Translations under genes and position numbers: made by a program | Assembly (NCBI GenBank): GCA_046331705.1 | Contig: JAXLQJ010000001.1 | Coordinates: 62,001-126,000 of the forward strand | Reading direction: 5' to 3' | DNA length: 64,000 nt | From: a bacterium | GTDB lineage: Bacteria; JADJOY01 | Notes under the pieces: generated by a model | The model's input: the letters and a program-made list of their open reading frames with translations, nothing else | Told to the model about the DNA's origin: nothing | Databases searched by the model: none | Part shown: positions 1 through 64,000 of the stretch, piece by piece | How the letters are laid out: each line of letters starts with the position of its first letter | Position numbering within the stretch: the first letter of the stretch is position 1

Positions 1-421
1 CGTGGTACGGGCCGTAGAGGACCAGCGGCGCGCCGCTCGGCAGCACGCGCGCGGCGCCGGCGAGCAGCGCGAGTGTCGCCGTCCACGGCGAGATGTGGAC
101 CATGTTGATGCACACGATCGCGTCCGCGGCGTCGATGGGCCAGGTCTTGGCGCGCACGTCGAGCTCGCGCGGCGCGCGCAGATTCGGGAGAGCCTCGCTC
201 TCGCGCCACGCGGCGATGCTGGCGCGTGACTCGGCGTCGGGGTCGCTGGGTTGCCAGACGATCCCCAGCAGGTGCCGCGCGAAGTGAACCGCGTGCTCGC
301 CCGTGCCGCTCGCGATCTCGAGCACGAGCCCCTCTGTCGGCAGCACGCGCCGCAGCACGTCGAGGATCGGATCGCGATTTCGCGCCGTCGCCGGAGCGCG
401 GAGGCGAGCGTCGCGCGGCAT
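1..421 (-). CDS. DUF938-family class I SAM-dependent methyltransferase (3' end runs off the window)
   Basis: Manual translation from ATG at 421: MPRDARLRAPATARNRDPIL...VLEIASGTGEHAVHF...WQPSD...CINMVHISPW...LYGPY, all typical DUF938 motifs. Start overlaps the upstream stop (TGATG). Confidence 0.85.
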   Translation of the reverse strand, partial: MPRDARLRAPATARNRDPILDVLRRVLPTEGLVLEIASGTGEHAVHFARHLLGIVWQPSDPDAESRASIAAWRESEALPNLRAPRELDVRAKTWPIDAADAIVCINMVHISPWTATLALLAGAARVLPSGAPLVLYGPYH

Positions 422-2295
422 CACAGCCCCTCGAGCCCCGCGCCTTCCCAGAGGCGCGCCGAGGTTTCCGCCACCAAGTCGATGACGCCGAGCCCGAGGC
501 TCGTGACACCGGTGATCGCGACGCTCCCGTCCGCGTTCACGGCGAGATCGCCGACCGGCTCGGTGAGATGCGAGAGCGAGAGAAAAGCACCGTCGCGGAG
601 ATCGATGCCGTAGAGGCCCTGCCCGCTCGCCAGCACGAGCAAATCCTGGCGCGGATCGAGCGTCATCGCGTTGGATCCGAAGGCATCGAGCACGGTGAGG
701 CCATGGCCGGCGATCGGTGCCGCATAAAGGCGATCGCCGAGGATGTAGGCGGTCGAGCAATCGCGGCTCATCACCAGCCGGCCGTTTCCGGGGCCGGCCA
801 TGAACGTCTGCGCGGCGTCCGAGGTCGGGCCGAGCGTGCGCACCCGCACGAGCGCGCGATCGCGCAGCTCGTAGAGCACGTCGGCGGTCTCGATGCCGTC
901 CGCGGACCACTCCGTGCCGAGCGCGAAGAGTCGCCCCGCTTCACAGCTGCTCACGTCGGAGACGTGCGTCCGGTCCGCCGTGATGCCCTTGGTGATGCGC
1001 CCCGTGGCGACCTCGAGGGCGTCCACCCGCGCATCGCCGAGGCGATACGGCGGGAAGTACGAGAAGCCCGTCGGCGACACCGTGAGCCAGAGCGTCGCGC
1101 CGCCGGCCGCCGAAGTGAACGCGGAAACCGGCTCTCCGAACGCGCTGCCTCCGGGAAGCAGATCCTCGAACGCTCCAGTGCCGAGATCGACGCGAAACGG
1201 ACCCCGCGAGGCGTTGGGGCCGCCGAAGACGAACGCCGAGCCTGGGCGATCCCCTTGGGCGACGTGACTGATGCCCGCGCCGCCTTCGGCGATGCGCCGC
1301 GCTTCCCGCGTCGCGGTGTCGTACTGAAAGACTCCCGATGGCGTTCCGAACCACACGCTCGTGCAATCGCCCACTGCGGTCGCGGGGCCACCGGGTGCGC
1401 GCAGCTCGGAGATCGCCGTGGTGGTGTCGAAGGAGTCGAGCCGGTCGAGGGTCGTCGGATCGAACGCGTCGTAGAGCACCGTCGCGTACGTGCCCTCCGC
1501 GGTCGCCCCCGAGAAGGACTCGTGCGCCCGGAAGAGACGCGTGCCACCACAACCGATGGCCAGAGCTTCCTGCCGATACCCCACGCTCTGAACGATCGTC
1601 TCCTCGGTTTCCCGCTCGCAGCGGCTCAGATTCGCGTAGGAACCGGTGTGTGGACCCGGGCCGATCACCGCCTGCTGGTACGTCGCGCGGCCCGAGGGAT
1701 CGATCAGCGCGGCAGGGAAGTCCGCGCAGCCATCGAGCCGCTCGCGACCGCCGTCGGCGAAGTCGATGCGATCCACACCGTCGCGCCAGGTGAAAGCACC
1801 CGCGCCCGCGGAATCGACGAAGAAGCCGCTGCCGGCGAAGCCGCGCTCGAGCACGAGCTGCCACTCGCTGCGCGCCGCCCCGAAGCGGTAGACGGCGCCG
1901 CTCAGCACCGGCTCCCCATACGGCGGTTGGGGCTCACCAGCATGTCCGACGACGGCGAACGCACCACCGCCGATCGGATCGGCCTCGACGGCCTCGACCG
2001 GCACACCAGCAAGCGGCGAGTCGAGGCGCACGATCGCACCGGTATTCAGGTCCACCAGCGCCACGCGCCCCGCTGCCCGCTCGAACACCAGCAGCGTTTG
2101 GCCGTCGGCGAGCGGAACGATCGTCCACGGACGCGCGAGCCCGCGTCCGGGCGCCGTCGCGAACTCGACCGGTTGCGCGGGAAGGACGAGCGGGGCGCCG
2201 CTCTCGCCGGAGCTACACGCGGCGGCGACGATCAGCGTCGCGAGACAGGCAACGCGGTGGCACGGCGAACGACGAGCACGCGAACGAGGGTCCAT
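421..2295 (-). CDS. Putative lipoprotein with beta-rich, propeller-like repeats
   Basis: C-terminal 624 aa of ORF 421..3798. ATG 2295 has a GGAGG RBS, the signal peptide ends in lipobox AAAC-SS, and there are repeated beta-strand motifs such as 'VDLxTG'. Confidence 0.65.
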   Translation of the reverse strand: MDPRSRARRSPCHRVACLATLIVAAACSSGESGAPLVLPAQPVEFATAPGRGLARPWTIVPLADGQTLLVFERAAGRVALVDLNTGAIVRLDSPLAGVPVEAVEADPIGGGAFAVVGHAGEPQPPYGEPVLSGAVYRFGAARSEWQLVLERGFAGSGFFVDSAGAGAFTWRDGVDRIDFADGGRERLDGCADFPAALIDPSGRATYQQAVIGPGPHTGSYANLSRCERETEETIVQSVGYRQEALAIGCGGTRLFRAHESFSGATAEGTYATVLYDAFDPTTLDRLDSFDTTTAISELRAPGGPATAVGDCTSVWFGTPSGVFQYDTATREARRIAEGGAGISHVAQGDRPGSAFVFGGPNASRGPFRVDLGTGAFEDLLPGGSAFGEPVSAFTSAAGGATLWLTVSPTGFSYFPPYRLGDARVDALEVATGRITKGITADRTHVSDVSSCEAGRLFALGTEWSADGIETADVLYELRDRALVRVRTLGPTSDAAQTFMAGPGNGRLVMSRDCSTAYILGDRLYAAPIAGHGLTVLDAFGSNAMTLDPRQDLLVLASGQGLYGIDLRDGAFLSLSHLTEPVGDLAVNADGSVAITGVTSLGLGVIDLVAETSARLWEGAGLEGL

Positions 2296-2441
2296 CGGGA
2301 CCTCCGAAATGCGTTTCCGTCCGCGGGAGATCGGATGGCGTGGCTGACTGCATGTCTCGACGTATAGCACCGCACGGCGCGAGCGATCGCCTCCGGCCGC
2401 GACGGTGCGCGGCCCGCCAGGCGCTCGGTGCAACCCGACCG

Positions 2442-4601
2442 CTAGGGGATCTCGACGGGCACTTCGAGCGGTGCGGCGCCGAGCGACTCGAACCAGAAAT
2501 GGCCTTCCTTCAAGAGCCCCACGCGGGCGGTGTAGCGGCCCGCGGGAAGGCCGTCGGCGGCGACCGAGAACGCCACCTCGCGACTCTCGGCGGGAGCGAG
2601 CGGCGGGTCGAAGTACACGCGCTCTCGATCGCGGACGCACGCACCGGTGGCCGTGTCGAACCAGCGGATCCCGACGCCCGAGCGGCCGAGGAGCGCGCCC
2701 GTGCCGTCGAGCGACGCGCCGTCGGGACCGCGCACCCGTGCTCGAATGGACACGCTCCCATCCGCGGCGACCGACACCGGCGCGACCAGCTCGAGCCGCG
2801 CCGTCGCGAGCGTCGAGCCCTCGACCTCCACGTTCCACTCGACCGGTGGCGCGCCCAGATCCGCCAACCAGAAGCACGCCTCGCGCACCAGATCGACCCT
2901 GCAGCGATAGGAGCCCGCGGGCAACAGCGCGACGTTCGCCGCCAGCGACACGTCGCGGATCTCGCCCGGTGCGAGCGGCGGCGTCAGCGCGGCGCGATCG
3001 GATGCGCGCACTTCTTCGCCGGTGTCGGCGCGAAACCAACGCACGCCGACGGCGATGCGTCCCCATCCGGAAGCCGCGGCTTCGTTGCTGTCGATCGACG
3101 ACGTGGCGTGACCGCGAACGCGGATCGGAATCACCAGATCCTCGGGTCCGCGAGCGGTGGCCGGCTTGGTCGGCACCTCGACGATGGGCTCGGCATGCGG
3201 CTCGCCGGCGACTTCCAGATCCCATTCGATGGGCTTCACGTCGAGATCGCGGAACCACCAGAGCCCGTGGCGCACCAGGTCGACCTCGAGGTGGTAGCGC
3301 CCCGGCTCGCGCGGTACGAGGCCGATCAGCGTGAGATCGACGCTCTCGCCGGCCGCGACGGTCTCGCTCATGCCGATCTGCGCGAAGGTGTCGTCCAGCG
3401 CTCGTCCCGATGCGTCGGAGAGCCGCGCGCACAGGTAGACCTTGCGATACGGCTGGTTTCCCGCCGCCAGCCACGGCATCTCGCCGGTGTTGGTGGCGCG
3501 AAAGCGCGCCACGAAGAGCTCGCCAGGGCGCGCGCGCGCCGGCAGCTCGCGCGCCTCGATCCGCGCATCCCACACCAGCGCGTTGGGCAGCTTGCGGCCG
3601 CCCTCGATGAGCGCGTGGCGCAGGTTCTCGTACTCGGGCTTGCCGGGGTAGTAGCGCTCCGAGGGGAAGCCGAGCGGCTGATCGGTGGTCGCGAACGTGA
3701 GCCGATCCACCCCCAGCTCGCGTGCCAGTCGGCGCGCCTTGTCGAGCTCCTCGTCCGAGTCGTTCCAGCGGAAGAGGATGTAGTTCCAGATGATCCACGG
3801 GAAGAGCAAGCCTCGACGCTCACGCTCTTCCACGACGTCGTGGATGGCCTTCAGGACCTTGTCGAGCTTTCCGCGCTTCCGGTAGGTCTCGTAGACCTCC
3901 TGGGTGGCGCCGTCGACCGAGAACTGGACCTCGTTGATCCCCGAGTCCACCAGCGCCGCCACCTTCTCCGGCTTGTCGAAGTAGTGGCCGTTGGTGCTGG
4001 TCCAGATCCAGATCTTCGGGTTCACGTCCTTCGCGTACTTGAGCATCCGGAACGCGTCTTTGTGCAGGAAGCTCTCGCCGTAGTTGTAGAAGACCATGCG
4101 CTCGATGTGCGGCCCGACCTCGTCGATCACCTTCTTGTAGAGATCGAAGGGCAGCATCCGCTCGACGCGCGTGTCGTAGACCTCGACCTCGCACGCCGGC
4201 TGCGGGCAGCGCAGATTGCAGATGATCGTGGGCTCGACGTAGAGGACTTGCGGGTAGGTCTGCGGGACGAGCGGCAGATTCGGCGGCTCGTAGCCGCCGT
4301 CGTGCACTTCCATGAGCCCGCACTTGTAGCAAAACGCCGGCGGGCGATTGGCGTGCATGCCGCGCCGCATGCGCTGGAAGCCGCCGCCTTGCCAGATCTC
4401 GAGAGCGCTCTGGCTCGCGACGTGGCCCATCTTGTTCTCGTTGCGGGCGTCGCCGCAGCCACACACGACCGTGCCGTCGCAGGTGAGCACCAGCGTGCGC
4501 CACGGCCACAGGCAGAACATGCGTTTGCCTTCGTAGCTCACGCCGAAGCGGTTGAGCTGCGCCGGGCCTTCGGCAACGGTATTGAGCTGTGTGAGACTCA
4601 T
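2442..4601 (-). CDS. Radical SAM protein: N-terminal SPASM/Twitch-like domain, rSAM core, three C-terminal Ig-like repeats
   Basis: N-terminal FCLWPW...DGTVVCGC...CYKC; core YVEPTIICNLRCPQPAC, YNYGESFLH, STNG, FSVDGATQEVY; three repeats ending GxY...LxxxxxxW(F/L)xxL. ATG 4601 has a GAGG RBS. Confidence 0.85.
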   Translation of the reverse strand: MSLTQLNTVAEGPAQLNRFGVSYEGKRMFCLWPWRTLVLTCDGTVVCGCGDARNENKMGHVASQSALEIWQGGGFQRMRRGMHANRPPAFCYKCGLMEVHDGGYEPPNLPLVPQTYPQVLYVEPTIICNLRCPQPACEVEVYDTRVERMLPFDLYKKVIDEVGPHIERMVFYNYGESFLHKDAFRMLKYAKDVNPKIWIWTSTNGHYFDKPEKVAALVDSGINEVQFSVDGATQEVYETYRKRGKLDKVLKAIHDVVEERERRGLLFPWIIWNYILFRWNDSDEELDKARRLARELGVDRLTFATTDQPLGFPSERYYPGKPEYENLRHALIEGGRKLPNALVWDARIEARELPARARPGELFVARFRATNTGEMPWLAAGNQPYRKVYLCARLSDASGRALDDTFAQIGMSETVAAGESVDLTLIGLVPREPGRYHLEVDLVRHGLWWFRDLDVKPIEWDLEVAGEPHAEPIVEVPTKPATARGPEDLVIPIRVRGHATSSIDSNEAAASGWGRIAVGVRWFRADTGEEVRASDRAALTPPLAPGEIRDVSLAANVALLPAGSYRCRVDLVREACFWLADLGAPPVEWNVEVEGSTLATARLELVAPVSVAADGSVSIRARVRGPDGASLDGTGALLGRSGVGIRWFDTATGACVRDRERVYFDPPLAPAESREVAFSVAADGLPAGRYTARVGLLKEGHFWFESLGAAPLEVPVEIP

Positions 4602-4646
4602 CGAGACCTCGAACCGAGCGCCGGGAGGCGCCGATCCGAGGAGGTT

Positions 4647-5354
4647 ATGCGCCACCACGATCCCCGTCCAACCAACCTCACCGCTTGGCTGCTCTTGGCG
4701 GCCGTCACCTTCGTGCCGGGTCGGGCCGCCAACGCCGGCGAGACCTATCGCCGCGTCCAGCTGGTGCCACGCGACGAAGCCGCCGCGGACCCCTCGTTCG
4801 CAGCCTTCCGCGCCAAGCTCGACGCGGCCATCGCCGCGAAGGACGCGGATTTCCTGCGCTCGATCCTGGCGCCCGACGTCCTGCTCACCTTCGGCGGCGA
4901 GAGCGGCCCGAACGCCTTCTTCGAGCGCTGGCGGCCAGCGGCCGACGACTCGGAGCTCTGGTCGCTGCTCACCGAGCTGCTCCGCCTGGGCTCGACTCTG
5001 AGCACGGACGCGGACGCGGCCGACGCGACGTACCCCTTCTACTTCGAATCGTTCCCGGACGACTTCGACGGATTCACCAGCGGCGTCATCACGGGCAGCA
5101 ACGTCAACGTCCGGGAGCACCCCGACGCCGCGTCCGCGGTGATCGCTCGGCTCAGCCACGACGTCGTCGTCGTCCCCGACTGGGGCGAAGCCGCCGCGGA
5201 TCGCCCCGCCTCGCCGTGGGTCCGCGTCGCGCTCCACGATGGATCGGCTGGCTACGTATCGCGCAAGCTGATCCGTTCTCCGGCCGGTTACCGGCTCGGC
5301 TTCCACCGAGCCGGTGACCGGTGGATGCTCACGTTCCTGATCGCTGGCGATTGA
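4647..5354 (+). CDS. Exported SH3b-domain protein
   Basis: GAGGAGG RBS, signal peptide (AANA), and a C-terminal bacterial SH3 pattern GSNVNVREHP...WVRVALHDGSAGYVS. Confidence 0.8.
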   Translation: MRHHDPRPTNLTAWLLLAAVTFVPGRAANAGETYRRVQLVPRDEAAADPSFAAFRAKLDAAIAAKDADFLRSILAPDVLLTFGGESGPNAFFERWRPAADDSELWSLLTELLRLGSTLSTDADAADATYPFYFESFPDDFDGFTSGVITGSNVNVREHPDAASAVIARLSHDVVVVPDWGEAAADRPASPWVRVALHDGSAGYVSRKLIRSPAGYRLGFHRAGDRWMLTFLIAGD

Positions 5355-5367
5355 TGCGTCCTCGCCG

Positions 5368-6246
5368 ATGAGCTTGATCGCGGAGCTGGCACGAAGGGTG
5401 GTGCGCTTCGACGGGGCGATGGGGACGATGTTGCTCGATCGCGGCCTCGGGCTCGGCACGCCGCCCGAGCGCTGGGTGCTGGATCGGGCCGACGAGGTGC
5501 TCGCGGTGCATCGCGCGTACATCGACGCAGGCGCCGAGGTGCTCACGACCTGTACGTTCGGCGCGAATGCGATCCACCTCGCGCGAGCTGGGCTCGCCGA
5601 GCGCGGCGAGGAGATCTGTCGGCGCGCCGTCGCGCTGGCCCGCGAGGCGGGCGGCGGCCATTGCTGGATCGCCGGCGATCTGGGGCCGATCTGGCCGCCG
5701 GCAGGCGCCGCGAACGCGCCGAGCGCGAGCGAGCGCACGGAGGCCTACGCCGAGCACGCACGCTGGCTGGCCGCGGCCGGCGCGGATGTGCTGCTGGTCG
5801 AGACGCAGCTCGCTCTCGACGAGGCTCGGACGGCGCTCGCCGCGGCACGTGCGACCGGACGACCGGTGATCGTCACGATGACCTACGGCACGCCGGAACG
5901 GCTCGCCGACGCCGCGCTGGCGGGCGCGGAGGCGGCCTCGCTGGAGCGCGCAGGCGCCGCGGCGGTGGGCGCCAACTGCATGCTCACCGCCGAGCACCTC
6001 CGTCCGGTCGTCGTGGGCATGGTGAAGACGACCGCGCTGCCGGTCGTCGCGCGGCCCAACGCGGGCCAGCCGCGGCGCACCGGCGATGGGCGCTTCGTCT
6101 ACGAGGAGACTCCGCAAGGATTCGCGCGAGGGATCGCCGCGCTGGCGGAGGCCGGCGCGCACGGCGTGGGCGGTTGCTGCGGGACGACGCCGGCGATGAT
6201 CGCCGCCGCGCGAACCGCGCTCAGCTCAGCGCGAGCGGGATCTTGA
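5368..6246 (+). CDS. Homocysteine S-methyltransferase family protein (stand-alone Hcy-binding domain)
   Basis: FDGAMGTML, HRAYIDAGA, TFGAN, LLVET, Zn ligands GANC and GGCCGT, PNAG. Confidence 0.9.
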   Translation: MSLIAELARRVVRFDGAMGTMLLDRGLGLGTPPERWVLDRADEVLAVHRAYIDAGAEVLTTCTFGANAIHLARAGLAERGEEICRRAVALAREAGGGHCWIAGDLGPIWPPAGAANAPSASERTEAYAEHARWLAAAGADVLLVETQLALDEARTALAAARATGRPVIVTMTYGTPERLADAALAGAEAASLERAGAAAVGANCMLTAEHLRPVVVGMVKTTALPVVARPNAGQPRRTGDGRFVYEETPQGFARGIAALAEAGAHGVGGCCGTTPAMIAAARTALSSARAGS

Positions 6247-7375
6247 TGCGGAACGTGGTTCCGACGCCTTCGGCGCTCTCGCACTCGATGGTGCCGCCGT
6301 GGCCCTCGATGATGATGCGACAGATCTCGAGGCCGAGCCCGGTGCCCGCGGAGCGCGTCGAGAAGAACGGCTCGAAGACCCGCGCGCGCACCTCGGCCGG
6401 CATGCCGCGCCCGGTGTCCTCCACCTCGACACAGGCCTGTGAACCGAGCACGAAGCTCCGGAACGAGATCCGGCCCCCTTCCTCGGTGGCATCGACGGCG
6501 TTCTGCAGCAAGTTCCAGAGCACGCGCCAGAGCTTGCGAGGCGCGACCTCGCAGGGCAGCGAGACCGACGGCTCGAGATCGAGTCGGCGCGTCTGGTCGA
6601 TGGTGCCGCCGCGCATGTCGTTCACGAAGCCGCGCACCACCTCGGCCAAGTCCGCCCGCTCGAGCTGATACGAAAGCGGGCGGCCCTCCGCCACCATCAT
6701 GAGCTCGCTCGAGAGCTCGTGGATGCCGTGCACCGCTTGATCGAGCAGACGCCGGACGGTGCTGCCAGCGGGCCCCAGGTCGGCGAGACCGGCGAGCCCG
6801 ACGACCGCCGTGAGGTAGTTGCGGATGTCGTGGGCGAAGCCGGACGCGAGCCGTCCCGCCAGCGCCAGCTTCTCCGCCCGCACCAGGCTCTCGCGCGCGG
6901 TGTTGAGCTCGCGCAGCGTGTACTCGAGATGGCGATTGCGCAGCGCCAGCTCCTCGAGCAAGTGGCGGTTCTCGCGCGCCAGCCGGCGGCGCTCGAGCGC
7001 CTCCGAGATTTCCTGCCGCAGCACCGCCGGGTTGCACGGCTTGAGCAGGAAGCGCAGCACCTCGCCTTCGTTGATGGCGCGCAACATCGCGTCGGGCTCG
7101 TTGTAGGCGGTGAGCACGATGCGCACGATGTCGGGATCGCGCTCGCGGATGCGCGCCAGCAGATCGGTGCCGCGCACGCCGGGCATGCGCTCGTCGGTGA
7201 GCACCAGGTCCACCGGATGCTCGTCGAGGATGCGCTGCGCCTCGGAGGCATCCGCGGCCGTGAGGACCTCGTACTCGCGGCCCAGGATCACCATCATCGT
7301 CTGGCGCAACGGCTCTTCGTCGTCGACGACCAGAATGCGAGCGCGGGGCATGGAAGGGGGCGGCGGGGGGGTCAT
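6221..7375 (-). CDS. Cytoplasmic REC-HisKA-HATPase hybrid protein
   Basis: ILVVDDE, LTDERMP, FLLKP receiver motifs; H-box FAHDIRNYL; NLLQNA, DTGRGM, FEPFFST, GTGLGL. Confidence 0.92.
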   Translation of the reverse strand: MTPPPPPSMPRARILVVDDEEPLRQTMMVILGREYEVLTAADASEAQRILDEHPVDLVLTDERMPGVRGTDLLARIRERDPDIVRIVLTAYNEPDAMLRAINEGEVLRFLLKPCNPAVLRQEISEALERRRLARENRHLLEELALRNRHLEYTLRELNTARESLVRAEKLALAGRLASGFAHDIRNYLTAVVGLAGLADLGPAGSTVRRLLDQAVHGIHELSSELMMVAEGRPLSYQLERADLAEVVRGFVNDMRGGTIDQTRRLDLEPSVSLPCEVAPRKLWRVLWNLLQNAVDATEEGGRISFRSFVLGSQACVEVEDTGRGMPAEVRARVFEPFFSTRSAGTGLGLEICRIIIEGHGGTIECESAEGVGTTFRIKIPLALS

Positions 7376-7524
7376 GGAGTCACGGTCCTATGCCGAGCCG
7401 CGATGCGTCGAGCAGGCATCGTGCGGCTCGCCGGGGGTCGTCGATCGACGAGCTCGAATCCTCGCGCGGGCGGCGGCGAGCACGTTCGCGCGGCGCATCC
7501 TTTTCCCCTAGCCGTCGGCGCGCG

Positions 7525-10173
7525 TCAACTCTCGGCGCGGGTCGAGCCATCCTCGCGACCGTCGGGGGGCACGTCCGCGCCGCTCGGCAACGCGCCATTG
7601 GACGCCGCGGCCGCCGGCAGGCGGATCACCGCGCGGGTGCCTTCGTTCACCACGCTCGAGAGCGAGAGCTTCCCACCGTGCTCCTCGACGATCTTGCGGC
7701 AGAGCGCGAGCCCGAGGCCCGTGCCGCGTCCCGGCTCGCGGGTGGTGAAGAAGGGATCGAAGACCCGCTCGAGGTTCTCGGGCGCGATGCCGACACCGTT
7801 GTCGGCGACCACCACCTCGACCTCGGCGCCGATCCGCCGCGTGCTCACCCAGATCGCGCCGCCGGTGGGCGGCAGCGCCAGAAGCGCGTTCTTGATCAGA
7901 TTGAGGAAGACCTGGTTCATGCGGCCGCTGCGGCACAGCGCGACGGCCTCCCCGGCGAGCTCGGTGTGGAACTGGACCGTCGCCGAGCCGCCACCGGCGA
8001 GCAGGATCGTCGAACGAAGCGCCTGGTTCAGGTCGACGGGCGTGGCCTCGAGATCGGGGTGTGGCTCGGAGACGCGCTTGAGCTCGTTGATCAGCCCTTG
8101 GATCCGCTCCAGGCCGACGTTGGCCGAGCGCAGTAGGTCGATGCAGGTGGGGAGCGCCTTGGTGCTGCCCTCGCGTTGCATCTCGGCGAGCAGCTCGTCG
8201 AGGGCAAACACCGCGTTCGAGATGAATCCGAGCGGGTTCAGCAGCTCGTGCGCCAGCCCCGCGGTGAGCACACGCATCGATTTGGAGGTCTCGGTGGTGA
8301 GCGAGTCGACCCGCTCCTCCTTGCGCTTCATGAGGCGATGGATGGCGGCCTGCAGCTCGCGCACGTTGAACGGCTTGCTGAGGTAGACGTCGGCGCCGTG
8401 GCGGCGGGCCTCCACTCGATCCTGGCTCTGCCCGCGTGCGGTCAGCATGACGATCGGGATGGGCCGCGTTTGCGGATCGTTGCGGAGCTGCTCGCACAGC
8501 CAGAAGCCGTCGCGTCGCGGCATCATCAGGTCGGTGATCACCAGATCCGGCAGATCGGACTTGGCGCGCTCCCAACCCTCCTCCCCGTCGGCCGCGGTGA
8601 TCACGTGGTACTCGGACGCGAGCTGGAGCGCGACGAAACGCGCCAGGTCGCGCGAGTCCTCGACCACCAGCACGGTGCCCCGGCGCGGCCCCATCTCGAT
8701 GCGCGCGGTGGTGCGCCGATCCGCGACGTCGTAGAGCTCGCCGAAGCGATACTCGGGCGACTCGGACATCGTCTGCACCCACGCACCGAGGCCCGCGTCC
8801 TCTTGGCGGCGGGCGTGGGCGGTGTCGGCGCGGGCCACGCGGCGATCGATCCGGTCGTCCGGGATGCGCGACGGATCGTCGGGCAACCGCACCACGAAGC
8901 TCGAGCCCTGGCCGGGCGTGCTCGTCACCGACACCGATCCCGCGTGCAGCTCCACGAACTCGCGCACCAGGGCGAGCCCGATGCCGGTCCCGCCCTTGGC
9001 GCGGGTGGCGGTGGCGTCGACCTGGCTGAAGCGTTCGAAGATGCGCGCGTGGTGCTCGGGCGCGATGCCAATGCCCGAGTCGGCGACCTCGATCTCGACC
9101 GCGTCGTCGAGCGCGCGCGCGGCGATCCGGATCTGCCCCTGCGCGGGCGTGAACTTGATGGCGTTCGACAGCAGGTTGAGCACCACCTTCTCGATCTTGA
9201 GCCGATCGAGCGTCACCAGCAGCGGCGCTTCCGGCAGGTCCGTGTCGAGCTCCAGCGAGCGCCACGAGAACATCGGTCCCGCCTGCGTCGTGATGCCGTC
9301 GATGAGCTCCACCAGGTCGAACTCCTCGAGCCTGAGCCGCGCCTGCGCCGCCTCGATGCGCGCCAGATCGAGCAGGTCGTTGATGAGCCGCAGCAAGCTG
9401 AGCCCGTTGCGGCGGATCACCTCGAGGTATTCGAGCTGGCGCTGCAGCAGCGTCCCGTCCGTGGTCGAGCCCAGGCTTTCGAGGGCGCCGAGCATCAGCG
9501 TCAGCGGCGTGCGCATCTCGTGAGAGATGTTCGCCATGAAGTCGCTCTTGAGCCGGTCGAGGCCGCGGAGCTGCTGGTTGGCGCGCGCCAGGTCCTGACG
9601 GCCGTCGAACTCGGCGCGCGACAAGCGACCGGCCTGCAGGTTCGCCGCGAGCGAGATCCCCACCGCTCCGAACAGGAAGAACGTGTTGTTGAGGGCGACC
9701 TGCGCGTCGCGCTCGCCGTTCGCGAGCGCCACCGTGACGTACATGACCACGGCACCCAGCCCGGCGATGAGCGACTCCTCCCACGTCCACGGGATCACCA
9801 GCCCCATGCCCATCACCACCAGCACCAGGCCCGCGTAGTAGAGGCTCTGCTCGTAGCCGGTGCGCGTGAGCATCGCGCAGATGATCCCGCTCACCCACCA
9901 CACCTCGACGCAGCCCAGCCAGCGCAGCGACGCGCGCGTTCGAACGCGCGGCAGCGCGATGAGCACCGCTCCGTAGCCCAAGGCGCACAGCACCCGCAGC
10001 ACCAGGAACGTGCGCGGGACTCCCGGGTAACGCGACGCCGGGTAGATGATGAGATCGACGACCCAGAAGACCAGGAAGATGATGATCGCGACGACCGCGA
10101 ACAGGCGCACGCCGGCGCGAACGCGTTGCGCTTCCTCGTTCTGCCAGACGACGTGATCGTCCGCTTCGTTCAT
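7525..10173 (-). CDS. Membrane hybrid sensor kinase: multi-TM input, HisKA-HATPase, REC, second HisKA-HATPase
   Basis: From MNEADD: about 6 TM helices (YYAGLVLV), H-box ISHEMRTPL, G-boxes, REC (VVEDS, ITDLMMP, KPF), second H-box LAHELLNPL with a full ATPase domain. ATGA overlap with the upstream gene. Confidence 0.92.
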   Translation of the reverse strand: MNEADDHVVWQNEEAQRVRAGVRLFAVVAIIIFLVFWVVDLIIYPASRYPGVPRTFLVLRVLCALGYGAVLIALPRVRTRASLRWLGCVEVWWVSGIICAMLTRTGYEQSLYYAGLVLVVMGMGLVIPWTWEESLIAGLGAVVMYVTVALANGERDAQVALNNTFFLFGAVGISLAANLQAGRLSRAEFDGRQDLARANQQLRGLDRLKSDFMANISHEMRTPLTLMLGALESLGSTTDGTLLQRQLEYLEVIRRNGLSLLRLINDLLDLARIEAAQARLRLEEFDLVELIDGITTQAGPMFSWRSLELDTDLPEAPLLVTLDRLKIEKVVLNLLSNAIKFTPAQGQIRIAARALDDAVEIEVADSGIGIAPEHHARIFERFSQVDATATRAKGGTGIGLALVREFVELHAGSVSVTSTPGQGSSFVVRLPDDPSRIPDDRIDRRVARADTAHARRQEDAGLGAWVQTMSESPEYRFGELYDVADRRTTARIEMGPRRGTVLVVEDSRDLARFVALQLASEYHVITAADGEEGWERAKSDLPDLVITDLMMPRRDGFWLCEQLRNDPQTRPIPIVMLTARGQSQDRVEARRHGADVYLSKPFNVRELQAAIHRLMKRKEERVDSLTTETSKSMRVLTAGLAHELLNPLGFISNAVFALDELLAEMQREGSTKALPTCIDLLRSANVGLERIQGLINELKRVSEPHPDLEATPVDLNQALRSTILLAGGGSATVQFHTELAGEAVALCRSGRMNQVFLNLIKNALLALPPTGGAIWVSTRRIGAEVEVVVADNGVGIAPENLERVFDPFFTTREPGRGTGLGLALCRKIVEEHGGKLSLSSVVNEGTRAVIRLPAAAASNGALPSGADVPPDGREDGSTRAES

Positions 10174-13100
10174 GGCTTGTCGGCGCGCAGCACGATCGCG
10201 CGCGGTGGCGTCCCGAAGGTGCGCTCGACGCTGCGCACCGTGAGGCCCGCGCCCGCGAAGAGCTCGCCGAACTCTTCCACCTCGAAGAAGCGGAATCGGC
10301 CTTCGTCGAAGAGGCGAAGCAGGAACGCCGCCGAGCTCATGTACTCGCGGACGGCGTGCAGCGTGCGGTCCTCGTCGTAGCCCTTGAGCGGCGCCACGGT
10401 ACCGGCGCGGATGTCGCGCAACAGCGCCACGTAGACCTGCGAGAAATCGGCGTCGGGTCGAAACGTGGAGGCGACCAGCCGCGCGCCGCTCTTGAGACGA
10501 GCGGCGAGCTGTCGCACCAGGGTCGCCGGGTCCACGACGCACGAGAGAAAGAGGCTCATCAGCACCGCGTCCGCGTGCTCGATCAGCGCGGGCGGGCCGT
10601 CGAGCTCGGCGTCCCACTCGAAGGTCTCGAGGGAAAGCCGCGACTCGGCGCGGACGCGCGCCGTCTCGAGCAGCTGTGGCACCAGGTCGTAGAGCATCAC
10701 GCGCAGCGCCGGCCGCTCGGCGCGCCGAGCGAGCGCTTCCAGGGAATGGCCGAGGCCGCAGCCCAGATCCGCGAGCACCGCGTCGTCCGCGAGCTCCAGC
10801 AGGTCGATCTGCCGATCCATCAGCTCCTGGTACTCGCGCGTCATCGCCAGCACGTCGAAGCCCAAGCTCTCGGTGGTGGCGCCGAGCATGTAGCTGCGCC
10901 AGTACTCCCGCGGCGAGGCGAGCTCGATGCGCGGCGCTCGCGCCCATTCCTCGGCGGCCACCGTCGCCGCGACGCGCTCGTTCGGCACCGCCACCGCCGG
11001 GTGCTCGACGCCGACCGCGGCGAGCACGAAGCGCGCCACCGGCAAGTACGCGAGCAGCGCCTCGACGCTCTTGGTGGGCACGTGCCCGCAAGGCACCACC
11101 ACCAGCCGCCGCTCGACGGTGGGGGCGGAGGCCAGGATGCTGCGGATGCGCAACTCGTTCACGAACGCGTCGTAGCGGCCGTGCACCCAGAGCAACGGGA
11201 TGCGCAGTCGAGCGGCGTCGCGCTGCGCGTCCTGGATCAACAGCAACCGCGCGCGCAGACCATCGGCGCACCAGCGGTCGGCGTCGCTCAGGACACCGAG
11301 GATGTTCCGCACCTGGTGCCGGACGCCGGCGCGGTAGTTCGCGACGTAGTCGATGCCGCCGGAGGCGGTGCGGATGAGGTCCTGGAGGTCGGAGGCTCCC
11401 ATCAACTCGACGAGATGGGTGACGCGCGGGTCCTCGACGGCGGCGCGCAAGCAGAGCGGCCCCGAGAAGCTCATGCCGATGAGCGCGGTGGCGGTCGCCG
11501 GAGCGCCCAGGCGGCCATGCGCGTAGTCGATCGCCGCGGTGAGGTTCTGGACGCACTCGCTCAGCTCGAGGCCGAGCGTCTCCTTGCCGTTGCGGTCGAA
11601 GCCCGCGTCCTTGGTGCTCTCGCCGAGCGCGTTCACGTAGTCGATGCGCAGCACCGCCACGTGGCGCGCGTTGGCGTCGTAGATCGCGCACAAGAACTGG
11701 GCGAGGATCGACACCGACTCCTTGGTCTTGCCCCACGCCGGCGGCACCACGAACACGGTGGTCGGGCCCGGATGGCGAACCTCGTTCCAGAGCCCGGCGA
11801 CCTGCCGCTCGCCGCACGCGAACCGCACCGACTCGGCGCGGTACGCGGTCGCGACGCTGCGCGGCGCGGCGTCGGGAAACGCCGATTCCTCCTCGTGCAG
11901 CGGCAGCACGGTGCGCGAGACGTCGTCGGAGGGCGTGTCGACGAAGGTGGCGCCCGCCGTGAAGCCGACCGCCTCGGGACGCCGATAGCGCAACAGCGCC
12001 AGCTCTTGGCGGACCAGACCGCCCTCGACGTGGAACTCGACGTCGAGCTGGCCGGCGCGCGGCAGCACGTCCTCGTCGGCGGCCGATCCCACGTAGAACG
12101 CGAAGCCGCGCGGCGACAGATCGGTCACCGGAAACCAGCGCTCCCCGACGCGGATGCGCAGCGGCGAGTCGAGCCCGAGGACCAGTCGATCCTGCGCGCG
12201 CTGGTCGGTGAGCACGCAGCGCGTGGGCTGACCGATCACGACCTCGCCGTCGCCCACCGCGAGCACGAAGCCGTCGAAGAGAAAGCTCTCGTGCTTCCAG
12301 GTGGCGGCGAAGCACAGGTACGAGCCGGGCGGACCGAGCGCCTGGGGAGCGGGAAGGGCGATGCGCAGCTGGCGCGCCGACTCGTCGAGGTCGCGCACGG
12401 TGCCCTGCACCACCCGCCCGCCGTGCACGCGCGCGAAGGTCACGCCCACGCCATGGGTCGCGAGCTCGCGCAGGATGCGCACCACGCCCTCGTGCGCCGT
12501 GAGCCAGCGGAAGCCGTCGACCTCGACCCGCTCCAGCCGCTCGACCGTGTCGCGCAGCGTGGAGGCCAGGATCTGCGCCTTGGCGATCTTGAAGAGCTCC
12601 TGCTGGGTCTCGCCCGTGACGCGGATGAAGCGCAGCCTGAGCTCCGAACGGGAGCCCGCACGGATCGACTCCGCCACGTGGCAGGTGAGCATGTCCTCGA
12701 GCCCGGGCCGCTCCAGCCGAACCCTGAGCGACAGGATCGGCTGCTCGGCGCGCTCGCCTGCCAGACGGATCCGCGCGCCGTACGGGGAGAGATCGAGAAG
12801 CTCGGTGCCGGGCGGGTCCAGGATCTCCACACCCGACGCCGAAGCGCGCGGGTAGCCGCGCCGCTCCACCCGCGAGCGGGTGACCGCGAAAGCATTCTCG
12901 AGGAACGCGCGCAGGTCCTGGGGGCGACGGCGCGGATCGTCCACCAACGTGCCGCCCGACAGCCGCAGCGCCAGATACGCGGCGCCGGGGTTGCTCGTGC
13001 GCCGCAGCACGGCGGTGAGGGGAGGCTCAACGACGCCCTGGAAGTGCGCGGTCAGCGCGCTCGCGCCGATCGCCGGATCGACGAGTGTCGGCCATTCACC

Positions 13101-13235
13101 CGGCTCGTTCGCGATCTGAACGTCGAACTCCTCGGCGATCCCCGCCACCAGCTGGATCAAGCCGTGATCATTCGACAACACGGCGAGCTGTGGGCTCACG
13201 GGCGCGGCGTGGCTGCTGGCCGATGGCATCTTCAT
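10170..13235 (-). CDS. Fusion of tandem PilZ domains, LuxD-like alpha/beta hydrolase (thioesterase) and class I SAM methyltransferase
   Basis: PilZ motifs RRGYPR...DLSPYG and QRAQDR...DLSPRG; hydrolase PPAWGKTKE, RIDYVNALGES, GMSFSG (Ser), HGRYD (Asp), CGH (His); MTase motif I LADLGCGLG. Start is uncertain (13229, 13235 or 13289). Confidence 0.8.
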   Translation of the reverse strand: MKMPSASSHAAPVSPQLAVLSNDHGLIQLVAGIAEEFDVQIANEPGEWPTLVDPAIGASALTAHFQGVVEPPLTAVLRRTSNPGAAYLALRLSGGTLVDDPRRRPQDLRAFLENAFAVTRSRVERRGYPRASASGVEILDPPGTELLDLSPYGARIRLAGERAEQPILSLRVRLERPGLEDMLTCHVAESIRAGSRSELRLRFIRVTGETQQELFKIAKAQILASTLRDTVERLERVEVDGFRWLTAHEGVVRILRELATHGVGVTFARVHGGRVVQGTVRDLDESARQLRIALPAPQALGPPGSYLCFAATWKHESFLFDGFVLAVGDGEVVIGQPTRCVLTDQRAQDRLVLGLDSPLRIRVGERWFPVTDLSPRGFAFYVGSAADEDVLPRAGQLDVEFHVEGGLVRQELALLRYRRPEAVGFTAGATFVDTPSDDVSRTVLPLHEEESAFPDAAPRSVATAYRAESVRFACGERQVAGLWNEVRHPGPTTVFVVPPAWGKTKESVSILAQFLCAIYDANARHVAVLRIDYVNALGESTKDAGFDRNGKETLGLELSECVQNLTAAIDYAHGRLGAPATATALIGMSFSGPLCLRAAVEDPRVTHLVELMGASDLQDLIRTASGGIDYVANYRAGVRHQVRNILGVLSDADRWCADGLRARLLLIQDAQRDAARLRIPLLWVHGRYDAFVNELRIRSILASAPTVERRLVVVPCGHVPTKSVEALLAYLPVARFVLAAVGVEHPAVAVPNERVAATVAAEEWARAPRIELASPREYWRSYMLGATTESLGFDVLAMTREYQELMDRQIDLLELADDAVLADLGCGLGHSLEALARRAERPALRVMLYDLVPQLLETARVRAESRLSLETFEWDAELDGPPALIEHADAVLMSLFLSCVVDPATLVRQLAARLKSGARLVASTFRPDADFSQVYVALLRDIRAGTVAPLKGYDEDRTLHAVREYMSSAAFLLRLFDEGRFRFFEVEEFGELFAGAGLTVRSVERTFGTPPRAIVLRADKP

Positions 13236-13392
13236 TCGTCCGGACGGGAAGTTACGGCGATTTTCCTCGATTCGTGCCGTCACCCACAACCCCGGGAAAA
13301 GCGAGCGTTTTCCTGTCGGCTTGCACTGCGACCCGGAGGTCCCCTAAATGTTGACAGGGACCAGCACGCGAGAGACGAAACCGGCACGAATC

Positions 13393-14655
13393 ATGCGAAG
13401 CGTCGTCATCACCGGCCTCGGGCTCGTCAGTCCGCTGGGCAACTCCCTGGCCGCGAGCCTCGCGGCGGCGCGTGCCGGGCAGTCGGGCATCCGCTCCTGC
13501 GAGCGCTACCTGTGGGGCGAGTTCGGTGCCGAGATCGCCTGCCGGGTGGCCGGCACGGTGGAGGACTTCGACGCGAGCCAGTACGTCGAGGCCGAGCGCG
13601 TCGACTCCTCGGACCCCGCGATCCTCTACGCGCTCGCCGCCGCCGACGAGGCCATCGCGGACTCCGGCCTGATGCGCGATCTCGACCCAGCCGCGGAGGA
13701 GCGTGAGCGGATCGCCGTGGTGCTCGGCACCGCTGGGCCGGGCTGCGTCAGCTATCACCGCGCGCTTCACACGGCCTTCGTCGACCGCGCCGCCCATCGG
13801 CTGGCCGGCTCGATGAGCCTGCAGATGTCCGGAAACATGCCGCCCTCGCTGGTGGCGCTCCGGCACGGCTTGCGCGGCCCGAACTTCGGGATCGTGAACG
13901 CATGCGCCGCCGGCTCCACCGCGATCGCCACCGCCACCGAGATGATCCGCGCCGGATCCGCCGACGTGGTGGTCACCGGCGGCGCCGAGTCGTGCATCGG
14001 TCTCACGCTGCTCGGCAGCATGGGGAACGTGGGGGCGATCAATCCCACTCGCGATCCGCACCGCGCCTCCCGTCCGTTCTCCGCGGATCGCGCCGGGCTC
14101 ATCATGGCCGAGGGCGCAGGAATCCTGGTGCTCGAAGCCGCCGATCGGGCGCTCGCCCGGGGTGCGCGGATTCACGGCGAGGTATTGGGAATTTCCCGTA
14201 CGAACGACGCCTACCACGTCTACAACCCCGACCCGAGCGGTGCCTTGTGGGCTCGCGCGATCGAGCTCGCGTTGCGCGACGCGCGGGTCGGCCTCGACGA
14301 GATCGGCGCGGTGAGCGCCCACGCCGCCTCCACCCCGCGCGGCGATCTCGCCGAGACGCGCGCGCTCAAACGGGTCTTCGGCAAACGCGCCTACGACGTT
14401 CCCGTGAGCGCCACCAAGTCGATGCACGGCCACGCGTACGGCGCCGCCGGCGCCATCGAGACCATCCTGTCGCTGGCCGCGCTGAACCAGCGGTGGCTGC
14501 CGCCCACCGCGCACCTCACCGAGCCGGATGCCGAGTGCGACCTCGATTACGTGCCGAACGAGAGCCGCGCCACGGACGCGGAGATCCTGCTCAAGAGCTC
14601 GTTCGGCTTCGGCGGCACCAACGCGTGCCTCGTCCTGCGCCGCGCGCCGCGCTGA
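13393..14655 (+). CDS. fabF: Beta-ketoacyl-ACP synthase II (FabF-like)
   Basis: MRSVVITGLGLVSPLG, NACAAG (Cys), SRPF...R.G..MAEGAG, AHAAST (His), KSMHGH (His), FGFGGTN. Confidence 0.88.
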   Translation: MRSVVITGLGLVSPLGNSLAASLAAARAGQSGIRSCERYLWGEFGAEIACRVAGTVEDFDASQYVEAERVDSSDPAILYALAAADEAIADSGLMRDLDPAAEERERIAVVLGTAGPGCVSYHRALHTAFVDRAAHRLAGSMSLQMSGNMPPSLVALRHGLRGPNFGIVNACAAGSTAIATATEMIRAGSADVVVTGGAESCIGLTLLGSMGNVGAINPTRDPHRASRPFSADRAGLIMAEGAGILVLEAADRALARGARIHGEVLGISRTNDAYHVYNPDPSGALWARAIELALRDARVGLDEIGAVSAHAASTPRGDLAETRALKRVFGKRAYDVPVSATKSMHGHAYGAAGAIETILSLAALNQRWLPPTAHLTEPDAECDLDYVPNESRATDAEILLKSSFGFGGTNACLVLRRAPR

Positions 14656-14659
14656 GCGC

Positions 14660-17044
14660 TCAGGCGGCGACCGGCGGACGGGTGACGCGCCGGTAGAGCG
14701 TGGTGCGTTGCACGAGGCGGCGACCGAGCGGCGCCACCAGCTCGGTCAGCTCCTCGTGGCTCAGCCCCTGGCCGTGCGCCGCGCCGGCGGCGCGGCTGAT
14801 GCTCTCGTTCATGAGCGTGCCGCCCAGATCGTCGACGCCCGCGGCGAGCGCCAACCGCGCGCCTTCGATGCCCATCTTCACCCACGAGGTCTGGACGTGG
14901 TCGATCGCGCCGACGAGCGCGATGCGCGCGATCGCGTGCATGAGCAACGCCTCGCGGAACGTGGGGCCCGGGCGCGCCGCACGCTTCAGGAAGATGGGCG
15001 CGGCCATGTGCACGAAGGGCAGCGGGACGACCTCGGTGAAGCCACCGGTCTCGCGCTGCAGCGCGCGGGCGCGAAGCAGGTGTCGCGCCCAGTGCACCGG
15101 GCGATCCACGTGGCCGAACATGATCGTCACGTTCGAGCGCAAGCCGACGGCGTGCGCCGTGCGGTGCACGTCGAGCCAGGTGTCGGTGTCGAGCTTGTCG
15201 GGGCAGATCACCCCTCGCACCTCGTCGTCGAGGATCTCCGCCGCGGTCCCGGGCAACGTGGCCAGGCCCGCATCCTTGAGCGCGCGCAGGAAATCGGCGA
15301 GCGGCATGCCGAGGCGGCGCGCGCCCTCGTGGACCTCGAGCGCCGTGAACGCGTGGATGTGGATCGTCGGATCGGCGGCGCGCACGGTGCGCGTGATGTC
15401 GAGATACGTGGATCCGTCGAAGTCGGGATGGATGCCGCCTTGCAGGCAAACCTCGGTGGCGCCGCGCGCCGACGCCTCGGTCACCCGCGCGGCGATCTCG
15501 TCCAGCTCGAGCAGGTACGGCGCGCCACGCAGCTCGGGCGTGGTGGGGCCCTTGCTGAAGGCACAGAAGCGGCAGTGGTACGTGCAGACGTTCGTGTAGT
15601 TGATGTTGCGGTTGCGCACGTAGGTGACGTCGTCGCCGACGACGCGACGGCGTAGCTCGTCGGCGACCGCGCAAACTCGCTCGACCTCGCGTCCGCGGGC
15701 CCCGAAGAGCGTCACGATCTCGCTCTCGCCGACTTCCTGCCCGGCGAGGACACCCGCGAGAACCTCGTCGACCGCGGTGCGTGCCGCGCGCCCGGCGCTC
15801 GGCGCCGCCACGCCGCGCCGCGACCACGGGGCCGCGCCGTCCCGGTCGGCGTCGCGAAGCGGCAGCGGCGCGCCGTTGGCTCCGGCCGCCCAGCGATCGG
15901 CGCGATCGAGACCGTGAGCGTCGCTCGCCGCCAAGACCGGGAAACGCATCGCCGGGTCGAGCCAGCGCTCGGGATCCGCGGAGAAACGGGGATAGATCGT
16001 GAGCCGCGACACCAGCTCGAAGCCGCGCGCCTCGCTCACCGCGCGCCATCGATCGACCTCCGGCCAGGGGCGCTCCGGGTTCACGTGATCGGGCGTGACC
16101 GGCGAGATGCCACCCCAGTCGTTGATCCCCGCGTCGAGGAGCTCGCCGAAGTCGTCGCTCAGGTTCGGCGGCACCTGGAGGCTGATCGCGGGGGGCAGCA
16201 CCAAACGCGCGGCGGCGACGGTCCAGAGCAGCTCCTCGCGGCTGCACGCCGGATCGTGCTTCATCGCCGTGCCGGGCTTGGGCAGGAAATTCTGGACGAT
16301 CACTTCCTGGATGTGGCCGTGGCGCTGGTGCGACTCGCGGATCGCGAGCAAGGCCTCGAGGCGCTCGGCGCGGGTCTCGCCGATCCCGATCAAGATCCCC
16401 GTGGTGAGCGGGATCGCCAGCGTGCCGGCGGCGTCGAGCGTCGCCAGGCGGCGGGCCGCGGTCTTGTCCGGCGAGGCGTGGTGGGGCCCGTCGACCGCGT
16501 GGAGCCGATCGGCCAGCGACTCGATCATCATGCCCTGCGACGCGCTCACGTGCCGCAGCCGCGCGAGATCGTCGGCGTAGAGCGCGCCGCCGTTGGCGTG
16601 CGGCAGGAGATTGGTCTCGGCGAGGACGCGTTCGGCGGCGGCCACGATGTAGTCCACCGTGGACGCGTAACCCCGCTCGGCGAGCCACCGCGCCGCCACC
16701 GGATAACGCTCCTCGGGCGCTTCCCCGAGGGTGAAGAGGGCTTCCTTGCAGCCGACCGCGGCGCCGGCCCGCGCCACCGCCAGCACCTCCTCGAGCTCCA
16801 TGTAGGGCGCCGGCAACCGGCTCGGGCTCTGCGCGAAGGTGCAGTAGCCACAGCGATTGCGGCACAGCCGCGTGAGCGGGATGAAGACCTTGGGTGAGTA
16901 CGTGACGTGGCGCCCGAACGCGGCGTCGCGGATCGCGCTGGCCCGCGGCAGCAACTCCGCGAGGCCCACGCTCGAGAGCTCGCGCGCGCGGGAGTCGCCC
17001 GCGAGGCGAGTCAGACCAGCGAGGTCGGAGGGCAGCTGCTGCAT
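14660..17044 (-). CDS. fbiC: Bifunctional FO synthase (CofG-CofH fusion)
   Basis: Two radical SAM domains: YSPKVFIPLTRLCRNRCGYC (CofG) and RNINYTNVCTYHCRFCAFS (CofH); GINDWGGISP, PGTAAEILDD, GGTLMNESISRAAGA. Alternative GTG start at 17143. Confidence 0.93.
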   Translation of the reverse strand: MQQLPSDLAGLTRLAGDSRARELSSVGLAELLPRASAIRDAAFGRHVTYSPKVFIPLTRLCRNRCGYCTFAQSPSRLPAPYMELEEVLAVARAGAAVGCKEALFTLGEAPEERYPVAARWLAERGYASTVDYIVAAAERVLAETNLLPHANGGALYADDLARLRHVSASQGMMIESLADRLHAVDGPHHASPDKTAARRLATLDAAGTLAIPLTTGILIGIGETRAERLEALLAIRESHQRHGHIQEVIVQNFLPKPGTAMKHDPACSREELLWTVAAARLVLPPAISLQVPPNLSDDFGELLDAGINDWGGISPVTPDHVNPERPWPEVDRWRAVSEARGFELVSRLTIYPRFSADPERWLDPAMRFPVLAASDAHGLDRADRWAAGANGAPLPLRDADRDGAAPWSRRGVAAPSAGRAARTAVDEVLAGVLAGQEVGESEIVTLFGARGREVERVCAVADELRRRVVGDDVTYVRNRNINYTNVCTYHCRFCAFSKGPTTPELRGAPYLLELDEIAARVTEASARGATEVCLQGGIHPDFDGSTYLDITRTVRAADPTIHIHAFTALEVHEGARRLGMPLADFLRALKDAGLATLPGTAAEILDDEVRGVICPDKLDTDTWLDVHRTAHAVGLRSNVTIMFGHVDRPVHWARHLLRARALQRETGGFTEVVPLPFVHMAAPIFLKRAARPGPTFREALLMHAIARIALVGAIDHVQTSWVKMGIEGARLALAAGVDDLGGTLMNESISRAAGAAHGQGLSHEELTELVAPLGRRLVQRTTLYRRVTRPPVAA

Positions 17045-17434
17045 GTCGCGGCGACGGCCTGCGGCCAGGATCGAATGCGAAGCGGCTCCGCGAAGGCGAC
17101 CGAACCCACCCGTCGCATCCCGATCATCGGTCGCGGCGGCCACCGGTCACGCGCGCCGAGCTTACCCGACGGCATCTGCGCTGGCGCCACTCGGAGACAC
17201 TCCGATCCGCCGAGGCGCCGCACCCGTGGCACGCGTCCGGGCGGCGAAGCTCCGTGTGAGCCGAACGCGCGATCCGGAGTCCAGCGACGAAGCCCACCAG
17301 CGGGCGCGGCTCACCGAACGGAACCCGTACGTCCGAGACCGTTCCGCGACGCAAGAAGCGCCCAGCAGCGTAGAGGCGGCCCGCCACCGCCAGTCGTTCG
17401 TCTCGGGATCGAAGCCCGCGATCCGCTCGCCCGC

Positions 17435-17791
17435 TCAACGCGACTCCCCTGGGACAGCAAGGATCTCCATCACCTCGACGGCATCGCCCGGGAAGACCGT
17501 GAAGTGGGGGTGGCCTTCGAAGAGCTTGGCGGCGGCCTCGTGGGACGCGGCCTTCACGACGGTGAAGCCTGTCAGGGCGTTGCGGATGTCGGCGATGCCA
17601 GCGGGCCCGACGCTCTTCGTCTTTCCCAACGGTCCACCCATCTCGACGACGTCGGCTTCGTGCTCTTCGACCCACGCGTGCCACGCGGCGATGCCGCGCG
17701 TCTCGCGTTCCCGCCTCTGCTCGTCCGAGAGCGCGTTCCACTTCGACATCGAGGCTGGCGTACCGACGTAAACGGCGAGGAAATGTTTCAC
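17435..17791 (-). CDS. YciI-related small ferredoxin-fold protein
   Basis: MKHFLAVY...W.AW...GGPLGKTK...LTGFTVVKAASHEAAAKLFEGHPH pattern; GGGAG RBS. Confidence 0.75.
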   Translation of the reverse strand: MKHFLAVYVGTPASMSKWNALSDEQRRERETRGIAAWHAWVEEHEADVVEMGGPLGKTKSVGPAGIADIRNALTGFTVVKAASHEAAAKLFEGHPHFTVFPGDAVEVMEILAVPGESR

Positions 17792-17969
17792 GGATGGCTC
17801 CCAGGTGAGGGTTCGGATCGGGTGGCGGTCGAGAAGCGTCTGCGGCTGGCGGGTGCGGGTGCTCGCGGCGTCCGGCTGGCGGCGGCAACGGTCGAGTGGC
17901 GAACGCCGTTCGCAGGCGCGCCGAGCGACCGAAACCGCTCAGACGACTCCTTGGACACGCCCGGGCCCG

Positions 17970-18380
17970 TCAGACGTGCCCGCGAAGAAACCCCGCAGCG
18001 GCATCCGAGAGGCCGACGATCTTGTTGGTGGCCTGCCGGTAGAGCTTGAAGTTGAGCTCGGTCTCGGGGCGCCCGTCGTTCCAGTCGCGAAACGGCTTCA
18101 GCTCGGCGCGCCCCAACCGGCGCTTCGCGAGCGCGGTGCGCCGCACGGTGATGCTGACACACGGGGTCTGTCGATCGACGCCGGGCAGCCTCGGGGTGGG
18201 CTCGGCGGAGGTGACCACGCCCACCGCGACGAGCCCCGGGCCGCCCTCGTTCTCGCTGGCGAACAAGTAGACCGTGTCGCCGGCGGCGATCTTCTTGCCG
18301 CCGTACATGGTCTTCTGCGCGACGAGATCGAACGACTTCGCTCGCGGCTGATCGATGCGCGCCTTGATCGCGAAGATCAT
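17970..18380 (-). CDS. Conserved hypothetical protein, possibly EVE/PUA-like fold
   Basis: KTMYGGKKIAAGDTVYLFASENEGGPGLVAVGVV resembles the EVE core (GDxVFFYxS...GIVG); protein-like composition. Confidence 0.6.
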   Translation of the reverse strand: MIFAIKARIDQPRAKSFDLVAQKTMYGGKKIAAGDTVYLFASENEGGPGLVAVGVVTSAEPTPRLPGVDRQTPCVSITVRRTALAKRRLGRAELKPFRDWNDGRPETELNFKLYRQATNKIVGLSDAAAGFLRGHV

Positions 18381-18471
18381 GGGGCTCACGTATCGCGGCG
18401 ACGGACCACCGCGCAAGCGTGGCGGCGTCGCGTCCCGCCCGGGATCGATCGCGATCGACGTGCGTGCGCGG

Positions 18472-19512
18472 TCAGCCCGACGAGCGCCCGCGGCGGGGCG
18501 CGAGCTGGCTCACGATGTCGGGGCCGGCGAAGCCGGACTCGAAGAGGTGCAGACCGAAGCGTCGCGAGAGATCGGCGCACGCTTTCACGCCGCGGACACT
18601 GTTGCCCTTGGCGTCGAGCGGCGGCGAGAAGATCCCGATGCCGAGCCGCCCCGGCACCACCGCCACGATTCCGCCGCCCACGCCGCTCTTCGCGGGAAGG
18701 CCGACCTCGTACACCCACTCGCCGGCGGAGTCGTACATGCCGCACGTGTACATGACGCTCAAGAGATCGCGCACGTAGCGCTTCTCGAGCGCGCGCGCGC
18801 CGGTGAGCGGATTCACGCCGCCGTTGGCGAGCGTGGCGCCGATCATCGCCAGGTCGTGTGCCGTGACCAGCACCGAGCATTGCTGGAAGTAGAGATCGAG
18901 GGTGTCGTCGACCCGATCGCCGATCATGCCGAAGTTGAGCATGAGGTGGGCGATGGCGCGGTTGCGGTGACCGGTGAGCCGCTCGGACATGTAGACGCCG
19001 TTGTCGAGGTGCACCGGATGCCCGACGTAGCGACCGAACATCGCGAGCATGCGATTGACGCGCTCGGGCAGATCCTTGCCGGCCACCAGATCCGCGGTGG
19101 CGATCGCGCCGGCGTTGACCATCGGGTTGTAGGGACGGTTCGAGACCTCGTCGAGCTCGATCGAGTTGAACGCCTCGCCCGTCGGCTCGACACCCACCTT
19201 CGCGAGCACGGCGTCGCGCCCGCGATCCTCCAGCGCGAGCCCGAACACCAGCGGCTTCGAGACCGACTGGATCGTGAACGGCTGCTGGTGGTCGCCGACG
19301 TCCACGATCTGGCCGTCGACGGTGACGAGCGAGATGCCGAACCACGCAGGATCGGCGCGCGCCAGCTCGGGGATGTAGCTCGCGACCTGGCCGTCCGCGA
19401 CGCCTGCGTACGTCCGGTGCACGTCGAGCAACGCCTCGCGCAGCGGCGACGCCGCGGCCTTCATGCGCCCCACGAGCGCATCGAGGGCGTCCACCTTCTT
19501 CTCCGAAGCCAT
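18472..19512 (-). CDS. glsA: Glutaminase A
   Basis: [20 protein letters not shown] (catalytic SxxK), [44 protein letters not shown]. Confidence 0.95.
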
Positions 19513-19539
19513 GGCGAAGCTCTCCGCTCGACGTCGCGC

Positions 19540-20355
19540 TCAGGCGGGCACGCGCGTCGGCTCCTCCGACCGCGCTCGGCCGAGAATGCGGTCGGCGATG
19601 ACGCGCAGCTCGCGCGTGAACGCGTGGCGCGGATGACGCATCACGAACACGCCGCCGCTCGCCACCTCGACCATCTCGAGGTTGAGCGGCAGCACGCCCG
19701 CCACCTCGACGCCGAAGGTGCGCGCGACCTCGGCGCGCAAGGTCAGGGCGTCGAGGCTCGGCGGAACCTTGTTGATCGTGAGCAGGATCTCGGGGACCTC
19801 GAGCCGGCGCGCCAGCTCGAGCGTGACCGCGGTGCCTTGGTAGTCCTGGGCGTCGGGCCGCATGATCAGCACCAGGAGGTCGGAGATCGCGAGCGAGAGC
19901 AGCGTCTCCTCGTTCACCCCTGGATGGGTGTCGATGAAGAGCAGATCGAGCGCCAGGCTCGCCATGAGCTCGCGGAAGCCGTCGTTGAGGCGACCCACGT
20001 CGTAGCCGTCGCGCAGCACGCGGCCGATCTCGTCGCTGCGGATGCTGGACGGAACCAGCCACAGGCGCCCGCGCTGCGGCGTCGCAGGCGGGTCCGCGGC
20101 CTCGTCGATCAGGAGGCGCGTGACGTCGACCGCGGCCTCGTCGATCCTGCACGTGCCCCACAGAAACCCGTTCAAGCAGTGATGGACGGTGGTCTCGTCG
20201 ATGCCGAAGAGGACGTGCACGCCCGGCGACTGGAGATCGGTGTCGACGATCCCCACGCGCTGGCCCTGAAGCGCGCAGAGCGACGCCAGGTTGGCCGTGC
20301 AGTTCGACTTTCCGGTCCCACCGCGAAACGAGTGCACGGACACGATCGTGGGCAT
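19540..20355 (-). CDS. MinD/ParA family ATPase
   Basis: SVHSFRGGTGKS deviant Walker A (Arg in place of the signature Lys), VDTDLQSPG, FIDTHPG, INKV. Confidence 0.9.
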   Translation of the reverse strand: MPTIVSVHSFRGGTGKSNCTANLASLCALQGQRVGIVDTDLQSPGVHVLFGIDETTVHHCLNGFLWGTCRIDEAAVDVTRLLIDEAADPPATPQRGRLWLVPSSIRSDEIGRVLRDGYDVGRLNDGFRELMASLALDLLFIDTHPGVNEETLLSLAISDLLVLIMRPDAQDYQGTAVTLELARRLEVPEILLTINKVPPSLDALTLRAEVARTFGVEVAGVLPLNLEMVEVASGGVFVMRHPRHAFTRELRVIADRILGRARSEEPTRVPA

Positions 20356-20382
20356 CGCTTGCCGATTCCGCTCTCTCGGCCC

Positions 20383-20874
20383 TCAGTCGGACCGCTGCTT
20401 GCGCAACTCGCGCGCTTTGTCGAGGAGCGCCTTGAACGTGTCGGATTCGGCGATCGCCTCGACCTCCTTGGTCTTCTGCGCCTCGTCGATCGCGATCGGC
20501 TTCACCGACACTCCGGGGAACGAGATCGTGGGCATGTCCGCGGCGAGATCCGTGGCGACCACCGCTTCCAGCTCCGGCCCCGCGGTGCCGAGCCGGAACA
20601 CGACGGCCTCCGTGACCGGCACGATCGTCACCGGCACACCCGCGACGATCAGCCCCCGCGAGCTCACCCCTGCCAACACCCAGCGGCCCTCGCTGAACCG
20701 CAGCTCGGCGTGCAGTCGCGAAACGTAGGGGTCCGCGACGGTGATCTCGCATTCGCGCGCTCGGCCGATGCGCACCACGGGCACCGTGAGCTGCCAAGTC
20801 TGAATCGGCAGCCCGCGCACGCGATCGAGCAAATGCACGGTCAGCGGCGGGATGGGAAAGAGCTCGAGATCCAT
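20383..20874 (-). CDS. FHA domain protein
   Basis: VRIGRARECEITVADPYVSRLHAEL shows the FHA G-R and S-x-x-H motifs. Confidence 0.8.
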   Translation of the reverse strand: MDLELFPIPPLTVHLLDRVRGLPIQTWQLTVPVVRIGRARECEITVADPYVSRLHAELRFSEGRWVLAGVSSRGLIVAGVPVTIVPVTEAVVFRLGTAGPELEAVVATDLAADMPTISFPGVSVKPIAIDEAQKTKEVEAIAESDTFKALLDKARELRKQRSD

Positions 20875-20929
20875 GGAGAGTTGGAACGCTCGGGGCGCGT
20901 TGCCGTTCGTCGACGAGGCCGCCGTGTTT

Positions 20930-20945
20930 AGCAGGCGGCATGCCA
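20930..20945 (-). promoter_or_regulatory. Putative sigma54 (-24/-12) promoter of the FHA-MinD-glsA operon
   Basis: Minus strand reads (C)TGGCATGCCGCCTGCT with exact GG-N10-GC spacing, about 55 nt upstream of ATG 20874. Confidence 0.65.
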
Positions 20946-21214
20946 GCGATGCGGCGCGCGCGCCGACCACCGAAAGCGCGCGAATTCCCGCGCTTCCTGC
21001 GTGGCTTCGCTGGCCGGCAGGCGGCGCCGAGCGCTCAGCGATGGCGCCCAGGGGCCAATGCGGGACCACTGCTGAGTCAAAGGTGTTCCCGCGGCACCAA
21101 CCCAGCACGGACGAACGCGCGTGGGAAGACCCGAGCCTCGGGCGACGTCGCCAGTCGTCCGTGAACGCGCCCCTCGACGTATGCTCGACCTGCGCAAGTG
21201 AACCCGGAGACGCC

Positions 21215-22867
21215 ATGGCGAAGACCACGCCCGCTCGCCAACTCACCGCCGTCGCCGAATGCGACGCCGCGCTCGGGCCAGCGTTCGAGAAAGCGCTCGC
21301 AGCCGCGTTGCGCCAGCTCGCGCGAAACGAGCGTGGCGCCACCGTGCTCCGCTTCGGCCTCCATCTCGGGGACCTCTATTGCTGGCCCATCGCCGCGACC
21401 GCAGCGCGAAAGCTCGCGGAGGACATTCAGCTCGCGCGTGAGCTGCCGCTGGCGGGCGCGTGGGAGGAACGGCAGCTCTGGAACCGTGATTCCGGCTTCA
21501 CCGTGGATGCGCCGCGCGCACCGTTCGCGGCCATCGAACGGATCCTGGCGCGGCGTGCGGCTCTCGTGGAGGAGCAAGACGAGCTCGCCAGTAGCCCGCT
21601 CCCAGCCCGCCTCGCAGGCGTGACCGAGGCGTGTCTCGCCGCCTTCGAGCGCCTCGACCAGCGCGGCGCGTTCGGGTCGGGCGAGCGGCGCGAGCGGCTG
21701 TTGCTCGATCCAGGGCTCGAATGGCTGGATGACGAAGCATGGGTCGCCGCGGTCCGGCGACTGAACGCGTCGTCGCTCGTGGACGTGGTCGCGAACGACC
21801 TGGCGCGCCGCGACGATCTCCGACGCGCGTATGTGACCACGTCCCCCGACAAGCGCACGATCGACGCGAGCAACCGCCGAACGTGCCTGGCGTTCCTCGA
21901 GCACAGCGATTGGTTTCGGCGCTGGATCGGGGCATGGCACCTCGGGCTGGCGGAGCACGACGTCGCGACACTCGATGGACCGCTGCGTACCGCACTCGAC
22001 GACGCCGACGGTCGAGTACGTGTGGCGGCGGCGAGGTCGCTGGCGCTTCTCGGCTCGCCTGGCAGCAGCGAAACACGGCGCGTGCTCGGCCGAGCGCTCG
22101 AAAGCGGCGAGCACAGCGAGCGGGAGAGCGCCGCGTGGGCGCTGGCGTGGAACGCCAGAGCGCTCCATCGCGAAGCGCCGTTGCTCGTGCCCTTGCTCAC
22201 GGATCCAGACCCCGCGCTACGCGTCGCAGCCATGGTCGGGCTGATGCGTGCTGCGCCGGAGCCCAGCGACGCGATCCTCCGTGCCGTCGAGCACGCCACC
22301 GCGATGCGCGAGGACGACCCGCACGGCGAGCTCGTTGCCGCGCTGGCGATCGGCGTCGGCGCCAGCACGGAAGCGGAGCCCGGCCCTTTCCAGCGCCGCT
22401 TGGTGGAAGCGGCCGGGCGAACCGAGGGAGCGCTCACCAGCGAGGCCGCGTGGATGCTGGGGCAGATCGCGCCGCGGCGCCCGTCCGCGTTGCGCAGCCT
22501 CCTCGCCGTGATGCCGGTGCAGCCGGGAGCGGCGCGCGAGTTGAAGAGCGTTGGCGCCGCAGCGGTGCCCGGGCTCGTCCAGGCACTGCGCTCGGGGGAC
22601 GCGAAGCTCGAAGAGGTCGCGGCCGACGGCCTCGCCGAGCTGGGTGCCGTGGCCGCCGACGCGGTGCCGGCGCTCATCGAAGCGCTTGCATCGCCGCATT
22701 GGGTCGTGCGCACCAGCGCCGCCAACGCGCTGCGTCCGATGCGGGATCGAGCACGGGAAGCGATTCCCGCGTTGCGCCGTCTCACGGAGGACGAGCACCC
22801 AGCGGTGGTCAAGGCCGCGCGAACTGCGCTCGTCTGGATCGATCGCCCGCCCACATCCGGAAACTGA
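21215..22867 (+). CDS. DUF4303-like N-terminal domain fused to HEAT/PBS-lyase repeats
   Basis: ACLAAFERLDQRGAFGSGERRERLLL...VRRLN resembles DUF4303; repeated L..AL.D.D..VR.AAA.AL units; GGAG RBS. Confidence 0.7.
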   Translation: MAKTTPARQLTAVAECDAALGPAFEKALAAALRQLARNERGATVLRFGLHLGDLYCWPIAATAARKLAEDIQLARELPLAGAWEERQLWNRDSGFTVDAPRAPFAAIERILARRAALVEEQDELASSPLPARLAGVTEACLAAFERLDQRGAFGSGERRERLLLDPGLEWLDDEAWVAAVRRLNASSLVDVVANDLARRDDLRRAYVTTSPDKRTIDASNRRTCLAFLEHSDWFRRWIGAWHLGLAEHDVATLDGPLRTALDDADGRVRVAAARSLALLGSPGSSETRRVLGRALESGEHSERESAAWALAWNARALHREAPLLVPLLTDPDPALRVAAMVGLMRAAPEPSDAILRAVEHATAMREDDPHGELVAALAIGVGASTEAEPGPFQRRLVEAAGRTEGALTSEAAWMLGQIAPRRPSALRSLLAVMPVQPGAARELKSVGAAAVPGLVQALRSGDAKLEEVAADGLAELGAVAADAVPALIEALASPHWVVRTSAANALRPMRDRAREAIPALRRLTEDEHPAVVKAARTALVWIDRPPTSGN

Positions 22868-23026
22868 GCCGGGGCCACGACGGCTGGACGCCGCGCCGGC
22901 TCATGGCACATCCTCCGGGATCATCGTGCTCGAGACCCGCGCGACGCCTAGTCCGCGTCCGCGGCGCTTCGGCGCCCGCTGTCTCGCGCGTGTCATCTCG
23001 GCGCGCGTCCGTCCGCTCGGAGCTCA

Positions 23027-25594
23027 GTGGTGAATCGCATCGTCCCGCGCGGGATGTTCCTCCACGACGGCGAAGACAAGTTCGTCGTGAAGGGCTTCTC
23101 CTACGGCCCGTTCGTGCCCAACGCGAACGGCGAACCGTTGCCCGATCCGCGTGCCGTGGAGCGCGACTTCGCGATCATGGCGGAGCTCGGCGCCAACAGC
23201 GTGCGCGTCTACCACGTGCCGCCGCTCTGGTTCGCGGAGATCGCGGCGCGCTTCAACCTGCGGCTCATGGTGGGCGTGCCCTGGCAGCAGCACATCCGCT
23301 TCCTCGACGATCGCACCACGCCCAAGAGCATCCGTGAGCGCGTCGCCGACGCCGCGCATCGACTGGGCGGCGGCAAGGCGCCGATGCTCTCGGTGCTGAT
23401 CGGCAACGAGATCCCGCCCCAGGTGGTGCGCTGGTACGGCCCCACCAAGGTCGAGCGGTTCCTGAACGAGCTCTACGACACCGTGAAGCAGATCGATCCC
23501 GATCTCCTGGTGTCGTACGCGAACTTCCCGTCCACCGAGTACCTGGAGTGCGAGTTCCTCGACTACGTGTCGTTCAACGTCTACCTGCACCGCGAGCACG
23601 ACTTTCGGAACTACGTGGGTCGTCTGCAGAACCTCGCCGACTTCCGGCCGCTCGTGATCAGCGAGTTCGGCATGGACTCGATCCGCGAAGGCGAGGAGCA
23701 CCAGGCCGAGCTCATCGACCACACCTTGCGCGCGGGCTGGGAAATGGGGCTCGCCGGCGCGGTGGTGTTCGCGTTCACCGACGAATGGTTCACCGGCGGC
23801 TACGACGTCACCGATTGGGCGTTCGGCGCCGTGCGCCGTGATCGCTCGCTCAAGCCCGCCGCCGAAGCGGTGCGGAAACTCTTCACCTGCCGCGTTCCGC
23901 CGCCGCCCGATCCGGCGCCCAAGGTGTCGCTGGTCATCTGCGCTTACAACGCGGAGCGCACGCTGCGCGAGTGCCTGGAATCGCTGTGGCGGATCACCTA
24001 TCCCAACTACGAGGTGATCATCGTCGACGACGGATCCACGGACCGCACCAAGGCGATCGCGCAGGAATACCCGGAGTTCAAGCTCATCTCGCACGAGAAC
24101 CGCGGGCTCTCGGTGGCGCGGAACGAAGGCGCGCTCGCCGGCACCGGCGACATCGTCGCCTACACCGATTCCGATTGCGCCGTCGACCCCGACTGGCTCA
24201 CCTACCACGTCCACCAATTGCTGCGCGGCGGGTGGGCGGCGGTGGGCGGACCGAATCTGCCGCCGCCCGAGGACGACTGGGTCACCGAGGCGGTGGCGCG
24301 CGCACCCGGCGGTCCCACGCACATCCTGCTCACGGATCGCGAGGCCGAGCACATCCCCGGCTGCAACATGATGTTCTGGAAGAAGCACCTCGTGGGCGTG
24401 GGCCTCTTCGACGCGGCGTTCACCGCCGCGGGCGACGACGTCGACCTCTGCTGGCGCCTGCAGAATCAGGGACACAAGATCGGCTACACGCCCGCGGCGC
24501 TGGTCTGGCACCGTCGGCGCAGCACCGTGAACGCGTATCTCAAGCAGCAGCGCGGCTACGGGCTCGCCGAGGGAATGCTCTATTTCAAGCACCCGCTGCG
24601 CTTCAATCGGCTCGGGCAGTCGCGCTGGCTGGGACGGATCTACAGCGATCTCGGTACCGGCATTTTGTCGCGCCGGCCGATCATCTATTCGGGGCCGTTC
24701 GGCGCTGGGCTGTTCCAGACGCTCTACGAGCCGCCCGCGGGCCTCCTCGCGTATCTGCCCGCCAGCCTCGAATGGAACGTCGCGTGGATGATGCTGCTCG
24801 TCTTGTCGATCGCCGGCTACGTCCAGGGCGAGCCGTTGCCGATGCTGCTGTCGAGCGGGCTCGCGCTGGCGGGGATCTCGATCGGCCAGGCGCTCAAGGT
24901 GGGCTTCACGGCGGACGTGAGCGGGCTGCCGCCGCTGCGGGCGCGGCTCTTGATCGCGTATCTGAACTACATGGGGCCGCTGGTGCGCGGCATCGCCCGG
25001 CACAAGTACCGCACCAAGCGCCTCGCGGGCGTCGATCAGATCAGCTGGCCGTCGCCGCGCCAGAAACCCTCCATCGACCTGCGCGGACGCAGGCTCACGG
25101 TGTGGTACTGGGACGAGACCGGGATCGAGAAGGAGGAGATCCTCGGCCGCGTGGCGTGGTTCCTGCGCCTTCGGAAGTACTTCGTGGTGGAGGACAACGG
25201 CTGGAACCCGTGGGACCTGCGCGTCTATCGCGGCGTGTGGACGCGCGGCGAGGTGCGCGTGCTGGTGGAGAACCACGGCGGGCTCAAACGCCAGGTGGAC
25301 GTCGAGGTGCGGCTCCACACGAGCGGCTGGGCCAAGCTCGTGCTGGCGCTCTTTCCGCTCGGTGTCGGGCTGGCGGCGATGGTGCACGACTGGCGCACGG
25401 CGCTGGTCGCCGGGATCGCCTCCTTCGCGGCGGCGGTCTTCATCGCCGCCGAGGAGTTCGAGCTGGGACGTGAGCTGTTCCGGGTGATGGAAGTGGTGGC
25501 GGCGCAGATTCCACTTCTGCCGCCGCCGCGCTTCGGCCGTGAGCCCCGCTCCAATCACGTGCGCTCGGCGGAGCCCGCCGCGAACCCCGCGTGA
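23027..25594 (+). CDS. GH-A clan (GH2-like) TIM barrel fused to GT2 glycosyltransferase with C-terminal membrane helices
   Basis: GANSVRVY, IGNE (acid/base), ISEFG (nucleophile); VICAYN, VDDGSTD, YTDSD, GDDVDLCWR, QQRGYG; several C-terminal TMs. Confidence 0.9.
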   Translation: MVNRIVPRGMFLHDGEDKFVVKGFSYGPFVPNANGEPLPDPRAVERDFAIMAELGANSVRVYHVPPLWFAEIAARFNLRLMVGVPWQQHIRFLDDRTTPKSIRERVADAAHRLGGGKAPMLSVLIGNEIPPQVVRWYGPTKVERFLNELYDTVKQIDPDLLVSYANFPSTEYLECEFLDYVSFNVYLHREHDFRNYVGRLQNLADFRPLVISEFGMDSIREGEEHQAELIDHTLRAGWEMGLAGAVVFAFTDEWFTGGYDVTDWAFGAVRRDRSLKPAAEAVRKLFTCRVPPPPDPAPKVSLVICAYNAERTLRECLESLWRITYPNYEVIIVDDGSTDRTKAIAQEYPEFKLISHENRGLSVARNEGALAGTGDIVAYTDSDCAVDPDWLTYHVHQLLRGGWAAVGGPNLPPPEDDWVTEAVARAPGGPTHILLTDREAEHIPGCNMMFWKKHLVGVGLFDAAFTAAGDDVDLCWRLQNQGHKIGYTPAALVWHRRRSTVNAYLKQQRGYGLAEGMLYFKHPLRFNRLGQSRWLGRIYSDLGTGILSRRPIIYSGPFGAGLFQTLYEPPAGLLAYLPASLEWNVAWMMLLVLSIAGYVQGEPLPMLLSSGLALAGISIGQALKVGFTADVSGLPPLRARLLIAYLNYMGPLVRGIARHKYRTKRLAGVDQISWPSPRQKPSIDLRGRRLTVWYWDETGIEKEEILGRVAWFLRLRKYFVVEDNGWNPWDLRVYRGVWTRGEVRVLVENHGGLKRQVDVEVRLHTSGWAKLVLALFPLGVGLAAMVHDWRTALVAGIASFAAAVFIAAEEFELGRELFRVMEVVAAQIPLLPPPRFGREPRSNHVRSAEPAANPA

Positions 25595-25622
25595 ACCGCA
25601 ACGGCGCAGCCGGGGGCGAGCG

Positions 25623-27416
25623 ATGAGCGGCCAGCCGCCGCGACGTCGCTGGGACGCGCACCGGCGTCTCTTGCGCTACCTCGGCCCCCATCGCGGGGAG
25701 TTCGCGTTCATCCTGCTACAGCTCGGGGTGGTTTCCGCGCTCGGGCTCGCGCGACCGTGGCCGCTCAAGATCGCGGTGGATCACGTCTTCGCGAGCGGCG
25801 CGGTCCCGGCGTGGCTCCCGAACGATCGCGGGACGCTCTTCGGGGCGCTGCTGCTCGCGGCACTGCTCGTCGAGACCCTGCCCGCGTGGTGGGGTGTCGC
25901 GCTCAACTGGCAGACGATCCGGCTCGGCCAGCGGCTGGTGAACGATTTCCGCGCCGACACCGTGCAGCACCTGCACCGCCTGTCGCTGCTCTTCTTCACG
26001 CGCCATCCGCCCGACGATCTCGTCTATCGGCTCACGGCCAACACGTTCTCGGTGCAGTCGATCACCATGGGCGGGCTCTACCCGCTCGCCACCGCGGTGC
26101 TCACCTTGGGCGGCATGCTCGTCATCATGGTGCGCCTCGACCCCACGCTCACGCTGGTGTCGGTCGCGGTGCTGCCGTTCTTCGCGGCGATCATCCGTTC
26201 CATGGGATCGGTGGTGGGACCGCGCGCCACGCGGCTCGCGGAGAGCGAGAGCCAACTGCTCTCCGAGGCGCAGCGCGGCGTGCGTGCCGTGCACCTGGTG
26301 CAGGCGTTCACCGCCGAGGACGACGAGGTGCGGCGCTTCATGGCGGCGAGCGAGCGCACCCTCGACCAAGCGCTCGAGCTCTACACGCTGCAGACCGTGT
26401 ACTCGTCGGTGACCACCACGGTGGGTGCGCTCGGCACGGTGGCGGTGCTCTACGTGGGCGGCACCGCGGTGATCGAGCAGCGGCTCACCGTCGGCGACCT
26501 GCTGGTCTTCCTGTCGTACCTGAGCTCGCTCTACGGGCCGATCAACTCGATCATCCAGACCACGGCCACCATCCAGGCCGCCGCCGCGCAAGCGCAACGG
26601 GTCTTCGAGGTCCTCGACTCCGAACCCGAGGTCAAGAACCGGCCGGGCGCCAAGGCGGTGAGCGCGCCGCGCGGCGCGGTGCGCTTCGAGCGCGTGAGCT
26701 TTCGCTATCCGAACGCCGCCGAGCTGGCGCTCGAGGACGTGAGCTTCGCGGTTCCGGCGGGCACCTCGGTGGCTCTGGTCGGGCCGACGGGCGCGGGCAA
26801 GACCACGCTGTGCTCGATGATCCTGCGCTTCTTCGATCCCGCCACCGGCGCGATCCACTTCGACGGCGCCGATCTTCGCGACCTCGACGTGAAGAGCTAC
26901 CGGCGGGCGCTGGGCGTGGTCCCGCAATCGCCGCTGCTCTTCCACGCGACCGTCGCGCAGAACCTGCTCTACGGCCGCCCGGACGCGAGCCGCGACGACT
27001 TGCTACGCGCCGCGCGCGCCGCCGAGGTCGACGAGTTCGTGGAGCGGCTGCCGCAGAAGTACGACACCATCCTCGGCCCCGACGGCGTGGCGCTCTCCCT
27101 CGGGCAACAGCAGCGCCTCACGATCGCCCGTGCGCTGCTGCGCAACCCCGCGGTGCTGATCTTGGACGAGCCCACGGCGTCGCTCGACGCCGAGACCGAG
27201 CGCGCCGTGATCCACGGTATCGAGACGCTCATGAGCGGCCGCACCACGTTCGTGATCGCGCACCGGCTCTCGACCGTGCGGCGCGCCGACGTGATCTTGG
27301 TCCTCGAGCGGGGACGCCTCGTGCAGCGCGGCACCTTCGACGAGCTACGCGACCAGCCCGGCCTCTTCCAGCGCCTCGCCGAAGCCCAATTCGGCGAAGA
27401 TCCAGCCCCGAAGTAG
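25623..27416 (+). CDS. ABC exporter, fused permease and ATP-binding domains
   Basis: Six-TM N-terminus, Walker A GPTGAGKT, signature LSLGQQQR, Walker B LILDE, IAHRLST. Confidence 0.93.
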   Translation: MSGQPPRRRWDAHRRLLRYLGPHRGEFAFILLQLGVVSALGLARPWPLKIAVDHVFASGAVPAWLPNDRGTLFGALLLAALLVETLPAWWGVALNWQTIRLGQRLVNDFRADTVQHLHRLSLLFFTRHPPDDLVYRLTANTFSVQSITMGGLYPLATAVLTLGGMLVIMVRLDPTLTLVSVAVLPFFAAIIRSMGSVVGPRATRLAESESQLLSEAQRGVRAVHLVQAFTAEDDEVRRFMAASERTLDQALELYTLQTVYSSVTTTVGALGTVAVLYVGGTAVIEQRLTVGDLLVFLSYLSSLYGPINSIIQTTATIQAAAAQAQRVFEVLDSEPEVKNRPGAKAVSAPRGAVRFERVSFRYPNAAELALEDVSFAVPAGTSVALVGPTGAGKTTLCSMILRFFDPATGAIHFDGADLRDLDVKSYRRALGVVPQSPLLFHATVAQNLLYGRPDASRDDLLRAARAAEVDEFVERLPQKYDTILGPDGVALSLGQQQRLTIARALLRNPAVLILDEPTASLDAETERAVIHGIETLMSGRTTFVIAHRLSTVRRADVILVLERGRLVQRGTFDELRDQPGLFQRLAEAQFGEDPAPK

Positions 27417-27485
27417 ATCTTCCGCGCGGCTTTCGACAGCACCGCTGCCGACCCCACGGGCCTCGGCGGCGCGTGCCAGGCATTC

Positions 27486-27926
27486 ATGGACGCCACCTGC
27501 ACGCCCTCGGAGTTGCGTTGGCGGGTGCCCTGCTTTCCCCTGTCGATTCCCGTGCTGAACGCCACGGAAGCGTCCGTGCGGAGTCACGATCGCCTGGCCC
27601 TGGAGCGTGCGCGCGCGGCTTGGGTCACGGCGATGGGGCTCGGCTACACGGACGACGAAAGGGATGAAAACTCGTTCGAGGATCGCGCTTGGGACCCGGT
27701 GACCCAGTGTTGGCGTCTGACTCAGGCGTTCTTCGGTGTCGTGTGCCGCGTCGCGTCTCGGATGCACGAGAGCGGCGTGATCCGGGAGATCTTCGGGCGC
27801 TCGATTCCCGTGATTCCCGACGAGCACGACGCGTCGCCGGAAATCCACGCCGCGCGGGCGCTCGCCGCCAATCCGCCTGACCTCGTCGTCGACCACCTCC
27901 GCTTCGTCTTCGATCGCTGCCGGTGA
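27486..27926 (+). pseudogene. Probable degenerate C-terminal fragment of a DUF4303-like protein
   Basis: VASRMHESGVIREIFGRSIPVI...AANPPDLV matches the C-terminal pattern of such proteins; the N-terminal half appears missing and there is no clear RBS. Confidence 0.4.
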
Positions 27927-28178
27927 CGCGCGCCGCTCACACGGACTCGCTGCACTCTCGGATCTCGTCCCGGAGCTGGCTGCACGGCGGACGTGCGCGC
28001 TTGCCCGCGCCCATTCGAGCGGGCGGGCGCGTGGGCGCTGGCGGAACGGAAAATCGCACGGTCCGGCTTGAGTGTGGGTTTGGAAGCCGGTTAGCCTGGT
28101 CAGGTTGGCCTCGCGCCGGCCCGACGGGGGTTTGCCCGGGTGGCGCGCGTTTCGATCTCGTCTCGACTTCGGATCGCC

Positions 28179-29309
28179 ATGATCACCGTCGACTACCTCA
28201 TCGTCGGCTCTGGCCTCACGGGCGCCGTGATCGCGCGCGCGCTGCTGGACGCCGGCCGCGAAGTACTGGTCGTGGACCGCCGCTCGCACATGGGCGGCAA
28301 CGTCCACGATCACGCCCACGCCAGCGGCATCCGCATCCACACGTACGGTCCGCACTACTTCCGGACCTCGTCGGATCGGATCTGGGAGTTCGCGAACCGC
28401 TTCAGCTCGTTCTATCGCTACGAGGCGGCGCTCCTGAGCGACGTCGCAGGCGAGCTGGCGCAGTGGCCCATCGCCGGCAGCTACATCCAGAAGCTCGTGG
28501 GCGAGCGCTGGGCGCCCGAGTTCAAGGGCAAGCCCACCAACTTCGAGGAAGCGGCGCTGTCGCTGATGCCTCGCCGCGTCTACGAGCTCTTCGTCAAGGA
28601 ATACAACGAGAAGCAGTGGGGCGTGCCCGCGCACACGCTGGCGGCGCGGCTCTGCACCCGCTTCGACGTGCGCCACGACGACGAGCCGCGGCTCAAGCCC
28701 GACTGCAAGCACCAGGGCATCCCGGAGCTGGGCTACGCCGGCTGGATGCGCGAGATGCTGCGCGGCGTGCCGGTGCTGCTCAACTTCGACTACCTGAGGA
28801 ACCGCGAGCGCACGAAAGCCCGCCGGCTCCTGGTCTTCACCGGCCCCATCGACGAGTACTTCGGCTTCGACCTGGGGCGCCTCCACTACCGCGGCCAGCG
28901 GCGCATCCACGAGTACCTGCCGGACGTCGATCGAGCCCAGCCCTGCGGCCAGCTCAACAATCCCACGCACGCCGGCGGGCCGCACATCCGGACCCTCGAG
29001 TGGAAGCACATGATGCGCCCCGACGTGGCGTCGCGCATCCGCGGCACGGTGCTCACCCGCGAGATCACCTACTCGCCGGAGGAGCCCAGCGCCTACGAGT
29101 ACCCGTTTCCCGACGACGCCAACCAGGCGCTCTACCAGCGTTACCGCGATCGCGCCGACGCCCTCGAGCGGGTGCTCGTGTGCGGGCGGCTGGGCGAGTA
29201 CCGCTACTTCGACATGGATCAGGCCATCGCGCGCGCCATGGTGCTCGCCGAGCGCGTCCTCGCGGACGCGTCGTCGGTCGGCAACGTGGAGGCGCTGCCG
29301 GCGGTGTGA
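28179..29309 (+). CDS. glf: UDP-galactopyranose mutase
   Basis: DYLIVGSGLTG, RSHMGGN, HTYGPHYF, EKQWG, FTGPIDEYF, YEYP, GRLGEYRYFDMDQAI. Confidence 0.93.
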   Translation: MITVDYLIVGSGLTGAVIARALLDAGREVLVVDRRSHMGGNVHDHAHASGIRIHTYGPHYFRTSSDRIWEFANRFSSFYRYEAALLSDVAGELAQWPIAGSYIQKLVGERWAPEFKGKPTNFEEAALSLMPRRVYELFVKEYNEKQWGVPAHTLAARLCTRFDVRHDDEPRLKPDCKHQGIPELGYAGWMREMLRGVPVLLNFDYLRNRERTKARRLLVFTGPIDEYFGFDLGRLHYRGQRRIHEYLPDVDRAQPCGQLNNPTHAGGPHIRTLEWKHMMRPDVASRIRGTVLTREITYSPEEPSAYEYPFPDDANQALYQRYRDRADALERVLVCGRLGEYRYFDMDQAIARAMVLAERVLADASSVGNVEALPAV

Positions 29310-29310
29310 G

Positions 29311-31272
29311 GTGGTGAAGGCCGCGCGCACTTCCCGTCACGCGGCATTCCCGCTCGCGGGGGTGGCGTTCGTGGCACTCGGGGCGTGCCTCGGCTCGGGC
29401 GGCGCGGCCCGCGCCGCCGACGTCACGATCCCGATCCACGTCGAGCACGAGCTGATCCAAGAGGTGCTCACGCGCGAGGTCTTCGACGGCCCGGGCGGCA
29501 CCGCGAACGCCTGGAAGGACGCTTCCGGGTGCAGCTTCCTGACGCTCTCGACACCGCGCCTGGGGAGCCTGGGCGTTCGGCTCCACCTGCTGGCGAATGG
29601 CGAGGCGAAGGTCGGCAAGAAGATCGGCGCCGCTTGCGTCTACGCGTTCGAGTGGAAGGGCACCGTCGACGTGGTCGAGGAGGTGCGCGTCGATTCCGAT
29701 CACCCGATCGTCCACTTCCGCGTCGTCGACGCGACCCTTGAGGGCGCGGAGCCCGATCGCTCGTACGCCAGCACCGTCCTGCGCTGGGTCGAGACCTACG
29801 TCCGGCCGCGGCTCGAAACGATCACGGTCGACCTGCGCCCCACCCTCATGGAGCTCGAGGAGCTGATTCCCACGGTGCTGCCGCGCGAATCGCCCGAGAC
29901 CGTGGACCAGATCGTGAAATCGTTCCGGGTGGTGAGCGCGGAAGCGGACCCGACCGGGATGCTCACGCGGATTCGTCTCGAGCTTCCCGATCGGCCCGCG
30001 CCCACCGCCGCCGCGGGCCCGACGGGGGCGCCGCGCGTCGGCGCGGTGGACGAGGGCGAGGAGCCGACCGACACCACACCGCGCGCCGAGCCTGCCCTCA
30101 CCGCGGAGGAGCTGGCGCGCTGGGACGCCGCGTGGCAGCGCTGGGACGCGTTCCTCACCTTCGTGGCGAAGCACGTCGCGCACGACGCCGAATCGCGCGA
30201 GCTACGCGATGCGCTGCTCGCCGTGCTGCTCGACGCGCGTGCCGACGTGGCCGAGATCCTGGCGCCGACACAGCCCGGCGGACCCGACCCGATCCGCTCG
30301 CTCTTCACGACCACCTGGGCGCGTCTGGCTCCCGTGCTGCGCACCGTCACCGCGACCTTGCCCGGCTCCGAGGCGCTTCGTTACGTGAGCTTCATCTCCG
30401 CGGGCGATGCCCTCACCGCCCTCGACGCGATGGGGCCGCAGCTCGGCTTCGACATCACCGCAGACGGATTGCGCCGCATGGCGCGGATGATCACGCCCCA
30501 GCTCGCGGAGGATCCGCTGGCCTACGGGGAGCAAGTCGATCCGGAGCTCAGGCGCATCTTCGGGTTCGGCACGCCGCTGGTGCTCCCCGGCGAGCGCGAT
30601 GCCGCGATCGCTGCGCCGCTCCCGAACGCTGCCGCGCCGGCCACGCCGCCCGTCGACGACGCCGCGCGAGCGCTCGAGCAGGCGCGCGAGCGCCTGGCCG
30701 CGTGGGCCCCTCAGCGCGAGGAGTTGGACGAGTACCTGCCGCTGGTGCGCACGCTGCTGCTCGGAGCCGCCGACCGCGCCATGGAGGCCTACGGGCTCGC
30801 GCCGGAAGAGCGCCCGTGGTTCGGCTCGCTGGTGCTCGCGACCGCCTGGCAGGAGAGCTGCTGGCGGCATTGGACCCAGAACCGCGGGGGCGAGCTCAAG
30901 CCGATTCGTTCCCGCGCTGGCGCGGTGGGCATCATGCAGGTGCTCGAGCGCTCGTGGCGCGGCTTCTACGACCTGCGCGCGCTGCGCGACGACATCGACT
31001 ACAACGCCCGCGCGGGAGTCGAGATCCTGCTTCGCTACCTGACCGAGTACGCAGCCGGCGAGGCCGGGGCCAGCCGAGCGCGAAGCGAGGATCGGCTCGC
31101 GCGCACGGCGTACGCGATCTACCACGCCGGGCCGAAGCGAGGCAGCGAGCGGGTCGGCAACCCGCGGACGCCGGCGCGGCTGCGCAAGATCGACGACCAG
31201 TTCTGGCAACGCTACCAGTACGTGCGCAACGGCGAGGACGGACGGGTGCGGTCGTGCTGGGGCGGCTCGTGA
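29311..31272 (+). CDS. Exported protein with C-terminal lytic transglycosylase (SLT) domain
   Basis: Signal peptide (AARA); SLT motifs AWQESCW, GAVGIMQV, YNARAG, AIYHAGP. Confidence 0.82.
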   Translation: MVKAARTSRHAAFPLAGVAFVALGACLGSGGAARAADVTIPIHVEHELIQEVLTREVFDGPGGTANAWKDASGCSFLTLSTPRLGSLGVRLHLLANGEAKVGKKIGAACVYAFEWKGTVDVVEEVRVDSDHPIVHFRVVDATLEGAEPDRSYASTVLRWVETYVRPRLETITVDLRPTLMELEELIPTVLPRESPETVDQIVKSFRVVSAEADPTGMLTRIRLELPDRPAPTAAAGPTGAPRVGAVDEGEEPTDTTPRAEPALTAEELARWDAAWQRWDAFLTFVAKHVAHDAESRELRDALLAVLLDARADVAEILAPTQPGGPDPIRSLFTTTWARLAPVLRTVTATLPGSEALRYVSFISAGDALTALDAMGPQLGFDITADGLRRMARMITPQLAEDPLAYGEQVDPELRRIFGFGTPLVLPGERDAAIAAPLPNAAAPATPPVDDAARALEQARERLAAWAPQREELDEYLPLVRTLLLGAADRAMEAYGLAPEERPWFGSLVLATAWQESCWRHWTQNRGGELKPIRSRAGAVGIMQVLERSWRGFYDLRALRDDIDYNARAGVEILLRYLTEYAAGEAGASRARSEDRLARTAYAIYHAGPKRGSERVGNPRTPARLRKIDDQFWQRYQYVRNGEDGRVRSCWGGS

Positions 31273-31286
31273 CGGGCGCCGCCCGA

Positions 31287-32351
31287 TCAGGGCTTGGGAT
31301 GGCGCGAGAAGAAGTCCCAGATGACCTGCGACGCATCGATGTTCTGCGACGACTTGCCGGCCATGCGGTTGAGCAGGAACGACTTGAACTCGTACGGGGG
31401 CCAGGTGTGACCGCCTCCCGCGATCGTGTAGAAGACCAGGTCGGCGCCGTTGCGGCAGCCGGAGAAGGCCACCTTCCTGACGCTGGTTCCGTCGTCCACC
31501 CGCGTCGGAAGCTGGCTGACGAGCGGCTCGGCGGAGCAGCCGTTGTGCTTCGCCCAGAATTCCTTCATCGCCGCCTCGGACTCGAGCTGTCCGCCGTCTC
31601 CCTTGCCGTTCTTCCAGCCTTCCTCGCCGCCTTGCAGCGGGACGAACTCGTCGGCATCCCCCATGATCGACACCACCGCCACCGGCGAGGTGGGTTTGCA
31701 GTTGGGGCGGTGCTTCGAGGCCAGCGAGCCCACCACCGGCCCGATCGCGGCAAACACGTCGCTCATGTCGCACGCGAGGCGGTAGCTGAACATCCCGCCG
31801 TTCGAGATGCCGGTGGAGTAGACCCGCTTGGAGTCGATCGGATACGTGTTGCGGAGCTTGTCGTAGAGCGCGCGCACGAACTTCACGTCGTCGACGCCCA
31901 TCTTGGACGGCTCGGTGGTGCCGCGGCCGTCGTTCCAGTTCTTCTCGATCCCGTCGGGGTAGACGACCACGAAGCCATGGCGATCGGCGAGCGTGTTCAT
32001 GTGCGAGAGCCCAGCCTGCTGACGGCCGTCGCCGCGCCCACCGTGGAAGTTGAAGACCAGCGGATACGAGCCGGAGGGGCTCATCCCAGACGGAAGGTGC
32101 AAATAAAAGGTACGCTGGCGGCCGTCGACCGTGATCGAGTCGTCTCGATCCGTGCCGCCACCGCTCGCCGGCGTCTCGGCCTCGCGAGCGGCACCCGATG
32201 TTTCCGATGCGGGGGCCGATTGGCCCTCGCGCATCTGGCGCCAGCGTTCGAGACGCGGGAAGCGCCCCTCGCCAGCGGCACAGTGGGACGAAGTGCCGAG
32301 CACGAGCATCGAAAAGAGCAGCCCCCGGATCATGCGTTTCGTCGTCGCCAC
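31287..32351 (-). CDS. Exported PHB-depolymerase/LpqC-family esterase
   Basis: GTG start with GAGGAGG RBS; signal peptide; FHGG, VVYPDG...WN, DDVKFV, TGISNGG (GxSxG), GGGHTWP. Confidence 0.88.
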   Translation of the reverse strand: MATTKRMIRGLLFSMLVLGTSSHCAAGEGRFPRLERWRQMREGQSAPASETSGAAREAETPASGGGTDRDDSITVDGRQRTFYLHLPSGMSPSGSYPLVFNFHGGRGDGRQQAGLSHMNTLADRHGFVVVYPDGIEKNWNDGRGTTEPSKMGVDDVKFVRALYDKLRNTYPIDSKRVYSTGISNGGMFSYRLACDMSDVFAAIGPVVGSLASKHRPNCKPTSPVAVVSIMGDADEFVPLQGGEEGWKNGKGDGGQLESEAAMKEFWAKHNGCSAEPLVSQLPTRVDDGTSVRKVAFSGCRNGADLVFYTIAGGGHTWPPYEFKSFLLNRMAGKSSQNIDASQVIWDFFSRHPKP

Positions 32352-32548
32352 CGTTCGCCTCCTCGTGCGCAGGGCGGTACGTTCGTCGTCCCCGTGCGCG
32401 CGCCCAAGATAGCAGGGGCCGCTCGATGGCTCGCGCGCGTGGCCCCGCCTCCGTCGCTTCGCCACACCCAGGAAAGCTCGCGAAAAATGCTCCGATCCAC
32501 TGAACAACTCCTCGATCATCGGCTACTCTGCCCGATTCGGTTCTGATT

Positions 32549-35500
32549 TTGGCTCGTCGTCGTTTCATGCGGCCGGCTACCCGCACTTCTCCGCTGCTCA
32601 CGCATCGCGCCGCCCAGGCGTTTCATCCCCTGGACCGGGAGCGAGGCTCGGCCTACGCGCGCCAGCGGCGAGTGCGAATCGCGAATCATTCGTCCTACGG
32701 CGTGCGCGCGCACGTCGCGGGGAGCGGTGGGCGCACCTACGTCGTGGATCTGCAATGGGCCACCGCCGACGGCATCGACTCGGCGAAGGCCTATTGCGAG
32801 TGCCCGCGGTTCAGCGACGGCGTGCTCTGCAAGCACGTGTGGGCGACCCTGCTCCATCTCGACGAGCACGGCCCCGCCCCCGATCTGCACGGCGCGGGAC
32901 AGATCCGCGTGGTGCGATCGAGCCCGGGTTTCCGCGCCGACGACGACGACACCACTGGCGAGCCCATCGAAGAGGAGCGGCCCCCCATACCCGAGCCCGA
33001 GGTCGAGCGCGGGCCGGTGCGACGCGGCGCGTGGCACGTGCGCCGCGAGGCGCGCGATCGAGAGCGGGAACGCGGCGGGCGTGGCCCCACGACGCCCAAC
33101 GAACGCGTCATGCACCGGCGACCCATCGCCGGCGCACGTTGGAAGGTGCGGATCGACCAGATCCGCCACGCCCTCGAAGAGCACAATCGCTGGACCAAGC
33201 TCAACGCCGCCGACGCGAGCCGGCCGCGGGAGATCTGGTACGTCGTCGACCTCGCCAGCACCTTCGCGCGCGGTCATCTGGTGGTGCTCTTCCACCAGCG
33301 GCCGGTGAAGAAGACCGGCGAGCTCGGCCAGCTCAAACCGGTGCGACTGAGCGAGCTCGAGGCCGATCACCTGCTCGATCCCGAAGATCGCGCGCTGGTG
33401 CCGCTCATCCTCGGCAACGTGCGTCACGCCGACCAATACGGTTACGGCCACGACTTCGTCGGCCCCAACGCTCGCTATGCCGGCGCCGCGATCCGCCCCG
33501 CGCTCTACGATCTGCTGCTGCCGCGGCTCAGCGCCACCGGTCGCTTCGGCTGGATCGAGGAGCTCGGCCAGGGGAAGACCGCCGACCTGCCGCGCCCGCT
33601 GGTGTGGGACGCTGGAGACCCCTGGCGCTTCGAGCTCGAGCTCAGGCGCGAGCGCGAGAAGAACGAGGACCGGCTGGTGCTGCGCGGGCGGCTGGTGCGC
33701 GGCGACGAGAAGGTGGACGTGGAGGCGCCCGAGATGCTCCTCGCCCACGGCCTGGTGCTCTTCAAGGATCGGGTGGCGCGACTTTCCAGCACCGAGTCCT
33801 TCGAGTGGATCCTCAACCTGCGCAAGCAGGGCCCGCTCGTGGTGCCGGCGCGGGAAGGCGAGCCCCTGGTCGAGCGCCTGTGGCAGACGCCGGGGACACC
33901 GCCGCTCGATCTGCCCACCGATTTCCGTTGGCGTGAGCGCCGCCCCGCCCCGATCCCGCGCATCCGCATCCATCCGCCCAACGAGGCGTGGCACGGCGCG
34001 AGCCTGTCGGCGGAGGTCTCGTTCGAGTACGAGGGTCTGCACGCACCCGCCAGCAGCGAGGTGCCGAGCCTGGTGCGGCGCGATCAGCGGATCGTGATCC
34101 ACCGCGACCTGGTGAAGGAAGGCGAGGCGCTCGCGAAGCTGCCGCCGCTCGGCTTCCGCTCGTTCAGCCGCGGCACGGGTCGCGTCGGGCACTTCGAGCT
34201 CAATCCGCGGCGTCTCGCCACCGCCGTGCCCGCGCTGCTCGACTCCGGTTTCCGAGTCGAGGCCGAAGGTCACAAGATCCGGCGGCCGGGCAAGTTCCAG
34301 ATGAGCGTGAGCACGGGCCTCGACTGGTTCGACCTGAGCGCCTCGATCGACTTCGAGGGCACCAAGGTGGGGCTGCCCGAGCTGCTCGCCGCCGTGCGAC
34401 GCGGCGACGCGTTCGTGACGCTGGGCGACGGGTCGCGTGGCTTGCTGCCCGAGGATTGGCTGGTGCGCTACGCGGGCCTCGCGGACCTGGGCGAGGTCCA
34501 CGGCGACCAGTTGCGCTTCGGGCGTTCGCAGGTGCTGCTGCTCGACGCGTTGCTCTCGGCGCAGGGCACGCCGGACGTGGACGAAGCGTTCCGCGCGGCA
34601 CGCCAGGAGCTCGAGGCGTTCGACGGCATCAAGGCATCGGATCCGCCCGAGACGTTCACCGGCACGCTGCGCCAGTACCAGAAGGAAGGGCTCGCGTGGC
34701 TCGACTTCCTGGATCGCTTCGGCTTCGGCGGATGCCTGGCCGACGACATGGGTCTCGGGAAGACCATCCAGATCCTGGCGCTGCTCGAGCGGCGACGGCT
34801 CAGCGGGCCGCGCAGCGAGCGCTTGCCATCCTTGGTGGTGGTGCCGCGCAGCCTGGTGTTCAACTGGGTCGAGGAAGCGCAGCGCTTCACGCCCGCGCTC
34901 AAGATTCTCGACTACACCGGCGCCGAGCGCAGCCTCGACGCGCTGGGCGATTTCGATCTCGTCATCACCACGTACGGCACGCTGCGCCGCGACATCGTCA
35001 AGCTCAAGGAGCTCGAGTTCGATTACGCGATCATCGACGAGGCGCAGGCCATCAAGAACGCCACGTCGCAGGCGGCCAAGGCTTGCCGCATCGTGCGCGC
35101 GCGCCGCCGTCTCGCGCTGAGCGGCACGCCGGTCGAGAACCACCTCCGCGAGCTGTGGTCGATCTTCGAGTTCCTGAATCCCGGCATGCTCGGACGCTCG
35201 GCGGCGCTCACCTGGCATTCCAGCGACGACAATCCGGAGGACGGCGGCTCGCTCGCGCTGCTGGGCAAATCGCTCCGCCCCTTCATCCTGCGCCGCACCA
35301 AGGAGCAGGTGCTCGAAGAGCTGCCGGAAAAGACCGAGCAGACGCTCTTCTGCGAGCTCTCCACCGAGGAGCGCGCGCGTTACGACGAGCTGCGCGAGCA
35401 TTACCGCGGCACGTTGCTGGGCCAGATCGACACCGTCGGCATCAAGCGCAGCAAGATCCAGGTGCTCGAAGCGCTGCTCCGACTTCGCCAGGCCGCGTGC

Positions 35501-36046
35501 CATCCGGGGCTCGTCGATCCGGCGCGCGTCAAGGACCCCAGCTCCAAGCTCACCACGCTGATCGAGCAAGTCCGTGAGGTCATCGAGGGCGGCCACAAGG
35601 CGCTGGTGTTCTCCCAGTTCACCAGCCTGCTCGCGATCGTGCGGTCGCGCCTCGACGAGGCCGGCGTGCGCTACGAGTACCTGGATGGCCGCACCCGCGA
35701 CCGCGAGCGACACGTGCGGCATTTCCAGGACGATACCGAGTGCCAACTCTTCCTGATCAGCCTCAAGGCCGGCGGTCAGGGGCTCAACCTCACCGCTGCG
35801 GACTACGTGTTCATCCTCGATCCGTGGTGGAACCCGGCGGTGGAAGCGCAGGCGGTCGATCGCGCTCACCGCATCGGCCAGCAACGTCACGTGTTCGCGT
35901 ACCGGCTCATCGCGCGAGATACGGTGGAAGAGAAGATCGTGGCGCTGCAGGCCCGCAAGAAGACCCTCGCCGAGGCGATCATCACCGCCGATCAGAGCCT
36001 GATCCAGACGCTGACCGCCGAGGATCTGCAGCTCTTGCTGGGCTGA
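32549..36046 (+). CDS. SWIM zinc finger / SNF2-family helicase
   Basis: CECP...CKH (SWIM); LRQYQ, LADDMGLGKT, DEAQ, SGTPVEN, LRRTK, FSQFT, SLKAGGQGLNLT, QAVDRAHRIGQ. Confidence 0.95.
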   Translation: MARRRFMRPATRTSPLLTHRAAQAFHPLDRERGSAYARQRRVRIANHSSYGVRAHVAGSGGRTYVVDLQWATADGIDSAKAYCECPRFSDGVLCKHVWATLLHLDEHGPAPDLHGAGQIRVVRSSPGFRADDDDTTGEPIEEERPPIPEPEVERGPVRRGAWHVRREARDRERERGGRGPTTPNERVMHRRPIAGARWKVRIDQIRHALEEHNRWTKLNAADASRPREIWYVVDLASTFARGHLVVLFHQRPVKKTGELGQLKPVRLSELEADHLLDPEDRALVPLILGNVRHADQYGYGHDFVGPNARYAGAAIRPALYDLLLPRLSATGRFGWIEELGQGKTADLPRPLVWDAGDPWRFELELRREREKNEDRLVLRGRLVRGDEKVDVEAPEMLLAHGLVLFKDRVARLSSTESFEWILNLRKQGPLVVPAREGEPLVERLWQTPGTPPLDLPTDFRWRERRPAPIPRIRIHPPNEAWHGASLSAEVSFEYEGLHAPASSEVPSLVRRDQRIVIHRDLVKEGEALAKLPPLGFRSFSRGTGRVGHFELNPRRLATAVPALLDSGFRVEAEGHKIRRPGKFQMSVSTGLDWFDLSASIDFEGTKVGLPELLAAVRRGDAFVTLGDGSRGLLPEDWLVRYAGLADLGEVHGDQLRFGRSQVLLLDALLSAQGTPDVDEAFRAARQELEAFDGIKASDPPETFTGTLRQYQKEGLAWLDFLDRFGFGGCLADDMGLGKTIQILALLERRRLSGPRSERLPSLVVVPRSLVFNWVEEAQRFTPALKILDYTGAERSLDALGDFDLVITTYGTLRRDIVKLKELEFDYAIIDEAQAIKNATSQAAKACRIVRARRRLALSGTPVENHLRELWSIFEFLNPGMLGRSAALTWHSSDDNPEDGGSLALLGKSLRPFILRRTKEQVLEELPEKTEQTLFCELSTEERARYDELREHYRGTLLGQIDTVGIKRSKIQVLEALLRLRQAACHPGLVDPARVKDPSSKLTTLIEQVREVIEGGHKALVFSQFTSLLAIVRSRLDEAGVRYEYLDGRTRDRERHVRHFQDDTECQLFLISLKAGGQGLNLTAADYVFILDPWWNPAVEAQAVDRAHRIGQQRHVFAYRLIARDTVEEKIVALQARKKTLAEAIITADQSLIQTLTAEDLQLLLG

Positions 36047-36186
36047 GCCCGTCGGATCTCGGAGGATCCCCGTGCGGCGGCGCGGCCCGCCGCGGGGCGG
36101 GCGCGTGTTGCTGACGGCGAATTCGCGGTGACATCATGGAGACGCCTTCGCACGGCCGCTCCTCGCCCGCCCGTGGTGGTCTCGCC

Positions 36187-38085
36187 ATGTCCCTAGCTCG
36201 TCGATCTCGCCGACTGCTCCTTGGCGTCGCGCTCGTCGTTGCCGCCGCAAGCGACGCCGGCGCCTTCCCCGGCATTCGCAGGGCATTCAACAACCTCTAT
36301 CCCGCCCAGCGCGGCACGCTCTTCGACGGCACCGGCCGCAGCCAATGCGGCGTCTGCCATCGCAGCTCCTACGGCTTCGACGTGGGCGGCGAGCGCAACG
36401 CGTACGGTCACGAGATCGAGGAGCAGTTCGTCGACGACGGCGGGCCGTGCAGCAACGCGTCCTGCGCGATCCAGAACGCGGCGTCGCTGGATTCCGACGG
36501 CGACGGCGTCACCAACGGCGACGAGATCGCGGCGCTCACGTGGCCCGGGTACTCGAACGCCAACTGCCCTCCCGAGGCCAACTGGAAGTGCGAGGCCGTG
36601 GGGAACGCGAGCTCCGACGCCGACGGCGACGGCTGGACCCCCGCCGCCGGCGACTGCAACGACGACGACGCGAAGGTGCATCCCAACGCCACCGACTATT
36701 GCGGCGACGATCGGGACTCGGATTGCGACGGCGTGGACGAGGACTGCCAGGATCTCGCCGCCGCGGTGAAGGTGCCGCGCGAGTTCAAGGTGGAGCTGTT
36801 CGCGACCGGCCTCGAGCTACCGGTCTACATGGCGGTGGGACCGGATGGACGCATCTACGTGGCCGAGCACACCGGCCGCGTGCGCACGCTCGACGGCAGC
36901 CACGGGCTGCCCGCGACCGTGACCACGTTCGCCGAGGACCTCTACCAGCCCTACGGCATCGCGTTCGGGCCCAACGACGGCAAGCTCTACGTCTCGGAGA
37001 ACAACGGTCAGATCGAACGATTCACGGACTCGAACGCCGACGGTGTGGCCGACTCGCGCGAGACCTTCGTCTCGGGCATCTGCAATTTCTGCTTTCCGTT
37101 CTCGGTGCAGGGGCTCGCCTTCGACGTGAACGGCGACCTGCTGGTGGGCGCCGCCGGCGGCGACGTCTACAACAACGTCTTCCTGCGCATCACGCCGGGC
37201 GGCTCGATGAGCGTCGTGGCCACCGGCATCCGCAATCCCACGGACATCACGCGTACCCTCGACGGGCACTGGGTGGCGCCGGACAACGGACCCGAGTCGA
37301 ACGACGAGCTCAACGAGATCGTGGAGGGTTCCGACTACGGCTGGCCCACCTACTGGGGCGAGCCGCCGCCGGCCAGCGGCACCGTGGCGCCGATCCAGCT
37401 CTATCCGAAAGGCGAGGCGCCGACCGGGATCACGACGTATACCGGCAGCGCGTGGTGCGGTTACGAAGGCGACGCGTTCATCTCGTTCTTCCATTCGGAT
37501 GCGTTCGCCGATCCCAAGCTCAAGGGGAAGATCGAGCGCGTGAAGCTCGCCACGGTGAGCGGCAGCGTGCAGGTGGTGTCGACCGAGCACTTCGCGACCC
37601 GGCTCGACACGCCGATGGACGTGGCGTTCGACGCCGCGGGACGCATGTACATCGACGAGTACTGGCCGGGCCTGGTGTTCCGCGTCTCGCCGCGAGACAC
37701 CGACGGCGACGGCCAGCTCGACGTCTGTGACACGAACGACGACAACGACGCGCTCCCCGACGCCTCCGACAACTGCCCAGCCAAGTCGGGGCTGAGCCAA
37801 GTGGACCAGGACGGCGACGGGATCGGCGACGCCTGCGACAACTGCCCGTCGGTCGCCAATCCCGATCAGGCGGACCTCGACCTGACGAACTACGGCGACG
37901 CGTGCGAGCCGCGCGCCTGCGGCAGCTTCGCGGAGCTCGGGATGAGCGGCACCGCCGCGAGCGCGCCACACGTGCGTGGCGTGCGCACCGTCAACCTCGC
38001 GCTCTACGGCGCGGGACCGCTGTTCGCGATCTGGCTGGCCGGGCGCCGGCGGCGACGTTCTCGGGCGGGCGCGGGCGAGGCCTGA
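36187..38085 (+). CDS. Surface/exported PQQ-type sugar dehydrogenase-like propeller with N-terminal CxxCH domain, Ca-binding repeats and C-terminal anchor
   Basis: Signal peptide; CGVCH; DADGDGW...DCND...HPNA..C.D..DSDCDG motif; GSDH motifs FATGL..P, GIRNP, DELN.I..G.DYGWP; TSP3 repeats DNCP..NPDQ.D; hydrophobic segment plus RRRRR. Alternative start at 36136. Confidence 0.82.
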   Translation: MSLARRSRRLLLGVALVVAAASDAGAFPGIRRAFNNLYPAQRGTLFDGTGRSQCGVCHRSSYGFDVGGERNAYGHEIEEQFVDDGGPCSNASCAIQNAASLDSDGDGVTNGDEIAALTWPGYSNANCPPEANWKCEAVGNASSDADGDGWTPAAGDCNDDDAKVHPNATDYCGDDRDSDCDGVDEDCQDLAAAVKVPREFKVELFATGLELPVYMAVGPDGRIYVAEHTGRVRTLDGSHGLPATVTTFAEDLYQPYGIAFGPNDGKLYVSENNGQIERFTDSNADGVADSRETFVSGICNFCFPFSVQGLAFDVNGDLLVGAAGGDVYNNVFLRITPGGSMSVVATGIRNPTDITRTLDGHWVAPDNGPESNDELNEIVEGSDYGWPTYWGEPPPASGTVAPIQLYPKGEAPTGITTYTGSAWCGYEGDAFISFFHSDAFADPKLKGKIERVKLATVSGSVQVVSTEHFATRLDTPMDVAFDAAGRMYIDEYWPGLVFRVSPRDTDGDGQLDVCDTNDDNDALPDASDNCPAKSGLSQVDQDGDGIGDACDNCPSVANPDQADLDLTNYGDACEPRACGSFAELGMSGTAASAPHVRGVRTVNLALYGAGPLFAIWLAGRRRRRSRAGAGEA

Positions 38086-38130
38086 ATCCCGCCGCGCCCA
38101 ATCGGCCCGCGCGCGCTCGCCCTGCCGTGC

Positions 38131-38982
38131 TCAGCGGACGGGTTTCCCCTTCCGCATGTTCCGGCCGTAGAAGATCTCGTCCATCTCGTGCTGGAGTCGC
38201 TCGCGAACCTGTGCCGCGTCGCGTGGCGAGAGCTCCTCGGACCCCATGCCGAAGAGGTAGTTGTCCAAGCGAAAGTCCTTCACCCGCATCTTCGTGTGGA
38301 AGATGTTCTCTTGGTAGACGTTCACGTCGACCCGGTCGTAGCGGTCGCGGACGTCCTCCGTCAGGAAGTTCTGGATGCTGGTGAGGTCGTGATCCAGGAA
38401 GAACTTGGTGCCGCGGATGTCGCGAGTGAAGCCGCGAATCCGGTAGTCCAGGATCACGATGTCCGAGTCGAACGAGTGAATCAGGAAGTTGAGCGCCTTG
38501 AGCGGTGAGACCCGCCCACAGGTCGAGACGTCGATGTCCGCGCGAAACGTGCTGATGCCGTTGTCCGGGTGCGACTCCGGGTACGTGTGCACGGTGATGT
38601 GAGACTTGTCGAGGTGCGCGACGACGGACTCGGACACCGGCGGCGGGCGTAACGGCGCGCGAAGCGGGCCCGGGGTCTCCTCGCCGAACGACTCGCTCGC
38701 GATGACGTCGACGCCGGTCGGCTCCTCCGAGATCAGCATCGTGACCGACGCGCCCTGCGGATCGTAGTCCTGGTGCGCGATGTTCAGGATGCTCGCACCG
38801 ATGATGTGCGCCACCTCGCTCAGGATCTCGGTCAGACGCCGCGCGTCGTAGGTCTCGTCGATGTAGGCGATGTACTCGCGCTGCTGGTTCTCGTTGGTCG
38901 CGTAGTTGATGTCGTAGATGTTGAAGCTCAAGGTCTTGGTGAGGTTGTTGAACCCCTGCAGCTTGAGCTTGCGGTGCGACAT
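38131..38982 (-). CDS. speD: S-adenosylmethionine decarboxylase proenzyme (E. coli type)
   Basis: [45 protein letters not shown] (self-cleavage site), DVSTCG, FHTKM; GAGGAGG RBS. Confidence 0.95.
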
Positions 38983-39224
38983 CTTCCGACACCTCCTCGA
39001 ACCGGGAACGGCCCTTCGTCCACGCGCTCCCCACGACCGAACCGCGCGCGGGCGCAGCATAGTCCGCGCCCTTGCCCCCCACCAGATCCGCCGGCAGGAA
39101 CCGAAGGGGCGCCGAGCCGAAAAGGCGCGCGCCGCGGCTCCGTGCGAAGCCGCGGCGCGCGAGACGAACGAAGCGCTGCCGCGCGACCCCTCCGCCGCGC
39201 GGCAGCGCTACCCGAGGAGGAGAG

Positions 39225-39926
39225 TCAGAAGTTGACCGCGACGTACCCGCCAGCGCTCAAGTAGCTGGTGTCGGTGTCGGTCTCGTGGAGGCTCTTCGTG
39301 TAGCGGACGTCCAAGCCGGCCGAGAGCGGCTTCGAGAACTTGATGTCGACGCCGGCGGCGAACGTCAGACCGAGATCGAGGTACGTGGTGTCCGGCGACG
39401 GCGGCGAAGGCACCAGGAACGCCAAGCCGATCGGAATCACGAACGGCTGCACGACGCCCGAGGAGTTGAGCTTCACCTTCGGCGCCACCGCGACCTCGAG
39501 CTGGCTCACGCTGACCACGCTCTGGGCGGGAACGGTGGGTTCACCGGTGATGTTGTCGATGATCGTGCCGGTGGTCTGCTGCACGTACTTGTCGGAGAAC
39601 TTCGAATACTCGACGAAGATCTCGCCGACCACGGTGGCGTCGCCGGGCATCCACGACATGTCCTCGCCGGCCCACAGCGACAGGTCGAGCGCCGCCGCGA
39701 TTCCCAGCCCACCGGTGCCGTCGTTCTTCGTGCCGTTCAGCCCGAGCGTGTCGGTGAACGCTTCACCGCCACGGTCGTCCGAGAGCGCGGAATAGGCCGC
39801 CCGGAAGATCACTTCGCCACGGCCCGAGCCCTCGGCACGAGCTTGGCTCAACGCACCCGCCACCAACGTCAGCACGATCGCCGCGCACGCGGCGAGGCCG
39901 AGAGTCTTCCATCCCCGAGACCTCAT
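39225..39926 (-). CDS. Small outer-membrane beta-barrel protein
   Basis: Signal peptide (QARA), amphipathic beta strands, C-terminal GGYVAVNF with terminal Phe; GGAGG RBS. Confidence 0.78.
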   Translation of the reverse strand: MRSRGWKTLGLAACAAIVLTLVAGALSQARAEGSGRGEVIFRAAYSALSDDRGGEAFTDTLGLNGTKNDGTGGLGIAAALDLSLWAGEDMSWMPGDATVVGEIFVEYSKFSDKYVQQTTGTIIDNITGEPTVPAQSVVSVSQLEVAVAPKVKLNSSGVVQPFVIPIGLAFLVPSPPSPDTTYLDLGLTFAAGVDIKFSKPLSAGLDVRYTKSLHETDTDTSYLSAGGYVAVNF

Positions 39927-40536
39927 GTTTCCCTCCCTTTCCCTTTCCATCGTTGAGGCGCGGCACCAGCGCCGCGATAGGTTTCCAACTGCTCGGGAAC
40001 CGGTGGTGAGCGCGGACATCGCGCCGACGGCGCCACGACGCCGTTCGGGCAAGCGCGAACTTTCACGCCGGAAGCGCGGCAGGGTTCACGCCCCGTGCCG
40101 TCGCGCGCGTTGTGTCGATAAGTCACACAAAAACGGGACGAATTCGGTCGTGAACCGCTTTTCGAGCGAGGGCCGGGCTGCGCGACACCGACGCGAACGC
40201 GGATCCGCCCGTTTCGGCGCTGGCTAGCCCGACTCGATCGCCGCCCCACGTTCCACTTCGGTCACGCACGCCTGCGAACGAAAGTGCCCTCGGTAACCGG
40301 CTGGAAACTCGGCGATTCGATGGAGCTCGAATGACGACCCAGACTGTGACGGTTCGAGTGGCAACCGATCGAGAAGCGTGGCGCGATTCGTCGCCCATCG
40401 CCCCGTCGGACCCCGTTGGGGCCAAGCGCGAGCGCCATCGCTCTCGAGCGCGCGGACCGCTGCGCGCGGCAGTCCGAGCACGACGCCCCTCGAGCCCGCC
40501 GCGCGCGGCGGGCTCGAGGGAGGCGCTCGGTCTGGC

Positions 40537-41715
40537 TCAGCGCGGCGCGGTGTCCGCGGCGCGCACGATCGGAAACAGCGCGCTCACCTCGGAGCCGACT
40601 CCGACGCTGCTCGCGACCGCCACCGCGCCGCCGCCGGCGCGCACCGCCGCGAGCACGCCGGCGAGCCCCAGCCCGCGCCCCAGCTGCTTGGTGGAGAAGA
40701 ACGGGTCGAAGAGCTTGGCGAAATTCGACTCCGGGATGCCGCATCCGGTGTCACGCACGGTGAGCACCGCGTACTCGTCCGAGCGGGGTCGCCATTCCTC
40801 GGGAAACGTGGCCCAACCCTCGACCTGCTCGCGGCTCGCCAGCTCGATGCGAACACTCACCTCGCCCGTCGAATCGCCGAGCGCCTCGCCGGCGTTGGTG
40901 ACGAGCTGCACGATGGCTTGACGCAGCAAGCCTCCGTGCGCGAGCACGCGCAGCGTCACGTCCGGGATGGCGGTGACGAGCTTCGTCTCGGGCGGCAGCA
41001 CCACGGGGAGGAGCGGGAGCGCCTCGCGACACGCCTGAACCATGTCCACCACGTCGTCGGTGCTCTTCATCGACTCGACGTAGCGCCGGAGCGCGCGGCT
41101 CTGCTCGGCCGCGCGCTCGGCGGCGGCGATCGCACCGGCGAGACACGAGGCGAGGGTCGCCGGATCGTCGGATCGCATGCTCGCGAGCTCCAGGTTGAGC
41201 AGGATCCCCGTGAAGGCGTTGTTGAACACGTGGGCGATCGCGCCGGCCATCCGCGCCAAGCTCTCGCTCTTCTGCGCATGGGCCAGGCGCAGCTCGCTGG
41301 CGTTTTGATCGGCGATGCGGCGACGTCGTTCCTGCTCGGCGCGGTGCTTGTAGAGCGCCAACTGCACCGTCGCGTGCAGCTCGCGCTCCTCGAACGGCTT
41401 CACCAGGTAGCCCGCGGGCTCGACCCGTTGCGCGCGCTCGATCAGCTCCGGATCCGAGTACGCCGTCACGAACACGACCGGCACCTCGAGCCCGGCGCCG
41501 CGCAGCTCCGCCGCCACGTCGATCCCCGACATCGGCCCGGCCAGATTGATGTCCAGCAGGGCGATGTCCGGTTTCGTCTCGCGGATCCCGCGCGCCGCCG
41601 CCTCCCCTTCCGCCGCCACCCCCGTCACCGTGTAGCCGAGCGTGGTGAGGCGATCCTCGAGCTCCATCGCCACCAGCGCCTCGTCCTCGGCCAGGTACAC
41701 GCGCCCAGCGATCAT
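40537..41715 (-). CDS. REC-HisKA-HATPase hybrid protein
   Basis: LAEDE, LLDINL, YLVKPF; H-box IAHVFNN; DTGCGI, FDPFFSTK, GRGLGL; GGAGG RBS. Confidence 0.9.
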   Translation of the reverse strand: MIAGRVYLAEDEALVAMELEDRLTTLGYTVTGVAAEGEAAARGIRETKPDIALLDINLAGPMSGIDVAAELRGAGLEVPVVFVTAYSDPELIERAQRVEPAGYLVKPFEERELHATVQLALYKHRAEQERRRRIADQNASELRLAHAQKSESLARMAGAIAHVFNNAFTGILLNLELASMRSDDPATLASCLAGAIAAAERAAEQSRALRRYVESMKSTDDVVDMVQACREALPLLPVVLPPETKLVTAIPDVTLRVLAHGGLLRQAIVQLVTNAGEALGDSTGEVSVRIELASREQVEGWATFPEEWRPRSDEYAVLTVRDTGCGIPESNFAKLFDPFFSTKQLGRGLGLAGVLAAVRAGGGAVAVASSVGVGSEVSALFPIVRAADTAPR

Positions 41716-41767
41716 GGTTCGTTCCTCCCGGCATCGCCGAGCGCTGCGCTCGGGGGGGCCGAAGCGC

Positions 41768-44700
41768 TCACGGCTGCGCACCCGGCGCGATCGGACTGGT
41801 GAACGTGACCGCCGTGCCGACCTCGCGCGCGATCGAGATCGTGCCGTTCACCTGACGCGCCAAGCCGCGGACGAGCTGCCAGCCGAACGAGCCGGCGCTG
41901 GTGGCCTCGAAGTCGGCGGGCAGGCCGACGCCGTCGTCCGCCACGGTGATCTGGATGCTGTCGTCGACTCGCCGCACGCGAACCTCCGCGAGCCCTCCGC
42001 GTCCGCGGGGGAACGCGTACTTGAAGACGTTGGTCAGCAGCTCGCAGATCACCATGCCGCAAGGCAACGCCTGATCGATGGACAAGCGCAAGGGCTCGAG
42101 CATCACGCGCACCTCGATGCCGCGCTGGGCCGCGGCGTGGGAGGTCAGCAGCTCGTGAACCAGCGAGCGCGCGTAGTCGGCGAAGTCGAGGCGCGACAGA
42201 TCGTCCGCTCGATAGAGCTGCTGGTGGACCAAGATCATCGAGCGGAGCCGATCGCGGCCTTCGTTCAGAACCGCCAAGTCGCGCGGATCGTGGACCTTCT
42301 TGGCCTGGAAGTGCAGGACGCTGGAGATGATCTGCAGGTTGTTCTTCACCCGGTGGTGGATCTCGCGCAGCAGGATCTCCTTCTCGCGCACCGAACGCCG
42401 CAACAACTCCTCCATCGCCACCCGATCGCTCACTTCCTGTACCGTGCCGCGCGAACGCAATGCCGTACCGTCGGAGGAGTACTCGGTCTCGCAGTGCTCG
42501 TCGACGATGCGCAGACGGCCGTCGGGCAGGAGCAACCGGTGAGTGATGAGGTAGGGGCTTCGGGTCGCCAGCGAGTCTCGATAGGCGTCGTCGACGCGTT
42601 CGCGATCGTCCGGATGCACCCTCGCCAGGAACGCTTCGTACGAGGCCGTGAACTCGCGGCGATCCAGACCGAACAACCGGTACGTCTCGTCCGACCACCA
42701 CAGCTCGCCGCGCGCGATGTCGAGCTCCCAGCTGCCCATGCGGGCCATCTTCTGAGCGAGGCGCAATCGCATCTCGCTGCGTCTGAGCTCTTCCTGGGCG
42801 CGCTTGCGCGCGGTGATGTCGCGCACGATCGCCCACATGCCAGACGGCACGCCATCCGCGTCACGTAGCAGGAAGGTGCGCAGCTCGATCGGAAAGACCG
42901 TGCCGTCCTTGCGCCGGTACTCCTTCTCGTACACGTCCGAATGGCCGATCGGCACGACCTGATCCTCGACGATGCTTCGTTCGAAGCCGTGCCATTCCGC
43001 CGGAGTCAGATCGACGTAGGTGAGCCGGGCGAGCTCGCCCGCCGTATAGCCCAACATCTCCCGATACGCCCGGTTGCTGTCGACGATGACGCCGCGCATG
43101 TCGGTTGCGACGAATGCGTCCATCATGCTGTCGTGAAGGCGGCGATAGCGCGACTCGTGCTCGAGCGCAGCGCGCTCGGCGCGGCTGTGCGCCTCGGCCG
43201 AGGCGATGCGATCGAGGGTCGCAGCGACGTGCGCGGCGACGGCGGCCAGGTACTCGCGCCGCGCCGTCGTGGGTTCGAGTAGGCGCTGCCCATCGGACGT
43301 CCGAAGCCCGATGATCCCGAGCCTGCGGCTCGCGAGGCTCACGGGCACACAGACCCAAGGACCGCCGTCTGGATCGTGGGGCGCGCCATCCGGCGCCTGG
43401 AACACGATGGGTGGAACGCGTGACACCGAGATCTCGGTGCAGGCGAGGAGCCCACGCAGCTCGGATCCAGCATCCCCGCCGAGGTCGATCTCCCGCGGCG
43501 CGCAGCTCGACTCGCCGTCGATCCGGCGAGCGGGATCGATCCACAGCACCCGATCCTCGCCATCGCGCTTCACGACCAGCCACGTGCGGCTGTAGCCGAG
43601 CTCGAGCGCGAGCGCCTCCTCGATGGCCGGAACCACGTCCGAATAGCCGCGTGCCTGCTCCAGGCGCCGCGACATGCTCAGCAAGGCCTGATTGCGCCGA
43701 ACGGCTTCGTGAAGGGCGGCGCTGGCCTGCACACGCTCCGTGACATCGACCCCGAAGCCCGCCACGTAGGCGATCTCGCCGCGCTCGTCGCGGACCGGGC
43801 CAAACGTGAAATCCACCATCACGAGCGCACCGTCGCGCACCTGCGCGGTGGCCTCGAAGCGAACGGCCTCGCCACGCGCGGCCTTCTCCATCTCCGCTCG
43901 CACCCGCGTCCCGACGTGGGCGTCGTGGCCGAACCAATACGTTTCCCAGAGCCGCTTTCCCATCACGTCCGCGAGCTGCAATCCCGCGAGCTCGAGCGGA
44001 GCCCGGTTGGCGTAGATGCAGGTGCCGTCCAGCTCGAACACGCCCAGGTAGCCGAAGAGCGAGTCCAGCACCTGCTGATTGCGGCTTTCGGTCGCGCGCA
44101 GGCGTTGCTCGGCGGCCAGCCGCTCGGTGACGTCGACGCCCACCGCCACCAGGCTCACGAACCCGCCGTCGGCGTCCTTGAGCGCCTCGTCGTGCCACTC
44201 GATCTGCCGCTCTTCGCCGGCGCGCGTCACGATCGCGTTGACGTTGCCGCGCGTCGGGATACCGCTGATCGCTCGTCGGAAGAGCTCGCGGATCCGGCCT
44301 CGATCGCGCTCGGGAAGGAACGTGAGCCATTCCTTGCCGCGCACCTCGTCGAGGCGGTAGCCGGTGAGACGCTCGAAGGCCGGGTTCACGTGCTCGACGA
44401 GGCCATCGTTCGTGAGCACGACCACCAGCGCCGGCGCGACGCCCAGCAAGCGGCGCGCGAACTCCCGCTCACGCTCGAGCGCCGCGGCGGTCTCACGGAC
44501 CTCGGAGACGTCGAGCAGAGCTCCCATGATGGCGATCGGCGTGCCGGAGGGCGCGCGCACGAGGAACCCCGAGACGCGCGCCGGGAAGCGCCGCCCCCGC
44601 ACGCCGCGCACGTCGACCTCCGCGTCGAATCCGCCCGTGCTCGCGATCGCCGCGAGCACCTGGTCACCCTGCTCGCGTGACGCAGCGAAATCGGCCGCGT

Positions 44701-45646
44701 GCCGCCCGATCGCATCCGCCGGAGAATCGAGCTGCCAGAGTCGCGCGAAGGCCGGGTTCACGTACTGAACTCGGCCCGCGAGGTCGGAGATGCAAAACGC
44801 GTTGAGCGAGGAATCGAGCGCGTAACGCAGGATCGCCAGCTCGTCGTTGGCGCGGGAGAGCTCGTCGGTGCGCTTGGCGACGCGCGCCTCCAGGCCGCCG
44901 AGAACCTCGCGCAGCTCCCGCGCTTGCTCGTGCGTACGCGCCACGACGTCGCGCATCTCGCGGCCCACCAGCCAGCCGAGCGACAACGCGCCGACCAGCG
45001 CGCCCATCGCGCGCACCAGCTCGACAGCGATCGCGGCCACGCCGAACCATCCGTCCGTCGACTCGAGCGCAGGGCGTATCCCTGACGAGAGCTCGACCCC
45101 CAGGCCGTTGACGAGACCGAAGCTCACGAACGAGACCGCCAGCGCGCGCGCCACCCACCGTTCCCGGCGCGTGGTCGCCACTCGCCTGGCGCGTGCCAGC
45201 ACCACCAACCCCGCGACGAGCGCGCTGGGAGAGGCGATCAACCAGCTCGCCCAGGTCGCCGTGGGCGCGGCGACACGCGCCGATCGCGCGAGGATCCACC
45301 ACACGACTCCGAGCAACGGGAGGTAGAGCCAGGGGCCCGTCAGCGGCCGCCACGGCGCCACGACCTCGCGCGCGCGATCGGCGGCGATCCGGCGCGCGTA
45401 CTCGAAGAGCGGCAACGACGTCAGCGCTTCCACCATCCCCCACGCGGTCGAGAAGTGGCCGCGACTGCCGGTCCACACGCTGAGCAGAGCGACAGCGCAC
45501 TGCGACAGGCCGAACACCCCCAGCCAGCCGAGGTGACGCGCGGGGGGCCGGGCGCGCGCGCCGGAGGGCAGCAGCAACGCGACGACTCCGAGGACGGCGA
45601 AGCTCACCGCCGCGAACGCGTCGATCACGACGAAGCGCGGGCTCAT
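41768..45646 (-). CDS. Membrane multi-PAS/GAF sensor histidine kinase (HisKA_2 type)
   Basis: N-terminal TMs, about five PAS/PAC units, a GAF-like segment, H-box LREIHHRVKNNLQ, ELLTNVFKYAF, DDGVG. Confidence 0.9.
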   Translation of the reverse strand: MSPRFVVIDAFAAVSFAVLGVVALLLPSGARARPPARHLGWLGVFGLSQCAVALLSVWTGSRGHFSTAWGMVEALTSLPLFEYARRIAADRAREVVAPWRPLTGPWLYLPLLGVVWWILARSARVAAPTATWASWLIASPSALVAGLVVLARARRVATTRRERWVARALAVSFVSFGLVNGLGVELSSGIRPALESTDGWFGVAAIAVELVRAMGALVGALSLGWLVGREMRDVVARTHEQARELREVLGGLEARVAKRTDELSRANDELAILRYALDSSLNAFCISDLAGRVQYVNPAFARLWQLDSPADAIGRHAADFAASREQGDQVLAAIASTGGFDAEVDVRGVRGRRFPARVSGFLVRAPSGTPIAIMGALLDVSEVRETAAALEREREFARRLLGVAPALVVVLTNDGLVEHVNPAFERLTGYRLDEVRGKEWLTFLPERDRGRIRELFRRAISGIPTRGNVNAIVTRAGEERQIEWHDEALKDADGGFVSLVAVGVDVTERLAAEQRLRATESRNQQVLDSLFGYLGVFELDGTCIYANRAPLELAGLQLADVMGKRLWETYWFGHDAHVGTRVRAEMEKAARGEAVRFEATAQVRDGALVMVDFTFGPVRDERGEIAYVAGFGVDVTERVQASAALHEAVRRNQALLSMSRRLEQARGYSDVVPAIEEALALELGYSRTWLVVKRDGEDRVLWIDPARRIDGESSCAPREIDLGGDAGSELRGLLACTEISVSRVPPIVFQAPDGAPHDPDGGPWVCVPVSLASRRLGIIGLRTSDGQRLLEPTTARREYLAAVAAHVAATLDRIASAEAHSRAERAALEHESRYRRLHDSMMDAFVATDMRGVIVDSNRAYREMLGYTAGELARLTYVDLTPAEWHGFERSIVEDQVVPIGHSDVYEKEYRRKDGTVFPIELRTFLLRDADGVPSGMWAIVRDITARKRAQEELRRSEMRLRLAQKMARMGSWELDIARGELWWSDETYRLFGLDRREFTASYEAFLARVHPDDRERVDDAYRDSLATRSPYLITHRLLLPDGRLRIVDEHCETEYSSDGTALRSRGTVQEVSDRVAMEELLRRSVREKEILLREIHHRVKNNLQIISSVLHFQAKKVHDPRDLAVLNEGRDRLRSMILVHQQLYRADDLSRLDFADYARSLVHELLTSHAAAQRGIEVRVMLEPLRLSIDQALPCGMVICELLTNVFKYAFPRGRGGLAEVRVRRVDDSIQITVADDGVGLPADFEATSAGSFGWQLVRGLARQVNGTISIAREVGTAVTFTSPIAPGAQP

Positions 45647-45964
45647 CTCGCTTGCCCGTCGGCAGGGTCCGCGGCGGAACGGCGGCACGCGACGTACGCA
45701 GGCGCGATGGGGCCGGATCGAGAGCGCAGGACTCCCGGATCGATACGACCCGGTGGGCTGCGGCGGGGCAGGCCTCGCCGGCACCACGGGAGCTCGGACA
45801 CGTGCATGAGCGATGAAACCGTAGCAAGTCCGGTACCCACGCGGTGATCGCCGTGCGCGCCTGGGGAAGGGCGGCGGCCGAGCACATCCCGTGGCGAGCC
45901 ACGGGTAGGCCCCGCCACGGCGAGAGCGGGGCGACTCCGACGCTGCGCGAGTCCGAGCGCGCGG

Positions 45965-46675
45965 TCAGCTCGGGACGGACATCACGGCGCGGCCTTCGTG
46001 GCAGGGCGCCGCCGGATCTCCGGAGACCAAGGCGGGGATGGGGCGCGCGACCAGCGCGAGGGCCCCCATCATGAGCACGATCGCGAGCGCCCGCGACCAC
46101 GAGCGTCGGTCCACGCTCGCGAGCCGTCGCGTGACCCACGCTGCACCGACGAGCGCGACGCCGCTCACGGCGGCGAACGCGATCATCGTCGCGAAGCCGT
46201 CGAGCGCCGTGCCGGTGGCTGCCGCGAGGCCCACCGCCGCAGCCAGCGCGCCACACGGCAAGAGCGCTGTCGTGGCGCCGAAGAGCGCGGGCTCGCTCGG
46301 CATGCGCGCCACCGCGCGCTCGAAGAGCGAGGGCGCGTCGCCGCCGCTGAGCGCGACACCGGACGACTTGGGCGCGCCGCCGCGCTGCCAGGCGCGTATC
46401 GCCGCCACCGCGAGCGCCGCGGCCAGCGACCACGAGATCAACGCCGCGCCCCAGCGCCCGGCGATCAACGTCGCTGCCGCGCCCCCCAGGGCGCCAGCGG
46501 CGATGCCGAGAGCGCCGTATCCCACGAAGCGGCCGAGCTGATAACGCCACGGCGCCGTCGGGCCCGCGCCGCTGCGCGCGCACGCGAAGCCGGCGAGCGG
46601 CCCGCACATCGCTCCGCAATGCGGGATGCTCGCGAGCCCCGCCGCCGCGCCTGCGAGCAAGGCCTCGCCGATCAA
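45965..46675 (-). CDS. DsbD_2/TauE-like membrane protein associated with cbb3 assembly
   Basis: HCGAMCG, YQLGR..GY, LLPCG motifs; last gene of the cco operon, overlapping the ccoG stop. Confidence 0.82.
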   Translation of the reverse strand: MIGEALLAGAAAGLASIPHCGAMCGPLAGFACARSGAGPTAPWRYQLGRFVGYGALGIAAGALGGAAATLIAGRWGAALISWSLAAALAVAAIRAWQRGGAPKSSGVALSGGDAPSLFERAVARMPSEPALFGATTALLPCGALAAAVGLAAATGTALDGFATMIAFAAVSGVALVGAAWVTRRLASVDRRSWSRALAIVLMMGALALVARPIPALVSGDPAAPCHEGRAVMSVPS

Positions 46676-48114
46676 TGCCCGCCCTCCGCGCGCGACTCGT
46701 GCTCGTCATGCTCGCCGCCGTCGTCGTGGTGTTTCCGCTGCGGCGCGAGGAAGGGGGCTTCGAGCTCGCGGGGAGTCTCGGCGCCCACCAGCTCGGCACG
46801 GAGCTTCACGTGCGCCCCGTCGGGCAACTCGTCGAGCGAGGCCGTCACGATGACGGGCACGGTCGCGCTCGCGAGCGAAGCCAGCTCGATGCTCGGGATC
46901 GGCAGGATGTAGTCCAACCGATCACTGGCTTCGGCCACGATCCGCAAGGTGGCGAGCTGCGGCGACTTGTTGACCAGATGGATGTTGAACGTGTTCCGCA
47001 CCGTGCCGCCGTCGACGACGAACGGGGGCCCCTGGGCGCGCAGCAGATTCGCCTCGAAGGCGGTGCGGCGGGCGAACGAGGTGGTGGCGACGATCAATCC
47101 CACCAGCCCGAGCACTCCGTAGAGGGCGAGCCGCGGGCGCCAGAAACGGCGCCGCTCGCCGTCCAGCCCGGACTGGGAGTCGTAGCGGACCAGGCCGCGG
47201 GGCCGGCCGATCTTGTCCATGATCTCGTCGCACGCGTCGATGCACGCGGCGCAGCCCACGCACTCGAGCTGCAAGCCGTGGCGAATGTCGATCGCCGTCG
47301 GGCACACGACCACGCAGCGCTTGCAGTCGATGCAATCGCCCACGCCCTCGCGGCCGGCCTTGCCGCGCGGCTCGCCCCGCTTGGCGTCGTAGCCGATGAT
47401 GATCGAGTCCTTGTCGGTGAGCACCGATTGCAGGCGTCCGTAAGGGCACACGATCAAGCAGAGCTGCTCGCGAAACCAGGCGAAGTTCAGGTACATCAGG
47501 ACCGAGATGCCGGCCATCCAGCCGAACGCCTCGGGGTGCTCGGTGGGGCTGAGCCGCACCCACCGGAAGAGCTGGTCGAGCGACGTGAAGTAGCTCAGGA
47601 AGATGTGCGCCACGAGCAGCGAGAGTGCCGCGAAGATCGCGTGCTTGAGGCTCTTGCGCCACACCTTGTCGAAGCTCAGCGGCGCGGCGTTGCGGCGAAT
47701 GCGTTGCTCCCGCGGCCCCTCGATCCAGCGCTCGACGCGCCGGAAGAAGCCCTCCAGGAACACGGTCTGCGGGCAGGCGTAGCCGCACCACACCCGCCCC
47801 CACAGCGCCGTCATGGCGATGAGCGCGAAGCCCACGCCGGACACCAGGAAGAACACCAGCCACGCGTCCTGCGCGTTGAAGGTGCCGCCGAAGAGGTAGA
47901 AGCGGCGGTGCTCGATGTCGAGAAAGACCGCCGGGTGGCCGCCGATGGTGATCCACGGCAGCGCGGCGTAGATCGCGATCAGGACGCCGAAGACGACCCA
48001 GCGAATGCGGGTGAAGCGCCCCGTGACGTCCGCCGGATGCACGAACTTCCGGCTGCCGTCCTGTTGCAACGAACCTTGCTTTTCTCCGGGTACCGCCATC
48101 GATGCCGACGCCAT
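46672..48114 (-). CDS. ccoG: cbb3 oxidase accessory protein CcoG/FixG
   Basis: GRVWCGYACPQTV, REQLCLIVCPYGRLQ, CIDCKRCVVVCP, CVGCAACIDAC. Confidence 0.95.
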   Translation of the reverse strand: MASASMAVPGEKQGSLQQDGSRKFVHPADVTGRFTRIRWVVFGVLIAIYAALPWITIGGHPAVFLDIEHRRFYLFGGTFNAQDAWLVFFLVSGVGFALIAMTALWGRVWCGYACPQTVFLEGFFRRVERWIEGPREQRIRRNAAPLSFDKVWRKSLKHAIFAALSLLVAHIFLSYFTSLDQLFRWVRLSPTEHPEAFGWMAGISVLMYLNFAWFREQLCLIVCPYGRLQSVLTDKDSIIIGYDAKRGEPRGKAGREGVGDCIDCKRCVVVCPTAIDIRHGLQLECVGCAACIDACDEIMDKIGRPRGLVRYDSQSGLDGERRRFWRPRLALYGVLGLVGLIVATTSFARRTAFEANLLRAQGPPFVVDGGTVRNTFNIHLVNKSPQLATLRIVAEASDRLDYILPIPSIELASLASATVPVIVTASLDELPDGAHVKLRAELVGAETPRELEAPFLAPQRKHHDDGGEHDEHESRAEGGH

Positions 48115-48152
48115 GACACCACGATCCTTCTCACGGCACGTGCGTGAGTTGC

Positions 48153-48177
48153 GCTCGCCGGCCGGCGGCCGGCGAGC
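48153..48177. other. Intercistronic 11-bp GC hairpin between ccoP and ccoG
   Basis: GCTCGCCGGCC-GGC-GGCCGGCGAGC is a perfect stem; no U-tract. Confidence 0.5.
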
Positions 48178-48255
48178 CGCGTGCGGCGCGGGGACTGGCC
48201 CCGCGCCCGGGAAGACTGGAGGCCCGACGGGGCCCTCGGAACGTCATCGCGAGCC

Positions 48256-48840
48256 TCAGCCACCGGCCTTGGGCTCCGGCGGCCAGGGGTCGCCCTGGGG
48301 CGCCTTGCCGGGGACGTTCGTGTTGCGAAGCGTGAGCACGTACGCCACGACCTTCTGCACGCCCTGCTTGCCGAGCGGTCCTTCCCACGACGGCATGCCC
48401 GCGGTGAGGACGCCCTTGGTCACGGTGTCCAACAGATTCGTGGGCGCGCCGCCGTGGATCCAGAACTTGTCCGTCAGGTTCGGACCGATCTTTCCTTGCC
48501 CCTGCATGTCGTGACACGCGATGCAGAAGGTCATGAACGTGGTCTTGCCGGCAGCCACCGCCGCCGGGTCCTCGGACATCGCGATCAGCATGTCGTCGGT
48601 GACGGCGGGCGCCGCGGCCTCGCTCGCCTGGATCTTCGCGAGATCCTGCTCGAGCTGCGCGCGCGGCGTCGGGGCGACCTCGAACTCGTGGTAGTAGAAC
48701 CAGTAGCCGATGCTGAAGAGCACGGTGGCGAAGAAGATCCCCAGCCACCAGTTCGGCAGCGCGTTGTCGGCTTCCTCGATGCCGTCGTACTCGTGGACGA
48801 TCTCGCCTTGAATGGCGTCCTTGCGTTTCGTGTCAGTCAT
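48256..48840 (-). CDS. ccoP: cbb3 oxidase subunit III (monoheme)
   Basis: HEYDGIEEADNALPNWW, a single CIACH, GPNLTDKFWIHG, MPSW. Confidence 0.92.
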   Translation of the reverse strand: MTDTKRKDAIQGEIVHEYDGIEEADNALPNWWLGIFFATVLFSIGYWFYYHEFEVAPTPRAQLEQDLAKIQASEAAAPAVTDDMLIAMSEDPAAVAAGKTTFMTFCIACHDMQGQGKIGPNLTDKFWIHGGAPTNLLDTVTKGVLTAGMPSWEGPLGKQGVQKVVAYVLTLRNTNVPGKAPQGDPWPPEPKAGG

Positions 48841-49009
48841 CGTCGGCCTCCAGGGGAAGACGGGCCACGACCTCGAGCTCGGCAGGTCGCGTGAAGAGCG
48901 TCCGGATGGTCACCACCGCGAACACCGTCATGAAGATCAAGAGCGCCAGGATCGCGAAGCTCAGGAACGGGCTCTTCGCGAAGTGGTCGCTCGCCAAGAG
49001 GCTCAGCAT
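48833..49009 (-). CDS. ccoQ: CcoQ-like small membrane subunit (58 aa, absent from the ORF track)
   Basis: Manual translation MLSLLASDHFAKSPFLSFAILALLIFMTVFAVVTIRTLFTRPAELEVVARLPLEADDD: one TM plus ARLPLE; overlaps both ccoNO and ccoP. Confidence 0.8.
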   Translation of the reverse strand: MLSLLASDHFAKSPFLSFAILALLIFMTVFAVVTIRTLFTRPAELEVVARLPLEADDD

Positions 49010-51342
49010 CACCCACCTCCCGCCGGCGCCGTGGCGTCGAGCGACGCGGTCTTCGGCGCCTCCGGCACGCGGCCGAGGCGCTGCAGGAACGCGATCAGCG
49101 CCGTCATCTGGCTGTCCGCCGACACGTCCGCTCCGGTCTCACGCTTGAGCCCGGCGGCGATCTTCTCGCCAGCGGCGCGCGCGTTCTCCTCGGCACCCGT
49201 CACGTCACCATCGGTGTACGGCACGCCGAGGGTCTTCATGGCTCGCACCTTGGTGGAGGTCCGGGCGAAGTCCACCTTGCTCGACGCGAGGAACGCGTAC
49301 GGCGGCATGTTGGATCCTGGCGTGATCGCGCGCGGGTCCGTCATGTGCTGGTAGTGCCAAACGTTCGAGCGCATCCCGCCCTCGTGCGCGAGATCCGGAC
49401 CGGTGCGCTTCGAGCCCCACTGGAACGGGTGGTCGAAGATCGAATCGTCGATCGTCGACGCCTTGCCGTAGCGCTGCACCTCCCAGGTGAAGGTACGGAC
49501 CATCTGCGAGTGGCAGACGTAGCAACCTTCCTTGATGTAGACGTCGCGGCCCTCGAGCTCGAGCGGGCTGTAGGGCTTGTTGGCCGAGGTCGCCATGCCG
49601 GCGTGGCTGGTGAGCACCGTCGGCACGATCTCGGCGATGCCGCCCACGATCACCGCCAGCACCACCACCACCGTGAAGGGCAGCGCGCGGCCCTCGAGCA
49701 CGTGATGCCAGCTCGCGGCGCCGCCACCCGTGCGCGCCTGCTTGAAGCCCAGCGCGCCCACCACCGTGAGGCCGAGGGTGACCACGATCACCGCCACGCT
49801 CACCGCGGGCGGCAGGAAGGCGATCGAGCAGGCCAGCACCGTCACGACGACGCTGAGCAGCACCGGCTTGCCGAGGATCACGGCGATCCAGCTCGGCTCG
49901 CCAGCGGGCTTCTCCGCCACCGCAACCTCGACGGTGGTGTCGACCGCCGCGCCGGACTGAGCCGTCTTCCACAGGTTCCACGCGCAGATCACGAAGCCCG
50001 TGAGATAGAGCGCACCACCGACGATGCGGGTGTAGTACATGGGTCGAAGCGCCATGAGCGTCTCGACGAAGCTCGGGTAGGCGAGACCGCCGCCCTCGCC
50101 CTGGGCACGCCACATGAGGCCCTGGGTGATGCCGGAGATCCACATCGACGCCATGTAGAGCAGGATGCCGAACGTCCCGAGGTAGAAGTGCGTGTTGGCC
50201 GCGGACACCGAATAGAGCTTCTTGGTGCCCCACAGACGCGGGGCGAGCCAGTAGAACATTCCCGCCGCCAGGAAGCCGTTCCATCCCAGCGCGCCGGAGT
50301 GCACGTGGCCGATGATCCAGTCGGTGTAGTGGGCGAGACCGTTCACGCTCTTCACGCTCAAGAGCGGTCCCTCGAAGGTCGACATGCCGTAGAACGTGAC
50401 CGAGGCCGCGAAGAACTTGAGCACCGGATCGTTGCGCAGCTTCTCCCAGCCGCCGCGCAGCGTGAGCAGGCCGTTGATCATGCCGCCCCAGCTCGGGGCC
50501 CACAGCATGACGCTGAAGATCATGCCCAGCGTCTGCGCCCAGTCGGGCAACGCCGTGTAGAGCAGATGGTGCGGGCCGGCCCAGATGTAGAGGAAGACCA
50601 GCGACCAGAAGTGGATCACCGACAGTCGGTACGAATACACCGGCCGCTCGGCCGCCTTGGGCACGAAGTAGTACATGATGCCGAGCATCGGGGTGGTGAG
50701 GAAGAACGCCACCGCGTTGTGCCCGTACCACCACTGCACCAGCGCGTCCTGGACGCCGCCCCAGATCGAGTAGCTCTTGAAGGCGCTCACCGGCAGCTCG
50801 AGGCTGTTGGTGATGTGCAGCACCGCGATCGTGATGATGGTCGCGATGTAGAACCACAGCGCGACGTAGAGGTGCTTCTCGTTACGCTTGAACACGGTCC
50901 AGAAGAAGTTGACCGCGAACACCACCCACACGAGCGTGATGGCGAGGTCGATCGGCCACTCGAGCTCGGCGTACTCCTTGCCGGTGGTGATGCCGAGCGG
51001 CAGCGTGAGCGCGGCCGCCACGATGATCGCTTGCCAAGCCCAGAAGTGGATCTTGGAGAGCAGATCGTGTCCCATGCGCGCCTTCAGCAAGCGCTGGGTC
51101 GAGTAGTAGACGCCCGCGAACATCATGTTGCCCACGAACGCGAAGATCACCGCGTTGGTGTGCAAGGGCCGCAACCGCCCGAAGTTGAGGAAAGGTGGGA
51201 TGTCCGCCTGCCAGAACGCGAGCTGGAGCGCGACGATCACGCCCACCAGCATCCCGACGAGGCCCCACCCGACCGAGGCCGTCATGAACCATCGGACGAT
51301 CCTGTCGTCGTAGGTCACTTTGGTGTTCTTCATACGTTCCAC
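49009..51342 (-). CDS. ccoNO: Fused cbb3 oxidase subunits I and II
   Basis: GRLRPLHTNAVIF, WWYGHNAV, GPHHL, HVHSG; CcoO part EGCYVCHSQMVR, WGSKRTGPDL, SNMP. Alternative ATG at 51333. Confidence 0.96.
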   Translation of the reverse strand: MERMKNTKVTYDDRIVRWFMTASVGWGLVGMLVGVIVALQLAFWQADIPPFLNFGRLRPLHTNAVIFAFVGNMMFAGVYYSTQRLLKARMGHDLLSKIHFWAWQAIIVAAALTLPLGITTGKEYAELEWPIDLAITLVWVVFAVNFFWTVFKRNEKHLYVALWFYIATIITIAVLHITNSLELPVSAFKSYSIWGGVQDALVQWWYGHNAVAFFLTTPMLGIMYYFVPKAAERPVYSYRLSVIHFWSLVFLYIWAGPHHLLYTALPDWAQTLGMIFSVMLWAPSWGGMINGLLTLRGGWEKLRNDPVLKFFAASVTFYGMSTFEGPLLSVKSVNGLAHYTDWIIGHVHSGALGWNGFLAAGMFYWLAPRLWGTKKLYSVSAANTHFYLGTFGILLYMASMWISGITQGLMWRAQGEGGGLAYPSFVETLMALRPMYYTRIVGGALYLTGFVICAWNLWKTAQSGAAVDTTVEVAVAEKPAGEPSWIAVILGKPVLLSVVVTVLACSIAFLPPAVSVAVIVVTLGLTVVGALGFKQARTGGGAASWHHVLEGRALPFTVVVVLAVIVGGIAEIVPTVLTSHAGMATSANKPYSPLELEGRDVYIKEGCYVCHSQMVRTFTWEVQRYGKASTIDDSIFDHPFQWGSKRTGPDLAHEGGMRSNVWHYQHMTDPRAITPGSNMPPYAFLASSKVDFARTSTKVRAMKTLGVPYTDGDVTGAEENARAAGEKIAAGLKRETGADVSADSQMTALIAFLQRLGRVPEAPKTASLDATAPAGGG

Positions 51343-51373
51343 CCCTCTCCGGAAGGTGCTTCGTAGATCTGTT

Positions 51374-51577
51374 TCAACTCTTCACCCGAGCGTCCTTCGT
51401 GGTCGTTGCGTTCGGTTCGGTTTCCGGGACCGCCGTGAACTCGTCGTCGTCGAGCGGCAGCAGCGCCAGGCGATCCGCGTGCTCGAGCGTGCGCTCGCGC
51501 ACGGTCCACGCGAAGAACACCACGGCGCCGAGCGCCATCGCCAAGCTCACCGCGATCAGCACGATCAGGACCTCCAC
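51374..51577 (-). CDS. ccoS: cbb3 oxidase maturation protein CcoS/FixS
   Basis: GTG start with GAGGAG RBS; (M)EVLIVLIAVSL...FFAWTVR...EHADRLALLPLDDD; lies between ccoI and ccoN. Confidence 0.85.
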   Translation of the reverse strand: MEVLIVLIAVSLAMALGAVVFFAWTVRERTLEHADRLALLPLDDDEFTAVPETEPNATTTKDARVKS

Positions 51578-53988
51578 GTGTTGCTCCTCGGTCCCAGCGA
51601 CGTGGCCGTCGCCGCGACGATCGCGATCGAGCTGAGCGGCATCAGCACCGCCGCCAGCCACGGTTTCATCAGCCCGGCCAGCGCCAGCGTCACCGCCAGC
51701 GCGTTGTAGGCCACGGCCCACGCGAGGTTGCGCTCGAGCACCGCCCGCAGCCGCCGCGCCGCGAGCAGCGCTCGCCGCAGCGGCGCGAGCCCCGCGGTCG
51801 TGAAGTAGAAGTCGCTGCGCGCCGCCATGAACGGCCGGTCCACCGCGGGCGTGCCGGAGCACCACGCGTTCGCGACCACCAGGCTGTCGTTGATGCCGTC
51901 TCCGACCATCAGCGTGTCGTCGTGATCGTGACGCGACAGCCACTCGGCCTTGCCATCCGGGCTGGCGTCGCCGATGGCGTGCTCCGGCGCGACGCCCAGC
52001 TCGCGCGCCAGCACCGCGACCCGATCGTCCGAGTCGCCGCTCAGGATCCACGTCTCGAGCCCCGCGGATTGGAACCACTCGATCTCGGCGCGAGCGTCGC
52101 GGCGCAGCTCCTCCGCGGTGCGAAGCGCCGCGCGGGTTCGGCCGTCGATCGCGAACACCACGTCGGCGTCCGCGGGCGCGTCGGACGCGGCCCAGCGCGG
52201 CGCGCCGAAACGCGCGTCGTGCCCATCGACCTCGGCCTCGAGCCCCGAGCCGGGCTTCTCGATCACCGCCAGCCGCCGCGCGAGCACGACTCCCCGCGCT
52301 TCCAAGTGGCGTCGCACCGCGGCGCTCTTGGGATGGCTGCTCTGCGCCACCAGGTCGAAGAGGAGCTGCCGCTCGGCGTCCTCGAGGGCGTCGATCGCGT
52401 CTGGATTGGCGACTCCGAGATGGCCGGTGGTCAGCGTTCCCGTCTTGTCGAAGACCACGCGCTTCACCGACACCACGCGATCGAGGAAGCCCGCCGCGCG
52501 CACGAAGAGCCCGGCGCGGCGCAACCCGGCCTGCACCAGCTCGTACGCGAGCGGCGACGCGATCCCGAATGCGCACGGACACGTCACCACCAGCACCGCG
52601 GTCGTGACCTCGAACGCGCGCAGCGCATCGCCGGTGAGGAGCCACCAGCCCGCGAGCCCCGCCACCGCGGCGATCAGCACGCCGATCACCCAGCTGGAGG
52701 CCACCCGCTGCCACCACGGCGTCGAGCGCGCGGCGTCGGCCAGCCGCTCGCGGGGCGTCGCCAGCAGCCGCACGATCGGCGAGTCGGCGAACGAGGTGAG
52801 CGCCCGCATCGAGACCGCCGAGCCACCGGCGTTGAAGCTGCCGGCGGGCGCCTGGCTGCCGGCGGCGAACACCCGCGGCTCGGATTCGCCGTTGATCCAA
52901 TCGAGCGTGAGGGTCGCCGGCGCACCCAGCACCACGGCGTCGAGCGGCACCAGATCGCCCGGCGCCACCCACAGCTCGTCGTCGCGCTGCACGGCGCGGC
53001 ACTCGACCAGCTCCACGCGGCCGTCCCGAACCCGCCGGGTGAGCAGGCCGTCGACGCCGTCGTCGGCCAGGAGCTCACGCCGATTCCGTTCCAGGACGCG
53101 TTCCTGAAGCCAGCGGCCGAGCACCATGAGCGCGATGAACACGGCCACCGTGTCCAGGTAGTTCGCGGTGTCGCCCGCCCAGAGATACGAGGCCATCGAC
53201 CCCGCGTACGCGAGCACGATCCCGAACGCGATCGGCGTGTCGAGGTGAAGCACTCCCGCCGCCAGGCTGCGCCAAGCGGAGCGGATGAAGATCGTCCCGC
53301 CGAGGGCGAGCGAGAGCGTCGCGATCACCGCGTTCGCGCCCGCCAGCATGGTGTGCACCGGCCCTTCGGTGAGCCCGAGGTGCATGGCGAAACCAAAGAT
53401 CATCGCGTTGGCCGCCAGCGCCACGCACACCCCCGCGCGCACCAGCAGCGCGTCGGCCGTCGAGCGGGTGTCCTTGAGCGGCGGGCCGAAGCGATAGCCG
53501 AAGCGCTCGATCGCGGTGATCCAGCCGCGCAACGCGAAGCCCGGCTCCACGGTGAGATCGACGCGCCCGAGCGCCGGGTTGACCATCGCCTGCAGGCCGT
53601 GCGGCTCCCGGCGGAACATCTCCTGGATGAGCCACACGCACGCCGAGCAGTGGATGCCCTGCACGTCGAGTGAGACCGCGGTGGCGTCCGCGGCGCACGC
53701 CAATCGCTCCTCGATGGGCTCGAGCCATTTGCGATCGGGCGCGTCGCGCACCGCGTCCACCAGCGGCCGGCCGGCGCCGCTGCGAATGCGGTAATAGCGG
53801 CTCAGCCCTTCGGACTGGATCAGCCGGTACACCGCGCGGCAGCCCGCGCAGCAGAAGCCGTCGACGTCGTGGGGCGCGAGGTCGAGACCGCAGTGCAAGC
53901 AGGTGGTGGTACTGGCCGCGCACGCCGCCTCGGGCGACGGGGCACGATCCGCGGGCAGGGCCGCGAGGGCGGTCGATATGGACGCCAT
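51565..53988 (-). CDS. ccoI: P1B-type copper ATPase CcoI/FixI
   Basis: CLHC/FCCAGC, IHCSAC metal-binding domain, CPC, DKTGT, SHP, GDGIND. Confidence 0.93.
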   Translation of the reverse strand: MASISTALAALPADRAPSPEAACAASTTTCLHCGLDLAPHDVDGFCCAGCRAVYRLIQSEGLSRYYRIRSGAGRPLVDAVRDAPDRKWLEPIEERLACAADATAVSLDVQGIHCSACVWLIQEMFRREPHGLQAMVNPALGRVDLTVEPGFALRGWITAIERFGYRFGPPLKDTRSTADALLVRAGVCVALAANAMIFGFAMHLGLTEGPVHTMLAGANAVIATLSLALGGTIFIRSAWRSLAAGVLHLDTPIAFGIVLAYAGSMASYLWAGDTANYLDTVAVFIALMVLGRWLQERVLERNRRELLADDGVDGLLTRRVRDGRVELVECRAVQRDDELWVAPGDLVPLDAVVLGAPATLTLDWINGESEPRVFAAGSQAPAGSFNAGGSAVSMRALTSFADSPIVRLLATPRERLADAARSTPWWQRVASSWVIGVLIAAVAGLAGWWLLTGDALRAFEVTTAVLVVTCPCAFGIASPLAYELVQAGLRRAGLFVRAAGFLDRVVSVKRVVFDKTGTLTTGHLGVANPDAIDALEDAERQLLFDLVAQSSHPKSAAVRRHLEARGVVLARRLAVIEKPGSGLEAEVDGHDARFGAPRWAASDAPADADVVFAIDGRTRAALRTAEELRRDARAEIEWFQSAGLETWILSGDSDDRVAVLARELGVAPEHAIGDASPDGKAEWLSRHDHDDTLMVGDGINDSLVVANAWCSGTPAVDRPFMAARSDFYFTTAGLAPLRRALLAARRLRAVLERNLAWAVAYNALAVTLALAGLMKPWLAAVLMPLSSIAIVAATATSLGPRSNTWRS

Positions 53989-54035
53989 GGGGACAAGGTT
54001 CCGGCGTGAGGCACACGCCAGGGCCGGGACGTAGG

Positions 54036-54050
54036 GCAAGCGACGTGCCA
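54036..54050 (-). promoter_or_regulatory. Sigma54 (-24/-12) promoter of the cco operon
   Basis: Minus strand reads TGGCACGTCGCTTGC = TGGCAC-N5-TTGC, about 47 nt upstream of the ccoI ATG, with a long non-coding region further upstream. Confidence 0.8.
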
Positions 54051-54516
54051 CCACTCCCGGAGAGTCCGCGGCCGCGGTCCGATGGGCCTGCCGGTCGGCG
54101 CTGCCTCGCGGTGCGGCCAGGTCCACACCGAGGGCGAGCAGACCGAAAAAACGCCGGAATTGGGGGGCGAGGACCCAGAAAATTTGCGCGTTTCTCGAGG
54201 CGAAGGGTTCGGGACACCTCCCGTCTCGATCCCGCAGCGCAGAGCCGCCAGCGGTCCCGCGATCATTCCGTACCGGCTCAGCCCTGTTTTCGCGAGCCGA
54301 TGCGTCGCGACGTCGTCACCAGGTCGAGCCACGACGAGGCTCAACCAGCATGACTCGTTACGGCCACGTAACCTGGATCGCGCGGCGACGGGTCGATCGC
54401 CGCGTCAGACGGTCGGCGAAGGCGACTCGTCACCTGGAAACAACGACGCCGCACCGGGAACCCGGCGCGGCGTGGAACGCTCGGCGACAGCCGAGCGAGC
54501 GGCTCGTTTCGGCGAC

Positions 54517-54879
54517 TTACTTCTTCGCCTTACCGAGCTCGCGAATGTAGGCGGTGAGGTTGGTGATGTCTGCGTCCGAAAGCATCGGGCCCCACGCCAC
54601 CATGAGCGGAGACTTCCCGACCGCCGCACCGCCGAGCTTGATGGTCTTGCCGATCGACTCGTCGTTGGTCGCCTTCTGCCAGGCCTGATCGGTGAAATCG
54701 CGCGGCTTCGGGTTCAGGGCAGCACCGGCCACGCCGTCGCCCTTGCCCGCAGGACCGTGACAGGTCGCACACAGCATGTCGAACTTGGCCTTCCCAGCGG
54801 CGGCGTCTCCCGCCGCCCATCCATTGCCGGCACCGGCCAGCAGCAATGCACCGGACACGAATAGGACTGCGCGCTTCAT
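54517..54879 (-). CDS. Periplasmic class I monoheme cytochrome c
   Basis: Signal peptide, CATCHG, G.GDG...L.PKPRDFT, distal Met in SPLMVAW; GGAG RBS. Confidence 0.92.
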   Translation of the reverse strand: MKRAVLFVSGALLLAGAGNGWAAGDAAAGKAKFDMLCATCHGPAGKGDGVAGAALNPKPRDFTDQAWQKATNDESIGKTIKLGGAAVGKSPLMVAWGPMLSDADITNLTAYIRELGKAKK

Positions 54880-55035
54880 GGCTATGTCTCCCTTGAGTGG
54901 TGAGTCGCTAGACCCGGACGGTTAACACGACGCGCCGCGACAGCCAATGAGACATCTCGCCGCGGGCCGCTTCACCCGCTTTCCACGAGCAAGGCGCGCG
55001 CCGGCCGAGCCGCACGAGCGGGGCCACGCCAGGCC

Positions 55036-56907
55036 TCATTGCGCATAGCCGAGCGCCCGCAGCCGCGTCTCGTCTTCCGCGCTCACGGCCGTGGTGATTC
55101 GGGCTGCCCAGGGGGCCGCGGCGACCTCGTCGAGCTTGCCGGCGAGCGCGCGAACCGAATCGGGTCGCGCGCGCACCAGGTTGCGAAGCTCTCCCGGATC
55201 GGCGCCGTGGTCGTAGAGCTCGAACGTGTCGCCATAGGCCGACCACACCAGCGTCTCGGCGGCACTCTCGACCGCGCGCATGCACATGCGGGCACGGTAG
55301 GGCCTGAGGAACGCGAACCAGCGATCCTTCGAGCGCTTCGAGTGATAGAGGGAGGCATAGCGAAGCTCGCGCGCGTGCGCGGCACCCCAGGCCGACGCGT
55401 CGAGGTCCGGGTTCGCGGCGAGCGACAGGAAGAGATCGTGGAAGTCGCGAAGCTCGAGGCGGGCGGCGACGAGCCCAGCAGGCCGTGCCGAGGCCGGCGC
55501 GAGATCGAGCAGCACCGCCGGCACGTGCAAGAGCTCGCGATGAAGCGTGTGCCCGTGGCCGAGCCCGCCGTGCTCGCCCAGCTCCTCGCCGTGGTCGGCG
55601 GTGATCAGCACCCGCGTCGGCCCCGTGAGCCGCGACGCGATGCCCGCGAGCAAGCGCGCCAGGTGCCCGTCGAGATAGGCGAGCTCGGCCTGGTAGCCCC
55701 GCCGCGCCGCCGCCGGCCGCGCGGGGTTGCGGGGGCCCCCGCTCAGGTACGGGGTGTGCGGATCCAGGTAGTGGACGTACGCGAACACGGGACGTGGCTC
55801 GCCGCCGGCGCGCTCTGCGCCGAGCTCGTCGAGCCAGCGCAGCACGTCGTCGGTGACCGTCGCGGCCCGCGCGTAGGGATAGGGCGTCTCGGTCAAGTGG
55901 TGAAAGGCGTCGAACCCGCGCGCGAAGCCGGACTCGCCATTCACCGCGTGACGGGTCGCGATGAAGGCGCCGGTCCGATAGCCGCGGTCGCGCAGCGCGG
56001 CGGCGAGTGTCGGCTGGTCCTCCGCGAGCAGATAGTCCCAATCGACGGCGCCATGGTGCTCGGGGATCTTGCCGGTGAAGAGCGAGGCGACGGACGCACG
56101 CGTCCAGGTCGTGCTCGCCATCACGTCCTCGAAGACCAGACCCCGTTCGAGGCGAGCGCGCGTCGCGGGAAACGACGCCGGGTCGGCGCCGTAGACCGGC
56201 AGCGCGTCTGCGCGCAGACAGTCGACGAGCACGATGACGAGATTGGGCGGCGTGCCCGTCGCGGGCTCGGCCACCGGTGGCGGCCCAGGCACGCGGCTCG
56301 CGGCAGGATCGGCGGCGCTCATGCGGGACCACAAGGCATCCTCGATCGATGCGACCGAGCGATCGAACGCGTGGTGCAACAGCACGCCGACCAGGCGATC
56401 GTGCTGCAACACGTGCCAGCGAAACGTGGGCACCAGCCGGTAGGCGCCCGCCGTGAGCGCCACCCAAGCGAGGCTCGCGCCCACGGCGATGCGCGCCAGC
56501 CGGCGGCGCGCGGCCGTTTCGAGCTCCGGCAAGAAGCGGTGGGCGAGCGCGATCGTGAGCGTCGCGACCGCACCGGCGAGCGCCGCGCTCGTGGCGAAGG
56601 AGAGCGTCGCCGGCGTTCCCGGCGGCCGCACGGCCTCGCGCAGCTGTGCCGCCCACACCGCGAGGGTCCCGGAGGCGGCCACCGCGCCGGGCCAGCGTCC
56701 GAAGGTGCGCGCGGTGAGCACCGTCGCCGACGCCACGACGCCCACCAGCAGCCAAGCGAGGCTCAGCAACGCCACGTCCAGTGGATCGTGGCGCGACGGC
56801 GTGCCCAGGAACGAAACCGCCGCGAAGGCGGCGCCGACTGCGCACGCACCGACGGCGAGCGCGACGCTGGGACGCGCCGGGCGAGCGATGGATCGATCAG
56901 CGCTCAC
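55036..56907 (-). CDS. Membrane-anchored sulfatase-like (alkaline phosphatase superfamily) protein
   Basis: N-terminal TMs; VLVDCLRAD, WTRASVASLFTG, YLDPHTPY, TADHGEELGEHG..GHG, HVP, C-terminal RLRALGY. Confidence 0.85.
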   Translation of the reverse strand: MSADRSIARPARPSVALAVGACAVGAAFAAVSFLGTPSRHDPLDVALLSLAWLLVGVVASATVLTARTFGRWPGAVAASGTLAVWAAQLREAVRPPGTPATLSFATSAALAGAVATLTIALAHRFLPELETAARRRLARIAVGASLAWVALTAGAYRLVPTFRWHVLQHDRLVGVLLHHAFDRSVASIEDALWSRMSAADPAASRVPGPPPVAEPATGTPPNLVIVLVDCLRADALPVYGADPASFPATRARLERGLVFEDVMASTTWTRASVASLFTGKIPEHHGAVDWDYLLAEDQPTLAAALRDRGYRTGAFIATRHAVNGESGFARGFDAFHHLTETPYPYARAATVTDDVLRWLDELGAERAGGEPRPVFAYVHYLDPHTPYLSGGPRNPARPAAARRGYQAELAYLDGHLARLLAGIASRLTGPTRVLITADHGEELGEHGGLGHGHTLHRELLHVPAVLLDLAPASARPAGLVAARLELRDFHDLFLSLAANPDLDASAWGAAHARELRYASLYHSKRSKDRWFAFLRPYRARMCMRAVESAAETLVWSAYGDTFELYDHGADPGELRNLVRARPDSVRALAGKLDEVAAAPWAARITTAVSAEDETRLRALGYAQ

Positions 56908-56943
56908 GTAGATCCTTTCGGTCGGTCGAGAACGGCGCCGCGC

Positions 56944-59043
56944 TCAGGGTGCGGGGCGATCGCGGCGACGTGGCCGAAATCCAGCGCTCGGCGGGTCGGG
57001 CTTGCGCGCGAGCACGATCTCGAGCCCGGCGCCCTCGACACCCGCGCCTGCGACCGCGCCACGGACCAGCACCTCGAGCGTGGTGAGATCGGCGAGATCG
57101 AACGAACGAGCGAGCGGCGCGCCCGGGTCTTCCGCCGACCCGCTCGGCTCGAGGCGGCGTCCGTCGTCGCCCAGCAGCTCGAGCTCGATCCCGCTCGTCG
57201 ACTCGGCGGCCACGCCGCGCACGCTCACCGTGTACGAGCCCGGCGGCAGCACGCCCGTGCGCGCACGCAACACGCCACCCTTGCGCTCGAGCGCGATCGC
57301 TGCCGGGAACCGCCGGGTCGCGTAGATGCGCGTCTCTTGCGCGCGCTGCTCGGGGTCGGAGTCGCCGCTCGCGTTCGTGCCGTCGAACGCTTTCACCAGC
57401 GCGAGGTCCTGCACCAGCTCGAAGTAACGCGGACGCAGCCCTGGGCGCTCGTAGTTGAGCTCGCTCAGCACCACGTAGTCGTAGCGGGCCAGCTCTTCCC
57501 GGGATCCGACCGCGCGCGCCACGTTCTCGACGTAGAGTCGCGCGGGGTCGAGCTCGCCCACGAACGTGACCTCCGAGAGGATCGTGGAACCGTCGGGCAG
57601 ATGCGCTCGGATCCATTGCTCCGCCTGCGCCGCCGACGACGCCTTCGCGCGCATGCCGAGCTCCTCGCCGAGCTTCGGCATCTGACCCGCGAGCCCCAGC
57701 GCGAAGACGAGCGCGAGCGCGACGCGCGCCGGCCGCGCGCGCTGCTCTCCCCAGCGCTCACCGGCGGCCTTCCACGCGCGAACCAGCGCGATCGCCACGG
57801 CGGCGCAAAGAAACGGTTGCAACGGCAGCAAGTAGCGCGGATAGAGCCGTCGGAAGTTCCCCAGCAACACCAGGAACGCCACCGGGAACGACGCCGTCAC
57901 CAGCGCCGGCGCACGGACGCTCGCCGCGGCCACGACCAGTGCCACCGCGAGCACCGCCGCGAATCCCGCTCCCAGCCCGTCGAGCACCGCCTTGCGCAGA
58001 TGCGGCAGCAACGCGATGCCCTTCTCGACGGTGTACGTGTTGAGGTGGAGGTCCTTGGTCTGCGCCAGGAACTCGCCGGGATGAAGCACCGTGTAGGGGC
58101 TCGCCAGGAAGAAGCCGAGTGCCAGACCGCCGAAGGCACGCGCGAGCCGCGCGACCGGAGCCCCCTTGCGGGGATCGGAGTCGAGCAGCACGGCCGCCGC
58201 CAGCGGCACCACCAGCACCACGTCGTAGTACTTGGCGGCGACCGCCACGCCGGAGAGGAGGCCGACTCCGAGATCGGCGCGCCAGGTGCGCCACGTACGC
58301 AGCCGCAGCAGGGCCCCCCACGCGAGCGTCACGAAGAGCGCGGCGTGCAGATCGTCGTGGACGAAGCGCCCGTGACCGATGTGGGCGGCATTCAGGGCCA
58401 GCAACAGCGCCGCGATCAGCGGTGCGGCGGCGGTGGTCACGCCGGCGGCGGCCCCGACGCCCAGCGGCCGAACGGCCCACGCCAGCGCCCAGACGTTGAG
58501 GCTGCCGAGAATCGCCATCGCGTAGCGGCCGAAACGCAGGTAGCCCTCGGGGGGCAGCTCGGCGATCGATCCGCCCAGGCCCTGCATGGGCCCGACCACG
58601 CCGTACGTGATCGCGGCGAGCGCCTGGACGTAGTACGGAAGGCCGCCGTGCTCCAGGTTCTTGTGATCGAGGGTCGCGTCCTCGATCATCCGACCCGCTT
58701 CGCTGATGTAGCGTTGCTCGTCGACCGCGAACTCGAGCTTCTGGCCGTGCTCGAGCCCCGCGAAACGCAAGACCGCGGCGATCACGATCAGCCCCGCGAG
58801 CGCGAGGCTATCGGGATGGGCCCGTGCTGCGGCGAGCGCGCGCCGGAACGCGTCGGCGCGCGCACCGATGGCGACGAGGACCAAGACCGCCCACGAGCCG
58901 AACGTGAGACCGACGCCGCGGCGCCCGAGGAGCAGCCCGTCCAGGCTCAGCTCGGGGCGGCCGAGCGCGACGATCGCCATGCCGTACGCGGTGAACGCGC
59001 CCAGCGCGACACGGCCGAGCCAAGGGCGAAGCGCAGATCGCAA
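56944..59043 (-). CDS. GT-C fold (PMT/ArnT-like) membrane glycosyltransferase
   Basis: Many TMs; VDEQRY loop, HGRFVHDD, AAKYY, FFLASPY, PRYLLP; soluble C-terminal domain. TTG start is uncertain. Confidence 0.78.
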   Translation of the reverse strand: MRSALRPWLGRVALGAFTAYGMAIVALGRPELSLDGLLLGRRGVGLTFGSWAVLVLVAIGARADAFRRALAAARAHPDSLALAGLIVIAAVLRFAGLEHGQKLEFAVDEQRYISEAGRMIEDATLDHKNLEHGGLPYYVQALAAITYGVVGPMQGLGGSIAELPPEGYLRFGRYAMAILGSLNVWALAWAVRPLGVGAAAGVTTAAAPLIAALLLALNAAHIGHGRFVHDDLHAALFVTLAWGALLRLRTWRTWRADLGVGLLSGVAVAAKYYDVVLVVPLAAAVLLDSDPRKGAPVARLARAFGGLALGFFLASPYTVLHPGEFLAQTKDLHLNTYTVEKGIALLPHLRKAVLDGLGAGFAAVLAVALVVAAASVRAPALVTASFPVAFLVLLGNFRRLYPRYLLPLQPFLCAAVAIALVRAWKAAGERWGEQRARPARVALALVFALGLAGQMPKLGEELGMRAKASSAAQAEQWIRAHLPDGSTILSEVTFVGELDPARLYVENVARAVGSREELARYDYVVLSELNYERPGLRPRYFELVQDLALVKAFDGTNASGDSDPEQRAQETRIYATRRFPAAIALERKGGVLRARTGVLPPGSYTVSVRGVAAESTSGIELELLGDDGRRLEPSGSAEDPGAPLARSFDLADLTTLEVLVRGAVAGAGVEGAGLEIVLARKPDPPSAGFRPRRRDRPAP

Positions 59044-59224
59044 ATCACCGAACCTGGTGGCGAGCCCGGCGAGGACCGCCGGGGATGAGGGGAAGGCACG
59101 CGCGAACGGCGCGCGTGATGCCCAACGCGTTGGAGCGCGAGCATATCGCGCGGCGCCGTGGATTTCCCACGCGCTCGCGAACGCAGCAGCCGCGCGCGAG
59201 CGCCACGGCCGGCCGCGCCGGACG

Positions 59225-60922
59225 TCATTCGTCGAGCAGCGCGTGGCGAATGGCGGGCAGCGGCGCGCCGCCGCACGCCAGGAGGCGATCGTGGAACGCG
59301 CGCAGCGAGAAACGCTCCCCCATCTTCGCGTGCCACTCCTCGCGCAACTGGCGGATCAGGTGCTTGCCGAGGGTGTAGGAGAGATACGTGGGATCGTAGG
59401 TGGCGCGCACCGCCTCCTGGCGTGCGCCGGCCTCATCGAGGAATGCGACCTCGCGCATGCGACGAGCGCATTGATCGATGCTCATCCCCTCGGCGTGGAT
59501 GCCGATCGCGCACTCGAGCCGCACGTCGCGGATCAGCGCTTCGATGACCTGGGCGAGTCGGAAGCGGGAATCGCGGTCGGCGAACCCCTCTTCCCACATC
59601 AGCTCCTCGGCGTAGTGGGCCCAGCCTTCGCCCACGAGCTGATTCCAGAAGCTCTTGAGGACCCGCGAGCGCATCGCGCGGCGATGGAGATCGTCGACGA
59701 AATGGCCCGGATAGAGCTCGTGCGTCGTCACCACCAGCAGGTCCCAGGTATCCGACACGTAGTCGCGCTGCTCCTCGGGCGACCAGCGGGGATCCGGCGG
59801 GGAGATGAGGTAGAAGCTCGGCATGGTCTCGGGCTCGAACGGCCCGGCTCCGTCGAGCATCGCCGCCGCGGAGCGGTCGTAGGGCGGCGCCTCGCGGACC
59901 TCCGCGACGGCGCTCGAGGGCAGGCCGACCAGATCGTGCTCGATCACGAATCGACGCGCGTCCGCCGCCTGCCGCCGGGCCTCCGCCAGGACGTCGGCGG
60001 GCTTCTGCTGCTTGAGATCGCGGATGACGTCTGCCGCGGAGCGCGTGGCGTCGATGGCGTGCACCGCGTCGGCGAGCGCACGCTGGTTGCGCTCGAGGTC
60101 GGCGCGCCCGATCGCCGCGATGGACGCGAGGTCGAGGTCCACGCCCTCCTCGACCGCGATCGCCCGCGCGAGCCCGCTCGCGCCGAGCACGTGGCCCTGG
60201 TTGGCGGTGGCGCGGCGCGCGTCGAGGAACGCGCGCTGCTCCTCGAGCGCGCGCGCCATCCCGGCGAGCGCCTCGTCGAGCTCGCGCCTGAGCGCGACGT
60301 CGGTCAGCGGCGCGAGCGCCTCCCGCACGCCGGTGCGCAGGAACTCGAGCTGGCCGTCGATCTCGAAGCGCGCGACCTCCACCCACGGCTCGGGCAAGAC
60401 CGGCTCCAGGTTGGCGCGCGCCGCCGCGAGGTACGCCGGTGCGCCACGGGCGATCGCGGCCACCGCTCGCGCGCGCTGGGCGAGCGGCGCGTAGTCCCGG
60501 CTCAGATAGCCGTCGAGCTCCAGATTGCCGTCGTACCAGATCGGATTCCTGAGCGGCGCACGAAGCTCGACGTACGTGTGGAGGTCGGTTCGAAGGGCGA
60601 GGAGCAACGTCTCCCGCTCGAGCTGCTCGGTGGGCCCCAACGACTCCGGTACGAACGCCGCGAAGCGCCGCTCCGCCTCACGGAGGTGGGCGATGGTTCG
60701 CTCGAGCCCCGCTGGCGTGACGTCCGGCAAGCGTCCATCCCGATCGTGATACCCCAGCGAAACGGCAAAACCGGGGTGATCGGCCAGGTACGTGTGGAAG
60801 AAGGCATCCGTGGCGCGGGCGAGCTCCTCGTTGGCGCTCGCCACGGACACGTCCGAGACGCGCTTCGGCGATGCGGCGCACGCCGCCAGCAATAGCGGCA
60901 ACACCGCGACGGAACGACACAT
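59225..60922 (-). CDS. DUF885-family lipoprotein (putative metallopeptidase-like)
   Basis: Lipobox LLAAC; HELYPGH, EGWAHYAE, YLSYTLGK, FHDRLL..G. Alternative ATG at 61015 has a strong RBS. Confidence 0.88.
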   Translation of the reverse strand: MCRSVAVLPLLLAACAASPKRVSDVSVASANEELARATDAFFHTYLADHPGFAVSLGYHDRDGRLPDVTPAGLERTIAHLREAERRFAAFVPESLGPTEQLERETLLLALRTDLHTYVELRAPLRNPIWYDGNLELDGYLSRDYAPLAQRARAVAAIARGAPAYLAAARANLEPVLPEPWVEVARFEIDGQLEFLRTGVREALAPLTDVALRRELDEALAGMARALEEQRAFLDARRATANQGHVLGASGLARAIAVEEGVDLDLASIAAIGRADLERNQRALADAVHAIDATRSAADVIRDLKQQKPADVLAEARRQAADARRFVIEHDLVGLPSSAVAEVREAPPYDRSAAAMLDGAGPFEPETMPSFYLISPPDPRWSPEEQRDYVSDTWDLLVVTTHELYPGHFVDDLHRRAMRSRVLKSFWNQLVGEGWAHYAEELMWEEGFADRDSRFRLAQVIEALIRDVRLECAIGIHAEGMSIDQCARRMREVAFLDEAGARQEAVRATYDPTYLSYTLGKHLIRQLREEWHAKMGERFSLRAFHDRLLACGGAPLPAIRHALLDE

Positions 60923-61144
60923 CCGCCGCCATCGACCGCGCCGAGAGATGCCCGCCTCGACGACCCGATGGTCGCCCGATCGGTGGCTGACGACGACGAC
61001 GCGCCCCCTCGGCATGGTTCTCGCTCCTCTTTCGTTTCCAGGGTGAGGTGCGAACACCCTACGCCGCTTGCCGCCGAGTCGAAAGACACCGAGGACGGGG
61101 CGGCGGGGGATCGCGCCTGCGCCCAGCGAGAAAGGGGGACTTCG

Positions 61145-61531
61145 ATGAAGCGCGATCTGAAAGAGGCCATGGGCGGGCTGGAGCAGCGCGTGCGCGAGGG
61201 CTTGCACGAGCTCGAAGGCCAGGGCGAGCGGGCAAAGACCGCGGTGAAGAAGCTGGTCAAGCGCGCGCGGCGCGAGGTCAAGACCGAGACGCGGGCGCTG
61301 GAAGGTGAGTTCACGAAGGCCAGCAAGCACGTCCGCGAGATGGTGGACGAGGCCATGAAGGGCTCGCTCGACAAGCTGCTGAAACCGACGCGGCGCGCGA
61401 TCGACGAGAGCCGCGTTCGGCTCGACCGGCTCGAGAAGAAGATCGAGCGGATGGGCAGGCCGGCGCCGGCACGTCGCGCGGCGGCGCGCACCCGCGCGGC
61501 GAAGCCGAAACGAGCGGCGGCGCGCGCCTGA
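61145..61531 (+). CDS. Phasin/PhaF-like coiled-coil protein with basic Ala/Arg/Lys tail
   Basis: Amphipathic helices, PTRRAIDESRVRLDRLEKKIE, tail PAPARRAAARTRAAKPKRAAARA; GGGGG RBS. Confidence 0.6.
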   Translation: MKRDLKEAMGGLEQRVREGLHELEGQGERAKTAVKKLVKRARREVKTETRALEGEFTKASKHVREMVDEAMKGSLDKLLKPTRRAIDESRVRLDRLEKKIERMGRPAPARRAAARTRAAKPKRAAARA

Positions 61532-61547
61532 CGGCGGCCTGAGCGAG

Positions 61548-61578
61548 CCACGGGATGCGCACTGCGCGCATCCCGTGG
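61548..61578. terminator. 13-bp hairpin between convergent genes (terminator or REP-like element)
   Basis: CCACGGGATGCGC-ACTGC-GCGCATCCCGTGG, 16 nt after the stop at 61531. Confidence 0.55.
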
Positions 61579-61840
61579 GTTGAGCGTGGCGGCCTGGCCA
61601 CCCCGGACCTGGGATGCGGCGGAACGTTCGAGTAGCGGCGTGGCGAAAGCTCGTCTCGCGCTCCGGCGGAGGCTCGCCCAGCGGAGCGCAGTCGTGTGGA
61701 CGTAACAAGCGAGTCCGGCGTCGCCGGACGATGCGCGCTCGAGCACGCGCGGCCCGAGATCGAAACGGGGTGGCGAGCCGGGAACCGGCGCACCACCCCG
61801 TTGGTGTCCGCGAGCCGCGCGGCTCGTCAGGACGATCGGA

Positions 61841-63517
61841 TCACTGACAGGTCTTGTTTCCGCCCTTGGTCTGGCACACGCCCGAGCAGCATTCGCTCAT
61901 GCTCGAGCACGCGGCACCCTTCTGCTTGAGCGTGCAGGCTTCCTGCTTGCCGTCGCAATCGAGGTGCGCGAGCGCGTTCATCATGTTGACGACGCCGTAT
62001 CCGGTGTTCACGTCGCGCCCGGGAGCGTCCACGTCCTGCGCCGTGTAGTCGAGGAGCGCGCGGATGTCGCGCGCCTTGCACGCGGTGTTCTGGCTCCAAA
62101 CCGCGGCCGCCACGCCCACCACGTGCGGCGTGGCCATCGACGTGCCGTCGAAGAAGTCGTAGTTGCCCTTGCCGACCGCGAGCTCGAACTCATCCCCCTC
62201 GAGGTATTCGAGCGTGGGGCCCGCCGTGCCTGCGACCGAGACCGCCGGGATGACGATGTTCGCGTCGACGCCCTCGAGCGTTCCCGTGAAGAGCGCGTCG
62301 CTGTTGTTGAAGATCACCGCGCCCAGGCCGCCGCTGCGCTTGCACTCCTTCACCTTCTCGACGAACGTGATCGTGCCGCGCTCGATCACGCAGAGCTTCC
62401 CGGAGGCACCGGCGCAATCGCCGGGGCTGCCGAGCCCGTCCACCGCGTTGCAGCGGAAGAGCGGCGCCGTGACGTCGGCGATGGCGCTGCCCTGAAGCGC
62501 CGCGGCCTCGAACTCGGCGACCATCCCGTTCTTGGTGTTGAGCACCACGGTGGGCGCAAGCCGCACTTCCGAACCTTGCGCCTTGGGCACGGTGGAGCGC
62601 ACCGCCACGCCCGGGCCAGCGATCTCCACGTCGTCGTTGAACTGCGAGAAGCTCGCGTGCGCGAGGGCGGAATCGACCGCCGCCACCGACATCACCGAGT
62701 CGTAAGCCGCGGGGTACGACTTCCGCGAGTTGCCGTCGTTGCCCGCCGCGGCGATCGGCAGGACGTTGTTCGCGAGCGCGTTGTCGAGCGCCTTCTTCTC
62801 GGTCGCGGTCGGCGTGCCGCCGCCCAAGCTCATGTTGATGACCTTCGCGTGGCCCTCGTCGATGCACTTCCCGACCGCATCGGCGAGATCCGACGAGTAC
62901 GCGTACTCGCCGTCGTCACCGAAGAGCTTGACGATGTGGATCGGCAGCACGCCGTTGCCGTTCACGCCCACCACGCCGATGGCGTTGTCGAGCGCCGAGA
63001 TGGTGCCCGCCACGTGCGTGCCGTGATGGCTGCCGTCGTGGAAGGGGTCACCCGTGCCCGGATCGGGGGACGCGGTGACGCGCTTGGTCTGGAGATCCTC
63101 GTGCCCCTTGTCGTATCCCGAGTCGATGATGCACACGGGGATCTTCCCCGTGTCGAGCTGGGGATCGGCGGTGACCGCATCGATTCCCCACGGCGTGACC
63201 TGTGGCCCGGTCGGCGAGGGCGCGCGCACCGACAGCGGGTAGCGCGGGGCGTCCTGCTCGACCAGCTCGATCGCGGCGTTGGCCCTCAGCTTCGCGAGCG
63301 CGCCCGCCGGCACCTTGACCGCCAGCGCGTTCAGCTTGGTGAGCTCGCGGATCACCTTGCCGCCCGCGGCCTCCACCGCCTTGCGCGCCTTGGCACCATC
63401 CTTGTAGACGACGATCTGGCGCTCCGGGTCCGGCTGCCCTGCCCGCGCCACGCCGACGGCGGCCAACCCCAGCGCAGCCGCCATCCCCACAGCCCATGCA
63501 CTACGCCATCGCTTCAT
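61841..63517 (-). CDS. Secreted S8 subtilisin-family protease with propeptide, PA domain and Cys-rich tail
   Basis: Signal peptide; triad IIDSG, HGTHVAGT, GTSMATPH; oxyanion AAAGN; PA insert (IERGTITFVEKV); GGAGG RBS. Confidence 0.95.
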   Translation of the reverse strand: MKRWRSAWAVGMAAALGLAAVGVARAGQPDPERQIVVYKDGAKARKAVEAAGGKVIRELTKLNALAVKVPAGALAKLRANAAIELVEQDAPRYPLSVRAPSPTGPQVTPWGIDAVTADPQLDTGKIPVCIIDSGYDKGHEDLQTKRVTASPDPGTGDPFHDGSHHGTHVAGTISALDNAIGVVGVNGNGVLPIHIVKLFGDDGEYAYSSDLADAVGKCIDEGHAKVINMSLGGGTPTATEKKALDNALANNVLPIAAAGNDGNSRKSYPAAYDSVMSVAAVDSALAHASFSQFNDDVEIAGPGVAVRSTVPKAQGSEVRLAPTVVLNTKNGMVAEFEAAALQGSAIADVTAPLFRCNAVDGLGSPGDCAGASGKLCVIERGTITFVEKVKECKRSGGLGAVIFNNSDALFTGTLEGVDANIVIPAVSVAGTAGPTLEYLEGDEFELAVGKGNYDFFDGTSMATPHVVGVAAAVWSQNTACKARDIRALLDYTAQDVDAPGRDVNTGYGVVNMMNALAHLDCDGKQEACTLKQKGAACSSMSECCSGVCQTKGGNKTCQ

Positions 63518-63668
63518 GCGACTCCTCCCCCGCGATCGATTCCTCGATCGCACACGAGTGTGCTGCCGAAAAGCCGAACCTACCGCTCCTCACCCCGCCA
63601 CGTCCACGCCAGCCGCGATCCGCCACGGACGCGGCGACGCTCGTCTCGCCCACGACGACGCGGGCGGG

Positions 63669-64000
63669 TCATTTGCAGACCTTCTGACCGCCCTTGCTCT
63701 GGCAGACACCCGAGCAGCAGTCGCTCATGCTCGTGCAGCTCTGGCCCTTCTGGTGGAGCGTGCAGACCTCCTGGAAGCCGTCGCAATCGAGCTTCTCGAG
63801 CGCGGCCTCGTAGTCGACCAGGCCATAGCCGGTGTTCGCGTCGCGACCCGGTACGTCGACGTCGTGCGCCGTGAAATCGAGCAGCGCGCGGATGTCGCGG
63901 GCCTTGCACGTGGGATCGTGGCCCCACACCGCCGCCGCCACTCCCGAGACGTGCGGCGTGGCCATCGAGGTGCCGTCCAGGAACTCGTAGTTGCCGTTGT
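63669..64000 (-). CDS. Second S8 protease paralogue (only the C-terminal part is in the window)
   Basis: NYEFLDGTSMATPHVSGVAAAVW...GRDANTGYGLV plus the same Cys-rich tail as 61841..63517. Confidence 0.9.
   Translation of the reverse strand, partial: NGNYEFLDGTSMATPHVSGVAAAVWGHDPTCKARDIRALLDFTAHDVDVPGRDANTGYGLVDYEAALEKLDCDGFQEVCTLHQKGQSCTSMSDCCSGVCQSKGGQKVCK

Follow-up and report, generated by a model that had tools for sequence, protein, structure and literature searches.

Does an enzyme that joins PilZ, hydrolase and methyltransferase domains, encoded beside a membrane sensor kinase, make a lipid signal that the kinase detects? The question is raised by a four-gene locus (Table 1) in the window, the whole 64,000-nucleotide stretch of bacterial DNA that was analysed, in which a sequence-only reading had seen a candidate fatty-acid-ester signalling circuit. 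Domain make-up, motif conservation, synteny, paralogy, a separate beta-ketoacyl synthase (KAS) clade, LuxD-like and six-transmembrane (6TM) folds and an Lvr-like kinase architecture were computed for the locus. The enzyme is paired with a 6TM sensor kinase both here and in numerous uncultured bacteria, a pairing that suggests a lipid-based signalling circuit of an undescribed kind.

Table 1. Genes, domains and intergenic region of the locus, in window coordinates.
Feature	Coordinates	Strand	Details	Basis
REC-DHp-HATPase kinase gene (REC-HK)	6221..7375	-	384 aa	Pfam
Membrane sensor kinase gene	7525..10173	-	882 aa	Pfam, hydropathy, motifs
Hexahelical (6TM) membrane sensor domain	9643..10173	-	aa 1-177; no Pfam family	
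Fusion enzyme gene	10170..13235	-	1021 aa; alternative ATG at 13229	
Class I SAM-dependent methyltransferase domain	10173..10922	-	aa ~772-1021; motif I DxGxGxG aa 823-829	
LuxD-like alpha/beta-hydrolase domain	10935..11897	-	aa ~447-767; triad Ser589, Asp689, His718; PPAWGKTKE at aa 498	
PilZ domain 2	11943..12218	-	aa ~340-431; RxxxR aa 346-350, DxSxxG aa 372-377	
PilZ domain 1	12621..12878	-	aa ~120-205; RxxxR aa 122-126, DxSxxG aa 148-153	
Divergent intergenic region, fusion gene/KAS gene	13236..13392	.	157 nt	Start codons
KAS-II-like beta-ketoacyl synthase gene	13393..14655	+	420 aa; divergent from fusion gene	

Gene layout

The TGA stop of the fusion gene overlaps the ATG of the sensor gene in an ATGA at 10170-10173, as the sequence-only reading had stated. 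The REC-kinase gene that it placed after the sensor is also present, beyond a gap of 149 nt, with Response_reg (81 bits) and HATPase_c (96.9 bits) domains in Pfam. The divergent promoter region of about 160 bp, said to be shared with a FabF, was found at nearly that length, and no sigma-70-like or sigma-54-like consensus was detected in it; the FabF label was not upheld, as the KAS scores below the cut-off of the FabF equivalog TIGR03150. The absence of fab or acp genes next to this KAS was borne out, its far-side neighbour being a convergent FO synthase (CofGH) gene. There is no ACP gene in the four-gene cluster, and the only acpP of the genome above the family cut-off lies on contig C3. No receiver-only, PhcQ-like gene occurs between 5300 and 17200, and no MMPL gene is linked to the enzyme in this lineage.

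Domains of the fusion enzyme

Pfam, two alignments (A1 and A3) and an AF2 model (pLDDT 86.2, pTM 0.79) gave the order N-terminal alpha/beta domain, PilZ, beta domain, PilZ, LuxD-like hydrolase and class I SAM methyltransferase. Pfam returned PilZ at aa 145-215 (27.1 bits, cut-off 22.5), class I methyltransferase families (Methyltransf_23/12/11/25, E 1.5e-10) and weak alpha/beta-hydrolase matches. The motifs of the first PilZ domain are near-invariant in 14 full-length homologues. The second domain is the counterpart of the single PilZ of family members of ~830 aa; its two Arg, Asp and Gly are invariant in 38/38 rows of alignment A3, and the RxxxR and DxSxxG motifs are also invariant in 22 broad-type proteins. 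Both PilZ domains appear canonical and would be expected to bind c-di-GMP.

The Ser-Asp-His triad of the hydrolase domain is likewise invariant in the 38 sequences of A3. Searching the PDB with a profile of this domain identified LuxD (1tht, E 6e-5) with the catalytic triad aligned, the only solved hydrolase with E < 1e-3. As compared by structure, the top VIA row was again LuxD (1tht_B; Z 26.8, rmsd 2.9, 273/293 residues aligned), but its lead over feruloyl esterases is less than 1 Z unit, three esterases falling within 1 Z, so that the substrate cannot be deduced from the fold. Pfam PF02273 (Acyl_transf_2) gave no match to aa 471-766 of the window protein up to E 10 and nothing in the genome at E 0.01, while 2 of 15 family members match the model and one of the 15 is above the cut-off (P0112, 34.6 bits, cut-off 20.3). 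The nearest ESM Atlas clusters carry PF02273 together with methyltransferase families. Resemblance to an acyl-ACP thioesterase supports a lipid substrate.

In the methyltransferase domain, SAM motif I is invariant in the homologue alignments, including all 38 rows of A3. The best structural row was 9fce_A (VIA, Z 20.1) and the best PDB sequence matches were phosphoethanolamine N-methyltransferases; the predicted fold does not distinguish O-methylation of a carboxyl from N- or C-methylation.

The linked KAS

Against TIGR03150 the linked KAS scores 414.9 (cut-off 493.75), whereas the paralogue on contig C37 of the same genome scores 576.5. The Cys-His-His condensing triad is present (motifs at aa 170, 310 and 346). 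The fusion-linked KAS proteins group together with 100/99 support, and a branch of 1.32 lies between their clade and the housekeeping FabFs. As judged by sequence, the divergent KAS-II-like gene is not a housekeeping FabF. It is kept in all seven enzyme clusters of the six-genome phylum to which this bacterium belongs, in two different gene orders. KAS synteny with fusion homologues was also seen in two metagenome loci; in L027 and L030 the KAS directly adjoins the enzyme and the kinase is absent. None of 75 core-type loci has a linked KAS, the linkage being confined to the PilZx2 subfamily.

The sensor kinase and its partner

Six hydrophobic segments (aa 15-177) open the sensor kinase and are followed by HisKA-HATPase, REC and a second DHp-HATPase, with an H-box HEMRTP at aa 218, REC at aa 501-611 and an AHELLNP motif at aa 641. 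The NCBIfam LvrA model aligned to aa 193-853 at 322.9 bits, below its cut-off of 1200. Pfam, hydropathy and the AF2 model revealed no PAS domain in the protein, and six TM segments instead.

The 6TM domain, modelled by AF2 with pLDDT 95.5, retrieved nothing from Pfam with E < 0.1. Comparison in VIA matched it to ImcA (8wcn_B; Z 16.9, 196/198 aligned) and to adenylyl cyclases (8sl3, Z 15.5; 6r3q, Z 15.1), although for a helical bundle Z values of 15-17 indicate a shared predicted fold only. The rows that follow are designed proteins (Z <= 11.4), and the best Foldseek E was 1.9e-3. The domain is alignable over 18 distant sensors, and within this genome such sensors occur only in this cluster and its paralogue. 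In the available text of PMC4821796, CqsS, a receptor of lipophilic autoinducers, is described as having the identical 6TM design and as giving a cyclase ligand control. An adenylyl-cyclase-type 6TM domain, of a design reportedly shared with CqsS, supports lipid sensing.

In REC-HK the predicted phosphorylation sites are the Asp of LTDERMP (motif start aa 59) and the His of AHDIRN (start aa 181). Over its full length the protein matched LvrB as solved in 8vc9 (E 1.8e-16, query aa 44-381).

Conservation of the arrangement

A paralogous cluster on contig C34 of the same genome holds all four genes at 53-69% identity. Its order differs, the KAS lying downstream on the same strand, and it closes with an NtrC-type sigma-54 activator. 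Both layouts recur among the genomes of the phylum, five of six of which encode the enzyme. Co-occurrence of the genes had been set as the check by the sequence-only reading, and synteny was found: this type of sensor occurs in 25 of 28 assessable metagenome loci, on the same strand and within 3 kb of the enzyme, and the KAS in 7/7 clusters of the phylum and two metagenome loci. Loci counted as assessable if the enzyme C-terminus was complete and was followed by 3300 nt or more, and a sensor match had to include the TM region. One further locus (L078) has a convergent sensor homologue. The loci were chosen via the enzyme and many may be from related lineages, so these counts overstate independence.

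Of 62 loci, 27 have the sensor directly after the enzyme and 25 have an MMPL transporter there; where the MMPL gene is next and enough DNA is available, the sensor then follows in 11/11. The MMPL exporter next to the enzyme in 25 loci supports a lipid substrate. A LolA-like gene lies upstream of the enzyme in eight loci, and an AMP-binding (acyl-activating) gene recurs nearby. Linkage of enzyme and sensor persists at 30-35% identity and from GC 0.45 to 0.75, and over four architectures of the enzyme the 6TM domain varies together with it. Since the four-gene arrangement recurs in a paralogue of the same genome, in related genomes and in distant metagenome loci, it is beyond chance. The enzyme family is large, with 554 clusters at 50% identity reaching E<=1e-30, and spans several phyla in the ESM Atlas; no paper describing it was found in the literature searched.

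Proposed circuit

In the proposed circuit, the two PilZ domains would receive c-di-GMP and gate the fusion enzyme. The LuxD-like Ser-Asp-His domain would remove an acyl chain from a thioester carrier, most likely acyl-ACP. Synthesis or elongation of this acyl-ACP may fall to the dedicated KAS-II paralogue in this lineage, and the form supplied could be a 3-oxoacyl-ACP. Methylation of the freed carboxyl by the C-terminal SAM-dependent domain would then give a methyl ester. This hydrophobic product would exit the cell, in most other lineages presumably via the linked MMPL exporter and LolA-like protein, and the hexahelical domain of the co-translated kinase would read the product or a membrane change that it causes. 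The relay is predicted to run from the first kinase module (HK1) to the internal REC, on to the second (HK2), then to the REC and the kinase of REC-HK, and finally to a response regulator, a place that the NtrC-type sigma-54 activator would take in the paralogous cluster.

We give slightly less than an even chance to the tentative reading that a c-di-GMP-gated enzyme frees an acyl chain and converts it to a methyl ester, and that the adjacent kinase relay senses this product or what it does to the membrane. We regard as somewhat unlikely the claim of a widespread new lipid-signal circuit with a c-di-GMP-gated fatty-acyl methyl ester, export by MMPL and LolA-like proteins, detection by a hexahelical kinase and a three-kinase relay. 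If it holds, the product in this lineage may be a methyl 3-oxoalkanoate derived from the dedicated KAS, and the circuit could serve quorum sensing. A kinase that did no more than regulate the enzyme or its genes would account equally well for the two being neighbours.

Alternative explanations

The enzyme might instead make or remodel a structural or surface lipid exported by the MMPL and LolA-like proteins, while the kinase responded to the state of the membrane or to some unrelated cue and did no more than regulate the pathway; there would then be neither a signal molecule nor quorum-sensing logic. Lipid-export loci typically have MMPL and LolA-like genes as neighbours, and the recurrent acyl-activating gene, the NtrC-type regulator closing the paralogous cluster and the putative status of ligand binding by the sensor all suit such a pathway. 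Nevertheless, we consider it unlikely: few biosynthetic genes are present (one enzyme, with a KAS in some cases), unlike in structural-lipid clusters, and co-variation of the 6TM domain with the enzyme, its restriction to two clusters in this genome and the overlap of stop and start codons also count against it.

CheR/CheB and LCMT-1/PME-1 are opposed methyltransferase/methylesterase pairs. The fusion would unite the writer and the eraser of such a pair in a single chain if the hydrolase were a methylesterase opposing the methyltransferase on one target, possibly the kinase relay, with c-di-GMP setting the balance. The tight coupling of enzyme to kinase genes would be in keeping with this, and control of the methyltransferase CheR1 by the PilZ protein MapZ offers a precedent, as described in the available text of 10.1101/2020.02.11.943704 and 10.1101/814665. 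Reversible carboxyl methylation is nevertheless improbable, given that the only significant solved sequence relative of the hydrolase domain is an acyl-ACP thioesterase, that KAS and MMPL partners point to lipids and that no CheR-like family appeared among the NCBIfam matches of the fusion.

Methyltransferase, KAS and alpha/beta hydrolase are the same set as BioC, FabF/FabB and BioH, in which a SAM methyltransferase and a hydrolase are likewise arranged around KAS-driven elongation. A malonyl-type carboxyl could be masked by the methyltransferase, the chain elongated by the KAS and the methyl group removed by the hydrolase to yield a dicarboxylate, for example a pimelate-type precursor, and BioC above cut-off is found nowhere else in the genome. 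This is very unlikely, as the fusion scores 19.6 bits on the BioC model TIGR02072 (cut-off 184.95) and most family members lack the linked KAS. Cofactor synthesis is a poor fit with PilZ gating, two paralogues, and a sensor kinase and MMPL as constantly linked genes; the genomic context here is signalling and export, whereas that of BioC/BioH is biotin synthesis.

Chance or mere inheritance of unrelated neighbours is scarcely credible, for although two-component-rich genomes put kinases beside many things, and the same window holds a second PAS-HK plus REC-HK pair, the linkage is kept despite rearranged gene order and across the divergence in identity and GC noted above.

Implications

Were the proposed circuit correct, a new synthase-receptor family would join the small number of lipid autoinducer systems known so far (Phc, Cqs/Lqs, DSF), and c-di-GMP would be shown to gate signal synthesis, tying an intracellular second messenger directly to extracellular autoinducer production. 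For the 6TM fold there would be a receptor with its natural ligand, and the orphan hexahelical domain, a debated lipid receptor in adenylyl cyclases, would have a candidate ligand to which it is linked genetically; a defined upstream input would likewise be available for Rec-controlled kinases of the LvrB/PhcR type. If the enzyme serves envelope lipids instead, the genes would still form a conserved enzyme, exporter and sensor unit of uncultured phyla.

Comparison with known systems

Among solved structures, LuxD (PDB 1THT), a myristoyl-ACP thioesterase/acyltransferase, comes closest to the hydrolase domain both by profile and by structure, and Ser/Asp/His and a non-catalytic stretch align. 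Unlike LuxD, the domain here is fused to PilZ and methyltransferase domains in a protein to which the Pfam model is blind, and lux genes are absent.

The Leptospira Lvr phosphorelay comprises LvrA (HK-REC-HK), LvrB (REC-HK) and LvrC, according to the available text of PMC5863495 and PMC13269768. The same two architectures occur here at similar sizes (882/384 aa, compared with 832/382 aa for LvrA/LvrB). As described there, LvrA is cytoplasmic with a PAS sensor, in the place of which the 6TM domain is found here, and the available text of both papers mentions no enzyme partner, unlike the present locus.

CqsA/CqsS circuits and the membrane anchors of class III adenylyl cyclases have a hexahelical domain with minimal loops, as does the sensor here. 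The likeness to CqsS rests on the 6TM design described in the available part of PMC4821796, while the fold match was computed for the cyclase anchors; the synthase chemistry of CqsA/CqsS differs from that predicted for the present enzyme.

Ralstonia PhcBSRQ, which uses methyl 3-hydroxymyristate or -palmitate, comprises a SAM methyltransferase synthase, a sensor histidine kinase and a receiver-plus-kinase protein without a DNA-binding domain. The available text of PMC8578825 agrees with the sequence-only reading on this architecture, and the likeness in gene logic and order is one of architecture only. In both systems the gene for the sensor histidine kinase immediately follows that for the synthase or, here, the putative synthase, and REC-HK resembles PhcR in joining REC and HATPase_c without a DNA-binding domain, again as an architecture match only. 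Unlike PhcBSRQ, the locus here lacks a PhcQ-like single receiver gene and has a dedicated KAS, its enzyme carries two PilZ domains and a LuxD-like hydrolase, and its sensor is an HK-REC-HK hybrid. The product class of PhcBSRQ, a fatty-acid methyl ester, is also the one predicted here.

Gene content of the cluster

Because the GC content of the window is about 70%, real genes were chosen by domain content together with third-position GC. The ATG of the sensor gene and the TGA of the fusion gene overlap as ATGA. Pfam searches found PilZ, class I methyltransferase families and, weakly, an alpha/beta-hydrolase in the fusion protein. The sensor has HisKA-HATPase followed by REC and a second HATPase, and six hydrophobic segments fall within its N-terminal 177 residues. 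The third minus-strand gene (REC-HK) encodes REC and HATPase domains, and both ketoacyl-synthase domains were found in the product of the divergent gene (KAS). The set is flanked by genes for a CofGH FO synthase and a homocysteine S-methyltransferase, each convergent; no fab or acp gene was detected among the neighbours with Pfam or NCBIfam. The sequence-only reading had set out the PilZ-hydrolase-methyltransferase gene, its ATGA overlap with a multi-TM double-kinase sensor, the REC-HK and a divergent FabF lacking fab or acp neighbours. That description is correct.

Features of the window, with window positions
Feature	Position	Strand	Length and remarks
Radical SAM/SPASM protein	2442-~4600	-	
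Homocysteine S-methyltransferase	5368-6246	+	
REC-HK	6221..7375	-	384 aa; 149 nt beyond sensor
Sensor kinase	7525..10173	-	882 aa
Fusion protein	10170..13235	-	1021 aa; database copy begins two codons later, at 13229
Extra N-terminal domain of fusion	12879-13199		aa ~14-115
Beta-ketoacyl synthase (KAS)	13393..14655	+	420 aa; 157 nt from fusion start
CofG/CofH bifunctional FO synthase	14660-17143	-	NF006687, 1059.8 bits
Second kinase pair	40537-45787	-	1339 aa, then 414 aa

The sigma-54 consensus matched 24 times in the window versus 17.9 expected, with no match in the divergent intergenic region, and a scan of 6000-14900 for sigma-70 promoters and terminators returned none of either. The score of the bifunctional FO synthase is above the family cut-off and points to a capacity for deazaflavin (F420/FO) synthesis in the lineage. 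The homocysteine S-methyltransferase, convergent to REC-HK, might connect the cluster with the SAM cycle, or its position may mean nothing; past it lies the radical SAM/SPASM protein, which has long C-terminal repeats.

The fusion enzyme

Ser589 (the nucleophile), Asp689 and His718 (1021-aa numbering) are invariant in 38 aligned sequences, as are SAM motif I and, in the second PilZ domain, the two Arg, the Asp and the Gly. When the hydrolase-domain profile was compared with solved proteins, the LuxD myristoyl-ACP thioesterase, 1THT, was the sole match below E 1e-3 (E 6e-5; next 0.009). In the profile alignment, which also covers a non-catalytic stretch, the family Ser, Asp and His fall on three LuxD motifs, which hold the LuxD catalytic residues. 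A search with VIA, using the AlphaFold model (pLDDT 86.2, pTM 0.79), likewise placed 1THT in the first row (Z 26.8, rmsd 2.9, 273/293 residues aligned), with three esterases within one Z unit of it. With the full-length model in Foldseek, 1THT came second in a list filled by alpha/beta hydrolases. Pfam Acyl_transf_2 (PF02273) did not match the window protein directly; it matched two of the 15 family members tested, one of them above cut-off, and the nearest ESM Atlas clusters carry Acyl_transf_2 together with methyltransferase domains.

The methyltransferase is a generic class I domain. In the model, its top structural row is 9fce_A (BelI; Z 20.1), presumably a carboxyl methyltransferase, while the best PDB sequence matches are phosphoethanolamine N-methyltransferases. 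Enzymes of the two-PilZ type carry an extra N-terminal alpha/beta domain of strand-helix repeats (pLDDT ~80-94), assigned to no family and missing from forms of ~830 aa.

The linked ketoacyl synthase

The FabF equivalog cut-off (493.75) was passed by a copy on contig C37 of the window's own genome (576.5). Scores were below it for the window KAS (414.9), a copy on contig C34 (407.3) and two metagenome neighbours (367 and 393). A tree was built from 15 sequences: nine enzyme-linked KAS, five housekeeping FabFs from the same genomes, and x_G005_C490, a long fragment whose place was uncertain. All nine enzyme-linked sequences formed one clade (support 100/99), separated from the housekeeping FabFs by a branch of 1.32. 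The Cys-His-His triad is intact. To judge from sequence, the enzyme-linked KAS is a dedicated condensing enzyme.

The true FabF equivalog is a lone gene (C37:25287-26513) with a glycosyltransferase adjacent. On another contig (C3:198248-203168), the housekeeping acpP belongs to an rpmF-plsX...acpP-rpiB-glyA row that has no fabF in it.

Linkage within the genome and phylum

A second copy of the whole four-gene set was found on C34 of the same genome (8.17 Mb, 118 contigs). Its order is fusion (53% identity, truncated where the contig stops), sensor (55.5%), REC-HK (53.5%) and KAS (68.6%), with KAS on the same strand and an NtrC-type sigma-54 response regulator after it. This fusion gene (type B) shifts frame near residue ~950 (~79290-79560), leaving the final ~80 residues in another frame; the gene is either misassembled or a pseudogene.

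The GTDB phylum, a sparsely sampled candidate phylum, comprises only six species genomes in one family and two genera, all of ~5.5-8.4 Mb. The enzyme is present in five of them; the sixth is 74% complete. Seven clusters in two layouts were recovered, with KAS either divergent upstream (window, G002, G005) or downstream of REC-HK (C34, G001, G003, G005). KAS and sensor were retained in all seven, and REC-HK in five of the six that could be assessed. Gene order has been rearranged with linkage kept, which argues for selection and not inheritance alone.

Linkage in metagenomes

A scan of genome contigs with the single protein gave two close relatives only, a plasmid collection searched with the fusion protein gave no match, and a word-based protein search gave 16 relatives, every one of unknown function. 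Metagenomes were scanned with an alignment of these 16 as query, which gave 80 loci out of 104 relatives. The two-PilZ type occurred in five. At the other 75 the match was confined to residues ~475-1021 (30-38% identity); these proteins are ~830 aa long, with one N-terminal PilZ in which RxxxR and DxSxxG are invariant. When a profile was run against 1.84 billion representatives, 554 clusters reached E<=1e-30, most of 800-845 aa and some of 540-600 aa without PilZ.

Downstream context was read by tblastn, and the sensor was assessable at the 28 loci where the C-terminus was complete and 3300 nt or more followed. Among these loci, chosen through the enzyme, with ORFs called by a simple GC3 filter and several probably related since they share further housekeeping neighbours, 25 had a sensor homologue, matched from the TM region on, in the same orientation and no more than 3 kb away. 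One further locus (L078) has a convergent sensor; the two exceptions, L027 and L030, are also the two loci at which a KAS directly adjoins the enzyme. The linkage of enzyme and sensor in the window recurs in metagenomes as well as in the phylum.

Sixty-two loci extended 600 nt or more downstream; directly after the enzyme, 27 of them had the sensor, 25 had an MMPL/RND-type transporter and 10 had neither. A sensor followed MMPL in all 11 loci having MMPL next and enough DNA. A LolA-like protein recurred at eight loci; an AMP-binding enzyme was another recurrent neighbour, and a REC-GAF-HK recurred behind the sensor. Near either cluster of the window's genome, no MMPL or LolA-like gene was found; homologues (~24-28% identity) lie on other contigs only.

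Fusion genes of a P-loop kinase-like domain (AAA_17/18/33) and a dCMP/cytidine deaminase lie upstream of the ~830-aa enzyme at 26 loci, in one to three copies per locus (e.g. L037:3059-4057, L073:6108-8882). A low-GC locus (0.45; L029:13097-16927) has a longer linked sensor of 1277 aa (6TM, HK, REC, PAS, HK, REC), with REC-HK after it and a PilT-like ATPase and an MBL-fold protein upstream.

The six-helix membrane domain

Pfam gave nothing at E <0.1 for the sensor TM domain. It could be aligned across 18 distant sensors, with helix Tyr, Gly and Pro conserved. For its model (pLDDT 95.5), the best match was to ImcA, a diguanylate cyclase, in its six-TM domain (Z 16.9, 196/198 aligned). Membrane adenylyl cyclases followed at Z 15.5 and Z 15.1, and then designed proteins (Z <=11.4). 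Foldseek matches were weak (best E 1.9e-3). The quorum-sensing receptor CqsS is described as having an identical 6TM design and can give ligand control to such a cyclase (PMC4821796), and lipids have been proposed as ligands for cyclase membrane domains (preprint 10.1101/2022.02.23.481604).

Proposed mechanism and comparison with known systems

The analysis establishes which parts are present, how conserved they are and that they are linked. The account that fits them best runs in four steps, for which we infer c-di-GMP binding, substrate, product, export and sensing. Binding of c-di-GMP by the PilZ domains would gate the enzyme. The LuxD-like domain would then free an acyl chain, supplied in this lineage by the dedicated KAS, from a thioester carrier, and the methyltransferase would esterify it. 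Finally, the co-encoded 6TM kinase may read the hydrophobic product, or its membrane effect, and feed a three-kinase relay. The main rival explanation is that the product is an exported structural lipid, the kinases merely regulating its genes. Reversible methylation is less likely. So is a BioC/BioH-like route, although a search for BioC elsewhere in the genome (40 generic methyltransferase matches, none above cut-off) gave no argument against it.

The enzyme–sensor module is real and conserved, and apparently new to the literature: searches at the level of listings and passages turned up no paper on a PilZ-hydrolase-methyltransferase family. A quorum-sensing reading of the module is plausible but unproven.

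Among NCBIfam models, LvrA fits the sensor best (aa 193-853) but scores far under cut-off, and REC-HK has a full-length match in the LvrB structure (E 1.8e-16). LvrA is described as cytoplasmic, 832 aa long and of PAS-HK-REC-HK architecture, and LvrB as a 382-aa REC-DHp-CA kinase activated by receiver phosphorylation, PhcR being the prototypical Rec-HK (PMC5863495, PMC13269768). In the sensor, however, a 6TM domain takes the place of the PAS domain. The second kinase pair of the window, a multi-PAS HisKA_2 kinase and a REC-HATPase protein, is a further Rec-controlled kinase arrangement.

The cluster had also been likened to Ralstonia phcBSR. As described, the products of phcBSRQ are a methyltransferase, a sensor kinase, one protein that joins a receiver to a kinase, and one single receiver (PMC8578825). 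The likeness extends to logic and architecture, but one defining part, the PhcQ-like receiver, is absent from the window cluster.
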